From positions 97,526,001 through 97,590,000 of the forward strand of contig CM097886.1 of the NCBI GenBank assembly GCA_044892525.1: 64,000 nucleotides of DNA, in the 5' to 3' direction. Source of the DNA: Schmidtea polychroa. Its lineage: Eukaryota. Below the pieces are notes generated by a model that did not search any database, had not been told where the DNA came from, and saw nothing but the letters and a program-made list of their open reading frames with translations. Shown in pieces: positions 1 to 64,000 of the stretch (position 1 is the first letter of the stretch; every line of letters starts with the position of its first letter). A program made the translations under genes and the position numbers.

Positions 1-717
1 CCCATTGTCTCATTTGTGCAAAGAAAAAACGAAATCTTTTCCTATATATGATGTATTTACAATTTAATTATTAAATTAATATTTATTATTTGGAAAGTTA
101 GGGACACTAAACAAATATCTCTCGCGCAGAATTTCTTTTAGTTGATTTCAATTAAAATTTTTCCAATAAAATAAAATAATCATTAAATAGAATTAATTTA
201 AAAAATAAGGTTTTCCTGCAAAAACAAGATTAAAAGAATTAATATTTTGAAGTGTCACAAAATTTATTATTATTGTTATTGATATAATTATTGTCAGAAA
301 TATTTTGGTTAATATTATTATTATTATTATTGATATTGTTATTGATATAATTATAGTGATGATTAAATTTAAACAATTAAATGATATTTTAAGCCTTTTT
401 TTGCGATTAATATATTTAATATAAATGAATAAATTGTCGACTATTAGATAGGCTTTGACAATCGAAAATTTTTTCATTTGTATTAAATATTGATATAATA
501 ATTGTCAGAAATATTTTGGTTAATATCAATATTATTATTATTATTATTATTATTGATAAAATTACTATTAATTTATTATTGAAAAATTGTTAAGTTAAAC
601 TCTGTTTATTAAGGATGATTAACTCAAAACCCCTCATTTAGTAACCCATATTCACCAAATCAAAATAGCTAAAATTCAGAATGGGAAATGTAATAAATGA
701 GATAATCAGAAATATAA

Positions 718-960
718 TCACATACTTGTATAATTTGATAACAGTTTTGTGGAGTAATCCGCTGTGATCCATTTATATTCAGCACCATTATACAGCTTGT
801 CAAGATCCTCCTTTACTCCATGACAGCTCACGGATTTGATGGAATCTTTTACGTATAATATTGTCAAGTATTTCTGATCTGTAGGAATGATGTACTGATT
901 CGGATCGTTCTTCACGATCTCTAAAACATTATAAAATGAAGTTATCGGAACTGGAAAGAA
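718..960 (-). CDS. Semaphorin-like A exon, second half of Ig-like domain
   Basis: ORF 718..1113 (LEIVKND..SVSCHGVKEDLDKLYNGAEYKWI) aligns with paralog ORF 33916..34206 (LEIITGS..IVCYGVWSDHDKLFGGMEYSWI); GTATGT donor near 722. Confidence 0.7.
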   Translation of the reverse strand, partial: FFPVPITSFYNVLEIVKNDPNQYIIPTDQKYLTILYVKDSIKSVSCHGVKEDLDKLYNGAEYKWITADYSTKLLSNYTSM

Positions 961-3900
961 AGAGATTGAAATGACCGAAAAGTCGGTGAAATTGGAAAAC
1001 TTAAGAAAGATATTGAAGTAAAATGGAGCATTAATTAAAATATTAGAAACACGAAATGGAGAACAATTGAAAAATGATAAAAGTAGTAGAATATGTCCCC
1101 TCCAGGACATCATCCTCCCTCCCGTGTGGAATAATACAATATTAAACTAAAAAATATTTTGTTTGTTTAAAAAATTTTTGAAAAAATTTTAAGTTCCAAA
1201 CACAAGAAATTCTTCCAAAAAAATGATGAATCATACTGTCGGACCAAGTCCTAAAACAACTTAAAGAATCTTCTTCTTGTCTTCTTAATTTTTTGTTTTA
1301 CCTAGCAGCAAGGTTAATAGTCAGCTGAGACGATCCTATAAAACAATCAAACCTTACTAAGAATCGCCATTCGTACATCTTTTTCACTATATACTTCGAT
1401 AGCATCACTATCATCATCAGGTTACTTACATTCCCGACGGATGAATAACTATACTATATTGATAATATATAAACAAATTATAAAATCTATAAATTTTAAA
1501 TTATAAATAAAAATTTTAAACAATTATTTTTTTTAAAATTATTTTAAAATTATTTAAAAAATATTATTTTAATTATTTAACATAACTAATATTCAATATA
1601 CATCAATATACAAAAACTTAATTAAAAACATTCAACACACACTGTATTCTGCACATTGATTTTAGGATTAAAAGTCCTTATCAATAATGCTTCACATATC
1701 ACACACTTAAAACAATTATCAAAATTTTTTGATAAGATTTTAAAATCAGACATTCCTAATTCTCTCATACAGACTTTATTGTGATCCTTAATATTGGACA
1801 TGATAATAGTGATTCTATCGATATATATAGTGAAAAAGATGTACAAATGGCGATTTTTATTAATAAAATCTTTACCGTGTTTATTTAGGTATTTATTTAA
1901 AAATCTTAATAATCATATTAAACATTAAATAAAACAAAATTAAAAATTAATAAAACACGAATAATAAAATAAGAAAAACAAGCAGTTCCACATGAAAGTA
2001 TAAAATAAATAGCTGAAAAAGACAATAGCAGAAATACCACCTTATCCATGGGATAATTCAATCAATGAGGAACAAAAAGAAAAGAAAGTATTTACTTAAA
2101 AACAAATAAATAAACTAACCAATCAAAATGATTGTAATTTGAAAGTTAAAAATGATCAGGAAAAACGATCAAAAACACAACAGATCAATCCTGATTGTCG
2201 AATACATTCACAAAAAACTATATAAGGCAGTCTTAGCAGACACTACCGCTTTTTATACATCAAACGTTTGCGTCTTCAAATTTTAGGCGAATACTTTTTG
2301 TGATCTAAAAAACCAATTTTCTGACGATTAGCTAAACCGTAATTTCAAATTCATCAAAACTCATATAACCCGATTTTTGGATTTTATTTTTTTCAATCAC
2401 TTATACCAGGGGTGGGGAACCTGCGGCCTGCCGGAGCTTCATGTGTGGCCTCCGGAGCCTTATCGAAATCAATCTTAATTTATATAAAAAACCATGAATT
2501 TTGAGGATTTACAAATAAAAATACTCGTAACTACTGAACTGTATATATACCGAACTGTACAAAGAAGAAAATATAAAAGTCAATCATTCACATCCATAAA
2601 TACAAAATGTATGTAGACGAATAAAAAAGATTATTGAGCACTTATTTGTGAAATGATGACTTATTAGCATCAATTTTTCCATTCAGAAATAATAAACATT
2701 TTCAAGAATATTTCGTACAGCCGCATTTTTCAAATCTGGAGACTGATTATAAATATTGTTTTAATTAATAACTGTATATAAACAAAAGATTTAAAATGAA
2801 ATTAATTAATGTTAAAATACTTTTTGACTGCGGCCCCATTTGGAGGCGACAAATTTCAATGTGGCCTTAGAAATATAAGAAATATAAAAGTTCCCCAACT
2901 TCGGACTGTATTCACAGCACAATCGGTAATAATTTTATTGCTATTTCTATTTTTATAGGTAATATTTATGCATGTGTAATCCAATTTAATTTTCATTAAA
3001 ATTATTTATTAGATTCGTTCTTCCTCATATTTATTAACTAAACTTTTAGTATTTTATAATTATCATTTTATCTAATGTAGGTCCTAAACTTCATAGTTTT
3101 ACTTAGTTTGTATTTTTAAATATATAGCGGTGGGACTATCGTGAATTGACTTATTTTCCTGCAGGCTACTTTGCGATGTTTTCTCGCTATCGGTAGGATG
3201 GTTGCAGCGAGATCTCCATACTGGGATCGCGTCGTAGATACTGCTGTTCCTTTTTATTAAAATCTTGCATCGAAAATAGTTTTAGTGAGCTAAAAATTGT
3301 AAAAATTCGCGTATTCAATATCATTTCCAATAATATAACCCATATTTCTCTCACAGACGGTTCCAAATATATTTAGAGAACACCAGAATTCATTTTTAAC
3401 CAAAATTATGAAGAATAATGATAAATAAAATTACTCTCATTAATTCGCCATTGGATTTCCCCCCGCCAATATTCCGAATTATTACAATAAAGGCTAAACG
3501 GGACTTTATCATCATTGGTTCTCATATCTACATTTTGATTGAATGGTTTAATAAATGTTGCGCATTTGAAACCGCGATCCAGCACATCTTGCACAATTGA
3601 TTCCGCCCTGATAAACAATCAATTGCTCATAAATGTGCAAATAATTACTGAGATTTGGCCGCATTATATTCGATGCATCCTTTCTTACCATTGTCCCACA
3701 TACATTCAGGATCACTTGCGCAATTAATACATGTTGTGTAATTCATTGAACAATTGATCTTCATATTGACCGGGTGGATATTATTTGTTGTCAACACGTG
3801 CAAATAATTCCCCTGCAATAATTTCATTTTTCATTGCCATTTATCATCGAGTTACTTTTCTCAAAACATCTTTCACAATATGGAATTGTGGATCTCGATT

Positions 3901-6900
3901 TATTGGAAAGCTCGACTCGTCTTCACTAGTGACAATTTTCTTGTCCATTAATAAAGAACTGGCTCGGAATTGAACGGATTGACCTCTTTTCCGAGCTTCC
4001 ATTGGTGTGTATTGCCGATATAGATACGGTTGATCAGTATGCCGGAATATGCACCAATTGTACCATTGTCCTGAGGATTTATCCTCTCCATGATTCAGCA
4101 TCCCATTGTCGAAATCACAGAGAACAACTCGATATAAATGGCCATGAGCTGGAACGTTATATTCGTAATAATATCTATAGCAGATGAAAGAACTCATAAT
4201 CTCACCAGAATTATTGTTATTATAATTTAATAATTTGCAATTTATTATTATCCGATTTTATTATTAAAATTATCATACTTGATATAATATTAACAATCAT
4301 GAGAGGAGAAAATAATTTCCTGTAACCAAGACTCATCACGTTTTCCTTCTTTATTTCATGCCTGGAAATAATGAAGATCAAAAAAATTTCAAATGAAAAC
4401 TTTTATGTTTGGAATGTCTATAGATTTCAAAAAACCTTTTTAAAGGTGATTTATGTTAAGTTTGATCTTTAAATGTTGGTTCAATGAACGAGAATGAACA
4501 AAAAGTAATGATAATAGATTAAGGACGACAAAATACCATAATGGATATACAATGCATATTATACATTTGATTGAATACTAGGACAATAATCCTATGTTCA
4601 TGCATTAACTCTAAACTATGAAAAATAATTTTGCTGAAAATTTGGCATTATATCGTTTTGTAATCATTATATTCATTATATGGTCAAGGAAGCGTAAGAA
4701 TTCGATTGGTTTATATAGAGAGAATTTGAATTTCATCAAATAAAAGGCGATAATTTGAACATATATTATTTAATCATGGCTAAAAATCAATACCGCGGCG
4801 ACCTTTTTCAATTCCTTAAGCATTATTTTTTTAGGATATCTACATTTATTTAGGAAGAAGTAATAATAGTACAAATTTGATATAAAAATGTGCAATAACA
4901 ATTTCATTGTACAAAAAAAATGACAAGTAATCTTTTTGAACACAAAAAAATCTTTAATAGCTACATATTTTAAGAAAATTTATTTTATTGCACTTTTCTG
5001 ACTTTCATTTTAGCAAATTCTTGGTGTAATTATGACAAGATAATGTATGACAGATAATAACAAAGTCTTGCTGAATGATAACATCCTATGTGGCAATTAA
5101 GCAACAGTTTATTTTCATATTACTCACTAGGCACTGGCCTAACTAGGAAGTTTCTGTTATATCTCGTTTCTGTTAATTATAAACGCAAAAACATGTTACG
5201 GTTTTGTGTGTTTAAGTAACTCGTCCATTAGATAACATTCTATGTAGTTACAGTAATAGATGAAAGTTAAATGGATATGGAGAAGAAAATTAAGCCGAAA
5301 ACCAAGGAATGAAAATGAATGTATTTGAAGCAGAATAGTACTGTTAGTGTTATGTCTGAGGTCTTTGGATGCTTGCCTAGGTGTAGATTAATGAAGACTA
5401 TAAATAGAATATATATTATAACATTTACTACAAATAGAATAAATGAACTTATATTTAGCAATTAAATATTGATAAAAATAAGCAATAAATATAAATAATA
5501 ATAAGATAACGCCAATCAAACATTCTTTTCACGATATATTTGACAGTTTTCCTGTCATCAACAGGTGAGATATAATAACTAAAATAAATTAAGGATTTAA
5601 AAAAAATTTATTAATTATATAAAAAATTTTTATTTAATAAAAACATTTAAAACGTTCTTGTGATTTGTGAGGTGCTGTTGATAAAGTTAGTGAATCCGAA
5701 AATTAATGTGCAGAATGCAGCGAATACTTGTATTTTGAATGTTTTTAAATAATTTTTTTTGTATATTGTATGTGTTGATTAATTGTGTTAAATTAAATAA
5801 TTAATAAAATTTTTAAATTATTAAATTAAATTCTGAATGCTAAAATTTTAAAAATAATATATTAATTTAATTATAATTTTTAAAAGTATTTAAAAATTTT
5901 TTTTTAAATAATCTTGATGTAGAGTATCTTGCGAAAGAAAGCCGAACCAGAATATCCATGTGGGAATCAAGTGTTACGGTAAATTGCTAAATGATGAAAA
6001 ATCTTGTAGCTGCCTTAGATATTGTTCTGATTCGATGCACTATGACTTCTTGGAGATGTTTCAATTCGCTAAGAGAGTGTAGGTAAGAAAATGTGTGCTG
6101 TTTATTCAGTGGAGGATGTGTTGTGTGGATGAACAAAGGGAAATGTTTCTTGGGCATACGTTTATTAGTCGATAAAAATGTAGAAATGATAGTTTGGCCA
6201 CTAAATACAGGAGCCAAAAACACATATCTCTAATATGCACCGGTAAATTTAATAACAGTATATAATTAATTGATCCGGACTTTAGTATAAACACAGGATA
6301 TATTGTTCCATCAACTATTTGACAAAATGGATACCAAGCTCTTTCATCAAACCAATTTACAAAATTATAAAATCAATTTTCAACCATATAATGGGTGGGA
6401 TGATAGTTAATGCATGGATCGAATTCATGTATTATACTTTCAAATCGAATAACGGAAATAAATGTGAACTAATTCCAACTAGCCAAGCAAGTGATAAAAT
6501 AAAGAATGTCAAAACATAATTCACCAGTAGATGCAATTTAATGAAAGATTAATTATCATTCCTGAAAGTATCTTTCGTCAGCAAAGATAAGAGCATAAAG
6601 TTGTTAATATTGAAATATCGATGCATATTTAGAGAATTTTCTTGAAAAGCTTTCACTGCAGAAATTAAGCAATTGTAAATAACAATGAAAAATAGAATCA
6701 AAAATCCGAATAGAGACGTAAAAAACTTTATTATTTCAACAAACAATTTATTGTTTCAGCTAGAAAACTAAATTGTACTGTAAATAAATCAAAATTCAAT
6801 TGAACGAAATTTGATTAATCTGTATTTTTAAATTTCGTAATATAACATAAATAATAAATAAACATGTAAAGTTTATTTAAAGTACTTTTAATTAATTTTT

Positions 6901-9900
6901 TTTAATTTTATAAAAAAACTTCATTTGCTGCAAAAACCACCCATGGAAGACCACCACATTGTGAAGCATGATCAAATGAGAATATATGATGAAGAATTTT
7001 CAGCGTTTTTCGATGGGAATAAATGGATTGTAAACATGAAGTGTAAAGAAAATCTTGCCATACGGAAAAACAATCTTGCAGATTATGCAGTGAAACAAGA
7101 AACATAGCAGGAATACGAGAATGAGGTGGACGATGAAACAAAGAGGACTAATTTATTCTGGTGAACGAAGAATGTCAAAGTATTTTGCTTTATTTGGAAG
7201 CTGTGCAATAAAACAAATGGAAAATTTGGCCAGTTCTTGACTTCAAAGAGATCAATAATTACGTTAAGAGTCACGCCGGTAACAATCATATATGTAGAGA
7301 AAGTAAATTCACTACATTTCGCCCCCCCCCCCCCATTTTCGGAATATCGGGGCGCCTTTATCATTATTATTATTATTATTATCATTAACATTATTATCAA
7401 CATTGTTATTAATATTTTTATTATCATTATTATCTTTATTATCATCATTATTATTATTATCATTATCATTAATATTAATATTACTATCATTATTACCATT
7501 AATATCATTATTATTACCCACCCTATATTTTTATTTATTTTTGATAAAATGTAACTTCTTGGACCCAATACACCATCCACGGGTCGTCACCATCTTTCTG
7601 CAATCTTTTGAACCTAAACTCGCTGCTTTTCGATTAAGACGTGGAAACTCATTGGCACACTGCAGTGACATTTTTCATACGGCGGTCCCTTGTTGTTCTT
7701 TTAATGGCGCGATTCTAAACTACGAGGAGTCACTTTTTTGATGCCGGCGTCACCTCAGGATCCATCATCATATCTTATTCATTGATACATGGCCAGAATT
7801 TTATCTCTCAATTTACAGAAACATTTATGTCGCCTTTCTTCTGTGATAGGTCACACAACTCCGAAAACCTGTCAAACCCTTTCGAGGAACACAGTACCGG
7901 TTTGCTAAACCTATTTAAAGTCCTAAGACAGGAGATTTTCTCCAAATATTTTAAAGTCCAATCTTTAGGGACATGCAAACCATCAGAGTTTTTGCAGAAA
8001 GCCATCCCATACCTTGAACAAATGCAAAGCGGCACTACACCTGACCAAAACATTTTGCGTCAGTTTTCCTTCAGTGTTTTTCCAACACAAACACAGTAAA
8101 TTCAGACCCTGTCCTTTCCGGAAGACATTATCGAGCTCGCCAAAATTGCCTACAAAATTCACGAAATTGTCCCATTATGTGGCACCTCATGCAAATTTGT
8201 TAATAGCCTTCCTATAGCTAGCTCACTGCAGTTAGACCGTCTCATCGTAATCTATATAAATCTTATATGCAAAAATGGAACGTTGTTTTCCATTCACCGA
8301 AATCGGAAACTATTCAGAATTATATGTTCGAAAACAACCAGATTACTATGAACCAGTGATATTTTCCAATACCCTACTGCGGGTAATCTTTGCTATGCAT
8401 ATTCGCTGCTGTGATTCGATCATCATCAATGACTTTGAAAATATGTCCAACAAATCAATAAATAAGCATCTGTCAAATCCTCGATTGTCACTTACTGGAC
8501 CTCATTGGATCAAATGAACCTTAATAAAAAATTTTCCCCTTTTTCATATCGCCGCCTGTCTCAAAGAGATAACTTGTCAAACGATAAGCTGACATCGAAC
8601 CCCTCTCAATTTGACATCGATATTGTCAAAGATTTAATCAATGCAGAATTAAATAATTATAGTTTTATCTCAATGAATTTCAAATCTACAACAAAATATA
8701 ATAAATGTCAAAATAACTTTCAAGATTTCTTTTTTTACCAGAAAATAAAAACTTGTGTTTAGAACAATGTCTGCAAATTATTTTTTAAATTTAATTCTTA
8801 TCGCGTAAATAACAAAGACAAATTCAATTGTTTGAAAAAATTAATTAGTTTTTGTGGAACAAAACTTTTTGTGCTTTAAATAAAGCTGTTTTTGAAAAGA
8901 ATTTGAATTAAAATTTTGTTGTTCAAAATTTGTTAATTTATTAAATTTTGATATTTTATAACTTAAAGTTTGGAAATAAGTTTCCATTTTTAGAGTCATA
9001 TAATATTTATTCATGACTGAAAAATATACTTATTTGAACACCATCACCACACTCACCAATGCCTTCAGGTACAGAAAACGCCCTTGATTGCGCTATCCGT
9101 GAACCGACTGACCGTATTTCTCATCTTGAACGTCACAGGTACCTTCTCTTATTACAAAACCAAGAGATTCAATAAAAAAATGCAAATGTTAATGCAATCA
9201 GAATACAACCTTGTCGCAGTGGGGAGCTGTCATGGATCAGAAGATCATTATCAGTGCAATCGAAAGTGAAGTCATATGCGAAAAGATTGTCAGATATTAC
9301 TTGGAAAGAATATAGCATTTCAGAACTTACATATAATAATTGGTGATGTTATCCGCAACCAGAAATACATTTTTAAACTCGACTCCTGGAATCAGAACGG
9401 TGGCATTGAAACTGTAGAGCTAAATTAAATAAAACTTAGAGAAAATTAATAGAAAGTCTTGAATTAACTTCAGCTGCTGAAAACTGACAAATGGCCGAGG
9501 GTATCGAGGACAACCGATTTGGTAACTCATTTGGCCAACCTGTGTTGCTAAAGTTCATAATTTTCAGAAATTTATCCTTTGTCAGAGTTTCAAAGAAAGA
9601 AGGATCATGACATTTACCGATATTATCAAAAACATTTTTGTAATATTCTCGGTCTTTGTTATCGCCGATTAGGACACCTTGATTCCAATATGGATAAACT
9701 GTCAGTCCACTGGTCCTATGAAGAGTTCTGCTGTAAAAATTCGAAACACTTGCAGAATTCAATAGCATAAGCTCTTCATATGCGTTTTTCGCGTTCAACA
9801 TATTAGTAAGATGATAAGGCTTTTTCTTTGATCCAATTTCATTAAATATATTTCCATTGATTCTTTTATAATAAAAACGGTCAAAAGAATAGACATGGTT

Positions 9901-12900
9901 ATAAGATTTCTTACTGTAATTGACAAAGAGCACCTGTTGATGACATTGCGGTACCCCTTATTCCAGGGCTATTGAATAAACCTATCAGAGGAATTTGTTC
10001 ATGTGATTGCTTGGAACAACCGAAATATTTGTTGTTATTTTTGGTTTTGAATTTGATCGTTTTACTTGGATCAAATATAACGTCGGCTAAAAATATATTT
10101 ATATTGAAAGTTGTAATATGTTGTCAAGATATATTTTATCATTTTGCTCCAAAGAAATTATTTTGAATGTATAAGAAATGCAAAGGGACATATGCAGTGG
10201 CGTAGTGAGGCAAAGTGCCGCCCTTGTCCATTTTTATTTGGTTACTTGAGTTTTTATTTTGAATTTTTGGCTGACTAATTTTGGGTTATTGTGCACATAA
10301 TATGCACTGTACAAACTGTACCAATAAATGCAATTTTATTGAAATCTGGATTTAATAAAAAAACATATAAAAAGGTGAATGTTATCCTTTAGACTACTTT
10401 AACTTAGCTTTTAACTTAGTCTTAAACTAGTACTAGGGACTAATAGGGAACCAGACTAGTAACAAATTAAAAAGTCCTAAACAATCTTATTTCACTGACT
10501 CTTACTAGAGTTCTCAGACTAGAATAAAAAGGCTAGTCGGTATCATAAATTTTTGTATGCATAATGCAGGATATGATGTATTGATACTTATTAGCCCAGC
10601 ATTTTTTGAAAGCAAAAGTTAAAACTAATAGTATAATTTTCATTAATGTAATTTAATTTAACATCATATCAACAGTCAAGTTATCGACTTAGGAACATCA
10701 AAATTTAAAATTGCACTTTTCTTGCTACCAATTAGAGTTTGCAAAAAAACCGGTTTTTGCAAACCGCGGTTTTCGGTTTTTCAAATTTGAGAAACCGCGG
10801 TTTTCGGTTCGGTTTTCGGTTTCTAAAAAAGTAAAAGGAAATAAAAAGGCATAAGTATATTTATTGCTTTTTCAATAATATATTTCTATTTAAAAGTATA
10901 ATGTATTTCATACAAGAAATATATATAATAAAATCATAGCTGCAACATATAAAATAGTAATAATGTTGTTTAATAAATAATATAACAATATTCCTATTCT
11001 GTCGACAATGCAGATATGAATTTCTAATTCACTTACATTGTTCACAGAGAATATAAAATAACACAGATAATTAATAGTATTTTGTTTATACATATACTAT
11101 AGTTCAGTAATATTAGTATATGTATGTAATCGTACATTTGTACAACTAATATAAATAAAAATTAAAATAAATAAAATAGAAAATTTCATTTAGCTGTTAT
11201 TGGTACCAATGCTTGGAAATCTGTAATAACTGTGTCGAAGTTAATCTTTTTGGACAACTGCCGTTCAATTGAAAGAATTGCTAAATTGGAAAATCGTGAT
11301 TCATTCATTGTAGATCTTAGATAGGTCTTGATCAATTTTAGTTTAGAAAAACATCTTTCACACCTAGCAACACTTATGCACATTGCTAAAAAAATTCGGA
11401 GTGCAATGACTAAGTTGAACAAAGATTAAGTGTATCCCCATTTGACAATCCACTGATGTAGTTCGATAACTCCTCAGTTGTTCACTTCCGTTGATATTAT
11501 TTCTTCATAACTGCTCAGACGTCTACGAAGAGATTGAACCTCATTTTTAAGATCTTGTGAAATAATTTCGTCATATACCATACACAGTGTATCAATTGCT
11601 TCATCAATACCCGTGTCATTTGCTGTATTTCTAAGAAATTCCACTTGTGGTAGAAATCCAAATTTAGTATTCATTCCCTTAATTTGTCGAAATCTCTGTT
11701 CAATTTCGGCAAACAATCGGTCAAGGATTTGTTTTTGTTCTCGGTTTATTTCATGTGCTTCCTCTCCCGGCATTCTTTTCTTTCAACACACACGTCTTTC
11801 AATTGTAATTTCGAAGAAAGCGTATTTATCTGTAGCATGAGCATTTTCAACTAAATTTTCTCTTTCTTTAACAACAAATTTAAGAAGGGATGCTATGTCA
11901 GTTGCACATTTATCTAAACCAAGACCCTTTCCTTTGTTTGAAATTTTTTTGAGTTTCAATTATTTCTTTTAGCAAGTGGCTCCAGAAATGCTAGTATGAA
12001 AAGAACGAATAAGACATCATATTAACAAGAAGATTTCCAGCATCACCTTTAGTTTCTGCAGTTTCAGAATCGCCGTCATGCAGCTCTTCCAGAGATTCAA
12101 CAAATCCTTTTGTATTTGAAGCTACTGCTTCATCTAAATCATGTTTGAAACTGCAACAAGTTTCACAAACTCGTTTGACAGTTTTCCTGACATGTGAAAT
12201 AACAATGGACCAGCTATGTGTTTACGCAGAAAAAAAGACATACAATTTTTCAATTGTTCCAAAAAATGTTACTGCATTAACTTTCACAGCACAATACACT
12301 CCTGCTAAATTTAAACTATGATTTGTACAAGGGTGGATATTTAAGATACGCTCTCCAACCCCAGTATGAATTCCAGCCATCGTCGCAGCATTGTCGTATC
12401 CTTAACTTCTAATGAGGTCGATCATTTTTGAGTTTTTCGATTATCTGCTCTGTTAGCACTGATGCAGTTTTACCATCAAGAGGGTAGAAATTTACAAACG
12501 ATTCTTTGACAACTACAGTTCCTTCACAAATATCGACATAACGAAGAACCTGAGACATCTGGTCAATATTGGATAGATCCGGCGTGCTATCGAAAATAAT
12601 TGTAAAATACTTTGATGGGTATGACACAGTTTTGTCCCACTCGCAACTTTTGTGATGTGTTCTCTTAAAACTGCATCATATTTCCCCGCGAGTTTCATTA
12701 ATTCAATAAAATTTCCAGAATTAATATCAGATTCTTCTAATAATTTCTCGCGATGTCCTCTAAGTGGGAGGTTTTATATGGATAAAAAGAAAATCCTATC
12801 CAAAGTTCGTTTTAAAATATCCCTCCATTAGGCGGCATTCTTAGCAATTTTCAGTTGAAGTTCACAATCAATCGTTAAGCTTGCTTCAAGGCGTATCTTT

Positions 12901-15900
12901 CCAATTGTCAAAATCCACCAGGTGAGCTGGGCTAGTTTACATTCTGCATAGCTGAAGGACCACATCTAACAAGTCCTGTCATTAAATCATTTGTCATGGG
13001 ATATGGTCAACGCCCTGCACCACTTAAAACAGCTAAATCTGGACCATTTGATTCAAGTTGTCTAGGCCCCTATGTTGTTCACGATGTTCAAGTTCAATTG
13101 GTTCATCTGACTGATTATCGGGAACATTTATATCCTGGATATCAACATTTTCAATCATATCATTCGACTGATCTTGATTACTTAGCTCAGCGGCCTCAAC
13201 CCCAGTTGGCAGATCACCTGGCAGAAAGACATCATTATGGACATAAGGAGATAAATAAACTGCATCGCCACGATCATCTAAATCAGATAGGCCAACAACT
13301 GTTTTGGTGCTATGAAATGAAATTAAAAAAAGACTGATAGTAGCAGAACTATCGGCATCTTGTGTTCGAGCTTCTATGCGTTTCTTGTATTCCTATCTAC
13401 TTAGCTTTTTTCTTTTTTTGTTAAAAATCGCAATAGTCTGTTTCAAATAAATGGAAATATAAATTATTGTTACAAATCAAATTTATTTTACTGTCACTTT
13501 TAATCTTAGTTTAACCACTTACCGGGTGATTTTTTTTTCATGTTTTCGGTCAAAAAAAACTTTTTTCTTTAAATCATTAAATAATCATTATATAAATTAT
13601 TATATAATCAAAATATAACGTAAATATATTTTTTTTAATTTTCCGAGTTTGTATTCACTAATTATTAATTATTGTTATTATATATCAAAGTGCACACACA
13701 CATGCACAAACAAAAAATCAGTTTGAAAAACACGAAATGTCCGAAGAACGAAGTGAAACAATTCAAAAACGATGCAGTCGCGCGCGTGGTTATTGGACAA
13801 CTGATATTTTAGAAAATATGAAAAAAATACGAACCTGGAATTCATGTGTGTATAGCCGAAAATTCACATGTGTTTATAAAAAAAATGACCTAAGAAATGG
13901 CAGTTTAAAACATAAATATCGTAAAATAATGTTGTTCGAAATATCGCTCATATGTAAGTCCACGCCCGGGATCAGATTTCTTATTCAAAGGACAATATCT
14001 TTTCTATATCAGTTTGCGCTCACATGTGAGCGCTCGCCCGAAATGGTACACATTTTTTGCACTCATATTTGAGCGCGCGCCCGGCAAGTGGTTAATATAA
14101 ATATGCACTTTATATTTGCGTTAAAAATGGAAAGATTAACGAATGTCGAATGTTGATTAAAAACATTAATCAACATTTGTTCAATGATTACAACAGAATG
14201 GTGTTTCCATTATGTTAATTCTTTTTTGAATTTTCTAATCACTACTTTGCTTAACTGTTTGTTGCAAAGCTTGTGACTTCCCAAGTGGACTTTCAAACTA
14301 CTCATCCATGTAAAATATTTTGTTGCCCCGATTACAACAGAATGGTATCTCTCCTGTGAGAATTCTCATATGGTGCTTCACAGTACTAGATTGTTTAAAG
14401 TACTTGCGCCTTGCTGCACAGAATCTCAATATAAATTTGTATCATTCAAGTGAATTTCTATTTTTTTATTTGTTAAATTATAACTTTAAATTACAGTTAC
14501 AATTTAACAAATCAAAAATAGAAAATCACATAAATGACACAAAATTATAATATCAACTAATTAACAACATTATGTAACATGATTGTTATATGCAAATCTT
14601 AAAACACTAGTACACTACTTACATATTCACCTAACAGAAATAATGAAATATAACTTCATCATTCAACAGCTAAATTCATTTTATATTAGTTGGCGATTAG
14701 TATATTTCAGAAATCTTTTATATATCCATAATTTAATAATTTCTCATTTAAATTTATAGTAATAGCTTATTGTAATTATTAATTTGAATTATTTAATATT
14801 CACCTTCAAAAGTCCCACATTCTCTTGGAAGTTTCTCAAAGGGGCGAATATTTAACTAGGCACTTTGTTGTATTTCCGGTTTCGTGTTTAATAAAAGGTG
14901 AACGGAGTTTATAATGTAAGAGAATTAGACTTCTTAGACTAGGTACGCAAGGCATCGGTTCAGTTACAGTATAGTACAATTCGGTAGTATTAGTCACAGT
15001 TGACGGTTGGTATCACTTTGTGAATTGTTAATTTAAAATAATTTGATTTTTTTAAACCGAAAATGCCGCCTTTAGGCCCAGTGCTGCCTGGGGGGTTCCT
15101 TTCCGTGCCCTCCTCACTACGCCACTGGACACATGGTGTTATGAATCTAAGAAATACAGAAATTTAGTAGATTTCTTATATATTATATATTTCAAAATAT
15201 TCCTTATTTATTCATAGACGGTGATTTATTCGATGGTCAATGAAATTCGGTTTTCAAACGTTGAGGTGTTTTCAGCAGGGGATTGAATATTTCAAGTAGT
15301 GTGGTAAAATGATTTAAATAGTAAATAATAAAAATTATGAAAAAACTTAAATAAATGTTAAATATTTATAAGTAAAGATAACTTTAAATAATGATTTTTT
15401 AAATTATATTAAATTTTGAATGTTTAATTTTAAATATTAAAATAGTAAAATAGTTCTGAAAAAGTTCGTATTATTAATAAACTTTTGGATTATGACTTTA
15501 TCCAATGAAGACGTCTTAAAAAACAATTTTGAAGATTTTCTTCATTAAAAAACTATTCCTGAGCGATTCCAATTAGGTGACGATGTCGAAACATTTATCA
15601 AAGAATGTGACGACATTTCAAAATGGTACTCAAACAGCAAGTGTTATAAGGAAAGATTGCGGAAAGAATTTATCAGGAAAACAACTTTGGCAGAGGATTT
15701 GCAATTACCTATGTTCTATAAACAAACAAGCGAGGAACCTGAACACAGACATCAAGGAAAGCAGTTACATGCGGAAAACACAAACATGTAAAAAGCGAGT
15801 GTCAACTAGCGCAGAGAAAGATAGTACATATTATGTATGTGACACTCCAAGTCATCTAAGAAGAGATTTGCAAAAAAATAATGTGCAAGAGATGTAAGTT

Positions 15901-18900
15901 GGACGGTCATAAAGAGCAGGCACCAGGGGCAATACAAAGGAGGTAACGGGTATCAAGGAATGAGAGACGAGACAAGACAAGTAAACAAAAGATGAATGGC
16001 ATTCATAAATGAACAAGTTTATGAAAGAATATAAAATGTATATCGAGAATACCTCAAAGTTAACATCCTGATAGAAAAAGAGATAATAGAGTAAATTACA
16101 CTGACTTCCAAATTATCAAATATAGTAAAAGTAGAATGATCGATATTATAGATTAATATGTGAAGGATTCAGAGGTAACGGAATGTGGAAAGTAAACCGA
16201 TTCATAAGGAAGGATTTTGCAGAAAGAGAAAAAAATAGAAATATTCACATTAGATGAATGGGAAAATTACATTATCAGTTATGATAAAATTCAAGGCCAA
16301 CCCCTCATGACTACTAGAATCTAAGATCAAAAGAAGACAAATTTGGTCGATACAGGAGCTACAGTAAATGCCATGAGTTGGAGTCAATTCGAGAAACTAA
16401 AAGATAAAGAACTAATAATTTCAATGTGCACGTTGAGATATACCAATAATAGTGTTTTGGAAACGAAAGGAAAAACAATATTAAAACTGTAAATAAATGT
16501 CACGAAAGAAAGGCAATGTGTACGATGGTAAGATATATGACTCTAGAGGTAATTGGTGGTATAGAGTTGCAAAAACAAATTGGTATACAAACAAAGTGTC
16601 CAGTAAAAGATGATGATAACAATGCACGATCATTTTTGCAGTATCGAAATGAAATTTGGGAAGACAATAACAAGGATGGAACAGTTTGAAAGAGCAAAGA
16701 ATACCCTAAATATAGATTATCCAGTATTATTGGGCATTATACAGAAGAATCAAAATGTGTTTATGGCTGATAAATGAGGTATCGGTTGCACAAATCTGTT
16801 AAAGTATAGAATAGAAACTCAAGGAAAACCGATAAATATGGAATTAGTGAAACGGCAATTTATTAATATTCACATTGAAAACTTTTCAATGCTCTTTAAA
16901 TGAATTTACTGACAATCAAACAAAACTGATTATTTAATCAAAATTTAGTATCAGTTTAATGAAAATAAATGAAATATTAAAAGAAGTCAGATCAAAAATG
17001 AGCCAAAAGTTTTTATAATTAGTTATTTGTTTAATAATAACATTTAAAGAAGACATAGCTGAGAAAATTTGTATTAAATAAAAAGTCGAAAGTTAATCTA
17101 TTAATTGAAACTAAATGAAAATAAATGAAAACTCAAATGAGAAAAGGATAAATATTAATGATAATACCAAACAAAATATATTAACTTATAACTTTATACC
17201 TAGCATGTTTAAATACAAGACATTTACTTGTCCCCAAAAGTAGTTATCACTGATTGAACGAGGTCTTTTGCCGATATAACAACCGAAGTTGATCTTTTGT
17301 GAAGAAATAAAATGTTTCGTAGGTAAATGAACAGTGTTGTGATACCAATTTGGATTGTAACTTGCTTCGTCATAAATTGGTGACAAAGTATAATCATTGT
17401 TGCCTGTACAACATTAATTAAATATCATAATGAAAGGAAAATAAGATATTTAAAATTTTGACAATAAAAATAATTTATTTCTTATTCATTCATTTCCTTA
17501 GCAATTCATCAACTCTTATCAAATATCCCATCATATATACAACTAAGGGAAATACGAGTTTCTATGACACCTTATATAAGTTGATACTCCATGATTTATA
17601 ATTTTATCCGAAACGGTGGTTATGAAATCATCTCTAACGAAAGTACCGTAAATATAGGAAGCCCCTAATTTAACAAATATAAATGCTTATAAAAGACGTC
17701 CAAGTAGACAGATATAGGCACTCCAGAATAAATGGATATTACATAATAAAGACATAAGCATTTTTACATAATTAAAGAGTCTGACCATGTTTTGAGTGTA
17801 GCAATATATAGACAGAAATTAATTTACATATTATTCAAATCCTCAAACGAACATCAGATCACAACTGATTGGAGTTATACGAAATATAATTGAATCAATA
17901 ATTAGTCATTGATCTTGAATGACAAATTAATTGTTTATGATAAATTAACTTCGTCGGATACTGTTCCTATAAACGCAAAAACAAATATTAGAGATATTTA
18001 AACTCACAAGTTTTCAAACGAAATAAAAAATTATAGATACAAATAAATTTTTTTGAAAAATGTAAATTATTTAATTCTATGTTTACTTTTAATTATTAAA
18101 CACTATTATTATTAGAAACTATTAGATTTTGTTTATCTTGATTCATTTTTGGTACTAATCTCATTTATGATCACTATTCTACATATACATATTTCGATGT
18201 CTGTTGAAAACATTAATTTTTTCATCATGGTCATGACAAATAAAGGATTTAAAGGAAAAAAAAAGATTATTATCAGCAGTACATAATTTACATATTTAAA
18301 AAATGTTTAACACGAAGCATTTATACTCTGGCAGTAGAATAAGACAGCTTCCAGCTGAGTTTAGCCACGATGAGTGGAATATGGTGGCAAGAAATGAAGA
18401 TATTTGACAAACCACTATCAATATCAGTAAGTAACAACAGTCAGAGGCTCGAATTGCGGAGAATAACCCACTAGGTGTCCGACTTGAAGTTCATAACTGA
18501 ACTTGCAAAGAGCAATATTGAATGAATTCTAAAAATTCATTTTGAAAAACTCAAGTCTGTCTCTGCAAAATGTGTTTCCTATAACCGAACTAACAAACAA
18601 AAGTGAGCAAGAATTGAAAAATGCCGTATACTTTTAGAATGCTGTCAACATCGGATTACCAAGAAAATATATTCATAGCCGATGAGGAATGGATTTATTA
18701 CCGTTTCATTTCTGATTCACAACAGACAAGAACATGGCTCCTTTTTGATGGCCACATTTGTTTAGACTCATGATCTCCAAATGAAAAGTTAATATAATTT
18801 TTACGTCGAACTTTGTTAGTGAGTGTTACTTTGAGCTTCTACATGATGGTGATACTGTAATCTCGCAACAATACACCGATGTTATTGAAAATAAGCTGAC

Positions 18901-21900
18901 GGCACGGAACATTGATGCTATTCACAGACAGTTGATTTCTTGGTTGCATGACTCCACGTGCAACTATTGCCACTAGAGAATTATGATGAAACATCTTCAA
19001 GAACTTTGAATTCTTTAGAAAAGCAAATATTTAAAAAATATCAAATGAAATTGAATAATATCTTCAAGAGTTTAAAGCTCAATCGACTCCTGAGAAATTA
19101 ATAAAAGAGCTTAAAGAATCCGGGAAGCATTTTGAAGAAGTTATTAGAAAAAAAACGGAAATATATAAACATTTGTTTTCCCTTACTTATTGTTTATGGT
19201 AAATAAATGTTCACTGTAATAACCTGAAATTCTTTTTGTTAATCCCTGTATAAAAATAATTTTCAGAAGATTGCATATATAATAATATATTACGTAACAA
19301 ATATTCATAAAATATTGCCAAAATGACTAGCCTATGGTTCCGGTATAATACTGAATACTGGACATGCGTTTCATAATCGATGCCTCCTCCATAGGAACAT
19401 ATTTAAATCCAATATCATTCTTGCAAATCCTCACCATAAAGCTCTAACTATCAAATGAAAAACTCAACGGCTTTTTATATCCTACCTGCCAAGAGTTTCG
19501 ATCTTCTTGATTATTTAAGCCGTACTGATTGTTAATCTCATGACCGAAAAAATAAAGATGTTTCTCCGTTTCTCTAACGACATTGATGAAATTGATGTCA
19601 CCTAAGCCCGTTTTCAAGTCTTACCAATTAATAAAGTAGAAAGAATTACTCGACAAAACCCAAGCCATTGCTGAAGGAAGTGTAAATAAATTTCGAAATA
19701 TCCTCCAATCACTATACATCATTGTAGAATTGTTGTTCGGCATGTCTGGATTTAATTTATCAGGCTTGTAGAGTCCCCAACCGGAACCGATATATAGGTT
19801 ATCCAACTGGTCTCTGTATGACACCATCGGTTCATTGATATATCGTCCACAACTCATCATGTTTACATCGACAAATTTTATGAATTTCAATGAAGTCTTG
19901 TTCACGGAAAAAGCCTAAATATTTACCTTCATTATATTACTTCAAATATTACTTGAATTGCTTGCACAGATAAAAGAAAGCATCACATCAAGATAAAAAG
20001 TAAAGCAAGCAGCATTTGTGAAAGTTTTGCTTGAAGCATGAAATGAAGGTTAGCAGAAGAAAGTTTAAAGTAAACCTAAAAATTGCCGTTAAACAAAAGT
20101 GTTGAAGAAACAGATTTTTTTTTCTGTCTATATATTGCTACACTCAAAACATGGTCAGACTCTTTAATTATGTAAAACTGCTTATGTCTTTATTATGTAA
20201 TATCCATTTATTCGGGAGTGCCTATATCTGTCTACTTGGACGTCTTTTATAATGGCAAATAGATCAAAATGAGGGGGGGCCCGAATGACGCTTTTAAATT
20301 AAAATAATTAGATAAGTGCTTCAAAATGTGGAAAGAGATGAAAGAATCTCGATTTTGTATCGTGCATAGAAATTGAGCTATTCAATCAGTAATGTACAAA
20401 TGCGTTCCAAATATGACGCAGGAGAAACTCTTAGAGTAACAGTTTAACATTGCCAAATCATGATCAACTGGCTTTTTTATATCTCTTGAACGATTAAATT
20501 ATTATACAATTTTCTGTATGAATTTATTTATCGTTCTGGTAATGATAATTGAATTGTCAGATATCCTAATTTGACAGCTCCAGATCTCAAATGAAAAGCC
20601 TCAAAGTGTAATCTTAATAATTTCCCCAAATTTGTGAATGTTAGGGAAACAAAAAAAATTAATTTTATGATATTACGGTGCTTAAATGTTAAATAATGGA
20701 ATATTAACTAACTCTTGGAAACGAACCAAAGGTTCCACAGACCCACAAAGTTTCATTATCCAACGTTTCGATACCTTTGATGAAACTGTTCATACAAATG
20801 AAATCCATGGTTTCCCAGTCACCGCTTGGAGTATGATAATGCTTATGTTGGTAATCAAATGAATTGGTGCGGTAAGAATCATTTATACTGAACAATGATT
20901 CTTACATAAATTTGTGATATTAACAAATTGAAATTAAAATCACAAATCGCTATTTTGTCCGAAATTAAGGCTAAGTTAATTAAGATAAATAGATAAATTT
21001 ATGGCTCAAATTTTTAAATAAGTAAATTAAGTAATAAATTTTGAAAGATGATGAGAATTGGTAGTAATAATTAAAGTTAAAGTAAATAAGTAAAGAATGG
21101 GTTCAAATTTTCAATTAAATAAATTAAGTAATCAATGGTCTAGAACAGGATTTACCAAACCTTTTCAGCGACGGAACACTTGGAAAATCCGAAAATTTTG
21201 GCGGAACACTTAGCTTACTTTTTAGTTTGGGTAACACTCCAGAATTTATTTACTTATTCAATATTTAACACATACATACATATTTTCAAGCTTTTTTATT
21301 AGATTTATGAACGATTTTTATGTGTTAGCAAGACTTACCGTTTTATTTATCTTGGCAATTAGCGTTGACCACACGTTTGTCATAATTCATGTACATACCT
21401 GAGAATGGTGTAATGAGCGTCTTTGGGATGATTGCGGTTGGTTTGGTTAGCTATAAAGATGTTGCGGGTGGTGTGAGTTGTGACTCTGGACGGGATTGCG
21501 TGAAACTGGTTTCCGCGCGATGTGTAAACACGAAAAAGCGAACTGTCCTTTCGCGCACCGAAGATCATACTAACAAGACTTCAGCGAATCAGGGTAAAAC
21601 AATCCCATCTGCCACATCTCTTTCATGCGCACAGGAAGAGAGATAGTCTTTTTCCCTCATTAAAAAATATTGGCACTTGTGAAAGACTTTTATTGCTGTA
21701 CCCAACTTCTATGTACTAAAAATATTCGCCTGTTCTTGACGTCATAAAACTCAATGAAGTTTAACCGTCGCTCGTTTTTCATTATGAAGTAGAATATGTT
21801 CAATTTTCTCAATTTACTCCAAATTTTTACGAAATATCTATTTAGGCTCCGCGGAACATGGGGAACCTAGGTCTATAATTTTAAATAAGTAAATTAAAGT

Positions 21901-24900
21901 AAGTATTTTAAATGTATTATCAAAAAGTTTTAATGATAGTGGGCTTTTGAGAAATGAAATTTTAAATGGAAATTTTTATGAAATAATTTTCAAAGGAAAA
22001 ATTAAATACAAATTTTTATTAAATTTATTTCAAAGAGAGATAAGGTAAATAAGATAAATAAATAAATGAAGAGCTAAATTTTAAAAATTAAGTAATAAAT
22101 TTTGAATTATGAGAATTGGTAGTAATAATCAATTTTTAAGCAAATTAAGGTCTAAGTTAATCAGATAAATTCAGGTTAGATTTTAAACTTAAGTAAATTA
22201 ATAGTTAAATTGAGTAAAATAAGGCTAAATTTGAAAGTTAAGGGCTATTTTTTAAAATTAAGTACAAGATTTGAAATAGGTAATATTTTAAAATTAAAGT
22301 AAGTGTAATTATTTTTAAATAGGTAAATTAATGTAAGAATTTTAAATTTATTATCAAAAAGTTTGAATAATAGTCGGCTTTTGAGAAATGAAAATTTTAA
22401 TGAAATAATTTTCAAAGACAAATTTAAATACAAATTTTGCTAATAACAATAATAATAATATTATTATTCCACCAAATACTAACAACTATGTACTTCTAAC
22501 AAACATCTAACCACTAGATACCAAACAACTAGGTACTATTTATAATCAGATATCAAATACTTACAACTAGGTACAATGTACTAACAACTAGGTACTAATA
22601 ACTAGATACTAACAACCAACAAATAACTAGATACCAAGTACTTACAACTAGCTAATAACAATTTAGTACCAACTAGTTACTAACAACTAGGCCCCAACAA
22701 CAAGCAACCAACTAGGTACCAGATACCAAGTACTAACTATGTCTCAAACAACTAGATACTAAACACTTACAACTAACTAAATATTCTTCATTGTATTTAT
22801 CAAATGCTTTTTAAATAAATTAATTTTTTTATTTGTATTAAAAAATATTTTTAATTACAATCAGTAGAAAAATCTTTTCTAAGTAAAATGTCTAAATTTA
22901 AGAAAAATGATGATTTCCGTCAAAAATAAATGAGAATAATTGTCAACTCAACCACTTTCAAACACCACGTGGAATTGAAAATAAAAATAATTTAAATAAA
23001 ATTACGAAAGACAATAGAATTCTAATTTTTTTTAAAGTCAATATTTCTCAACTTTTCTCATTGTCTGCTTATAACATTTTAAATAAAGATAAAATAATTT
23101 AAAGTATTACGGGAGGTATATTGCTAAATGAAAATATACTGAGAAGTGTTATTGATAAAACTTTAATCTTACTTTAATTATCTTATCGACTTGACAGACA
23201 TAAATGTGGCATAATAATAAGAATTTCGACAAAATTAATAAAATAAATTCATGAAAATATATTAATTGCATTTATTTAAAATTATTTCATAAAAAATACC
23301 ACTTTAATAAAAATATTTAGTTTTTTACACTAAATATTATCTAATCACTTATATCCTCCCACAAATATTTCTTTTAAAATTTACTAAATATTTTTATTAA
23401 AGTGATAATTTTTATGAGATAATTTTAAATAAATGCAATTAATAAATCTCAATTGTATCAATAACACTTCTCAGTATATTTTCATTTAGAAATTATACCT
23501 CCCGTAATCTATTAATGAATAATTCTACCACTTATCTAAGATTTTCACTCTTCTGAATTGCTTACCATTTTAGAATAAGATTTTTATCAAAGTTCTTATT
23601 TAGATTTGTGATAATTTGACTGATTCAATGATCAATTTGATGAAGTTATTGTTAATTGGTTTTATTATCCAACAGGATGTTTTGTCCCCAATGTGTACTA
23701 GTCGTAAGGGTACTGGGTTTTCAGTTTTAATGATTTTATTTGAATGATTATTTAGGCAAATTTGGTGTTTAAGGCATTCATTGGTAATTTTTTAGTGTTA
23801 TTGGTTTTAGGAAATATTTAACCTAACATTTTTGTGAATTTCATGTTGATTGAAAGAATATATCACATTTCAAGGTTTTAATGGTGATTTTAATTGAATT
23901 TCTTGATAATTTGCTGTATTTTTATTGATTTGTTTTTTAATTTAAAAAAAAATTATTTTTATTGACAGTTAGGTTAATAATTAGAGTAATCAAGTGATAG
24001 GATAAATTTTGATGGTGACTGTAACGATATACATATTTGCTTATAATAAGCTCTTCTTAATTCGATTTTTTCAATAACTATGGATTTTCTAAGAATATTT
24101 CCATTTACACATTGATGAACTTTTAAATATTGAAAATCGAAAGTTGAAACCAGCTTTTAACGAGAATTGAATTTTTGAGAAATATTTTAGGTGTAATTAT
24201 AAGAATTTAGATAATAATTAGTTGGAAATAAACATTGATAATGGGGGGGGGGGGGGGGCTATTGATTGTTCAAGTTATTCAGACAAGGATTTAATATCCA
24301 AATGATCCATGTCATTACATATCACACCGTGAATTGTATTTGATCGAGAAATAATGAAAAAATTTTTTATGAGGGTACCGAATGGTCATGTTGCAGAGGG
24401 TCATTATCTACCTACTTTCTATTATTGTAACATCATTGTCAACAAATGTTATACAATAATGCCATTACCCAAACCATTTTATCATCATTGTTTGTACGAA
24501 GTTACGTTAATTATCTTATCGACTTGATAGACATAAATGTGGCATAATAATAAGAATTTCGACAAAATTAATAAAATAAATTCATGAAAATCTCTTACTG
24601 ATTCTGCTTCCAGTTTAAACAAGTGTCAAACGCTAGAGAAGTCGGATTGCCAGTAATTTCACTTGGAAATTCAATTATTCTAAATTTGAATCCAATATCT
24701 GATCCGTTGAAAATTTCTGGCGGGAAATTATACCTTTCATTGGCCAATAGGTGAAGCTTGACATTGACGCAATTAACCAAAATTTATTAAATGTTTACAT
24801 AGTTCTAAATTATTTATTATATATACAAAATTGTCTAAGGTCGCTAGTCCAATTTGTGAAACAATATATCATTCAAAATGGAACTGGGCTCAATAAGCAA

Positions 24901-25260
24901 TAATTATCAATTTATTTACATTCATTTTTATTTTGGCCATTTTCATTAAGTAGTTTTTCTTACTTGAGAATTAAAATAAAGACCAAAATAAAAAATATAT
25001 CTAAAAAAACCGGAACTTATTTTCCAACCAGAATAAGTCAAAACCGATTAAACAAAGAAATTAAAATGAAGTCATATGTATTTCTCAAGAACATAAGACA
25101 TAAGAAAATTAACTAACTTTGCCATTTGATTCGCTATACTTTGCTAAATAATTACTGAAGTAGGTAATTAAAAATTTATAACATTAAAGTCCTACTTGCC
25201 ACCAATATATATATAATCATCGATTTCTTTGATCATTGTCAGCTCTAGATAGAAATCATA
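718..25260 (-). CDS. Divergent semaphorin-like gene, paralog A (multi-exon; Sema-PSI-Ig; extreme 5' and 3' exons unresolved)
   Basis: Exons in colinear Sema order on the minus strand: IKEIDDYIYIGG (~25200), VCGTFGSFP (~20720), NFINVVRETEKHLYFFGHE (~19560), FMVRICKND (~19430; cf. SRVARVCKND), INFGCYIG..YFW (~17270), IGLFNS..GALCQ (~9940), LYRVV (~4130), PSI CSMNYTTCINCASDPECMWD (~3700), Ig-like C..W (~3470) and SCHG (~830). Every exon group has a counterpart in the second copy at 33798-47290. Confidence 0.8.
1350..1865 (-). mobile_element. 5'-truncated Penelope-like element 3' end with an inverted partial pLTR cap
   Basis: ORF 1622..1846 (GMSDFKILSKNFDN..VICEALLIRTFNPKINVQN) is homologous to 43246..43437. 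Hammerhead-like motif at 1384-1425. 1800-1860 is an inverted copy of 1360-1415. Confidence 0.8.
2040..2330 (+). repeat. Dispersed repeat with CCAAT/TATA-like boxes (LTR U3-like), related to 25740-25960 and 29690-29930
   Basis: Shared blocks ccaat..aatgatt(g)..aaaatgatca..gatcaaaaacac..aatcctgattg..tataagg..cagtct..agacact. Confidence 0.5.
2407..2903. mobile_element. Degenerate hAT (Charlie-like) MITE
   Basis: Left end CAGGGGTGGGGAACCTGCGGCC; degenerate right end agttccccaacttcg preceded by tgtggcc; TSD not convincing. Confidence 0.5.
3406..4361 (-). CDS. Semaphorin-like A exon group: end of Sema domain, PSI, first half of Ig
   Basis: 83-nt exon 4279-4361 (..SPLMIVNIIS) has the same length and phases as paralog exon 36774-36856 (..SPLMIAAILS). 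ORFs 3844..4197, 3645..3827 (PSI) and 3406..3618 follow. Confidence 0.8.
5495..5910. mobile_element. Rearranged Penelope-like fragment: plus-strand ORF 3' end (5655-5910) preceded by an inverted pLTR/hammerhead segment (5495-5650)
   Basis: 5660-5750 encodes VICEVLLIKLVNPKINVQNAANTCILNVFK (cf. 43350-43437); 5495-5650 is the reverse complement of 43590-43742. Confidence 0.8.
6161..6515 (-). pseudogene. STT3: Decayed fragment of oligosaccharyltransferase catalytic subunit STT3 (N-terminal part)
   Basis: Across frameshifts and a stop it reads TFFILSLAWLVGISSHLF / [62 protein letters not shown] / FLAPVFSGQTIISTFL. This matches the hallmark STT3 segment [47 protein letters not shown].FSG. Confidence 0.9.
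6920..7310 (+). mobile_element. Degraded LTR-retrotransposon RT N-terminal remnant
   Basis: KWIVNMKCK..KNNLADYAV..EYENEV, then after frameshifts KIWPVLDFKEINNYVKSHAG (RPVLDFRELN-type RT motif). Confidence 0.55.
7340..7515. repeat. Imperfect (ATT/ATC)n microsatellite
   Basis: Direct inspection; produces spurious poly-I/poly-N ORFs. Confidence 0.9.
7590..8200 (+). mobile_element. Gypsy-type gag remnant
   Basis: LGTCKPSEFL..PDQNILRQF..DIIELAKIAYKIHE resembles the LGDRKPS.LL..LR.LFL..LA..ADKI.E gag motif; interrupted by stops. Confidence 0.5.
9331..10050 (-). CDS. Semaphorin-like A exon group (central Sema domain)
   Basis: GALCQLQ is joined in frame to INGNIFNEIGS by a 52-nt GTAAG..AG intron (9863-9914). 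The 89-nt exon 9331-9419 has the same length as paralog exon 37763-37851. Confidence 0.8.
10733..10825 (+). mobile_element. Orphan hAT-like terminus with AAACCG/CGGTTTT subterminal repeats
   Basis: tagagtttgcaaaaaaaccggtttttgcaaaccgcggttttcgg...; matching opposite end not found. Confidence 0.45.
11200..13430 (-). pseudogene. hAT transposase pseudogene
   Basis: Fragments YFTIIFDSTPDLSNIDQMSQVLRYVD (DUF4371-like catalytic D) and SVARCERCFSKLKLIKTYLRSTMNESRFSNLAILSIE (C-terminal dimerization domain); multiple frameshifts. Confidence 0.9.
13515..14091. mobile_element. Non-autonomous piggyBac-like element nested in the hAT
   Basis: TTAA-CCACTTACCGGG at 13511-13526 and CCCGGCAAGTGG-TTAA at 14080-14095 (12-bp TIR, 1 mismatch, TTAA TSD). 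Confidence 0.8.
14255..14420 (-). pseudogene. Decayed Kruppel-type C2H2 zinc-finger fragment
   Basis: KYFKQSSTVKHHMRILTGEIPFCCNRGNKIF, then after a frameshift TWMSSLKVHLGSH (degenerate HTGEKPF linker and finger spacing). Confidence 0.75.
15500..16870 (+). mobile_element. Gypsy LTR-retrotransposon gag-pro-RT remnant
   Basis: IPERFQLGDDVETFIKECD (gag N-term); knuckle remnants YVCDTPSHLRRD and CKRCKLDGHK; protease LVDTGATVNAMS (~16345); KYRIETQGKPI at the RT start; many stops. Confidence 0.8.
17225..17400 (-). CDS. Semaphorin-like A exon
   Basis: HLPTKHFISSQKINFGCYIGKRPRSISDNYFWGQ vs paralog HLPTKHFLNPLKMNFGCYIGRRPRAISDNHYWGE (~38610-38740). Confidence 0.8.
17687..17818 (+). repeat. Left arm of a 132-bp inverted repeat pair
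   Basis: Reverse complement of 20121-20252, with 2 mismatches seen. Confidence 0.95.
18330..19250 (+). mobile_element. Mariner-type transposase remnant
   Basis: SAKCVSYNRTNKQK*ARIEKCRILL..DEEWIYY (cf. ARWVPH.LT..QK..R..C..LL..GDEKWIYY); YFELL.DG.TV; LHD motif; possible TIR end ..aatccctg-TA near 19248. Confidence 0.7.
19330..19905 (-). CDS. Semaphorin-like A exon group (three closely spaced exons)
   Basis: ORF 19621..19905; GDINFINVVRETEKHLYFFGHEINNQ; FMVRICKNDIGFKYVP. All three match 44000-44697. Confidence 0.8.
20121..20252 (-). repeat. Right arm of the 132-bp inverted repeat pair
   Basis: Reverse complement of 17687-17818. Confidence 0.95.
20710..20890 (-). CDS. Semaphorin-like A exon (C.N.I..L..VCGT motif)
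   Basis: YHTPSGDWETMDFICMNSFIKGIETLDNETLWVCGTFGSFP vs paralog YHTPSGDWVTMNYSCMTSFIKSVEELTNETLRVCGTFGS. Confidence 0.85.
20960..22440. repeat. Degenerate AT-rich satellite-like region interrupted by a hAT insertion
   Basis: Recurring aaattaagtaataaattttgaa..tgagaattggtagtaataa (~21020, ~22090); ~110-bp direct repeat 21910-22020 / 22345-22440. Confidence 0.65.
21146..21870. mobile_element. Non-autonomous hAT (Charlie/Buster-like) element
   Basis: Left end CAGGATTTACCAAACC; degenerate right end tggggaacctag; flanking 8-mers gtctagaa / gtctataa (NTCTAGAN-type target, 1 mismatch). Confidence 0.65.
22470..22775. repeat. ACAACTAG/TACTAAC-type minisatellite
   Basis: Repeated aacaactag(g/a)tac units. 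Confidence 0.85.
23100..23510. repeat. Foldback (long imperfect inverted repeat)
   Basis: 23105-23156 pairs with 23455-23510; 23260-23320 pairs with 23385-23445; the left arm carries an ~85-bp insert also present at 24508-24590. Confidence 0.8.
23740..24230 (+). repeat. Dispersed repeat with an inverted copy at ~28030-28467
   Basis: e.g. gtaatcaagtgataggataaattttgat vs atcaaaattttatcctatcacttgatta; cacattgatgaactttt vs aaagttcatcaatgtg. Confidence 0.75.
24595..24780 (-). CDS. Semaphorin-like A 5' exon
   Basis: FNGSDIGF..FDTCLNWKQNQ vs paralog MNGSGIAF..FDACLNWRQEQ (~47140-47260). Confidence 0.65.
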   Translation of the reverse strand: MVNCVNVKLHLLANERYNFPPEIFNGSDIGFKFRIIEFPSEITGNPTSLAFDTCLNWKQNQ

Positions 25261-26539
25261 AATATAGATGACCAAATTAGAGAGAAAAAATGAGTAAAAC
25301 CTGATGATAAGCATGTAGAAATATAAATTGTAAATGCTACATAAATTTCCATCAGAATAAAATTTAATATATGAATTAAATAAACAAACAGTAATTATTA
25401 CACTATATCTGAAACAAAGCAAAAAACATATATTTGGTTTTACAGTATATAGAAAATTTTCGTATTGTTGGACTAGATCGTGCAATTTAGCAATAAAAGT
25501 TTTCGAGGACAATGTAAATACCCCTTTAAAATGAAAAAAAAATTAACATTGGTGATCCGTCTAGACAAGGCTTCATCTCATAGAAAATGCACAAAGTTAC
25601 TTAAAATTATTTAAAAAACAACAATCAAAACCAAATTAATAAAATAAGAAACTCATGCAATTACACATTAAAAACATTTTAACGCATTTAAAACACAAAA
25701 AATACCAAAAAAGCACAAGCTAGAAGAAAATGTTATAAAAGGCGATCCAATCAAGGAAAATAGAAAAAGAAAGAAAATAAATAGAAGAAACAATGATTAA
25801 AACAAAAAAAATGAAATCAGCCAATAGAATTAATTGGAAGTTAAATCAACATTTGAGAAAATAAATTGATCAAAATTGCAGGTGTGATCGCCCCTGATTG
25901 ATTGAAATGATTTACAAAATTTTTAATCTCATTTAATCTTATTTGATATGCCAAAATATTTGCATCTGGCCTAATTCCAGCCTTTGCAGATGAAATATCT
26001 TGCGTTTAATAAAGAGAGGCGACAAATCTAACATCCACCCTACACTATCTGAAAATTAAGCACTCTAAACGCCCAACAGTATTTAGGTTTCATTTTAAGG
26101 TTTAATTTAAGACTCCAAATTATAGTTTTAATAGAATTTTATACATTATTTTATTAATCATTGTATAATTTTTTAATGAAGATTTTTGGTTTATTAAAAT
26201 TATTTTGCCATAATATTTAAAGTCAATCAATATTGTTGGGCTAAAAATAAAATACAAATTCTCCTTAGATGACAGGTTTTCTTGTTTTAATCACTGTGAA
26301 ATTAGGTAAATGGTCAACTAAGAAGACCCATATAGTAAAGAAATCGCAAAAATTATATTAAAAAACATCTAAAAGCATCAAATAAAATAAAAATAAAAAC
26401 ATAACGAGAAGATAATTAAAAGAAAATTAATAAAATAAAAACCGCAAGTAGTTACACTCGAAACATAAGATAAGGGGCATTAAAACAAAGATTAAATCGT
26501 CGAAAAAGATATACGGCTGTAGAAAACAACACCATAACC

Positions 26540-27075
26540 ATGGGATAAGGATGGTGAGCAGGGTATCATTTTTAAGGTCGCGATAAGGCCATAGTAAGGT
26601 CAAACTAAGGTCAAATTTTAAGGTCAAAGTCGATTTTAGGTCAGTTTAAAGTCATATCCTGAGGTAAAAGTCGATTTAAGGCCATTTTAACGTCAAAATT
26701 TGAGATCAAATGCGATTTTAGGCCAGTTTAAGGTCAAATTTTTAAACAAAGACATATGGCTCATCATTTAAACAAAGAACTATTACGCAATAAAGACATT
26801 TAAGGAACAAAGACATATGACTCATCAATTTAAACAAAGAACTATTAAGTAACAAAGACATATTACATAACAAAGACATATTACATAACAAAGACATATG
26901 AATCACCAATTTAAACAAAGAACTATCACGTAACAAAGACATTTAAGGAACAAAGACAAATGACTCATCATTTAAACAAAGAACTATCACATAACAAAGA
27001 CATATTACGTAACAAAGACATTTTACCGAACAATGACATATGGCTCATCATTTTAAACAAAGACAAATGAGTCAT
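26540..27075. repeat. Two adjacent minisatellite arrays (AAGGTCA-based, then AACAAAGA-based)
   Basis: 26540-26740 repeats aaggtcaaa; 26740-27075 repeats aacaaagacat/aacaaagaact with tgactcatca. Confidence 0.85.
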
Positions 27076-28467
27076 TATATTTTTAATTTCCAAAGGTCAA
27101 ATAAGGTCAGAGTTTCAAGCAAGGGTATCATTCGAAAGGNNNNNNNNNNNNNNNNNNNNNNNNNNNNNNNNNNNNNNNNNNNNNNNNNNNNNNNNNNNNN
27201 NNNNNNNNNNNNNNNNNNNNNNNNNNNNNNNNNNNNNNNNNNNNNNNNNNNNNNNNNNNNNNNNNNNNNNNNCCGACAAGATATTCTGTCCAACTCTTTT
27301 AAGTCAATATTTTCAAGTTTTGTCACCGTTATCCTCATAATGAATGTCCGTCTTTAACATGTTAAATAAAGATAAAATAATTTAAAGCAATAACCTTTGA
27401 TATCAATCCCAATTATCTCTAAAGATTTCAAATATTTCATTGTCAAAACCAAGTAAATTAGTCATTAACCCTAAACAATTTAATAAACAAAATAGACTAT
27501 TTCCCTTGAAACATTTCCAATAAGAACATCACCCATTTAAATATTCAAAACATTTCCCCCCTAACCGATCCCTCACCAAATATTTCTACAATTTTAAACA
27601 TCCAACCGACTATATTCCCCTTAAATACTCTATATTCCCAACTTAACCGAATCCTCACTAAATCCAACCGACTATATCTCTTAATTTCACCCACTTGAGC
27701 CCTTTAATATATCTTAAAATCTATAGAAAATTCTTCAAAATATGAATTTTATTTAATTGTTACAAACATTTTTCCATTGAAATAATTTAGTAGCTAAATT
27801 CATGTAGTAAGAGCCCACTGAAAGATCAAAATTCATTAAAATCAATATTTTCTACAAATATTTAACCACATATATCTTTAAATACCTAACTAGAGATGAT
27901 AATATCTCATTGATTGATCATAATTCTTCATCGATTCAGCAAATTTTAGCAATTATAACATGATATATCTTTCAAACTAAATCACAAATTTCAATATATA
28001 TAACAATAATTTTCAAGTAGATTTCAAATATATCATCATGATAAAATTATTTGGTTTCAACTTTAGATTTTAAATATTTTAAAGTTCATCAATGTGTAAC
28101 TGGAAATATTCTTAGAAAATATATGAAAAAATTATTTGGTCAAATTCAATATCATTACAAAGTCATCATCATCATCAAAATTTATCCTATCACTTGATTA
28201 TTGTAAAAAACTCTAATTATTAACCTCATTAAAAATTAATTTTTATTTAAAATTTAAAAACAAGTCAATAGAATATAGCAAATTATCAAGAAATTAATTA
28301 AAACTGTCTTATAATTAACACTAAAACCTTAAATATTTAAATATTCTTTCAATTAACATGAAATTCACAAAAAAATGTTAGTAAAATCCCGCTAACATCA
28401 ACTCTAAAAAATTACCAATGAATTTAATGCCAAATAATAACCAAATATTTGCCTAAATAAAATCATT

Positions 28468-29536
28468 TGTTGGGTTTTTGGTTAATTTAAGTCGGTTACC
28501 TCTGACTCCTCGTGTCCTTTAAATCAAAAAATAACGACCCAACGTATATTGAAATAACATAATTCACAATCTTTTCTCACCACTTTACAATCAATAATCA
28601 AAGTTACGTTTGACCGATTCTCCGCTCGGCGTTGATGCTTTGTAAATGGATAATATTCACCTGTTATTTCTTTATATTCTCTTGACCCACGTTTTCCTCT
28701 TTTTCTGTTTGATTTGATTCATTTTCACCTTTCTGTATTCCTATTCTATGTCTTCTTTTCCCTAATCTCCTTAATTCGTTTTACCTATTTTTAACTCGGT
28801 TTCTTCTAACCCTAGCTGAGGCAAAATGCCGATTTGCTCTGATTTTCCCTTTCCTTATATAGTTCTCGAAATCGGGATGACAAATTGTTATTGCCGAGCC
28901 AATCCTTCACTTGACATTTGCTTCCACGTATCTGCTTCGGCTGTCACCCATAATGCTCCAACGAACCAAGATAATTAATGGCCCTTCCGGCCTTTCCACA
29001 CGCACTATCTTCTCCTTGCTCTTTTCCAATTAATCATTGTGTCAAGCTAATGGGCCCAAATCTTCCTTCTGTTTACTTTTCTTCTTGTTTACCCAGCTCG
29101 GATTTCCTTCATCTCTCGGGTTCTCCATTGCCTCGGGTTTCCCATTAGCTCGGGTTTTCTATTAGCCAATTAATTAATTAATTAACGTTTTCTGTTTTTA
29201 CACATTTTAATGCTTTTCGACCCTTTTTAACCATTTTCTGATAAATCCCTAACCAACATCTTGTTGACCATTAGCTACTCTACACTTGTCCCATTTTCTC
29301 AATTCGATTTCGATGATTTTACCATTTATTGATTTTTCTCGGATTTCCGGATTCTTGCCTTTCGTAATTGCTTTTGGTATTTTCTCATACTGCTTCCATC
29401 GTACTTTCCTTTACTATCACTTCCGTGCATGATCACGCTTTTATTTGTCTTTTTTCCTTCACTTACTTTTTATTTAACCTAAATTTGATTTCAATTTATT
29501 CTAATTTACGGACCTCAACATATCTCCCCCTTAAAA
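28468..29536 (-). mobile_element. 3' LTR (~1.05 kb) of an LTR retrotransposon with its polypurine tract
   Basis: Termini TGTTG...CAACA (28468 and 29520); minus-strand AAGGGGGAGATA directly precedes TGTTGAGG; internal TATA box; related fragment at 44782-44950. Confidence 0.75.
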
Positions 29537-32500
29537 ATATTTTTCGTCATTAGTGGAAAATCGGGGACTATAAGTGATGAGAATATATAAAATTATTTCT
29601 AATATATGAGTTACTAACGAATTAAAATATTTATGACGTAATTTCTATTGTTCCCGGGTTCACATGATATCCTACTATGGTGTATAAAGACGATTATTTG
29701 GTTAATCAGAATTGAAAGGAAAAGAAATAATTTTAGAATAAATCGATAAATTAAAACAACAAATATGTAGACCAATAAGAATGATTGGAATTTGAAATTT
29801 AAAAATGATCATTAAATCTGATCAAAAACACACGAGATAAATCCTGATTGGTCAAATTAAGTTACATAAATCTATATAAGGGACAGTCTCAGTAGACACT
29901 TTACCTTTTTTTTATAATATTCTAGATTTAGATCTGCCTATAATTTTAGCTCGATAAATCAACGGGAACATTAAATTTGCAAAAACCACTATTGCAGAAT
30001 ATCATTTGTACCTGAAATTTGGAACTCGATAACAATGTAAATTTTGTTTAGTTTATGATTATTATTTAATTATGCTCATTAGTAATATTGTAGTCATATC
30101 AAAAATTTTCGAAAATCATTCGTTTTCTTTTTTTTTGTTTTATCATGAAAAGCAATTGTTATTTTTTTGGTTATAATTGAGATAGGTGACCTAACCTACA
30201 GTAGGTCCAATAATTTGTTTAATTTTGTTTAATAGATATCGTTGATTTGAGACCTTCTTTTGTCAGCAAGTCACTGACAAGAGAGAGGTTCAATCCCACA
30301 GTCACTGATCTCACTGGAGTTCTCTCACTAGAGACTACGTGCAATCAGACGCTGACGTTTTTATCAAAATCATGCACTTAAACAGTATAATATGCCCTCC
30401 GGTACCTCCTCACAACGATTTTAGATGGACTCAATAGTCACTGTTTCGAACTACAGTAATGGATACAGTAATAACTTCTCCAACTATGATCAAAATTTTG
30501 TCAAGTCATTCTTAAATAACCCGCGGAGAAGCAACCAGATAGAGTAAACTAAACTTCAACATCACCATCCCAGAACAAAATCACAATAAAAACTCTAATT
30601 TTTTACTACTGTTTTTACTAATTTACTAAGAATTCTCTCTGTAACGCATGATTGTCAATTAGTTAAACAAGCATTAGGAATTGAATTAACTTATAGAATA
30701 AACGGCCGCAAGCACTTGTCAAGAGAATTCACCCATCAACCGCGATTAACTGTTAGGGCTTCGAATTTTGTTCATAAGACACCCCAGTCGCTGGTCGCAA
30801 CCATGAAACCCGCATTTTAGAATAAATTTTAATCAAAGTATGAATACAATAGGTAAAGATACTTACGATAAATGAGAAAATCCAAGTATGATAAAATACA
30901 AAAAATCATTCGTACAAATCAGTGTGCATGACCAATTCAGATTTTGTCAAACAGTGCTGAATTGATGAGTGAGGGGAGGTCATGAAGCCATCATGATCTC
31001 CAGGATTTGGCACTTCCGTCACCACAATTGTCATCATTGTTATTATCGTCATTAATATTACANNNNNNNNNNNNNNNNNNNNNNNNNNNNNNNNNNNNNN
31101 NNNNNNNNNNNNNNNNNNNNNNNNNNNNNNNNNNNNNNNNNNNNNNNNNNNNNNNNNNNNNNNNNNNNNNNNNNNNNNNNNNNNNNNNNNNNNNNNNNNN
31201 NNNNNNNNNNNNNNNNNNNNNNNNNNNNNNNNNNNNNNNNTTCTTATTATTCTTATTATTATCTTTAATATTATTAATATTACGGTTATTCTTGTCATTC
31301 TGATTATCACCTCTACTGTCTTCCTAGCAAAACAGTTATCGTCGACGCAAAGATTAAGACCATCTGTAGTTTCATCCCTTTCCTCATCTTAAATTCTCAG
31401 CATTACCATCGCCATAATTAACATTTCTATTATTATCTTTTTCTTTATCATTATTATCATTATCCCTGTCATTATTATGCAGAATATTATTATTAATAAG
31501 GCCACCATCATCATCGCCCTCATCAATATTATTATTATTATTATTATTAAAATGAAATTATTCTATTTTTTCAGTGCTGTGTGTGCGTTCATTTTCAATT
31601 CCCTAAATCTTTATCTTTCCAAGTTCCCTGACCTCGGCTGGCATAGCTCCTTGTCGTTCGTTGGGACTGTAGGGATTTTTGAGAGTAAAGCTGTATTTGC
31701 AGGAAGAACTCGTTTTCGGTAGAGGTCGGAACGTGATCGACTTCTGCATCTATATGGGCTCCAACCCAAAGCTCAAGAATCCGTTGGGCTTGTTCTCGAA
31801 TCGTGATCTTGGTCCCTCGCTCATCGATCCGAGACTTCTCGATTGCTTTGATTTTCTGGTTGGGTTTTTTACATGCTCGAGTCAAAACTTTGTAGCCTCC
31901 ATTCGACTGCATTTCTGTACCATTTATTGTGCTTTTGCTGCCTGACGCGCCTCCTCTGGCGTATAGCGGGCTACATCTTGCCTGAATCTTTCCATGGCAT
32001 CCATTATAATTAGGTTAGTTAAATTTAAATTACTAACACGGATGGTATTCATAGTACCATCTATATTTTGCCATAATAAATATTAGTAAATAATTACTTT
32101 ATAACAACTATAGTTAGAAAAACATTTGGTTGAGGCACGTTCTCTCATCTCGAGATCAACAAATTTTAATTATCTCAGCTTTTTATTTATAAGTCCTTAG
32201 CTGTCAAAAATAATTTCTTAACTAAACTTATGGTAAATAATTTTGTCGTTTTACTTTTAAATTAAAATCTTTGCTATCAACACAAGATGACCAAAAGACA
32301 AAGTTAGACGTGACAAGTTAAATCTCAATTGTGAAAGATTTTCTAATCATCCATTGAATTGGCCCCTCACTCCTTTCGTTGGTTCATTTCTCTGCCTAGC
32401 GCCATTTCTCAGACTCGACATCCAAATATAGAGCGACCACAATTCAGCAATCAATTTTCTTTCATCAGTTTCTGGAATCATCTAAATTTCTAAATATTTT

Positions 32501-33797
32501 AAAATGAAACATTTTAGGGTTTTAAAACTGATATGAAAACTTCAAATATCTTTACCCCAATCATTCAAAAATATTGAAATCTATATACAGTTCAAATTTG
32601 TAGGCATGCCGGTGGAAGATATCTTCGCGGATGCTGACCGTCCGCTCTTCTTCCGTAGTTATTTTCTAGTTAATTTTCTAGTTGTGTTCTCCAAGATGTT
32701 GTTGATGTCTCGTCGGGAAACATAGTATTCGAGTTTTCCTAAAGGCCTCACGCGTACTCTTCCTCCAGACCACCAGGAGTAGGGAAAAACTACTCCAGGG
32801 CCTTTACTACTCCATCATAAGTATTTATTTTAAAATGCTCCATTCATTTATTTAAATTATTTATTGAAAATTTGTTATAATCAATAATTAAAATTTTTAA
32901 GGAAAAAATGTAATGAAATTTAACCATTATACGTGAAATTTAAAAGAAAAAATAAAGGAATGAAACCCAAAAGTCAAATCCAAAACTCCGTAAACTTTTC
33001 ATCATGATGTTGCCATTTCGAAAGGCCGTCAAGTCGTTCCCAAATCATTTGAAACTTGGTATGTTCGTCGAGATAGTTATTTCTGTTCATGGCATAGGCC
33101 TTTCTAATTCATCATAATATTAATAAAAATACATTCGTTACAACTAAATTGAACTTATTTAAATTTTATTAAATTGACAAAAATCAAAATTAAAGTGAAA
33201 AAACGAAGAAAATTTATTTTCAATTTTGGTAAATTATCTTGTGAAATGAACAAATATTTTCAAATCCATTCCAAACCGTCCTTTTTATTCGGTAGCATTT
33301 TCAAATCAGAGTCGTTCCGAGATGCGCTNNNNNNNNNNNNNNNNNNNNNNNNNNNNNNNNNNNNNNNNNNNNNNNNNNNNNNNNNNNNNNNNNNNNNNNN
33401 NNNNNNNNNNNNNNNNNNNNNNNNNNNNNNNNNNNNNNNNNNNNNNNNNNNNNNNNNNNNNNNNNNNNNNNNNNNNNNNNNNNNNNNNNNNNNNNNNNNN
33501 NNNNNNNNNNNNNNNNNNNNNNNNNNNNNNNNNNNNNNNNNNNNNNNNNNNNNNNNNNNNNNNNNNNNNNNNNNNNNNNNNNNNNNNNNNNNNNNNNNNN
33601 NNNNNNNNNNNNNNNNNNNNNNNNNNNNNNNNNNNNNNNNNNNNNNNNNNNNNNNNNNNNNNNNNNNNNNNNNNNNNNNNNNNNNNNNNNNNNNNNNNNN
33701 NNNNTTCTGCATTTCATTTATATTTGGTTTTGATTGAAAAACTTTATTTATTTTTTTTCTATGAAAATTAAAATCAACACAAAATAGGAAAACGAAT

Positions 33798-34610
33798 TTA
33801 CAATTTGAAGAATTGAATGATAATTCCAATACACATGCAGATTGATACAATGATGAAGAAAATGCTGACTCCCTCCCATGGACTCCCTAATATTAATCAA
33901 GATATTTATGTCATTTTATGTTGCTTTACTTTTATTCTTTTTTATCTTAGGAATTATTTCGTAACTATTCAGTAGCATTTCTGATGAGCTCTTTATCCAG
34001 GAGTATTCCATTCCACCGAATAACTTATCATGGTCACTCCATACCCCGTAGCAAACAATCTCATGTCCGTGTCTGTCAACAGAATAGTTTGAAATGAGAA
34101 TCATCGCTTTATCTCGAAACATATGAATTTCTCTATCGCTTCCTGTGATAATTTCTAAAAGAAGAAAATTAACTAAAATGTTCAGAAAACATTCAACCTT
34201 TTCCATTCATGGTCCATTTAATGTCATCTCTCCAAAAGTCAATGTTCGAACAGTTGAGAAATATTATATCAGATGATGGAAGGGTCTGATATTTAGGCTT
34301 TATTGCTGTGACTTAACGTTATTCGGTAAATAAGATACTCAGATAATATTTCTTACTGCATTGAAATCCCCTGTCAAGCACGTCTTGTATAAATAAGGAA
34401 TCTCTAAATTAAAGGTTACATTTCGGTTTAAGATTCATAAAACATACTGTAATTTATCTTTGTGGTAATTTATACAACTGGCAGTGGAAACATCCCACAT
34501 ACAGATCGGATCACTTGCACAGTCAATGCATTTGTGGTATGAGGGGCATTGGATTTGCAAATTAATTGAATAAATATCATCACCCGTCACAATATGTAGC
34601 ATATTTTTCT
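33798..34610 (-). CDS. Semaphorin-like B 3' exon group (PSI, Ig, TM/anchor)
   Basis: Introns of 45 nt (34312-34356) and 43 nt (33887-33929) restore the frame; stop TAA at 33798-33800. Confidence 0.75.
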
Positions 34611-36543
34611 AAATCAGAAAAAATGGATCACTTGTCAAACAATCCCTGATTGTATAATTGTTCTCATTTAAATATAATATCAATAGGTTTTAGGATACTC
34701 GAGAACTGGGCAATTCAGTGACTAAAAAGTCGGCCCTTACAATGCGGTAAATAAATTTGTACAATAATCTATGTTATAAAACAGAAAATACAGGCAATAC
34801 TCCTCCCAAACTGTAACGACGTGAAATTTGCACTTGTAATTTATAGGTCAATTGTGCTATTCTCAACTTTCAACTTCCAACTTTCTTTTGCTCAAACTCA
34901 TAGGCTTGAATTTGACAGATGAGTATTAGTCGCACGAACAACTGTATAAGGGAATGTCAAGAATGAATGATTCCTGTACATTGTTCATCAACACAAATAA
35001 TCAACAAGAGACTACAAATATTGTATATAGTCAAGTATTGAAATAAAATTTTAATAGCAGGATGAATAGAATTAATGATAATGAATAAAAAATGAGCTTA
35101 AATAAATCCGGTGTGAAACATAGAAATAAAGATAGCTTGTAATTTGATATAATCAACTTTTCATTTTTAGAGTTTTAAAGTTTTACTTATAATATTTATT
35201 TAATTATTAATTTCCATTTTCATTTAATTTTTTTAATAATTTTGGAATTTTCTTTTTCTAATTTATTGATTTTTCAATTATATTCTGTCTCACTATTCTC
35301 ACTATTTTCTTTTTCTGTCATCTTCATTTCTTTTCAGTTTGAAAAGAAACTAGTTGACCGATAGATTTAAAGGGTTCAAAAGGCTCAAAGGACAACACTG
35401 TATACTACAAATAGACGCTATATCACTCTGTTACCATGGAGTAATGGCCAGATTTATTTAAGCCTATAATTTCATTAAATGTAAATGTACTTTTATTTCT
35501 ACACAAATCTGGAATAAATTTTCATTGTGCAATAAATGGATGTTCAAATTAGATTAAAAAGCAGAATTAAAATAAGTTTTTTATAACTTATTTGGTCATT
35601 CAAAACTATACATATGATGACCTAACCTTATGAGCCCTCAGGATGAACCGCCAACAGTTATGCCTAAAAGACAAATGTAGAAATATTAGTTGTATTTTAT
35701 TTATCAAATAAACAAATTCTAATATATAATTATAAGAAAGCGCCTCTCAAATATTCGTTTAACGATATATTTCGGCAGTTTTCCTGTCATCATCAGTTAG
35801 AATATAATAACTATAGAAATTATAGATTTTTTAACAAATTTATTAGTAATAATTTTTAATAAAAATATTTTATTCTTTAAAAATTATAATTCAAATAATA
35901 AATTATTTAAATTATAGCAATTAGAAATAACATTTTAAAATATTGAAATTCAAAAGTATTAAATTTAATGATTTAATAAATATTTGATTTAACAACAACA
36001 ATCAATGCATACAATAAACAAAAACTATTTACAAACAATTAAAACACAAGTATTCACTGCATTTTCTACGTTAATTTTTGGATCTAATGACTTTATCAAT
36101 AACTCTTCCATATAATTGGTTGCTTGTAATTAGCACCATGAGCACATAGCGAGTCAATCAAAATAATCAGTTTCAATATCGACCATCCTAAGTGAAACTC
36201 ATAGAGGTATAGGGAAAGAAACAACAAACAATAATATTTTACTTGTTTTAAAACATCTTTCACGATATCGAGGTGAGGATCTCTGTTGTTTGGGAATTTA
36301 AGTGATTCCTTTTTCACCACCTTCTGTTCCATCAATAAAGAACTAGCCCTATATTGGTATGATTCACCATATGCTTTTTTCTCCATTGGTTCATAGTTGC
36401 GATAGAGATACGGTTGATCCGTATGTCTAAATATGCACCAGTTATACCATTCATTCTCGTTCTTTATATTTCCATGAATTTCCATTGCACTGTCAAAATC
36501 ACACAAAACCACACGATAAAGAGTTCCTGAATCTGCAAAGAAA

Positions 36544-36597
<54 letters not shown>

Positions 36598-37670
36598 GAG
36601 AGCTTGAAAACTATATAGCGATTTTTTTTTACACGAATTGTCGTGAGTATCAAAAAACATCGATATATTACTGATTTATAGTCTTCTAGCTCTCTTTATA
36701 ATAAATTCAATGAAAAAAATAATCAGTGGTGAAATTGGAAAAAATATTCTTATAATATATATAATAAACATACTTGAGAGTATGGCTGCTATCATTAGAG
36801 GCGAATTTTGCAGTCTCTTAAGTCGCTGTTCGCCATCTTCATTTGAAAGCTTGTTCCTATCAAGATATCAAAAAATTATTATCATTATCATGACAAGGAC
36901 TATCTTATAGTCAAACATTTTTCATTAAATACATTATTCGCAGCAAAANNNNNNNNNNNNNNNNNNNNNNNNNNNNNNNNNNNNNNNNNNNNNNNNNNNN
37001 NNNNNNNNNNNNNNNNNNNNNNNNNNNNNNNNNNNNNNNNNNNNNNNNNNNNNNNNNNNNNNNNNNNNNNNNNNNNNNNNNNNNATTAGTATTTAATTTC
37101 CAGATTTAAATAGATTTAAATAATATAATTAAAATAGATAATAAAATTATAAATTAAAATAATAATTGAATTTATTGTGGCCAAAGAGATTTCACCAAAG
37201 GTAATTGGAGGAATAGACTTCTTGAGAAAATTCGACATAATGTTAAAGATGAAGGATAGTTTATTAAATGACGATGTAACTATTGCTGGAATAAAAAACG
37301 TAAAAGTATTGAGTGAATCTAACCAATGTAAAGATGGTTGTGTTAGAGAACTATGCAGCAAATTTGAGTCAATTTTTATGAAATACAAATGGGATGTGGG
37401 TAATACATTAAATATATTTAAGAATGATTGAAAATTAAAATATAAAATATTTTTTGAATGCTTGTGTAGTAATGCTTGTGAATAAGGAATATTCGTACAC
37501 AATGTGTACGAATATTCCTTATTCAAATATTAACTCATGCTTGCGAAAATATCCACTAAGCTAAAAATAGAGATTGTTTTAATAGGAGAGATTTTGTGTT
37601 TTTTTTAAAAATATAGTTTTGTTTTGTTTTTAAAATATGGATGTGATTAATTTAAGAAACCAAACATCTA

Positions 37671-37729
<59 letters not shown>

Positions 37730-38844
37730 CATTATTATTATTATAGTGATTATAAATTTTACATGTGGTAATTTGTATAATTATCCTGCAAAATGAAAAT
37801 CTTTTTGAATTCTTCTCCTGGAACTAAAAATGTCGCATTGAAGGTATAGAGCTAAATTATTAGGTATATAACATGGTCAACCTTGATATGAAGAATTACC
37901 TCAACCGCAGAATACTGACAAATGGCCGAAGTCATTGAGGTCACCCTGTTTGGCAATTCATTAGGCCAAGCAGTGTTAGAAAAATTCTGAAAATGAAGAA
38001 ACTTATTTGTTGAGATCTGACTATACAGCGAAGAATTGTAACATTTCCCAACTTCATCAAGCCAACTAATAAACGATTCATCGCGTTTTCCTATCAACAC
38101 TCCTTGATTCCAGTATGGATCAAGGCTGAAGCCATTTAACCGATGGATAGTTCTACTGTAAAAGTTGGAAACAGTTGTAGAACTTAACGCCATTATTTCT
38201 TCATAAGCATTTTTGACATTCAACAGATTGTATTTATGATAAGGCTTTGTAATGGATCCAGTTTCATGAAACATGTTTGAGTTTATTCTGGATGATTGAA
38301 TCCATCGGATGAATGCTATAATTGTTAAATTCTTGGACTTACTGTAACTGACAGAGAGCGCCAACCGGTTTAACCTGTGTATCAGATAGTCCAGGAGAAT
38401 TGAATACACCAATTAAGGGTATTTGAGAATGAGTTGCATTCCTACATCCAAATGTTTCATTTTGATTTTTTATTTCAATGTTGATCTTTCTTTGTGGATC
38501 AAAAACAACATCAGCTATAAGGTATCAATAATAAAATTATTAATTATTATTCTCACTATTATTGTCAATAATATTTACCAACCTAATTTATTTATGTAAA
38601 AAACATTCGTTTCACCCCAATAATGGTTATCGCTAATAGCTCGAGGTCGCCTTCCAATGTAGCAACCAAAATTCATTTTCAAAGGATTCAAGAAATGCTT
38701 TGTCGGAAGGTGCATTGTCTCGCTATACCAAGACTTATTCATGGTGAGTTCTTGTAAAAGTGCAACAGGAAAATCTTCTTCGTCTGATAAAATTAAATGT
38801 TTTTATTCAAATCACGAAAATAAATTATTGTTGTACAGTAATTA

Positions 38845-38932
<88 letters not shown>

Positions 38933-41900
38933 GCCCACCCCTGACATATAGCATTAATTTTGAAGGAATAGATTAATGACTGGAAATGTAAGTAAGTTAC
39001 CTTTATTTAGAATTTCTCTTTCTTTCCGTTTTTAGTTTAATAATAATATAAATAAGTTTTTGGTTACAACGGTTACTCGGTTCCAATGCTTTTATTTATA
39101 CACTTGCAATAAAGTTACTATCAGACAATATTTATATTGAGCACGCGAGCAATACCTCACAAATTTGCCCTGAATATGAGTCACAGACAATTGAACATGT
39201 ATTGGCTTCATTTGCTTCAGTTCACGGAAGATTGATTTAAGTTAATTCGGATTTTTTGTTAATAAAGAAAATTAAAGATAACTTATATTTAGTGGGCCTC
39301 TTAAATATGCTAATCTTTAATAATCTCTTCAATTTTCTAATAATAATTAGTCTAACGAAAGTCACATGTATTTAATAAAATGCATTTTTATTGGTTTTCC
39401 TTCAGTTTAGTTCATTATTTTTTTATTCATTTTGAATGTACCATTTTGTTCCGTCACTGAAAAATTTAGTTTAAACGAAAATAAAAGTCTGTTAGAGATT
39501 GTGAAAAACATTAAGTGTTTTCATGGCTAATAAATGGGATATTGAATCCACTGATTTGATTAAACATAAAGTTATCACAAAAGAAGGACAAATTATGAAA
39601 CAACCCAGAAGAGAGGCAATCAATATATAGGAATAAATACAGTATTTTGTGTACTCAATTTTTAATGATCTAAAATACCCCATCACTATAGTATTAATTT
39701 AATAGTGTTAATATATATCTCTGATTACATATAAATCTATCATTATCTTGCTTCAGAATCCCTGTTCATCCTCAAAAAATGCCAGACTATAGCGCAGAGG
39801 GTCACGTCCACGACATTTATGGTTTCACTCGCCTGGCTAATTCCCAACATCCTTTTTGATCTATTTATGTTCTATTGTCATTATTTTCACTTTTCAATTT
39901 TTGTACCAAAAATGTACCAATAATTTCATTCATGCCCCTCCATACCTTTGGTAGAAAGGAAACAATATTGGGATTTGATCTTGCCTTTCATGAACGTAAT
40001 TTTGCTTTTTATATATTTGTGTTGATGTTTCTTTGATTTAACTCAACACCAATTCCTCGAAACCTTTCTAATTAATTTTGACTTTAAATATAGGGTTTTC
40101 CGACCTATTTAGACACTTTAACGATCAAATTAGACATTTCAAAAAAGTGATATATATTTCACAATCAATTTAGACAATTTTCCAATCAATTTAGACAATC
40201 AATTAAAGAATACTTATTAAACAATCTAAAATATGTCTACATTCCCTCTGCATTTGATACTCATGAATAATAACGAAGAAACAGCGGTAAATGACGTAAA
40301 TGACCGGCACATAAACAATAACGTTATTGACACAAACGAGCCATCATCCCCGGGGGTGAATGCTGTGAGGGACGAATCAAATAATGCCTCTGTTGAATTG
40401 GAAACGACTATCAGTGTAGATTCGCGTGTAAAAAAGTATGATACAATTGACCAGCACGCAAGAGAGCGTGTGATTTCGCTTTATTCTCAGAACATTACGA
40501 TTTCCAGCATATCTGAAATGGTCGCAATTAAAAGAACAAGTGTATATAATATCGTAAAAAGGTGGGAATCTGAAGGAAGAATAACACCACTGAAAAGGGG
40601 CGGCGATAAAAGATCGAAATTGACGCCGAGTGAAAAACAAACTATTAAAGAATGGGTTGATGAAAACCCAATTCTGACACTGAAAAACTTGGTTGAGATG
40701 ACGATAAATAATATTGGGAAAAATGTATCTATCCACACCATTGATCGTTGTTTACGCAATTTCAATTATACTTTGAAATGCGTAAGACTTTCACCGGTTA
40801 AGAGAAATGATCCTACGACATTGGAGAAGAGACGTATCTACGCTGAGAGATTTTTAAGTATGCTTTTAAATAATGATGATAAAGCATTTGTATTTGTGGA
40901 TGAAGTTGGGTTCCAGGTTTGCACAAGAGTGAAACGGGGGAGGAGTTTAGTTGGTACAAGTGTCATTGTAAATACACCGGCGACAAGATCTCGCAACATT
41001 TCCGTTATTGCAGCAGTATCAAAGTATGGAACTCTAAAGTATGACATAAATCCAGGTCCTATAAACGGGGAGAAATTTTTGAGTTATATGGTAGAGTTAA
41101 ACAATTTATCGATAAACAAAAGAATTACAGATCCAATTTTTATCATCGACAACGCTCGTATACATCATTGTGCTCGTTTTATTTCCATATGTGAAGCTGA
41201 AAACATCAAAGTTGTATATCTACCCCCCCCCCCCCCCCCCTACTCTCCATTTCTTAACATTATTGAGAATTGTTTCAGTAAATGGAAGAATCATGTACTC
41301 AGAGGTAATGCAAACAACGAAAATGAATTAAATGATTTGATTATGGCAGGATTTGACATCCTAACAAGCGAAGATTGTGGAGGGTATTTCAGGAGAATGT
41401 TAACTTATATCGAAAGAAGTAGAAATATGGAATTGATATATGAATAAAAATGTTGTGGATTTGCCAAACTTATTCTTAATTTTATTGTCTAAATTGATTG
41501 GAAAATTGTCTAAATTGATTGTGAAATATATATCACTTTTTTGAAATGTCTAATTTGATCGTTAAAGTGTTTAAATAGGTCGGAAAACCCTATAAATGAT
41601 TTTTTTGACTTTTATATATATGTTACAGTTAAAGTATAAACTTAGACAATACATTAACTAATTAAAGTTTGTAGTAAAATTTTTAGACAATAATAAAATG
41701 TAAATGTATATGTAAAATGTATATGTAAATAAGCTTAATGATGTTTTGAATGCTCCCCAGTTTGTGAAAATAGAGATTTCTCGAAAAAATGGAATACAGC
41801 CTCCTCTTAAGGATGAAAATTTGTTGAAAGAAATACTGAATAAATTAATTAAAAATAAGCAAATTGATGAAGAGTTGTTTAAATCTATTCGCCCAATGGG

Positions 41901-44103
41901 ATCACAACCAGCAAAAATGTATGGGTTTCCAAAAATCCATGAAGATGGCGTGCCTATGAGACCTGTTTTATCCATGATTGGCACTGCCCAGTATAAAATA
42001 GCCAAATTTTTGGATGGATTATTGAAACCATTATTACGATCAGAATTTGAATGTAAAGATAGTTTTGAATTTGTTTCCTGCATTGCACAATATGATAGAC
42101 AAAGTATGGATGAAATTATGGTTTCGTTTGATGTTTGTAGTCTGTTTACTAATGTACCATTGGTTGAAACAATTGAATTATGTTGCTTGTTATGGAATGA
42201 AAATATTTCTGAACATCATATTTTGGATAGAACAGCATTTCGTGAACTTCTTGTATTTGCAACTTCAAAAATCAATTTTCTTTTCAATAATGAATGGTAT
42301 CAACAAATAGATGGAGTTGCTATGGGTTCTCCTTTAGCACCAACGATGGCTTCAATTTTTTTAACATGCTTAGAAAAGAAAATTGCATCTTTCCAAGGTA
42401 TTAAACCCACTGTTTATAAACGGTATGTGGATGATATTTTTCTTATATTTGAAAATCAAAGGCATGTTGACCCGTTTTTGCATTATATGAATAGTCTACA
42501 TAAAAACATTGTATTCACATGTGAAACGGAGAAAAAATCATCGCTTGCTTTCTTGGATCTGTTAATACAACGCAAAGAGAAACACTATGAGACAGAGATT
42601 TATAGAAAACCAACTGATACTGGTCTCTATACTTCTTCCGAAAGTTTTTGTGAATTCAAGTATAAAAGAAATATGGTGAAGGGGTTGATTTATCGTGCAT
42701 GGTCTTTGTCTTCTACTTTTAAAAATTCAGTAAAAAGTGTTGACATATTGGTTGAATTGTTAATGAAGAACGGTTATTCAAAATCCTTTTTAGTAATTAT
42801 GGAGAAAGAGACTGTTGACAAATTTATTAAAAATCCTAAGGATCCATGTTTGAGAAAATCTGGGTGTGATTTTGTTGAGATGTGTGAGTCTGATGAGTTA
42901 AAATCTGGGTGTGATTTTGTTGAGGTGTGTGAGTCTGATGAGTTAAATAAATTAAATAGTGTGAGCAAGGATGATGAGCCTAAATTTGTGTTAGTATTGC
43001 CGTACTCAGAAGGTTTTAAGGGTTATAAAGTGAAGATAAGAAAGCAGTTAGGGAATTTAAACTATAGAATAGTGTCAACTTCATGGAAAGAACGCAATAT
43101 GTTTATTAATAAGTCAAAAACTCCGGTCGAATTGTGTTCCGATCTCGTTTATCAGTTTACATGTAATGGGTGTAATGCCACATACATTGGAGAAACTTCC
43201 CGTCATCTCTGTATTTGAGCTCGAGAACATTGTAGACCGAAGGCTTTGACCAATATTGGTGAGCACAATAAGGGCTGTAAGATTAAAATAGGTATGTCTG
43301 ATTTTAAAATTTTATTAAAAAATTTCGATAATTATTGGGAACGTGTGATTTGTGAGGCGTTGTTGATAAAATCATTGAATACGAAAATTAATGTGCAGAA
43401 TGCAGTAAATACTTGTTTTTTGAGTGTTTTTAAATAAGTATTTAAATAGGTTTTTTTATATTGTACGTATTGATTGTTGTATTAAATTAAATAATTAATA
43501 AAAATTTTTAAATTATTAAATTAAATTTTAAATGCTAAAATTTTAAAAAAAATAATATATTAATTTAAGTATAATTTTTTTAAAAATAATTAAATGTTTT
43601 TATAAAATAAAAAATTTTTATATATAATTAATAAATTTCTTTAAAATCCTTAATCTAATGAGTTATTATATCCCACCTGATGATGAAAAGAAAACTGTCG
43701 AAATATATCGTGAAAAGAATGTTTGATTGGCGTTATCTTATAATTAAATCATTGCCATGTATGTTTAACTATTTATTCAATAATAAAATAATAATAAAAT
43801 GTATATTATATCTAGGTAGTATGCTGAATTGCAACATGTCAAACTAGAATAACATTTATGTATTTTATTAGAGAATGTATACATTGTCTAAGTTTATACT
43901 TTAACTGTAACATATATAATAAATTTATAATAGATGTCATTCATTTACAAAATAAATAAAATCAAACTTTCTCTATAAGTAAAATATCTGGGATTTGTGA
44001 TGGAAGTGAGGTGTGATCTATTTTCATTCGGCACATATTTGAACCCCGGATCAGATTTGCAGATCCTCAACATAAAGCTCTAATAAAGAGATTAATACAA
44101 GTA

Positions 44104-44185
<82 letters not shown>

Positions 44186-47100
44186 TTCACCTGCCAAGCG
44201 TGTCTGTCCTCTTGATTGTTCAGTCCATATTGGTTATTTATTTCATGACCGAAAAAGTACAAATGTGTATCTGTTTCTCTGACAACATCTATGAAATTGA
44301 CATCACCTTAAGGAAATCATTATATGCTTGAATCATTAGATACAAAACCACTTGATAAAACCCAAGCCATTGAGGAAGGAAGAGTAAATAAATTCCTATA
44401 CAATCTCCAATCTGCATAAAGCATAGTTGAATTGTTTTCTGGAACATCTGGATTCTCCTTGTCCGGTCGATAAAGACCCCAGCCTGAGGCTATATAAGAA
44501 TTGTTTAGAGAATCTTTGTACGTCGCCATAGGCTCATCCTCATATCTAGCGCAGCTCATGACGTTCACATCCAGGAAATTTATGAATGTTAAATCGTCTT
44601 TGTTAACCGAGAAAGCCTGTTGATAGAAATTCCTGAAAGTGATTTCTAATTTTGAAACATTAAAATTTATAGTTTGACGAGAATCTCCTCGGCTCATTCA
44701 TATAAACTTGTTTCTTGCCGGTGACCTCACTTGAGCTCAAAAAATATTGATGGATACTGATTCAAATTCATTTTAGATAATTGTTGAGTCAGTACTATCT
44801 GACTCCACGTGTCCCTTTATTGGAAAATAACAAAACAAAAAACTACCCAACGTATATTGAATCACAAAAAATATCTCTCTCAACATAAAATAATCTATCA
44901 CCAAAGTTTTATGAGTTTGACCGATCCTCCGCTCGGTGTTGATGGTTTGTCAAAACCCCTATTTAAAGTCTTGCCTATAATTCAATTCACTTTTTATCAT
45001 ATTGATGTAGTCCAATAATTTCAGATGGTTCTGTACTACTACTTGCTGTTGGCAGTTCTTTATTCCATTTTTTACAGTTATCAGTATAAACAGCCCAGAA
45101 AATAAAACTATCTTTCATCTGAATTATTTCTCTTTTGTTTACTTTTTTGTACTCTCAAATTTTGTTTTTGTTGAATTTAATACAATTAATTTTGTTTTTA
45201 ATGTCATTTTCAATGTGATTTCTAATGGCATACTGTTTGGCTCTTATCGATAGCATGTAAACAGCTTGGCATCCAAACCCAATAATATGATCATTATATC
45301 ATTAAACCATATCCGNNNNNNNNNNNNNNNNNNNNNNNNNNNNNNNNNNNNNNNNNNNNNNNNNNNNNNNNNNNNNNNNNNNNNNNNNNNNNNNNNNNNN
45401 NNNNNNNNNNNNNNNNNNNNNNNNNNNNNNNNNNNNNNNNNNNNNNNNNNNNNNNNNNNNNNNNNNNNNNNNNNNNNNNNNNNNNATTTCGGATATGGTT
45501 TAATGATATAATGATTATATTATTGGGTTTGGATATTATGACAAGGTTACCAACTCGACCATTTTCACCCGAAAACTTCGGGTTTGATGTGGTAACTTCG
45601 GGTCTTCGGGTTAAACACTTATTTCTTCGGGTTTGTCAAAATATTTTCAAAATGTTTGCAGGTTTAGTTTTTATTTAATTCTGCAGGGATTATTAATTAT
45701 TTTTTGCTGGGCATATATTAATTGTTGGTAAAGTTAGCTGGGGTAATAATATAAGTTGTCAATTTTGAATTTCATTTTGCAGTTGAACGTTGTGTGAAGG
45801 TGAAGTAATGTAATTGTGTAATAAATAAAAAAATTAAAACATGTAAGTAATGTCAATAATACAAGCAACATAAGAATTAATTATATTTTCTGAAGTTCCT
45901 AATTTTTTTTATGTTTTATTGAATAAATTTTGTTGTTTTATGTTTTATTGTTATTGAATAAATATATTTTGTTTTATATTCATATGTATTTATTATATAT
46001 TATTAAATCTTCGGATGTAAAAATAATTTCTTCGGATCTGACTCGTTCCAGAGTTGGTAACCCTAACTATAATGATATATATAATGATATATATATATAC
46101 ATCAAATCGAGCCAAAAATCCTTGACAAAGTAATTTTTAGGGAGTCTCAAAAAATGCTTCATATTGTCATGCATAGAATTTCAAGCCAAATATCCCTTAG
46201 GTTATACTCCTACAAATACAATACACCCTCCACAAAAAATAAGATTATTATAAGGCAAGCTTTATGTTTTTTATAATTAATTCTATAATTAGATTGTTTA
46301 AGCTTTGAACTTCATTATTTATTTGATTAAAACAATTATGTAAATATTTTTCATCTTATTATGATCATGTTTTGCGTTGATACGTAATTGATGAATTATT
46401 CATAAGATATTAATTGTAATAAATTGTTTGTGGCATGTTTGTGACNNNNNNNNNNNNNNNNNNNNNNNNNNNNNNNNNNNNNNNNNNNNNNNNNNNNNNN
46501 NNNNNNNNNNNNNNNNNNNNNNNNNNNNNNNNNNNNNNNNNNNNNNNNNNNNNNNNNNNNNNNNNNNNNNNNNNNNNNNNNNNNNNNNNNNNNNNNNNNN
46601 NNNNNNNNNNNNNNNNNNNNNNNNNNNNNNNNNNNNNNNNNNNNNNNNNNNNNNNNNNNNNNNNNNNNNNNNNNNNNNNNNNNNNNNNNNNNNNNNNNNN
46701 NNNNNNNNNNNNNNNNNNNNNNNNNNNNNNNNNNNNNNNNNNNNNNNNNNNNNNNNNNNNNNNNNNNNNNNNNNNNNNNNNNNNNNNNNNNNNNNNNNNN
46801 NNNNNNNNNNNNNNNNNNNNNNNNNNNNNNNNNNNNNNNNNNNNNNNNNNNNNNNNNNNNNNNNNNNNNNNNNNNNNNNNNNNNNNNNNNNNNNNNNNNN
46901 NNNNNNNNNNNNNNNNNNNNNNNAAAGATCCGAAGGTTCCACAAACCCTAAGAGTTTCGTTAGTCAATTCTTCCACAGATTTGATAAAACTAGTCATGCA
47001 TGAATAATTCATAGTTACCCAATCTCCGCTTGGGGTATGATATTGGAAATGATGATAATCTAAAAAATTTGTTCTCTCAGAATCATTTTGACTAAAAATT

Positions 47101-47290
47101 TTCAATCAAAGAAAATGCTGAAATGAGTTCCACAAAATTTACTGTTCCTGCCTCCAATTTAAACAAGCATCAAAAATAAAAGAAGTGTCAATATTTTTAA
47201 AATTCATTGGCCATTTTCGGAATGGTGGAGGAAATGCAATGCCTGATCCGTTCATTATTGAAGCAGGCCATGAATATCTTTTCGTGATAA
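33798..47290 (-). CDS. Divergent semaphorin-like gene, paralog B (multi-exon; Sema-PSI-Ig-hydrophobic C-terminus)
   Basis: Exon-by-exon homology with paralog A, with identical exon lengths and phases (83 nt, 89 nt); PSI CPSYHKCIDCASDPICMWDVSTASC; terminal exon SPWEGVSIFFIIVSICMCIGIIIQFFKL*; some exon sequence may fall in N gaps. Confidence 0.8.
35720..36105 (-). mobile_element. Penelope-like 3' fragment with hammerhead-like motif
   Basis: LLIKSLDPKINVENAVNTCVLIV homologous to 43370-43437; CTGATGA-T-GACAGGAAAACTGCC-GAAA-TATATC at 35760-35799. Confidence 0.8.
36240..36856 (-). CDS. Semaphorin-like B exon group
   Basis: 83-nt exon 36774-36856, then SGTLYRVVLCDFD..WYNWCIFRHTDQPYLYR..NRDPHLDIVKDVLKQ. 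Confidence 0.8.
36548..36591. repeat. (TA)n microsatellite
   Basis: Direct inspection. Confidence 0.95.
37120..37560 (+). mobile_element. Gypsy pol (post-protease/pre-RT) remnant with an internal inversion
   Basis: KVIGGIDFLRKFDIML..FESIFMKYKWDVGNT; the expected continuation KHE(L)I appears on the opposite strand beyond a 47-bp palindrome. Confidence 0.6.
37670..37742. repeat. (ATT)n microsatellite (others at ~525-555, 38845-38932, 44105-44185)
   Basis: Direct inspection. Confidence 0.95.
37763..38760 (-). CDS. Semaphorin-like B exon group (central Sema domain)
   Basis: IGVFNSPG..GALCQLQ | 55-nt intron 38288-38342 | INSNMFHETGS..WPNELPNRVTSMTSAICQYSAVE; 89-nt exon 37763-37851. Confidence 0.8.
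40093..41590 (+). mobile_element. Apparently intact IS630/Tc1/mariner-superfamily DNA transposon
   Basis: 107-bp TIRs (40093-40199, 41484-41590; 1 mismatch seen), each with an internal caatcaatttagacaat repeat; TA on both flanks; single ORF. Confidence 0.95.
40233..41447 (+). CDS. IS630/Tc1-like DDE transposase (404 aa)
   Basis: HTH region; FVDEVGF; IIDNARIHH; YLPPPPPPYSPFLNIIE (38 residues between second D and E, 34 if the run were PP). Confidence 0.95.
   Translation: MSTFPLHLILMNNNEETAVNDVNDRHINNNVIDTNEPSSPGVNAVRDESNNASVELETTISVDSRVKKYDTIDQHARERVISLYSQNITISSISEMVAIKRTSVYNIVKRWESEGRITPLKRGGDKRSKLTPSEKQTIKEWVDENPILTLKNLVEMTINNIGKNVSIHTIDRCLRNFNYTLKCVRLSPVKRNDPTTLEKRRIYAERFLSMLLNNDDKAFVFVDEVGFQVCTRVKRGRSLVGTSVIVNTPATRSRNISVIAAVSKYGTLKYDINPGPINGEKFLSYMVELNNLSINKRITDPIFIIDNARIHHCARFISICEAENIKVVYLPPPPPPYSPFLNIIENCFSKWKNHVLRGNANNENELNDLIMAGFDILTSEDCGGYFRRMLTYIERSRNMELIYE
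41615..43918 (+). mobile_element. Near-complete, 5'-truncated Penelope-like retroelement bounded by 36-bp inverted repeats
   Basis: RT + GIY-YIG ORF, AT-rich 3' region, hammerhead motif at 43673-43713; 41615-41650 is the exact reverse complement of 43883-43918. Confidence 0.95.
41746..43437 (+). pseudogene. Penelope-like RT / GIY-YIG endonuclease ORF with one nonsense mutation
   Basis: VSFDVCSLFTNVP; YQQIDGVAMGSPLAP; YKRYVDDIF; LAFLDL; IYRKPTDTG; VYQFTCNGCNATYIGETSRHLCI*AREH (TGA 43216-43218); ICEALLIKSLNTKINVQ. Confidence 0.95.
44000..44697 (-). CDS. Semaphorin-like B exon group
   Basis: ORF 44320..44697; GDVNFIDVVRETDTHLYFFGHEINNQ; FMLRICKSDPGFKYVP. Confidence 0.8.
44782..44950 (-). repeat. 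LTR fragment related to 28468-28650
   Basis: Shared tctgactcc.cgtgtcc, acccaacgtatattgaa, tttgaccgat.ctccgctcgg.gttgatg; begins with TGTTG. Confidence 0.7.
45542..46065. mobile_element. Putative hAT-like MITE
   Basis: ggttaccaactc / gagttggtaacc inverted termini with ttcggg subterminal repeats; TSD not confirmed. Confidence 0.5.
46925..47290 (-). CDS. Semaphorin-like B 5' exon group
   Basis: FDACLNWRQEQ and YHTPSGDW..VCGTFGS; runs into the N gap at 46923. Confidence 0.75.
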
Positions 47291-49739
47291 TGTGGATCAA
47301 CTTAAATAATCCAGAGTCATTTATAATGATTTATATATAAATATATGTTACAAAATATTATTTGAAAGCAATCACACATGTAATATTAAATAGAGAAAAA
47401 TCACAACGAAGGCGTGTGGGTTCTAGTGTTTTAGGAAGGCTTGGGAATTTATTCTGAAAAGAGACTCTCAGATGCTCTTGCAATTTGATCATCTTCATAG
47501 TTTATAAAGAGAAAAGAAAATTCAAAAAGAGCACTGATGAGGAAGATAAGTATTTTACGGAAAATCTTTTTTGAGTGGATATAAATCTGAAATACTAAAA
47601 TTAGGTTTAAGGTTTTATAAAATGAATAAATTTAATTTCTGAGCCTGAATATGTTCTTTTTAATCCATAATAAATTGTAATGCCGTGCGTATAATATAGT
47701 TAGTGTTCTAAAGAAAATCTCCCTAAAAAAGTAAATTCCTGACCAGTGAACCGAATCTGTGTTATATATTTAGCATTAAAGGTTTCCTAGGCTGCCAATC
47801 CTTAGTTATCTATATTCTTTAATAACTACAGACTTTGTCATTTAACTATTTAAAAGAAATTCATTTATTTATTAAATAGTAATAAAACATAATTTCATAG
47901 CATTCAATATACTCGGTGTGATTTCTATTGGACACTCATTTATTTATTCTTGTTTTGATTGGTTTACTTAATATTATCCGCAAGAAGGCAAGTTTTGAGA
48001 ATTCTCGCGCTAGAGCACAATCCATATCGCTGTTTCTCATTCGATTGGTGGAATACAGATAATTTTCATCGGTGAGATTATTGTTTGGTTCACTATAGCT
48101 TGAAATTTTGCTTTTCTATATTTATTGCTCAAGAGTTCTTCATTTTATTGTTTTCCTTTTTACTTGACATAACCCTCCACAGTCTGTCTTGATTGAAATA
48201 ATCTCCTGCTCTTCTCATAATAATATGCGTTTCCTATACGTTTGCTCTTAACTTTCCGTTTGTTTCAGAAAAAGAATCCAGACATCGCGGATATCTACTT
48301 TTATTTCGGTGAATTATTATTTCAGTTCATCATTCCAATGCCTTCAACTTGTCATTGAAAGGTTTTCTGAACCATATTTGTATGGCCAAAGATGCAGAAG
48401 TACACAATAAAATGATTATAACAAAAATAAAGAGATATTACAATCACATTTTACTGATGAGCTAGTCCAAAGGTATCAATTGCATTTATGTGAGAAAGAT
48501 TTGGCATAAAAACGGAACAAAATTGTCTTTTGTAGCAAAAGGGTTGAATGTTTCTAAGCCAGTGTTTCACAAACCCTTTAGCCCCGCCATCTTTTTAACG
48601 TAACAATTAAAAAAATTAACACTTCAGCCCATTGGAAATTGTGTTGCAGCTGTGAAGTTCCTAAGTGAAACCTTCAATGAAATATTACAACTCTAGTGTG
48701 CATAGCAAGATTATGTAAGCTTTGGCTGTCCTGTTGATGTGAATATTGAAATTTAGCCACAGAAGCTTGAAAAATATTAATTCCTTGTGCTATGCCTTAC
48801 CTAAATGAAAAGGAGAGTTATAAATATAGGAATCATTTCATGTCGCATGGAAATAACTTACATTTGTATTTTTCTAATGTCGAGCCGCACTTAGACACAT
48901 TTTTAAATGAAGAACAAATTCAGTCATAATAATAATAAATAGGGGACTTTAGATTGTGGATTCAAAATAAATTCCTTCATAGAAATGTATTTATAACAAT
49001 TTTATCTTTTAATATGTTCTCATTTTCTCAAAATCTTTTCTATATTTTTATTCAGAGATTTCAGTTTGAGNNNNNNNNNNNNNNNNNNNNNNNNNNNNNN
49101 NNNNNNNNNNNNNNNNNNNNNNNNNNNNNNNNNNNNNNNNNNNNNNNNNNNNNNNNNNNNNNNNNNNNNNNNNNNNNNNNNNNNNNNNNNNNNNNNNNNA
49201 TCTTACATTTTCACCTTCACTCTTGTAGGCCGATAAACTGTTTCTGAAATAGATAAATGATTAGTAAACATGTCGAATTACGTATTTCACTTTCCGCCGA
49301 CATATACCACGCCATTTAATTCCTTGATCATTGAAAATCCCAAAACTGAATCAACCACAAGGTCGTATGCCAACAAATATAAAGAAAATCGAAAACCAGA
49401 AATATCCATTGTTTAAATGAATCGGGTTGAAATACAAACAACAAAACGAAAATAAATCTCATTAAATACAGAACTGGCCACTACGAATGCCGACGTCACG
49501 AAAATGTCATGGAAAATGCAAATTCGTTTGAAAAATTTCTCTGGCATCTCTATGTGAGCCATGCAAAACTGATAAAATTATTTTTATAAGAGAATTATTT
49601 TTAAAATATATTAAAAGTAATTATTATTACAAATATTTTGCATTATTTTTATCAATTATAACACTTGATTAAGGCAAGGCCGACACTTTTTGTTATGTAG
49701 AATCATAATTTTAATCTTTTATTAGAATGAAAATATATG

Positions 49740-50760
49740 AAATATCATTTGTTATGGCAACAGCGGCATCATCAATCAATCCAACGAATCCATCATTTGG
49801 TTAAATTGGTTGGTAAATTGCTTCAAGTCCTACTTGCAGGCTTTCAAACATGAATTGAAAATCTTCTTGTCTTTCATTTGTGCACATTGAAATTCCAAAT
49901 GGATACACTTTATCCATGTCACTGGTCACGCAATGGTCAGGAAAATTATTCCAAATTAGTTTGTAAGTGCTGTCTGCTTGGATGAACTTTGCTGTTGATG
50001 AGATTGATAACAAGCGCCTAGTTGTGACATAAAATCGGAATGATTCTCTCTATTGGGATGTTGAATTTGCTGAAAATGTTTGCTGTTCATCATCATTATC
50101 TATTTTTAGTTGATAAAGAATGAATGGAGAATCTAAGTCTTCTGGAATGGGTGCATTTTTCTCGAGAAGAGTGACTGACTCACCAAAAATTAGTGATTTT
50201 GAATTTGACACTTAAAGTTTGAAGTTAAAAAGTTGTCTATCTTTGGAATTTCAATGTCAGCATGTAAAAGCTTCTCTTTAAACAAATTCTGGCTGATGAA
50301 CTTTGGCTTCTTAACTCCAAGTTGTTACAGCTTTTTGATGGCTTCCTCTGTTGCTGGATTAATCCTTCTTTCGGTTTGATTTTCTAAGATTTCATCATGA
50401 TTGTGATTGCAGGTGGTTTCAAAGTGGACAACACCATAATCGTCACTATTGTATTGAAGTTTCATGACTTGACTACATTGTGGTCCTCTTTTCCTGACAA
50501 GATTGCAACGGTACATCTTTTTGCGTCCATCTCTGGTGTCATATGCTTTATCAAATGACCAAAGTTTGTTTCTTAAGAGCCATTCGACTGCTTGATCTCT
50601 ATTTTAAAATATCTGAATTGCATCCCAAATTTTAAACAATTTGGTTTTTTGGCAACAGGTTCAGTGTCTGAATCTGAAATATCTTCATCAGAATGGTATT
50701 GGTCCAATTCCTGGAATTCATTGCTGTTGTTCATTTTATAATAGTTAAAATAGTTATACA
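49740..50760 (-). pseudogene. MULE (Mutator-like) transposase pseudogene
   Basis: YRCNLVRKRGPQC..HNH, then IQADSTYKLIWNNFP..PFGISMCTNERQEDFQFMFESL (MULE domain pattern); frameshifted. Confidence 0.8.
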
Positions 50761-51829
50761 ATAGTTAAAACAAGTTTGAAAGTAATAATTAATATTAAAA
50801 TTGATTTTTGTTTTTAAATTAAATTTAATTCTCTTTGACAATTAATTTATCTACTCTATTAAATTTTTTTCGAGTTAATTAAATTAATTTATGTGCCCAA
50901 TAAATAAATTCATAAGCACATCAATTTCTTGATGTCAAATAAATAATTAATTATTACATATTATAAACCCACGGGCACAATCTAGTAATTAATTAGCACA
51001 GTAATGTTTTTTTGAGCACATTTAATAATAACCCTTTTTTATTACATATTATTTTATTTAAAATTTAAAATTTTTATCATAAACTATTTTACGCAGTGTG
51101 TTATAGGTGTAAGTAAATTGTTTTTAAACATATATTTTTTTTGCGTGCCCCAAAATTTTGAAATCGTTTAAAGTGTGTCGCAACAAAAAAAGGTTGAGAG
51201 TCACTGATATAGCAGGTATGAATTCGATTATTTATCGATTATTATAATATTTTTTAATCTAAATTGTTATGTGTTTTGTTTGTATGCAAGCATACTTGTG
51301 GTTGAACGGACAATAGGTTTTTTTGATATGGAATATATTTGAAAATATTGAACATCAAATGAAAATAGTCATTTAACGATAAATCAAATGTTGCACTAGA
51401 ACTGATTTCTAGACCCAAAAACTCTAATTTGTGACTAAGGTGCGTGGGTACATAGCACGCAAATAGCAATAAGTTCAGTTAAATATAAAAAATACATCAA
51501 ATAAACAATATTAATTAAGAGGAAAAACAACAAAAATTTAAACACAGAAATTAAATAAAATGATATCAATGCAAGAAGTAGTGCAAGAAACTAACTCAAA
51601 AATAGCAAAGAAACACAAAATTACAAAAAACAGACTCGAGTAGCTCAGAAAGATGGTAAAACATTAAAAATTCTAGAAAAATCCCAGAACATTTCATAAG
51701 AATGGCGACAACCATCATAAAAGCCACATAGATCAATAAAAGTTAACAAAAATAAATAAATTAGTTATAAAAATAAAAATTTGAAAAAAGAAATTAAGAA
51801 AACATCATTGAAATAAAAATTAATTTAAA

Positions 51830-52110
51830 ATTAATATGGAATGTTCTGGAATCGTATGCAGTACACAATTAAAGTCATCACTAAAAATTTTATACACTAC
51901 TTCACACTAGGATCATAATTGAGTAGATCTCAGACCCAAACTGAACACAATCTTACAATTCAGTAATGTAGTCGGTTGAACATCATTAAGGAACTCAGTT
52001 ATACCTATACATTTGTCGAACCTCATTGAATAATAAAATTTTAGTATCAGCGTAAAGATCTTTCTCAGAATTAACCGTATTAATCCTCATAAAGAAGTTC
52101 GACAAGCGTA
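51830..52110 (-). mobile_element. Possible heavily decayed LINE (CR1/L2-like) RT 3' remnant
   Basis: VNSEKDL and YCI..Q-type residues only; many stops. Confidence 0.3.
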
Positions 52111-52952
52111 AATAATAAAATGAAAAGACTTAATTAATTATAAACTCATAGAGGTCAAATTATGCCCATACATCATGGTTAGAATATCGTCCGAAAATCC
52201 CCTAAGTCAACCATAAAATAGAGGTTCATATCGTAGAATATGATTTTTTGTCTGGGAGGAATAGTTCATAAATGTCTAATGATATTAAATTATGAAATAC
52301 GACCTTATAGTACCCTTAGAATACCAGTCTGTGAATGTGTGATATACCTAAATTAGACGATATAACTTTGAATTATACGTAAAACTATAATTTCTCAATG
52401 TATAATATCCCCAACTCATAAAATATAACGTAGTATTGTGCTTAAATATGCCTTAAATATGCCTAAACTATATAACTTAATTCATAAATGTGTAATCTTC
52501 CTGAATTATCAAATATAAATTTTTTTTAAAAAAGTGTACTTAAAATCGTAATTTATAAATATTAAATTAGAAAATATAACTTTATATTATACTTAAAAAT
52601 ATAATTTATAAATTCGTAATATTCCTAAAGTATAGGAAATAATTGTATAAGTAGTGTGGTTATATACCCAACCAAAACAGCCCCCCAACAAAAACATGCC
52701 TCCAAATCACTTAAGCTATTAGAAAAACAACCTAAAACTTATACTTTTATAGTATTTTAACCCTATATTTTGAAAACAACCACCCTTAATGACTCTAACT
52801 GTTTTAATCTTTAAAGCCTCAAACTCAAAAGCTTCAAACTAAAAAGAGAATAGAAAAGAAAATGGCATTATGAAAAAGTTAGAGGGCTATTTGATCTTTA
52901 TCAGATTATTGATTTTAAATTATATAAATTAAAAAATAAATGAAAAATAGTA

Positions 52953-53340
52953 AAACTGCTCTGAGGGGACAGTGGTATTTTTTTTTTTCACTGTCCCCTC
53001 AACAGTTTTTTTTGATCCGGATCATTTTTTTTATTTATTAACCTCTTTCGTTTATCGAATCTCTTCCAATATACAAGCTGGCCAGACTCATACATCAGAA
53101 TCAATCCGATAATAGCAGCACACCTTATTATTCGCTTCTCGCTCGAATACGATTTCATCGGCGTTTTAAGTGTGCTGCTCGAAAGTACAAATGAATTCGA
53201 AAGCGAATTCGAAAGAGGTCCGAAAACAGCTGAGAAATAAATGTGCACATTACCGGGATCGATCCGGGGGTGTTCGAAAGACAGGTGGCGATAATTACCG
53301 GTTCGCCACCATCACCCGTTTCAATATTTTTTTTTTCATA
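52953..53340. other. Cluster of GC-rich hairpins/palindromes in the Polinton left non-coding arm
   Basis: tgaggggacagtg/cactgtcccctca (13-bp stem); tgatccggatca palindrome; agcagcacac/gtgtgctgct; ggtggcga/tcgccacc; repeated (T)CGAAA; T-run at ~53328. Confidence 0.7.
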
Positions 53341-53481
53341 TTTATGTTTAAAAAATAATTAATTAATAAAAAAATAAAATAAATAAAATAAATAAAATAA
53401 AATATACAAGTACTTTATAAATATAAGATACCCACACTATTTTCAATATTATTTTCAAATTTTTAATATTATTTTATGTTG

Positions 53482-53563
53482 AAAAAAAACTAACCTCAGA
53501 TGTGATTTGAACCACTATCCATTTGAACCACTGTGCCAGTCTAGCCCACTGCGCTATCTAGGA
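53482..53563 (-). ncRNA. tRNA-derived Pol III unit (A box, duplicated B box, oligo-T terminator); not a functional tRNA
   Basis: Minus strand TCCTAGA-TAGCGCAGTGG-GCTAGACTGGCAC-AGTGGTTCAAAT-GGAT-AGTGGTTCAAAT-CACA-TCTGAGG-TTAG-TTTTTTTT; acceptor-like stem TCCTAGA/TCTGAGG; no anticodon stem. Confidence 0.6.
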
Positions 53564-53629
53564 TTGGATTTTTGTCATTTTTTAAATTTTTATTATAAAA
53601 AATGAATAATATAAATCTTAAAAAATAAA

Positions 53630-56600
53630 ATGAAAACAGGATATCCAATAAAAAATTTTTTTCTAAAAATGAATTGTAATATTTGCAATAAAGTTTTTAA
53701 AAATAAAACTGGATTAATTTCTCACTTAAAATCGAAAGCTCATTTATTAAAAGAAAATAATCTTAATGATACAAATTCAAAACTTTGTCTTAAATGTAAA
53801 GGAAGATTTCTACATTCTGGATATAATAAACATTTTGAAAATTGTATCGGGAAAAATAGAGAAATATTTACATGTCCTCATTGTAACTTTTCAACAAAAC
53901 TAAATTTCTATTATTTAGAACATATAAAAGAATGTAAAAATAAAAAACAAAATTCTGACGATGAGGAATGTCATTCAGAAGGAGAACCTGATCATGTTGA
54001 AAGAGAAAAATATAACTGGGATAATTTTAATCATATAGATGAATTTCAATTAAAAATTAATGGGCCTGCAACTCCTGGAGAATATATAAATAAAAATAAA
54101 AAAAATATTAAAAATTCTTTCACTGAAGCTTTAAAAAATTATAAACCGACAAGGTATAATGTTATAAAATATAAAATTATAATCAAAGCAAAATACTGGC
54201 GAGGAGCAGAAGAAAAGACAACACCCTTAGATGTTGAAATTGGAATACCTTTTAAATATTTATTTTCAATTAAAGGATTTGATAAAACCATCAAAGAAAT
54301 AATTAAAGCAGCAGAAGCAAAACAAGAGGAAGTAGAAAATGAATTAGGAGATTCAAACTTAGTATTCAACTCTTTCCAAACGTTAGTGATTGATTATTGG
54401 AGAGGATTACCACCCAATCCTAAATCTTATATTCCTACACCCTTTACATCTAAAAATGTTATAAATGTACAGAATAATGATAACAAATGTTTCATCTGGT
54501 CAATACTTGCACATTTACATCCTCAAGCAACAAATCCCCAAAGAGTTTCAAAATACAAACAATATGAAAATGAATTAATATTTCCCAAAGGATTCAAACA
54601 CCCAATGAAACTAGAAGACATTCCAGAATTTGAAAAATTAAATAATCTTAAACTTAATTTTTATGAACATGTTATAGGGAAAGAAATTATTCCAATTTAT
54701 ATTTCAGATAGTGGAACCAAGGATAACGGAGCACAGGACAACGAGATATATCTTTTAATCTTGGAACAAGAAAATAATCAACATTATGTTTTAATAAAAA
54801 ACTTTCAAGCTTTTACATCTCCAGAGAATCCAACTAGTGGAGGAGGAACATGTAAAAGATGTCTTCATTATTCAACAACTAAAACCTCTATGATTAAACA
54901 TACAAGATTTTGTGAAAAAGATGATCCAGCTTTAATTAAAATGCCTAATAATCCCAAGATGTATTTTAAAAACTTTTCAAATTTACTACAAACAGTTGGA
55001 GTTCTTTATGGTGACTTTGAATCTATAAACCATAAACAAGATTTGGTTTATCAATATTTAAAAATAATAGAAAAAAATAAACTCATGGATTTATGGAACT
55101 CCTCAGGAGAGAAGATGAAACCAGAGAGGATGAAAGCCTTTCTAAGAAAAAGAAATAAACCTAATAGTGTTAAAAAAACTAAACAATTACCATCTGCTTA
55201 TAAAATATTATTTAAAAGTAATTATCCTGAACTCATAGAATCTAGAGAATATTCAATTCTAGGAGGTACCCCTGAAGAAGTCTTGAATCATTTTACTAAA
55301 AATATAAATGATCTAGAACATGAAATATTTAAAATATTAAAAACAAAGTATCCTCAAAATATTTCTAATCAACAACAACAAGAATATGAAAATACTTCCA
55401 ACTGTTGGATGTGTAAACAGAATATTCTTCCTGATGAAAAAGTTATAGATCATGATCATTTAAAAAAGGAAAATAATTATCGAGGAGCAGCTCATAAAAA
55501 TTGCAATCTTAATTGCCATACTCCTAAATTTATACCTGTTATATTTCATAATCTTTTTGGATATGACATACATCTATTTATTAAACACCTCGCAGCAAAT
55601 GCTAAAAACTCTTTCAAAGTTATCGGCTTAACAAAGGAAAAATATAAATCAATTGAATATGGAAAATTAAAATTTATAGACTCGTTAAACTTTCTCCAAA
55701 TGTCTTTAGATGCAGTAGCAAAAACAATGAAACCAGAAAATTTTAAAATCACTCGAGAATTCTTGGAAAAAAATAATATTCCTCTAGAAGAATATCCTAC
55801 ATGTTTAGCAAAAGGAATATATCCTTATGACTATGTTGACTCGTTTGAAAGATATAATGAAACAAGTCTTCCTAGCCAAGAAGATTTCTATTCACAACTT
55901 CAAAAAAATCATATTACAAATCAAGAATATTCTCGAGCAAATAAAATGTGGGAATTATTCAAGTGTAAAACTTTAGGAGAATATACAAGTATGTATTTAT
56001 CCTTGGATGTTTATATTCTAGCAGATTGCTTTGAAGAATTTACAAAATCTTTTGTTCTTAAACCTTATAATTATATAACTGCACCCTCTTTAGCTTGGGA
56101 TACTATGTTATATACCATTTGGACTTCAAATATAGAAGAAGGTGATAAAATTATAGATCTTTTAACTAACCTCGATATGTTTAACCAAATTAAAACAAAC
56201 ATTAGAGGAGGAGTCTCTTCAGTAATGGGGAATAGAGAAATAAAAGCTAGAAATGCAATAACTACTAGCCGAAGACTATCTAAACACCCTGATGATCCAT
56301 ATATGAAAATTAACAATGAGGAATTAAAAGAATTATTAGAAACAATGAAAAATCCTATATTTATACTTTATATAGATGCAACAGCTTTATATTCAGGAAT
56401 TATGACTCAATTTTTACCAATGGGTGATTTCACTGAAATAGAGAACCCAACAGATGACCTTATGAAAGAAATACTTTCAACATCGAAAGATTCTCCAATA
56501 GGTTACTTTATAGAATGCGACCTCGACTATCCAGATGATATAAAATCAGGAACAAGATATTTTCCTTTAGCTCCCATAAGAAGAAAGATTGATATCAACG

Positions 56601-57949
56601 AACTTTCTGAATGGCAAATCTCACAAGATAAACCTCCAACAATGAAACTTCTTTGTGATCAAACAGATCGAAGGTTTTATCTTTGTCACTATAGACTCCT
56701 CCAATTTTATCTTTCACGAGGAATGATATTAAAAAAAGTTCATAGTGTCATAAGATTTAAACAAGCTCCATTCATGAAAGCTTTTATCGAGGAGAACATT
56801 AGGTGCCGAAACATTGCAAAAAGAGAAGGTAATCTTTTTAAAGATAATAATTATAAAATTTTAAACAATTCAGTCTTTGGGAAAACAATGGAGAATGTTG
56901 ATAAATATACTCATATTGAACTCCTAACAAATACTACCAAAGATATTAAGCGTTATAATCGCATGCTAGGAAAGCCTACATTTAAAAACGCACAAGTATT
57001 TTCTGAAAATCTTACTGCAGTAGAATTAAAAAATTATGAGAAAACATATAACAAACCAATATTTATAGGGTTTACAATTTTAGAACTTTCAAAATTACAA
57101 ATGTATGAAACATATTATAACATCTTACAACCTATATACGGAGCAAATATATCAATGCATGCAATGGATACAGATTCAATGTTTTTAACAATAAGAACTC
57201 ATGATTTACAAAAAGATATGAAAGAAAATCCTATACTTTCAAATTTAATAAATTCATCTGGAGAACTATTTTCGTTTAAAGATGAAAAACCTTTTACTCC
57301 TATAGAAAATGGAATATTTATTCGTGCTAAACAATATTCATACGAAACATTTAGAAACCCTGAATTTATAACTAGATCATTTATATTTAAAACTCCAGAA
57401 ACAGAAGAAACCATTACACATAGATATCCTATATTTCCTAAAGAAGAAAAACCTGTAAAGGATAACAGATGTAAAGGAATACAGAGAGTGGTGGCAAAGA
57501 ATCTTTCTCATCAAGATTATATAGATACATTGAATCCAAATCATAAAGATAAAATTGATGAAATACATCAACTTAAAAGTGAAAACCATGATATTCACTT
57601 GATAGAATCTCAAAAAGTATCATTATCAAATTATGATGATAAGAGATTCATACTAAGTGATTTAAAGACAACTCTACCTATTGGAAATAATTTAATCCCT
57701 ATAATAAAAAATCTAGAAAAGTTGAATAAGTTATATGATACAAAGATTACTGATCTTGATATTTATAATGTTGAAATTATTTATCCCGAGAGAGAAATCG
57801 AGAAACCTTTATATTCTCAAGTTTTTAATCCTATATGTTTAGAACTTAAATATTTTAATACTGATCCTGAATATATAAAAGGTCTAAGTGATAAAGAATT
57901 TAAAGATCATAAATTAATGATTCATAGGTTGGCTTTCAACCATAACTGA
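53630..57949 (+). CDS. polB: Protein-primed family B DNA polymerase (pPolB), 1439 aa, with N-terminal zinc fingers and an endonuclease VII-like insert
   Basis: Exo YGDFES, FHNLFGYD, YLSLDV; Pol YIDATALYSGIM, KILNNSVFGK, AMDTDS; NNDNKCFIWSILA; CWMC..DHDH..RGAAHKNCNL; DDKR. Confidence 0.97.
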   Translation: MKTGYPIKNFFLKMNCNICNKVFKNKTGLISHLKSKAHLLKENNLNDTNSKLCLKCKGRFLHSGYNKHFENCIGKNREIFTCPHCNFSTKLNFYYLEHIKECKNKKQNSDDEECHSEGEPDHVEREKYNWDNFNHIDEFQLKINGPATPGEYINKNKKNIKNSFTEALKNYKPTRYNVIKYKIIIKAKYWRGAEEKTTPLDVEIGIPFKYLFSIKGFDKTIKEIIKAAEAKQEEVENELGDSNLVFNSFQTLVIDYWRGLPPNPKSYIPTPFTSKNVINVQNNDNKCFIWSILAHLHPQATNPQRVSKYKQYENELIFPKGFKHPMKLEDIPEFEKLNNLKLNFYEHVIGKEIIPIYISDSGTKDNGAQDNEIYLLILEQENNQHYVLIKNFQAFTSPENPTSGGGTCKRCLHYSTTKTSMIKHTRFCEKDDPALIKMPNNPKMYFKNFSNLLQTVGVLYGDFESINHKQDLVYQYLKIIEKNKLMDLWNSSGEKMKPERMKAFLRKRNKPNSVKKTKQLPSAYKILFKSNYPELIESREYSILGGTPEEVLNHFTKNINDLEHEIFKILKTKYPQNISNQQQQEYENTSNCWMCKQNILPDEKVIDHDHLKKENNYRGAAHKNCNLNCHTPKFIPVIFHNLFGYDIHLFIKHLAANAKNSFKVIGLTKEKYKSIEYGKLKFIDSLNFLQMSLDAVAKTMKPENFKITREFLEKNNIPLEEYPTCLAKGIYPYDYVDSFERYNETSLPSQEDFYSQLQKNHITNQEYSRANKMWELFKCKTLGEYTSMYLSLDVYILADCFEEFTKSFVLKPYNYITAPSLAWDTMLYTIWTSNIEEGDKIIDLLTNLDMFNQIKTNIRGGVSSVMGNREIKARNAITTSRRLSKHPDDPYMKINNEELKELLETMKNPIFILYIDATALYSGIMTQFLPMGDFTEIENPTDDLMKEILSTSKDSPIGYFIECDLDYPDDIKSGTRYFPLAPIRRKIDINELSEWQISQDKPPTMKLLCDQTDRRFYLCHYRLLQFYLSRGMILKKVHSVIRFKQAPFMKAFIEENIRCRNIAKREGNLFKDNNYKILNNSVFGKTMENVDKYTHIELLTNTTKDIKRYNRMLGKPTFKNAQVFSENLTAVELKNYEKTYNKPIFIGFTILELSKLQMYETYYNILQPIYGANISMHAMDTDSMFLTIRTHDLQKDMKENPILSNLINSSGELFSFKDEKPFTPIENGIFIRAKQYSYETFRNPEFITRSFIFKTPETEETITHRYPIFPKEEKPVKDNRCKGIQRVVAKNLSHQDYIDTLNPNHKDKIDEIHQLKSENHDIHLIESQKVSLSNYDDKRFILSDLKTTLPIGNNLIPIIKNLEKLNKLYDTKITDLDIYNVEIIYPEREIEKPLYSQVFNPICLELKYFNTDPEYIKGLSDKEFKDHKLMIHRLAFNHN

Positions 57950-58043
57950 AACCAACGATATTTAATTTTTTAATAATAAAATGTCGACAATTAATTTAAG
58001 CAACTATAGCAACCTGATCTACTTTTTTAAAAATACACCCATT

Positions 58044-58655
58044 TTATAAGTAAGAATTCTTTAACCATTTTTCTCGAGATGTTTTTTTATTACTTATAAC
58101 ATTAGCCACCATGCCCTCCCTTTTTAATCTTATAACCTCATTCTTTATATCTTGTATTATTTGATTTGATTTCATTATTTCTTCGTCTGTCAGGATTCCA
58201 TCTTCCAAAGCTTTTAATTGAAATAAAAATAATTTAGAGATTCCTAATTCTATTGATAAACAAACTTCTCTATATAAACTTTTCTTTTTAGAAGTATAAG
58301 ATAATGAAACTATTTCTGTTAAGAAACCATCAGCCACAGAAATACTTCCAAGTATTACAGGTGCAAGAGTAACAACTGGTAAAGTTATGGGTAAAATAAC
58401 TGTTAATATTGCAGATGCAAATCCTAAAGAATAACCTATAACTTTTAAAACTGTATTCCCTTTATTCCATCTATTTTTAATTTTTTTATAATGCTTTAAT
58501 AAATCTTGTAAATGTAAGGTTTCTGATTTAAATTCTTTTACTCTCATAATTTCAAGTTCTGTGGGAGCCGAGGCCTTGGAACCTTTGTGACCTTCGGAAT
58601 AATATCCTGATGATCTCAATTCTGGGTAAAATTTTTCTTCTCTTACTTCTTCCAT
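58044..58655 (-). CDS. Polinton/adintovirus membrane protein (GasderminX-like)
   Basis: YP.L N-terminus, two hydrophobic segments (VIGYSLGFASAILTVILPITLPVVTLAPVILGSISV), C-terminal KALEDGILTDEE motif; family assignment from recall, not searched. Confidence 0.6.
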   Translation of the reverse strand: MEEVREEKFYPELRSSGYYSEGHKGSKASAPTELEIMRVKEFKSETLHLQDLLKHYKKIKNRWNKGNTVLKVIGYSLGFASAILTVILPITLPVVTLAPVILGSISVADGFLTEIVSLSYTSKKKSLYREVCLSIELGISKLFLFQLKALEDGILTDEEIMKSNQIIQDIKNEVIRLKREGMVANVISNKKTSREKWLKNSYL

Positions 58656-58761
58656 TTTAATAATTAAAAAAATAAGACTTTATTCTTCTGAGCACCATCT
58701 GGCACCAATACTCGGATATCAAAAGAAACTCTTGTTGAGAGGATATCTTTATACAATTCTC

Positions 58762-59649
58762 TCAATGCTTTTTTTCATAAAATATTAAATCTATATATTG
58801 TACAAGTGAACTAGAAAAATGAATATTCTTACTTTTAACTTTATGTAGTTTATGTGAATGAGTATTAACATACCAATCTCCGTGTGGTAAATCATAACTA
58901 GTCATTATAACATCACCCTTTTCAAGCTTACTATTATAATCACATTTCACAAACCATTTCATTCTTTCATTATCATCATCAAACAAAAAGAAATAAGGAT
59001 CAATAATTTTTACAACCATAAAAACACCCCATTCTTTACTGTTTGTTGTTATTAAACTTGGTTCTATAAAATGTTTATATGTATGGGGTAATAATGTTTT
59101 ATTCTGTTCTAATTCAGCAGCTCTTTTTCTAATACTATGTGTGGTGTTAATGTGTGTTCCATGAGACTCTAAATTTGAAATTCTTTTATTAAATGATGTA
59201 ATCATCTCATTTATTATTTTATATATTGTATTAAATTTAGTATTCATAATTTGTTTATCTTTAGAATTTAATATAGCAGTATTTAACTTTACAACTTGTT
59301 CAGTTAACAGACTTTGTAACTTGTCAAATTTATCATTAAATCGTTGTTCGATATTATTAAGCTTTGATTCCATTGAATCAATTTTTGTTGTTAATGAACT
59401 TTCAATTCTTGTTGTTGTTAAATCAGTATATTTTTTAACACCATCTACATATTTCTTATTAACTGCATCAGCTTCATCAGTTGGTAAAGATAAATCTTTT
59501 ATCTTGTGTCCATTTAAATTTAAATCTCCTTTCATTGAATCACCTCTTTCATTAATATATTTATTTTCTGTTAAAGTTAATATTTCTTCTGTATTAAACC
59601 CTGTTTTTATTGTTCCACCACCTCTATTACAAGGAATATAAGAACTCAT
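58762..59649 (-). CDS. Fiber/spike-like virion protein
   Basis: GDSMKGDLNLNGHKIKDLSLPTDEADAVNKKYVD (tail-fiber-type repeat), then a heptad coiled coil and a globular C-terminus. Confidence 0.65.
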   Translation of the reverse strand: MSSYIPCNRGGGTIKTGFNTEEILTLTENKYINERGDSMKGDLNLNGHKIKDLSLPTDEADAVNKKYVDGVKKYTDLTTTRIESSLTTKIDSMESKLNNIEQRFNDKFDKLQSLLTEQVVKLNTAILNSKDKQIMNTKFNTIYKIINEMITSFNKRISNLESHGTHINTTHSIRKRAAELEQNKTLLPHTYKHFIEPSLITTNSKEWGVFMVVKIIDPYFFLFDDDNERMKWFVKCDYNSKLEKGDVIMTSYDLPHGDWYVNTHSHKLHKVKSKNIHFSSSLVQYIDLIFYEKKH

Positions 59650-59689
59650 TTATTAATAATTTAAAATGGACGGAGTCCCCTGAGAGGAA

Positions 59690-60453
59690 CTATACCTGTT
59701 TCAAATGTAAATACATTGAAATCTCTTCTCCATTAAAATCAATCAATTCTCCTTCTTGATTAAGAATTTTAAAATTAATATCCATTATATATTTTCTACA
59801 TAAAGGTAAATAATTTGGAGGATTCATTCTTTCAACTATTTTATATCCCATAGGAACTGTGTTTGAGGGAAAGGAATATAAAACATTTGTTTGTTTACCA
59901 TTATTATAAGAACCTGTTATACAATCGCAATGAATATTTATTGTGTTTGTATTTATTATTTTTATAATATGTTCTGATGTTATTATTTATCTTCTTTTAT
60001 TGTTATATCCATAGGTTTAAATCCTAAAACTGTGTGAAAGAAACAATTATCTAAAAAACTAATTTTTATATTCTTCAAAGTCATTACACATTTTGAAGTT
60101 GGTATATCCATTTTAATTTTAATACCTTCATTTGTTTTTTTAGAAAGTATATCATTTAAATCTTTTATCTCATATGCCCCAGGTTCTATTGTTATAATTT
60201 CTGGTTTATGCCCATCACGAGTTTGAATAGTAAATTTATTATTATCTTTAGTTATATTAAAAATAGTATTATAAGCACAAAACCATAATAGCCCCAATTC
60301 ATAATTTAAATTTTGATCTAATTTAATTGAATCTTGAAAGTTTATAGTAAAGTCTGATTCTTTTGAATTTATAGATAAAGTTCTTGAATATTTATCTGAC
60401 ATTATGTTTACCATTTTTTTTAAATTATCTTCCGGAGGGTTGTGAAGCTCCAT
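59690..60453 (-). pseudogene. Penton (minor capsid protein), split by a frameshift at ~59985
   Basis: N-half SKESDFTINF..LDQNLNYELGL..YNTIFNI..PGAYEI; C-half in another frame INIHCDCITGSYNNG..VLYSFP..GYKIVE..YLP..NQEGELIDFNGEEISMYLHLK*. Confidence 0.9.
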
Positions 60454-60501
60454 TTCTTTAGTAGTAAATTCATATAGTAAAAATCCTTATAGTAAAAATC
60501 C

Positions 60502-60966
60502 TTATAGTAGAGATTCTAGATCATTATAAATTTCTTGAATTATAGATTCAAAATCCTGCGTATGCCCCTTTCCCTCTCCCTTATTCAATCTATACAAAAC
60601 ATATAAACTTAAAATACCACATATTTTAGTATTCAAAGGTTGAACTTGTAAAGAGTTAAAAGTATAACCATTTGGGGAATCAATCGGAGAACCTCTCAAG
60701 AGATAATCTTCAACTTCTTTAGTAGGTTTAATCCCAAAAGAATCAAAGTAGATAGATTTCTTATATATACAAACCCAATGAGATCCTTTTTCATTTGAAT
60801 TTTGATAATTGATTATTATATTCAGGGGACTCTCCAGACTTGATAATTCATCATTCATTAATATTTTAATTTTTAAATTTAAATAATTTGCATAATCTTT
60901 TAAATCAAAATTTGTTTTTGCATTTATTCCAAATGTTTTTAAAAAATCTAATATTGAAGGAGTCAT
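60502..60966 (-). CDS. Adenain-like cysteine (maturation) protease
   Basis: GSHWVCIY..YFDSFG..QVQPLNTKICG catalytic H/D/Q/C arrangement. Confidence 0.92.
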   Translation of the reverse strand: MTPSILDFLKTFGINAKTNFDLKDYANYLNLKIKILMNDELSSLESPLNIIINYQNSNEKGSHWVCIYKKSIYFDSFGIKPTKEVEDYLLRGSPIDSPNGYTFNSLQVQPLNTKICGILSLYVLYRLNKGEGKGHTQDFESIIQEIYNDLESLL

Positions 60967-60988
60967 TTTGTATTTTAAAACTTCGTAT

Positions 60989-61870
60989 TTATAACTTCGT
61001 ATACTTATTAAATTTATCTTTTGAAATTATTCCTTGTTTTAACAAATCTTTAGAAATCTTTAAAATATCAGAATCTAAATTATTATGTCCTGCTTTCCTT
61101 GCAGCTAATAGTTTTCTTAATTCAATAAAAAGATTGATGGGATTTGGTTTACCACCTTCACTAATTAATCCCTCTCCCTCTGTAACAACATAACCCTTTT
61201 CATTTTTATTTAAATAATTCTTTAAATCTTGAATATATTTTGCTTTAGAACTAGCTCTTATTAATCTTATTAAATTTAAATATTTTTTAATTTCTTCAAC
61301 ATCATCTGAAGAATATCCACAAAGTAATCTATAAAAATCATCTGTAAATTCAAAGTCTAAATATTCATTATTATAAACATTTTGTGAATGAATACGTGAT
61401 TTATTTTCTGAATTTGAATATAAAGTAAAGTTTTGTTTATTAATTGTTATTATTTGATATCCTTCAGTATTAGTATTAAATGTGGGTCTAATTGAAGGAG
61501 GTAAATCATCTCTAATTTTAGGATCAACTTTAAGAGGTTTTGTTTTTAAAAACATTTCTTCTTCTTCCACATTAGAAATTCTTCTGCGTTTTCTTTGATT
61601 TCTTTCAGGATGGTTTTCACTGGATTCTTTTTCTTTATCCTGCCACTCTAGTTCTTTTATTTTTTGTTTTTTATCTTCTAACTCTTTAAATTTTGCTTGC
61701 TCATTGAAATCTTCCAACTCTTTTATAGCTTTAATTGTTGGCCCCTGTTGTTGTGTTATTACCTCATTTAATATTATAGATTCAGCATGTTGAGTTGTAT
61801 CTTTTTTATTATATTTATCTTGTTCTGATTGTAATTTTTTTAAAAGTGCTAATCTTTCTTCATATACCAT
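60989..61870 (-). CDS. Conserved Polinton-type hypothetical protein
   Basis: 293-aa intact ORF; N-terminal coiled coil with P.IKAI; basic RNQRKRRR stretch; C-terminal LRKLLAARKAGHN..LLKQGII. Confidence 0.7.
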   Translation of the reverse strand: MVYEERLALLKKLQSEQDKYNKKDTTQHAESIILNEVITQQQGPTIKAIKELEDFNEQAKFKELEDKKQKIKELEWQDKEKESSENHPERNQRKRRRISNVEEEEMFLKTKPLKVDPKIRDDLPPSIRPTFNTNTEGYQIITINKQNFTLYSNSENKSRIHSQNVYNNEYLDFEFTDDFYRLLCGYSSDDVEEIKKYLNLIRLIRASSKAKYIQDLKNYLNKNEKGYVVTEGEGLISEGGKPNPINLFIELRKLLAARKAGHNNLDSDILKISKDLLKQGIISKDKFNKYTKL

Positions 61871-61892
61871 TTTAATGGTATCAAAAATGGTA

Positions 61893-62486
61893 TCATAGTT
61901 CGAAGGGCTTCAAGTATAATCCTTTACCATTTTTAGTTTTACAAAGGCATCCATTCTTTAAAGATTTACATATTTTTTTTAAATCTTCTTTATCTTTTGA
62001 AGATAAAGATTCAGATGTAGAAATTTGATTTTTTTAAAAATCATTTAAACCTCTACCTTTATAAGGATCAAGATAGAGACCTTTGCCCTGAGACTTTTGC
62101 CGACTCCCCTCATATGGATTAAGATAGAGACCCTTTCCAACGGACACTCCCCCTTTAGCTTGCCCTACCTTCTTCATTGAATCGATTTCAGTTTGTAGTT
62201 TTTCTTTTTCTAGGTCTGTCTTTTGAGATTCTTTAGCTTTTTGAACTGTAGTTGCAATTCCTCCAGCTATTCCAGCAGCACCTGATAAACCAGCAATGAT
62301 TGCAGGTATTAAAGCAGCTAATGGAAGAATGCCACCTTCTTTAGCTTCGTGGAGCTTCGCTCTAACTTGTTCTTTTACATGTTTTCCAATAAAATATTTT
62401 TTACCATCAATTACTACTGATTTATTTTTATTTGAATTTATTAATTCTTGCAAAGATTCTTCAGTAGAGGAACTCTTCGAGGTCAT
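61893..62486 (-). CDS. Adenovirus pX-like core/membrane protein precursor (150 aa; 197 aa if the TAA at 62034-62036 is a lesion or is read through)
   Basis: EGG/ILPLAALIPAIIAGLSGAAGIA resembles adenoviral pX RGG/ILPLLIPLIAAAIG; GKGLYLxP occurs twice before and once after the stop, in frame. Confidence 0.75.
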
Positions 62487-62502
62487 TTTATAATAAAAAA
62501 AA

Positions 62503-63294
62503 ATGGATATTTGGAAACCAATTTTAAATAGACATAAGAGTAAATTTAATAATAAAGTATTTCCTGATAATTTTAGATTATTAATTGTTGGTTCTTCTGG
62601 ATGTGGAAAGAATGTACTTGTTTTGAGAATGTTACTTGAAGATGATTTTTTAGATTATAATAATTTAATCTTTTATTCTACAACCATAAATCAACCAGAA
62701 TTACAACTTTTGAAATGTGGATTTGAAAATAAATTAACTAAAAAAACAATAATTGATATTTTTAAAAATCAACATAGGTGTCCTGAAGAAGTTTTTCAAC
62801 CTTGTGATATGGTTGATTGGTATAAGGAAAAGATTTTAGAATCAGATATTAGTAATAAAAATGATTATATTTGTGAAGAAGGGCAGGAGGCAATTCAAGT
62901 TTTATTCTCTAATAAACCTGAAGATGTTTTACATTGTGATTTACTTCCTAAAGATAAAAAGAATCTAGTTATATTTGATGATGTTGTTAATATGAAAAAT
63001 CAAGAGATTCAAAAGAGTTATTTTACACGAGGTCGACATAATAATTGTAATGTTATTTATATATCTCAAACATATTATGCTTTAGATAAAAATTCAATAA
63101 GAAATAATTCTAATTGTTTTATATTTTTTAAATTAGATCGCCGTGATAAGAATATGATTTATAATGATTTATTTTCAAATGTTGAACCTGATAAGAATAT
63201 GTTTGATATGTTTGTTGATAATCATTGGAAAGAAAAATATAATTATATTTATTTGGATAGAGAAGAAGCTGAAATATGGAAAAGTTTGTTTTAG
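62503..63294 (+). CDS. A32/FtsK-like genome packaging ATPase
   Basis: Walker A GSSGCGKN (N at the usual S/T), Walker B LVIFDD, RGRH..VIYISQ. Confidence 0.93.
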   Translation: MDIWKPILNRHKSKFNNKVFPDNFRLLIVGSSGCGKNVLVLRMLLEDDFLDYNNLIFYSTTINQPELQLLKCGFENKLTKKTIIDIFKNQHRCPEEVFQPCDMVDWYKEKILESDISNKNDYICEEGQEAIQVLFSNKPEDVLHCDLLPKDKKNLVIFDDVVNMKNQEIQKSYFTRGRHNNCNVIYISQTYYALDKNSIRNNSNCFIFFKLDRRDKNMIYNDLFSNVEPDKNMFDMFVDNHWKEKYNYIYLDREEAEIWKSLF

Positions 63295-63305
63295 GGCTTG
63301 TCGAC

Positions 63306-64000
63306 TTAAAAATCTGTTTTCTGTAGTTCATTATTATAAAATCTACCTAATATTTTTTCATTATTTAAATCAAAGATGCTATATGTTATTGGAGTTGTAT
63401 AATTTATTTTATTTATAATAAAAATTTCATTTGTCCATTTTGCTGTGAATCCTTTTTCAAATTTATTTTTATATTTAAATATTCTTACTCGGTCACCAAT
63501 TTTAAACTTTGGTTTTTCAATAACATCATTTTCAATATTTACCACTTTAATGGTTTCAGGCTTCATGGAAGCATTTAAAGGTGTTAATTTTATAGAACTA
63601 TGTACATCATTATTATATTCATTTACAATCTTTTGTAACAATTCATTGTTCCATTTTTGTTTTCCAATAGCAGTAAAATATTTCCACATTTTATTTTTTA
63701 ATGTTCTATTTAATCTTTCAACTACAACTGCTTTTCCTTCGTTTTCTGTTGAATATAATTTAATATCATTTTCATTTAAAAACTTTGTAAAAACTTTGTT
63801 ATAAAATTCTGTTCCTTTATCACACCATAAATATTTTGGGATTCTTTGATTTTCTTCAAATATATTTTCAAATGCTTCTGTAATAGAATATCCTGTTTTA
63901 TTTTCTAAACACCTTGCAAAAGCAAATCTTGTATATAAATCTATTACAGTTAAAATTATTTTATATTTTTCAGGGTCTGATGATTTGGGCATAAAGACTA
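63306..64000 (-). CDS. Retroviral-like (rve) integrase, N-terminus beyond the window edge
   Basis: LTVIDLYTRFA, LWCDKGTEF, VVERLNRTLK; Polinton-type C-terminus KFKIGDRVRI..WT.EIF..GRFY..ELQK. Confidence 0.95.
   Translation of the reverse strand, partial: VFMPKSSDPEKYKIILTVIDLYTRFAFARCLENKTGYSITEAFENIFEENQRIPKYLWCDKGTEFYNKVFTKFLNENDIKLYSTENEGKAVVVERLNRTLKNKMWKYFTAIGKQKWNNELLQKIVNEYNNDVHSSIKLTPLNASMKPETIKVVNIENDVIEKPKFKIGDRVRIFKYKNKFEKGFTAKWTNEIFIINKINYTTPITYSIFDLNNEKILGRFYNNELQKTDF

Follow-up and report, generated by a model that had tools for sequence, protein, structure and literature searches.

Identity and gene content

An integrated Polinton of the adintovirus type occupies positions 52650-64000 of the window (the whole stretch of DNA analysed here, 64,000 nucleotides long), which take in its left 11.35 kb. 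We think it very probable that this is a chromosomally integrated Polinton/Maverick (eupolintovirus) with a divergent, Beta-like type of polymerase, and that it belongs to a young family present in many copies. It is a divergent addition to an already known class of elements, the family Eupolintoviridae, formerly Adintoviridae (PMC12451622). With that class the Schmidtea copy shares a pPolB with its motifs, an rve integrase, an A32-like ATPase, an adenain-like protease, a penton, a 5' (AGT)2 end and compact intronless genes, and it differs in that three of its genes are broken and its capsid gene and right end lie beyond view. A reading-frame survey with the standard code finds nine genes at 53630-64000 (Table 1), in an order that departs from the two-module plan of vertebrate Mavericks: first a plus-strand gene for a 1439-aa polymerase, next six minus-strand genes, then an ATPase gene head to head with the last of the six, and finally an integrase.

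A sequence-only reading of the window had proposed an endogenous adintovirus-like Polinton with nine compact intronless genes, and the hallmark genes, a step in contig depth and the relatives all support it: pPolB, integrase and packaging ATPase pass the Pfam cut-offs, and profile and fold agree on the adenain and the penton. Its pX-like and fiber-like labels survive in weaker form, backed by a sub-cut-off Adeno_PX match and a PHROG tail fiber match. To call the element near-intact with a full virion morphogenesis module was an overstatement, because the capsid gene is outside the window and three structural genes are disrupted when set against relatives 92-97% identical to them; no major capsid gene was found among the ORFs of 52650-64000, and any such gene would lie past 64000. 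The claim that most frames are open is narrowly right, with five of the nine genes complete and open, three broken and one cut by the window end. Mavericks are defined as intact when all core frames are open (PMC8097293), and with three of nine genes broken this copy falls outside that definition.

Table 1. Features of the element and its left border, with window positions, strand and basis of assignment.
Feature	Positions	Strand	Basis or remark
Candidate left target-site duplication, tgtata	52644..52649	+	Sequence; partner would lie beyond the window
Left end: (AGT)2 terminus and ~1 kb non-coding TIR-like region	52650..53629	.	Depth step
Long hairpin, terminal region	52952..53009	+	-32 kcal/mol, z -5.1, 0/200 shuffles
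Second long hairpin, terminal region	53052..53112	-	Region 53040-53170, minus strand: z -3.4, 1/200 shuffles
Candidate outward-facing RNA polymerase III type-2-like unit	53482..53556	-	A boxes at 53556 and 53538; B box at 53513; T8 run
pPolB, 1439 aa	53630..57949	+	Pfam PF03175, motifs
203-aa protein with hydrophobic hairpin, conserved Polinton gene	58044..58655	-	Relatives
Fiber-like protein	58667..59649	-	Open frame 58762-59649 (295 aa); tail in other frame, 58667-58774
Penton (minor capsid protein), two pieces	59690..60453	-	One frameshift near 59985
Adenain-like cysteine protease, 154 aa	60502..60966	-	H63-D75-Q109-C116
293-aa conserved Polinton protein, function unassigned	60989..61870	-	Relatives
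pX-like core protein gene	61893..62486	-	Interrupted by stop at 62034-62036
A32/FtsK-type genome-packaging ATPase, 263 aa	62503..63294	+	Pox_A32 E 1e-8
Retrovirus-like integrase, 5' part beyond window	63306..64000	-	rve E 1e-9

The polymerase and its relatives

The polymerase matches PF03175 with 47 bits, above the Pfam cut-off, in a weak and partial fit (positions 11-220 of 468). All six catalytic motifs, ExoI-III and PolA-C, were found by pattern matching, as were the Walker motifs of the ATPase and the DDE residues of the integrase. Among 11 aligned pPolB sequences, only four match PF03175 at E 0.01 and seven match PF02945, the window protein being without a PF02945 match; C287 and H385 are invariant in all 11, as are the columns DHDH..AH..CN, and we read these two residues as a putative N-terminal OTU-like Cys/His pair. 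A spliced polymerase leader appears unneeded, since the relatives' polymerases begin level with 53669 in the alignment. No TATAAAC box lies in the 60 bases ahead of any of the 8 gene starts.

Searches found 270 polymerase homologs, the best 120 of which were listed. Among these 120 the closest are metagenomic, at 47%, 47%, 38%, 39% and 39% identity (the first three being P0001, encoded by locus L001, P0002 and P0003), and identity is 32-37% for those with a named source (insects, a spider, a coral and Rhizophagus). A midpoint-rooted tree of 700 columns, without an Alpha outgroup, was made from the window sequence and 49 of these homologs, namely the 40 best of the 120 and nine further named ones. 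It groups the window with P0001-P0003 (support 1.0) and sets the window and P0001-P0006 apart from every named sequence (support 0.995), a grouping to which long branches and AT bias may contribute. The earlier suggestion of a possibly undescribed lineage is borne out to this extent: sequence comparison supports a lineage without named close relatives among the fetched proteins (nearest metagenomic 47%, named at most 37%). Among IMG/VR viral contigs, none of six candidates from a single pPolB query was confirmed, nor any of 186 from a pX alignment query, which gave no close relative; a pPolB alignment query gave 22 loci, 21 at 26-33% identity and one whose best segment is 40% identical.

The neighbourhoods of these relatives are informative as well. 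Like our element, L001 has pPolB followed by a convergent membrane gene, but a short leader stands in place of the 1-kb structured end. Most of the gene set recurs in three complete metagenomic elements (L090, L095 and L088), which carry pPolB, ATPase, penton, protease and fiber-like genes and a gene for a capsid-like protein of 426-439 aa, so labelled from its position, its size and a weak Capsid_N match in another locus; they differ in gene order and in a pPolB identity of only about 30%.

Divergence of PolB from the pfam03175 type, seen as a weak, partial match, is the Beta adintovirus character, and the fit found here agrees with the Beta class (PMC8502044), a tentative placement, the fetched proteins including no named exemplar. 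Beta adintoviruses of the Terrapene box turtle type and the Schmidtea element have in common a divergent pPolB with such a fit and pX-like and membrane-hairpin genes, and perhaps an OTU-like Cys/His pair (PMC8502044). The Schmidtea element differs in having its own polymerase clade, and its pX-like domain belongs to a small basic core protein that contains GKGLYL repeats. The Cupiennin and GasderminX names, which the maps of that source give without sequences, are not assignable to its 203-aa hairpin protein, which is without a family match. The part of the source's supplement text covered here names no flatworm element. Beta polymerases are said to give moderate matches to phage or megavirus PolB; a search of 50,697 phage records at E 1e-3 with the window pPolB returned none, which may count against the Beta reading. 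Jeong et al. draw their pPolB1/pPolB2 split within group 2 (10.1101/2023.08.22.554363), and it is inapplicable if the Beta reading holds.

The remaining genes

The 203-aa hairpin protein, probably membrane-active, is 41% identical to the product of the gene adjoining pPolB in L001 and 14-20% identical to those of genes in L009, L017, L090 and L095, with a common motif KAL.D..I.DEE; it matches no Pfam family. Sequence and model identify the 154-aa gene product as an adenain-like protease. Its residues H63, D75, Q109 and C116 do not vary among 15 sequences, profiles match ASFV S273R (4e-12) and adenain (6e-8), and the top fold matches of its model are adenains, while a single-sequence PDB search returned nothing relevant. 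The 293-aa protein is 24% identical to its counterpart in L090 (E 1e-4) and has a C-terminal L..R.AG..N motif in common with L090, L095 and L088; it gave no usable ESM Atlas match, and profile comparison finds its family unrelated to that of the 203-aa protein. The ATPase matches Pox_A32 with 35.5 bits and has Walker A, Walker B and an arginine finger; the integrase matches rve with 38.6 bits, has its D, D and E motifs and is 49% identical to that of L090. Both scores are above the cut-offs.

In complete relatives a single ORF accommodates both penton pieces end to end. The pieces are 29% and 40% identical to the homolog in L090, whose model (pLDDT 90.7) matches the mavirus penton (E 7e-11) and also adenovirus pentons. 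The reading of 59690-60453 as one single jelly-roll penton gene, its predicted fold taken from the L090 homolog, is supported. In the pX-like gene Adeno_PX is matched at E 0.047, and in relatives at 0.0027 and 0.00011, all under the cut-off. A 97% identical relative (P0169) has one 191-aa frame spanning both pieces, and of 12 aligned relatives (12 of 13 matches, P0176 being left out) 11 continue past the stop, the twelfth being a short fragment. We rejected a non-standard genetic code at the 62034 stop, as such codons are absent from the 1439-aa frame and the 97% relative has no stop there. The fiber-like protein matches a PHROG tail fiber (E 4e-8), and its residues 25-70 match a widely repeated unit. 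Its gene ends about 20 residues early by comparison with P0182 (92% identical, 317 aa), whose tail matches the frame at 58667-58774; a contig of run X3 has a loose end at 58768, at this gene. Since the lesions are absent in close relatives, the family keeps its penton, pX-like and fiber frames open, and this copy, or its assembly, does not.

The left end

The AGTAGT terminus named in the sequence-only reading starts at 52650, directly after tgtata, and in each of the four runs from whose contigs depth profiles were drawn (X1, X3, X11 and X15) the bin that begins at 52658 marks an upward step in depth. Summed contig depth, which is no true copy number, rises there 64-fold in X1 (24,142 to 1,537,752), 86-fold in X3 (13.9 to 1195), 123-fold in X11 (11.9 to 1463) and 1454-fold in X15 (143 to 208,491). 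The hexamer alone is at chance level, with 8 seen in the window against about 20 expected. (AGT)2 is the commonest Maverick end (PMC8097293), and the relative L001 opens with a similar ATATACCC motif, 183 bases ahead of its pPolB.

Over the first kilobase (bins 52658-53645) depth is 1195-1621 in X3 and 1463-2244 in X11, against 89-469 and 64-606 inside the element. The excess is clear in these two of the four runs, little in X1 and patchy in X15; it suits an inverted repeat that is also common to shorter derivatives, and we infer that 52650-53629 is a terminal inverted repeat. A repeat search found no long inverted repeat within 52000-64000, and self-BLAST no second copy of the left end inside the window. 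Rfam gave seven matches, all sub-threshold, and no family came close to the gathering score for the first of the two hairpins. Between the hairpins and the polymerase lies a candidate outward Pol III transcription unit, type-2-like by consensus patterns for the A and B boxes. It holds the only A and B box pairs of the whole window, and 0 of 5000 Markov simulations match it. The unit has no stable fold (z 0.69), and a tRNA was ruled out, ARAGORN finding 0 genes.

Host chromosome and copy family

The left flank holds two tandem copies of a multi-exon gene whose relative, P0127, is 63-79% identical in the best exons and gives a weak PSI match; from the architecture of that family we read it as a divergent semaphorin. 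A host exon found only weak matches in the ESM Atlas. Remains of Tc1-like, reverse transcriptase and MULE elements lie in the same flank. Intron-bearing genes and other transposons indicate an animal-type chromosome: judged from this flank, the host is an animal; it is probably a planarian. Polintons are piRNA targets and abundant in Schmidtea (PMC8532177) and have expanded in Dugesia (bioRxiv 10.64898/2025.12.11.693146), and the passages of these two sources that concern planarian Polintons treat them as repeat classes, without gene-level description; Repbase, too, contains planarian Polintons. Our literature search found no paper pairing planarians with adintoviruses.

The element occurs wholly or partly in 20 of the 24 listed runs (8 studies), with at least half of its words in six, and the runs containing it carry three organism labels as well as metagenomes. 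Runs with only a small share of it were set aside. The eight longest contig pieces listed for X3, of 642, have 21 differences in 5,037 bases and depths of 92-257 inside the element against about 5 in the flank; being the longest, they are nearest to the family majority. This points to a family that is multi-copy and young, with tens of copies; that the copy studied here was itself inserted recently is plausible. None of the listed contigs spans the flank-element junction at 52650, and the contig data show no site where many molecules end. No run listed as RNA contains the element; X11, whose RNA origin is only guessed, covers the flank as well as the element and is thus uninformative on expression.

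Discussion

One alternative blames the three breaks on faulty assembly of a draft that contains gaps, and takes the element itself to be intact at this locus. The scaffold does hold seven N gaps, and the 62034 stop lies at the junction of two homopolymer runs. Of the depth at the penton break, moreover, the part that differs from the window is 205,818 of 314,219 in X1 (two thirds, the remaining third or so showing no difference) and the whole in X3 (143 of 143) and X11 (31 of 31); X15 has no cover there. Yet the 4.3-kb pPolB frame is unbroken despite being rich in A runs, the fiber lesion covers several codons, X1 agrees with the flank at 49200-49847 with zero differences, and 96% of vertebrate Maverick copies are defective (PMC8097293); we consider an intact element improbable.

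The same lesions, all in structural genes, together with 11.35 kb that hold no capsid gene, might instead suggest a capsid-less transposon family whose morphogenesis genes are decaying. This seems very unlikely to us, as sister copies keep the penton, core and fiber frames, the expected length is 12.7-24.6 kb (PMC8097293), of which no more than 11.35 kb are in view, and capsid genes occur in more than 80% of Polintons, their loss usually being joint with that of protease and ATPase (PMC4028283). We give almost no credence to the idea that the 11 kb is a free virus, or belongs to another organism such as food or a symbiont, and was mis-assembled onto a host scaffold. Contamination of this kind is documented (PMC8502044), the closest proteins come from metagenome assemblies, and the variety of labels among the runs would fit; but N gaps are absent between 49200 and 64000, the boundary coincides exactly with (AGT)2, in X1, X3 and X11 all 30 bins across flank and element are covered, and the lesions argue for time passed in a genome.

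We therefore return to an integrated, damaged copy of a Polinton family, and take the life cycle of known Polintons as a guide to its working. Intact family members would copy linear DNA from the inverted ends with the protein-primed polymerase, the OTU-like domain might free the terminal protein, as hypothesized in PMC11071308, and the integrase would insert the copies so made, with duplication of 6 bases. Particles would depend on the genes for penton, ATPase, protease, core and fiber together with a capsid gene, which we expect to the right of 64000; a double jelly-roll particle would package the genome and be matured by the protease. This copy appears to keep its polymerase, ATPase and protease frames and to have lost those of the penton, core and fiber tail, so that it should be unable to build particles alone; at most it could move, or be packaged, with the help of sister copies supplying penton, core and fiber. 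A bolder reading, which we regard as unlikely, sees here Beta-type polintoviruses of a flatworm-specific lineage that is still active, with particle formation, passage between related host species and a Pol III small RNA that is transcribed from the element's end and resembles adenovirus VA RNA.

A single damaged and truncated copy adds little beyond marking its family. The family itself is young and many-copied, its structural genes are open in sister copies and its host is probably tractable in the laboratory, which makes it a reasonable place for a particle search; as of 2021, no one had observed particles of an animal Maverick (PMC8097293). Its polymerase also closes a gap in the tree of Beta-type polymerases. 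Bearing on movement between hosts, we also observe that three organism labels occur among the runs and that near-identical genes are present in metagenome assemblies.

Composition and coding features of the Polinton

The coding part of the Polinton differs in composition from its surroundings, with a CpG observed/expected ratio of 0.38 as against 0.87 in the remainder of the window, and its GC3 is 11-21%. The non-coding terminal kilobase at its left end is rich in CpG (1.11). The polymerase carries an insertion (~30 residues) and is extended at its C-terminus by ~55 residues, both of which its closest relatives lack. Between the protease and penton genes lies a perfect tandem repeat (2.5 copies of a 15-base unit).

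The metagenomic Polinton contig L065 begins exactly with AGTAGT (L065:1-20) and has a full gene set. A relative, L023, encodes a 578-aa protein (L023:62-1795) with an adenain-like domain at its start, which is possibly fused there to another virion gene.

Host gene and repeats in the left flank

The tandem host paralogs, which resemble each other by 41-85% exon by exon and have introns filled by transposons, probably encode a divergent semaphorin, judging by a weak PSI-domain match in the relative protein P0127. The two 43-base repeats that bracket the DDE_3 frame look like the inverted ends of the Tc1/IS630-like element. We take the reverse transcriptase frame, with its terminal GIY-YIG-like motif, to be Penelope-like; it contains a 45-base duplication. 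Among the decayed transposase remains, the hAT-like label is presumed from a motif and the MULE-like label comes from a weak Pfam match. A further high-copy repeat, with a depth peak in sequencing runs X1 and X15, lies directly left of the Polinton end, and a tandem array of nested units (18, 62 and 142 bases) adjoins an assembly gap.

Features of the window
Feature	Position	Strand	Detail
Host paralogs	721-19914; 33919-47330	minus	multi-exon, tandem pair
Transposase remains	11189-13392; 49804-50603	minus	decayed, hAT-like and MULE-like
Tandem array	26621-27063
Tc1/IS630-like element	40157-41526		405-aa open frame, DDE_3
43-base repeats	40157-40199; 41484-41526
Reverse transcriptase frame	41716-43218		500 aa
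45-base duplication	42855-42947
High-copy repeat	51100-52160
Polinton coding part	53630-64000
Polymerase insertion	57350-57460
Polymerase extension	57770-57949
Protease/penton repeat	60473-60509		15-base unit, 2.5 copies

Follow-up and report, generated by a model that had tools for sequence, protein, structure and literature searches.

Adenoviruses, which are relatives of Polintons (PMC6431247), make highly structured VA RNAs of ~160 nt that target PKR, Dicer and Exportin-5 (PMC4378190, PMC5415849). Like the units described below, VA RNA I and II and the EBERs of EBV are described in these sources as combining an internal A + B promoter with an oligo-T end in a DNA virus-like genome. A tRNA-type promoter before a hairpin RNA, again as here, is reported for the TMERs of MHV68 and for the miRNA precursors of BLV and foamy viruses (PMC8223928, PMC4378190), and the foamy-virus Pol III units lie in terminal repeats (LTRs) (PMC4378190), as the present ones lie in terminal inverted repeats (TIRs). 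A further likeness is to tDNA and ETC boundaries, i.e., A + B or B-box TFIIIC sites located by Pol II promoters, which serve as barriers, insulators and roadblocks and in which the promoter is kept and the RNA is dispensable (PMC4228148); these are described on host chromosomes, whereas the candidate sites reported here are cargo at both ends of a mobile element. Pol III RNA genes of adeno-, herpes- and retroviruses, as well as tRNA genes of polinton-like and MELD viruses, are on record. The tRNA-derived genes reported from polinton-like viruses, virophages and MELD viruses (PMC12220804, PMC8502044) were called by Rfam or ARAGORN and read as translation aids, whereas neither tool detects three of the units found here (U1, U3 and U4). 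The literature searched, namely the article texts of openly accessible journals, gave no account that places Pol III or VA-like RNA genes in the TIRs of a Polinton.

Long TIRs starting with AGT and a 6-bp target-site duplication are the hallmark of Polinton/Maverick elements. The window, i.e., the whole 64,000-nt stretch of Schmidtea polychroa DNA that was analysed, contains the left part of a complete Polinton of 15,093 bp, which runs from position 52650 to L031:3742 (the prefix L031 marks coordinates in the stretch that holds the right end). Its termini are AGTAGT, its TIRs are 935 bp long (left copy at 52650..53584, starting with AGTAGT; the inverted copy ends at L031:3742), and the 6-bp target-site duplication TGTATA (52644..52649, + strand) recurs as six identical bases after the right end. 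The outermost part of the TIR is a terminal module (52650..52892, inner limit approximate) that varies among subfamilies with a common inner cassette. An ORF for protein-primed polB (53630..57949, +; PF03175, E = 2e-12) and one for a 469-aa rve integrase (63306..64000, −, its start lying beyond the window; PF00665, E = 2e-9), together with an A32-like packaging ATPase (62503..63294, +; PF04665) and a double-jelly-roll capsid gene (L031:745-2037; PF21738, E = 7e-27), identify the element as a Polinton. For the adenovirus-like cysteine protease, a 154-aa ORF (60502-60966) was picked as a candidate by eye and has no significant Pfam or PDB match. The N-terminus of polB carries C2H2 zinc fingers (53630-53950).

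The genome is AT-rich, totals 781 Mb and includes four very large contigs. The host DNA that flanks the element is inverted-similar on the two sides over about 100 bp (52548-52649 and the right flank in L031), so that insertion into a palindromic AT-rich repeat is possible. Elsewhere in the window, a Tc1/mariner-type transposon was observed at 40089-41594, in which 124-bp inverted repeats (97%) flank an intact 404-aa DDE transposase ORF, and a reverse transcriptase ORF of 440 aa (41896-43218) is enclosed by 48-bp inverted repeats (41603-41650 and 43883-43930).

Each TIR has at its inner end a degenerate tRNA-type Pol III unit that faces outward (U1; 53482..53563, −); the A box of the right copy is at L031:2821 (+). 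The reference for its boxes was the type-2 consensus TRGYnnAnnnG and GWTCRAnnC (PMC4333407, which also describes the Alu promoter layout). The A box TAGCGCAGTGG (53546..53556, −; common variant TGGCGCAGTGG, within the consensus) and a run of eight T's, the predicted Pol III terminator (53482..53489, −), were both found where the sequence-only reading had put them, and its tRNA spacing was confirmed: between tRNA positions T8 and G53 of the B box GGTTCAAATC (53504..53513, −) there are 44 nt, the same as in host tRNA-Cys. In 100 shuffles, A + B + T4 matches occurred at 0.01 per window. The two tandem B-box copies of that reading are present as B-like sequences, AGTGGTTCAAAT occurring twice on the − strand (53532-53521 and 53516-53505), but the first (53521..53532, −) is without C61 and the number of such copies is variable (two in 114, one in five and three in one of 120 contexts). 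Scores for a parent tRNA were similar against host Cys and Lys (z 3.6-4.3; three host tRNA types compared).

The same reading had placed the unit head-to-head with polB. This holds for the left copy, in which 66 nt separate 53563 from the polB ATG at 53630, but the unit occurs in both TIRs, at each end head-to-head with the outermost gene, and the start codon common to the copies is at 53669. Of 31 copies, 16 have the ATG at 53630 in frame and two have it out of frame, 13 being without it; the common start lies 105-118 nt from the U1 A box in 29 of the 31.

U1 is a property of a large family. Its 20-mer has 1,111 exact matches in the genome and its A + B pattern 2,988 matches, the first 100 of which listed are all U1-type; the ends that carry it have one to three tandem copies in blocks of ~212-233 bp. 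When 20 ends were chosen by the terminal 20-mer, a U1 variant was present at 19, and the remaining one was a lone 249-bp terminal module. These samples were the first listed matches on contig C1 or the best-scoring matches, and are not random. The expectation that the unit recurs at the same place in other copies is borne out in the sampled copies of this family, which has ~3,000 matches, but does not extend to four full-length sister elements, all of which are without it in their TIRs. In agreement with the prediction that it is not a dispersed host SINE, all 20 unpaired U1 matches examined lie in TIR context.

Conservation was assessed in 130 contexts that were anchored on flanking DNA and not on the boxes. 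An A box and a B box (with C61) of the consensus type at tRNA spacing, followed by a T-run, are intact in 122 of these, and a box is damaged or deleted in the other eight; a run of at least five T's is present in 130/130. Commonly polymorphic columns make up 1 of 21 in the boxes versus 23 of 49 outside them (Fisher p = 7e-4, a value that overstates certainty because the copies are young and related and the columns are not independent events). The single polymorphic box column is in the A box, and the change stays within the consensus. The spacing between A and B boxes is 43-45 nt in 115/120 contexts.

The RNA encoded by U1 has no comparable constancy of shape. ARAGORN calls no tRNA, no RF00005 match was obtained, and Rfam reports nothing over U1 at E ≤ 10, as expected by the sequence-only reading, which had foreseen a low or pseudogene-like tRNA score. 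The T-stem has at most two of five pairs in 138/138 contexts. Fold z-scores range from +0.79 to −0.32 in four copies, and average 0.09 over 78 variants, none of which reaches z < −2. The acceptor-like terminal stem that had been proposed is not conserved: the 7 nt 5' of the A box exist in 15 versions among 120 contexts, and at least four of the expected terminal pairs are formed in only 30 of 78 variants, although a bulged terminal stem is possible in some. The 3' segment of U1 swaps between unrelated blocks (120 contexts). Hence the earlier view that decoding was lost but the promoter and terminator for Pol III were retained is supported, the box columns being spared and the tRNA fold gone: U1 preserves the signals in its DNA but not the shape of its RNA.

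About 250 bp farther out in the TIR than U1 there is a second unit with its own A + B boxes, U4, which is predicted to encode a Pol III RNA of ~380 nt (52943..53322, −, both ends inferred) with a tRNA-type head, a multi-helix body, A-runs, a 3' hairpin and T-runs. The A box TGGCGAACCGG (53298..53308, −) fits TRGYnnAnnnG and the B box GGATCGATCCC (53255..53265, −) fits GWTCRAnnC, with 44 nt between T8 and G53. An internal T4 (53223..53226, −), present in 60/60 aligned copies at 82 nt after the A box, is a possible early terminator; human Pol III can terminate at a run of four T's (PMC4333407). Among host genes, those for tRNA-Lys and tRNA-Arg have T6-T7 terminators and those for tRNA-Cys only T4 runs. 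The structured body (53041..53219, −) is closed by a 10-bp stem and includes a 25-pair G.U-rich hairpin (53052-53112). It is followed by AATAAA and an A8 run (53025..53039, −), variable among copies, and by the 3' hairpin with its T-runs (52931..53006, −), namely T4 (52955-52952), T5 (52947-52943) and T6 (52936-52931). In 87/99 contexts, at least five T's in a row are first met 310-389 nt away from the A box.

Folding of the outer TIR domain is strand-specific (z = −6.55 outward versus −2.44 inward), and the full U4 RNA, from 53322 to ~52943, gave z = −9.05. The outward strand was more stable than the inward one in 10/10 sampled copies (of 96). The alignment comprised 60 of 65 distinct copies; those omitted were three partner TIRs, a second copy from one locus, and L028, which is the most diverged, and matches shorter than 250 nt were dropped. 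All 60 copies have an intact A box and a spacing of 43-45 nt, and in 59 the B box with C61 is intact as well. Pairing is kept in 99% of cells over 61 named pairs, with 14 pairs varying on one side and one on both, so that support from covariation is thin, as the copies are close and a single one of them served for drawing the structure; the count of G.U versus A.C (12:3) is biased in the same manner. A VA-like fold, i.e., long, strand-specific conserved pairing, is accordingly present in U4 as a predicted RNA. Searches of the TIR against Rfam supported no known ribozyme, snRNA or miRNA family for U4, and the VA model was not among the 16 matches at E ≤ 10. Read-through from U1 can be rejected as the origin of U4, as the eight-T run lies between them and U4 has boxes of its own.

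No more than a lead comes from four contig sets whose RNA origin is a guess, in which the summed contig depth over 52600-54400 was highest at 53027-53270 in three sets; contig depth, here read without a DNA-run control, does not rank parts or show strand or ends. In set X1 the depth was 17,000-21,000 at 53027-53148 versus 1,000-2,000 over U1, and in X2 4,300-10,100 versus ~430. It falls beyond the A-run at 53025, and three X1 contigs have loose poly-T ends. Pre-rRNA does not account for the peak, as the rDNA units tested contain nothing that matches this part of the TIR. We consider it slightly more likely than not that a long Pol III RNA is made from U4.

Compared with VA RNAs and EBERs, the predicted U4 RNA is likewise a long molecule with a strong fold, in which a stem closes the structure and one hairpin is of pre-miRNA size, but it differs in its ~380 nt, in its internal A-runs and T4, in its location in TIRs (two per genome) and in the absence of an Rfam match. 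U1 resembles these RNAs in neither respect, being short and unfolded. TMERs are described as keeping the tRNA fold for RNase Z cleavage (PMC8223928), which U1 lacks, and the head of U4 is a simple hairpin. U4 is thus the better VA/EBER-like candidate, although its internal T4 may shorten the predicted RNA.

tRNA-derived SINEs consist of an A + B head, a body, an A-rich tail and a T-run. The layout of U4 is SINE-like in each of these parts; unlike SINEs, however, neither unit has free-standing copies, since 0/20 orphan U1 and 0/20 orphan U4 matches lay outside TIR sequence, all 20 U4 orphans being within it (sampled among the first 100 listed, on contig C1).

The stretch that separates the capsid gene from the right TIR holds two further outward A + B units, U3 (A box at L031:2101) and U2 (A box at L031:2336). 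U2 is of Cys type (z = 9.0 against host tRNA-Cys; 26.7-32.4 bits with the Rfam tRNA model, cut-off 29). In total, the element has six outward A + B units, all non-coding and at its ends, compared with 0.15 in shuffles. The 480-bp piece with U3 and U2 (L031:2049-2527) is 92-95% identical to a segment of the host rDNA spacer in 6/6 rDNA stretches. That spacer harbors four to five degenerate tRNA-like A + B + T units in tandem, antisense to the rRNA genes and ~3-4 kb before 18S (L317:8420-9460, on contig C115 of the S. polychroa assembly, and five other rDNA stretches). Capture by the element appears likelier than the reverse, because the spacer array is longer and occurs in every rDNA stretch tested, while many elements are without the piece. 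U1 and U4 gave no BLAST match in the spacer array. Since U3 and U2 come from the rDNA-spacer piece, fold-less A + B units would have been acquired by this lineage at least twice (U1; U3/U2).

Host tRNA genes themselves occur in long single-type tandem arrays in the assembly (C1:269.25 Mb, C4:76.66 Mb, C140, C333 and C474), and the Cys-type tRNA pattern has 992 genome matches. Next to the right U1, an 83-aa ORF without Pfam match (L031:2568-2819, +) is arranged head-to-head with the capsid gene, and its stop abuts the A box; a 74-aa relative lies 50 nt from the capsid ATG in locus L185.

Four full-length sister elements in the same genome have the same gene order, with polB 57-64% and capsid 91-93% identical and with TIRs of 265-328 bp. 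All negative A + B scans were made with a relaxed pattern, since the strict one misses U4. With this pattern, no A + B unit was found in the TIRs of the four sisters, each of which has one chance match in coding DNA. The cassette is thus, as far as these comparisons go, lineage-specific, because the four sisters are without all of its units. For the same reason the units are evidently dispensable for replication or gene expression. The sisters may be older, because their ORFs are broken in places. Over the sister stretches L281-L292, the capsid protein is 91-95% identical to that of the element and polB only 57-64%, a discrepancy that suggests gene exchange between Polinton lineages. Sister TIRs (L281-L284, L289-L292 and L078) are short, their outer ~230 bp are bounded by inverted AGTAGT, and such modules also occur alone, like miniature elements. 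Among 117 contexts of the U4 + U1 cassette, the three commonest outer modules account for 43, 19 and 9, and there are single cases with termini of the cassette-less type. Because it is found on several outer modules, the cassette reads as an add-on that has moved between ends.

A second polB family in the same genome (L258-L276) comprises 19 decayed loci of ~25% identity to the present polB in which no ends were found, several of them forming inverted pairs 3-9 kb apart; none of the 19 has a unit. Homologues of the capsid elsewhere show 73-74% and about 50% identity. Scans of viral contigs and a first metagenome scan detected nothing, and a second metagenome scan (38 loci, 125,554 bases) revealed no tRNA-like A + B unit, a result of little weight because almost all of these loci are without element ends. 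No Rfam match was obtained in the 20 metagenome loci scanned.

Three roles can be set aside for U1 at once: it is not a working tRNA in view of ARAGORN, Rfam and the broken T-stem, not a host SINE in view of its 20 sampled orphan matches, all in TIR sequence, and not a Pol III promoter of polB in view of a T7 just inside the ORF. What fits best is the second option of the sequence-only reading, a TFIIIC-bound boundary or promoter element. Retention of the boxes and T-run with loss of the fold argues against a VA-like U1 RNA and for a TFIIIC site in cis. Judged from sequence, the chances seem to us about even that U1 is a cis-acting TFIIIC/TFIIIB site which shields the inward polB and capsid promoters, its short RNA being a likely by-product. 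TFIIIC would bind the U1 B box and place TFIIIB in the AT-rich gap toward the polB ATG. The bound complex, which would keep the inward polymerase and capsid promoters open, could phase nucleosomes, act as a heterochromatin barrier, and serve as a roadblock to Pol II from either side; all three activities are reported for yeast tDNAs (PMC4228148). Also in favor of this role are the six outward units at the ends of the element and the uptake of fold-less A + B units at least twice. On the capsid side, 50 of 68 contexts have a unit no more than 100 nt from the ATG (U1 in 15 and U3 in 35), and in 18 the nearest unit is farther away or absent. Schmidtea Polintons are described as PIWI and H3K9me3 targets that SMEDWI-2 represses at the chromatin level (PMC8532177), which provides a possible purpose for U1 or U4. 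Against the cis-acting site count the sisters without units in their TIRs, these 18 capsid contexts and the eight contexts with a damaged or deleted box; moreover, a barrier would presumably be powerless against piRNA-guided silencing of the element's own transcripts.

U1 could instead serve U4, as a tandem upstream unit that raises local TFIIIC and Pol III and whose eight-T run, with TFIIIB, insulates U4 from outgoing transcripts. The two units lie on the same strand with U1 at most 450 nt upstream in 97/99 contexts, their genome counts match (2,988 for U1, 2,742 for the U4 A box and 2,822 for the U4 body), and the pair occurs next to a variety of outer terminal modules, two types of which are known from cassette-less relatives. 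Physical linkage alone would explain this co-occurrence, however, and it is left unexplained why rDNA-spacer units lie at a distance from U4, only 66 nt before the capsid ATG. We regard such a helper function as unlikely. It is likewise improbable that U1 is a neutral passenger, i.e., an old tRNA-like capture kept uniform by copying between the two TIRs together with recent amplification of the family. Its absence from the sisters and the existence of box-deleted copies agree with this possibility, as does a weak likeness to the rDNA-spacer units (score 70 versus a shuffle mean of 50; sd 6.4, max 68, n = 200). On the other hand, substitutions fall outside the boxes, while the boxes, their spacing and the T-run persist, and neutral homogenisation would not spare boxes.

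Least probable, and in our opinion hardly to be expected, is that a U1 RNA of ~75-85 nt acts in trans in the manner of adenovirus VA RNA or of the tRNA-like RNAs of herpesviruses and sequesters La, Exportin-5, Dicer or PIWI proteins: most copies do have a full promoter with a T7-T9 terminator, giving ~3,000 templates, some variants can form the bulged terminal stem, and the tRNA-like part of MHV68 TMERs is reported to work via host proteins (PMC8223928), but neither stable folding nor terminal pairing nor the T-stem is kept, the 3' segment is exchanged among unrelated blocks, the length is half that of a VA RNA, and Rfam gives no match. The proposal that U1 itself is a VA-RNA analogue is therefore not supported, since a product of this size without a stable or shared fold contrasts with the ~160-nt structured VA RNAs. 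If any part of the TIR is VA RNA-like, the predicted structures point to U4 rather than U1.

Taken as a whole, the lineage might have expanded by means of a portable Pol III cassette that combines a ~380-nt VA/EBER-like decoy for the small-RNA silencing machinery of the host with fold-less tRNA promoters, in part from the host rDNA spacer, which wall off its own promoters against heterochromatin; we offer this only as a speculative and rather doubtful scenario. Polintons have been described by their proteins, and the question addressed by such a cassette is how they stay active under piRNA silencing. The cassette copies, which number ~2,700-3,000 and would correspond very roughly to 1,400 two-ended elements, constitute a built-in comparison with the cassette-less sisters beside them, and the case bears on whether tDNA-type boundaries travel as cargo. 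Of interest in their own right are the tRNA-like units arrayed in the spacer of the host rDNA and their probable capture by the element. As units of this kind evade tRNA finders, they may have been overlooked in other Polintons. If the scenario is true, the cassette would be the first case of a Polinton that counters silencing with a non-coding RNA system, and a counterpart, whether convergent or ancestral, of the VA RNA of adenoviruses.
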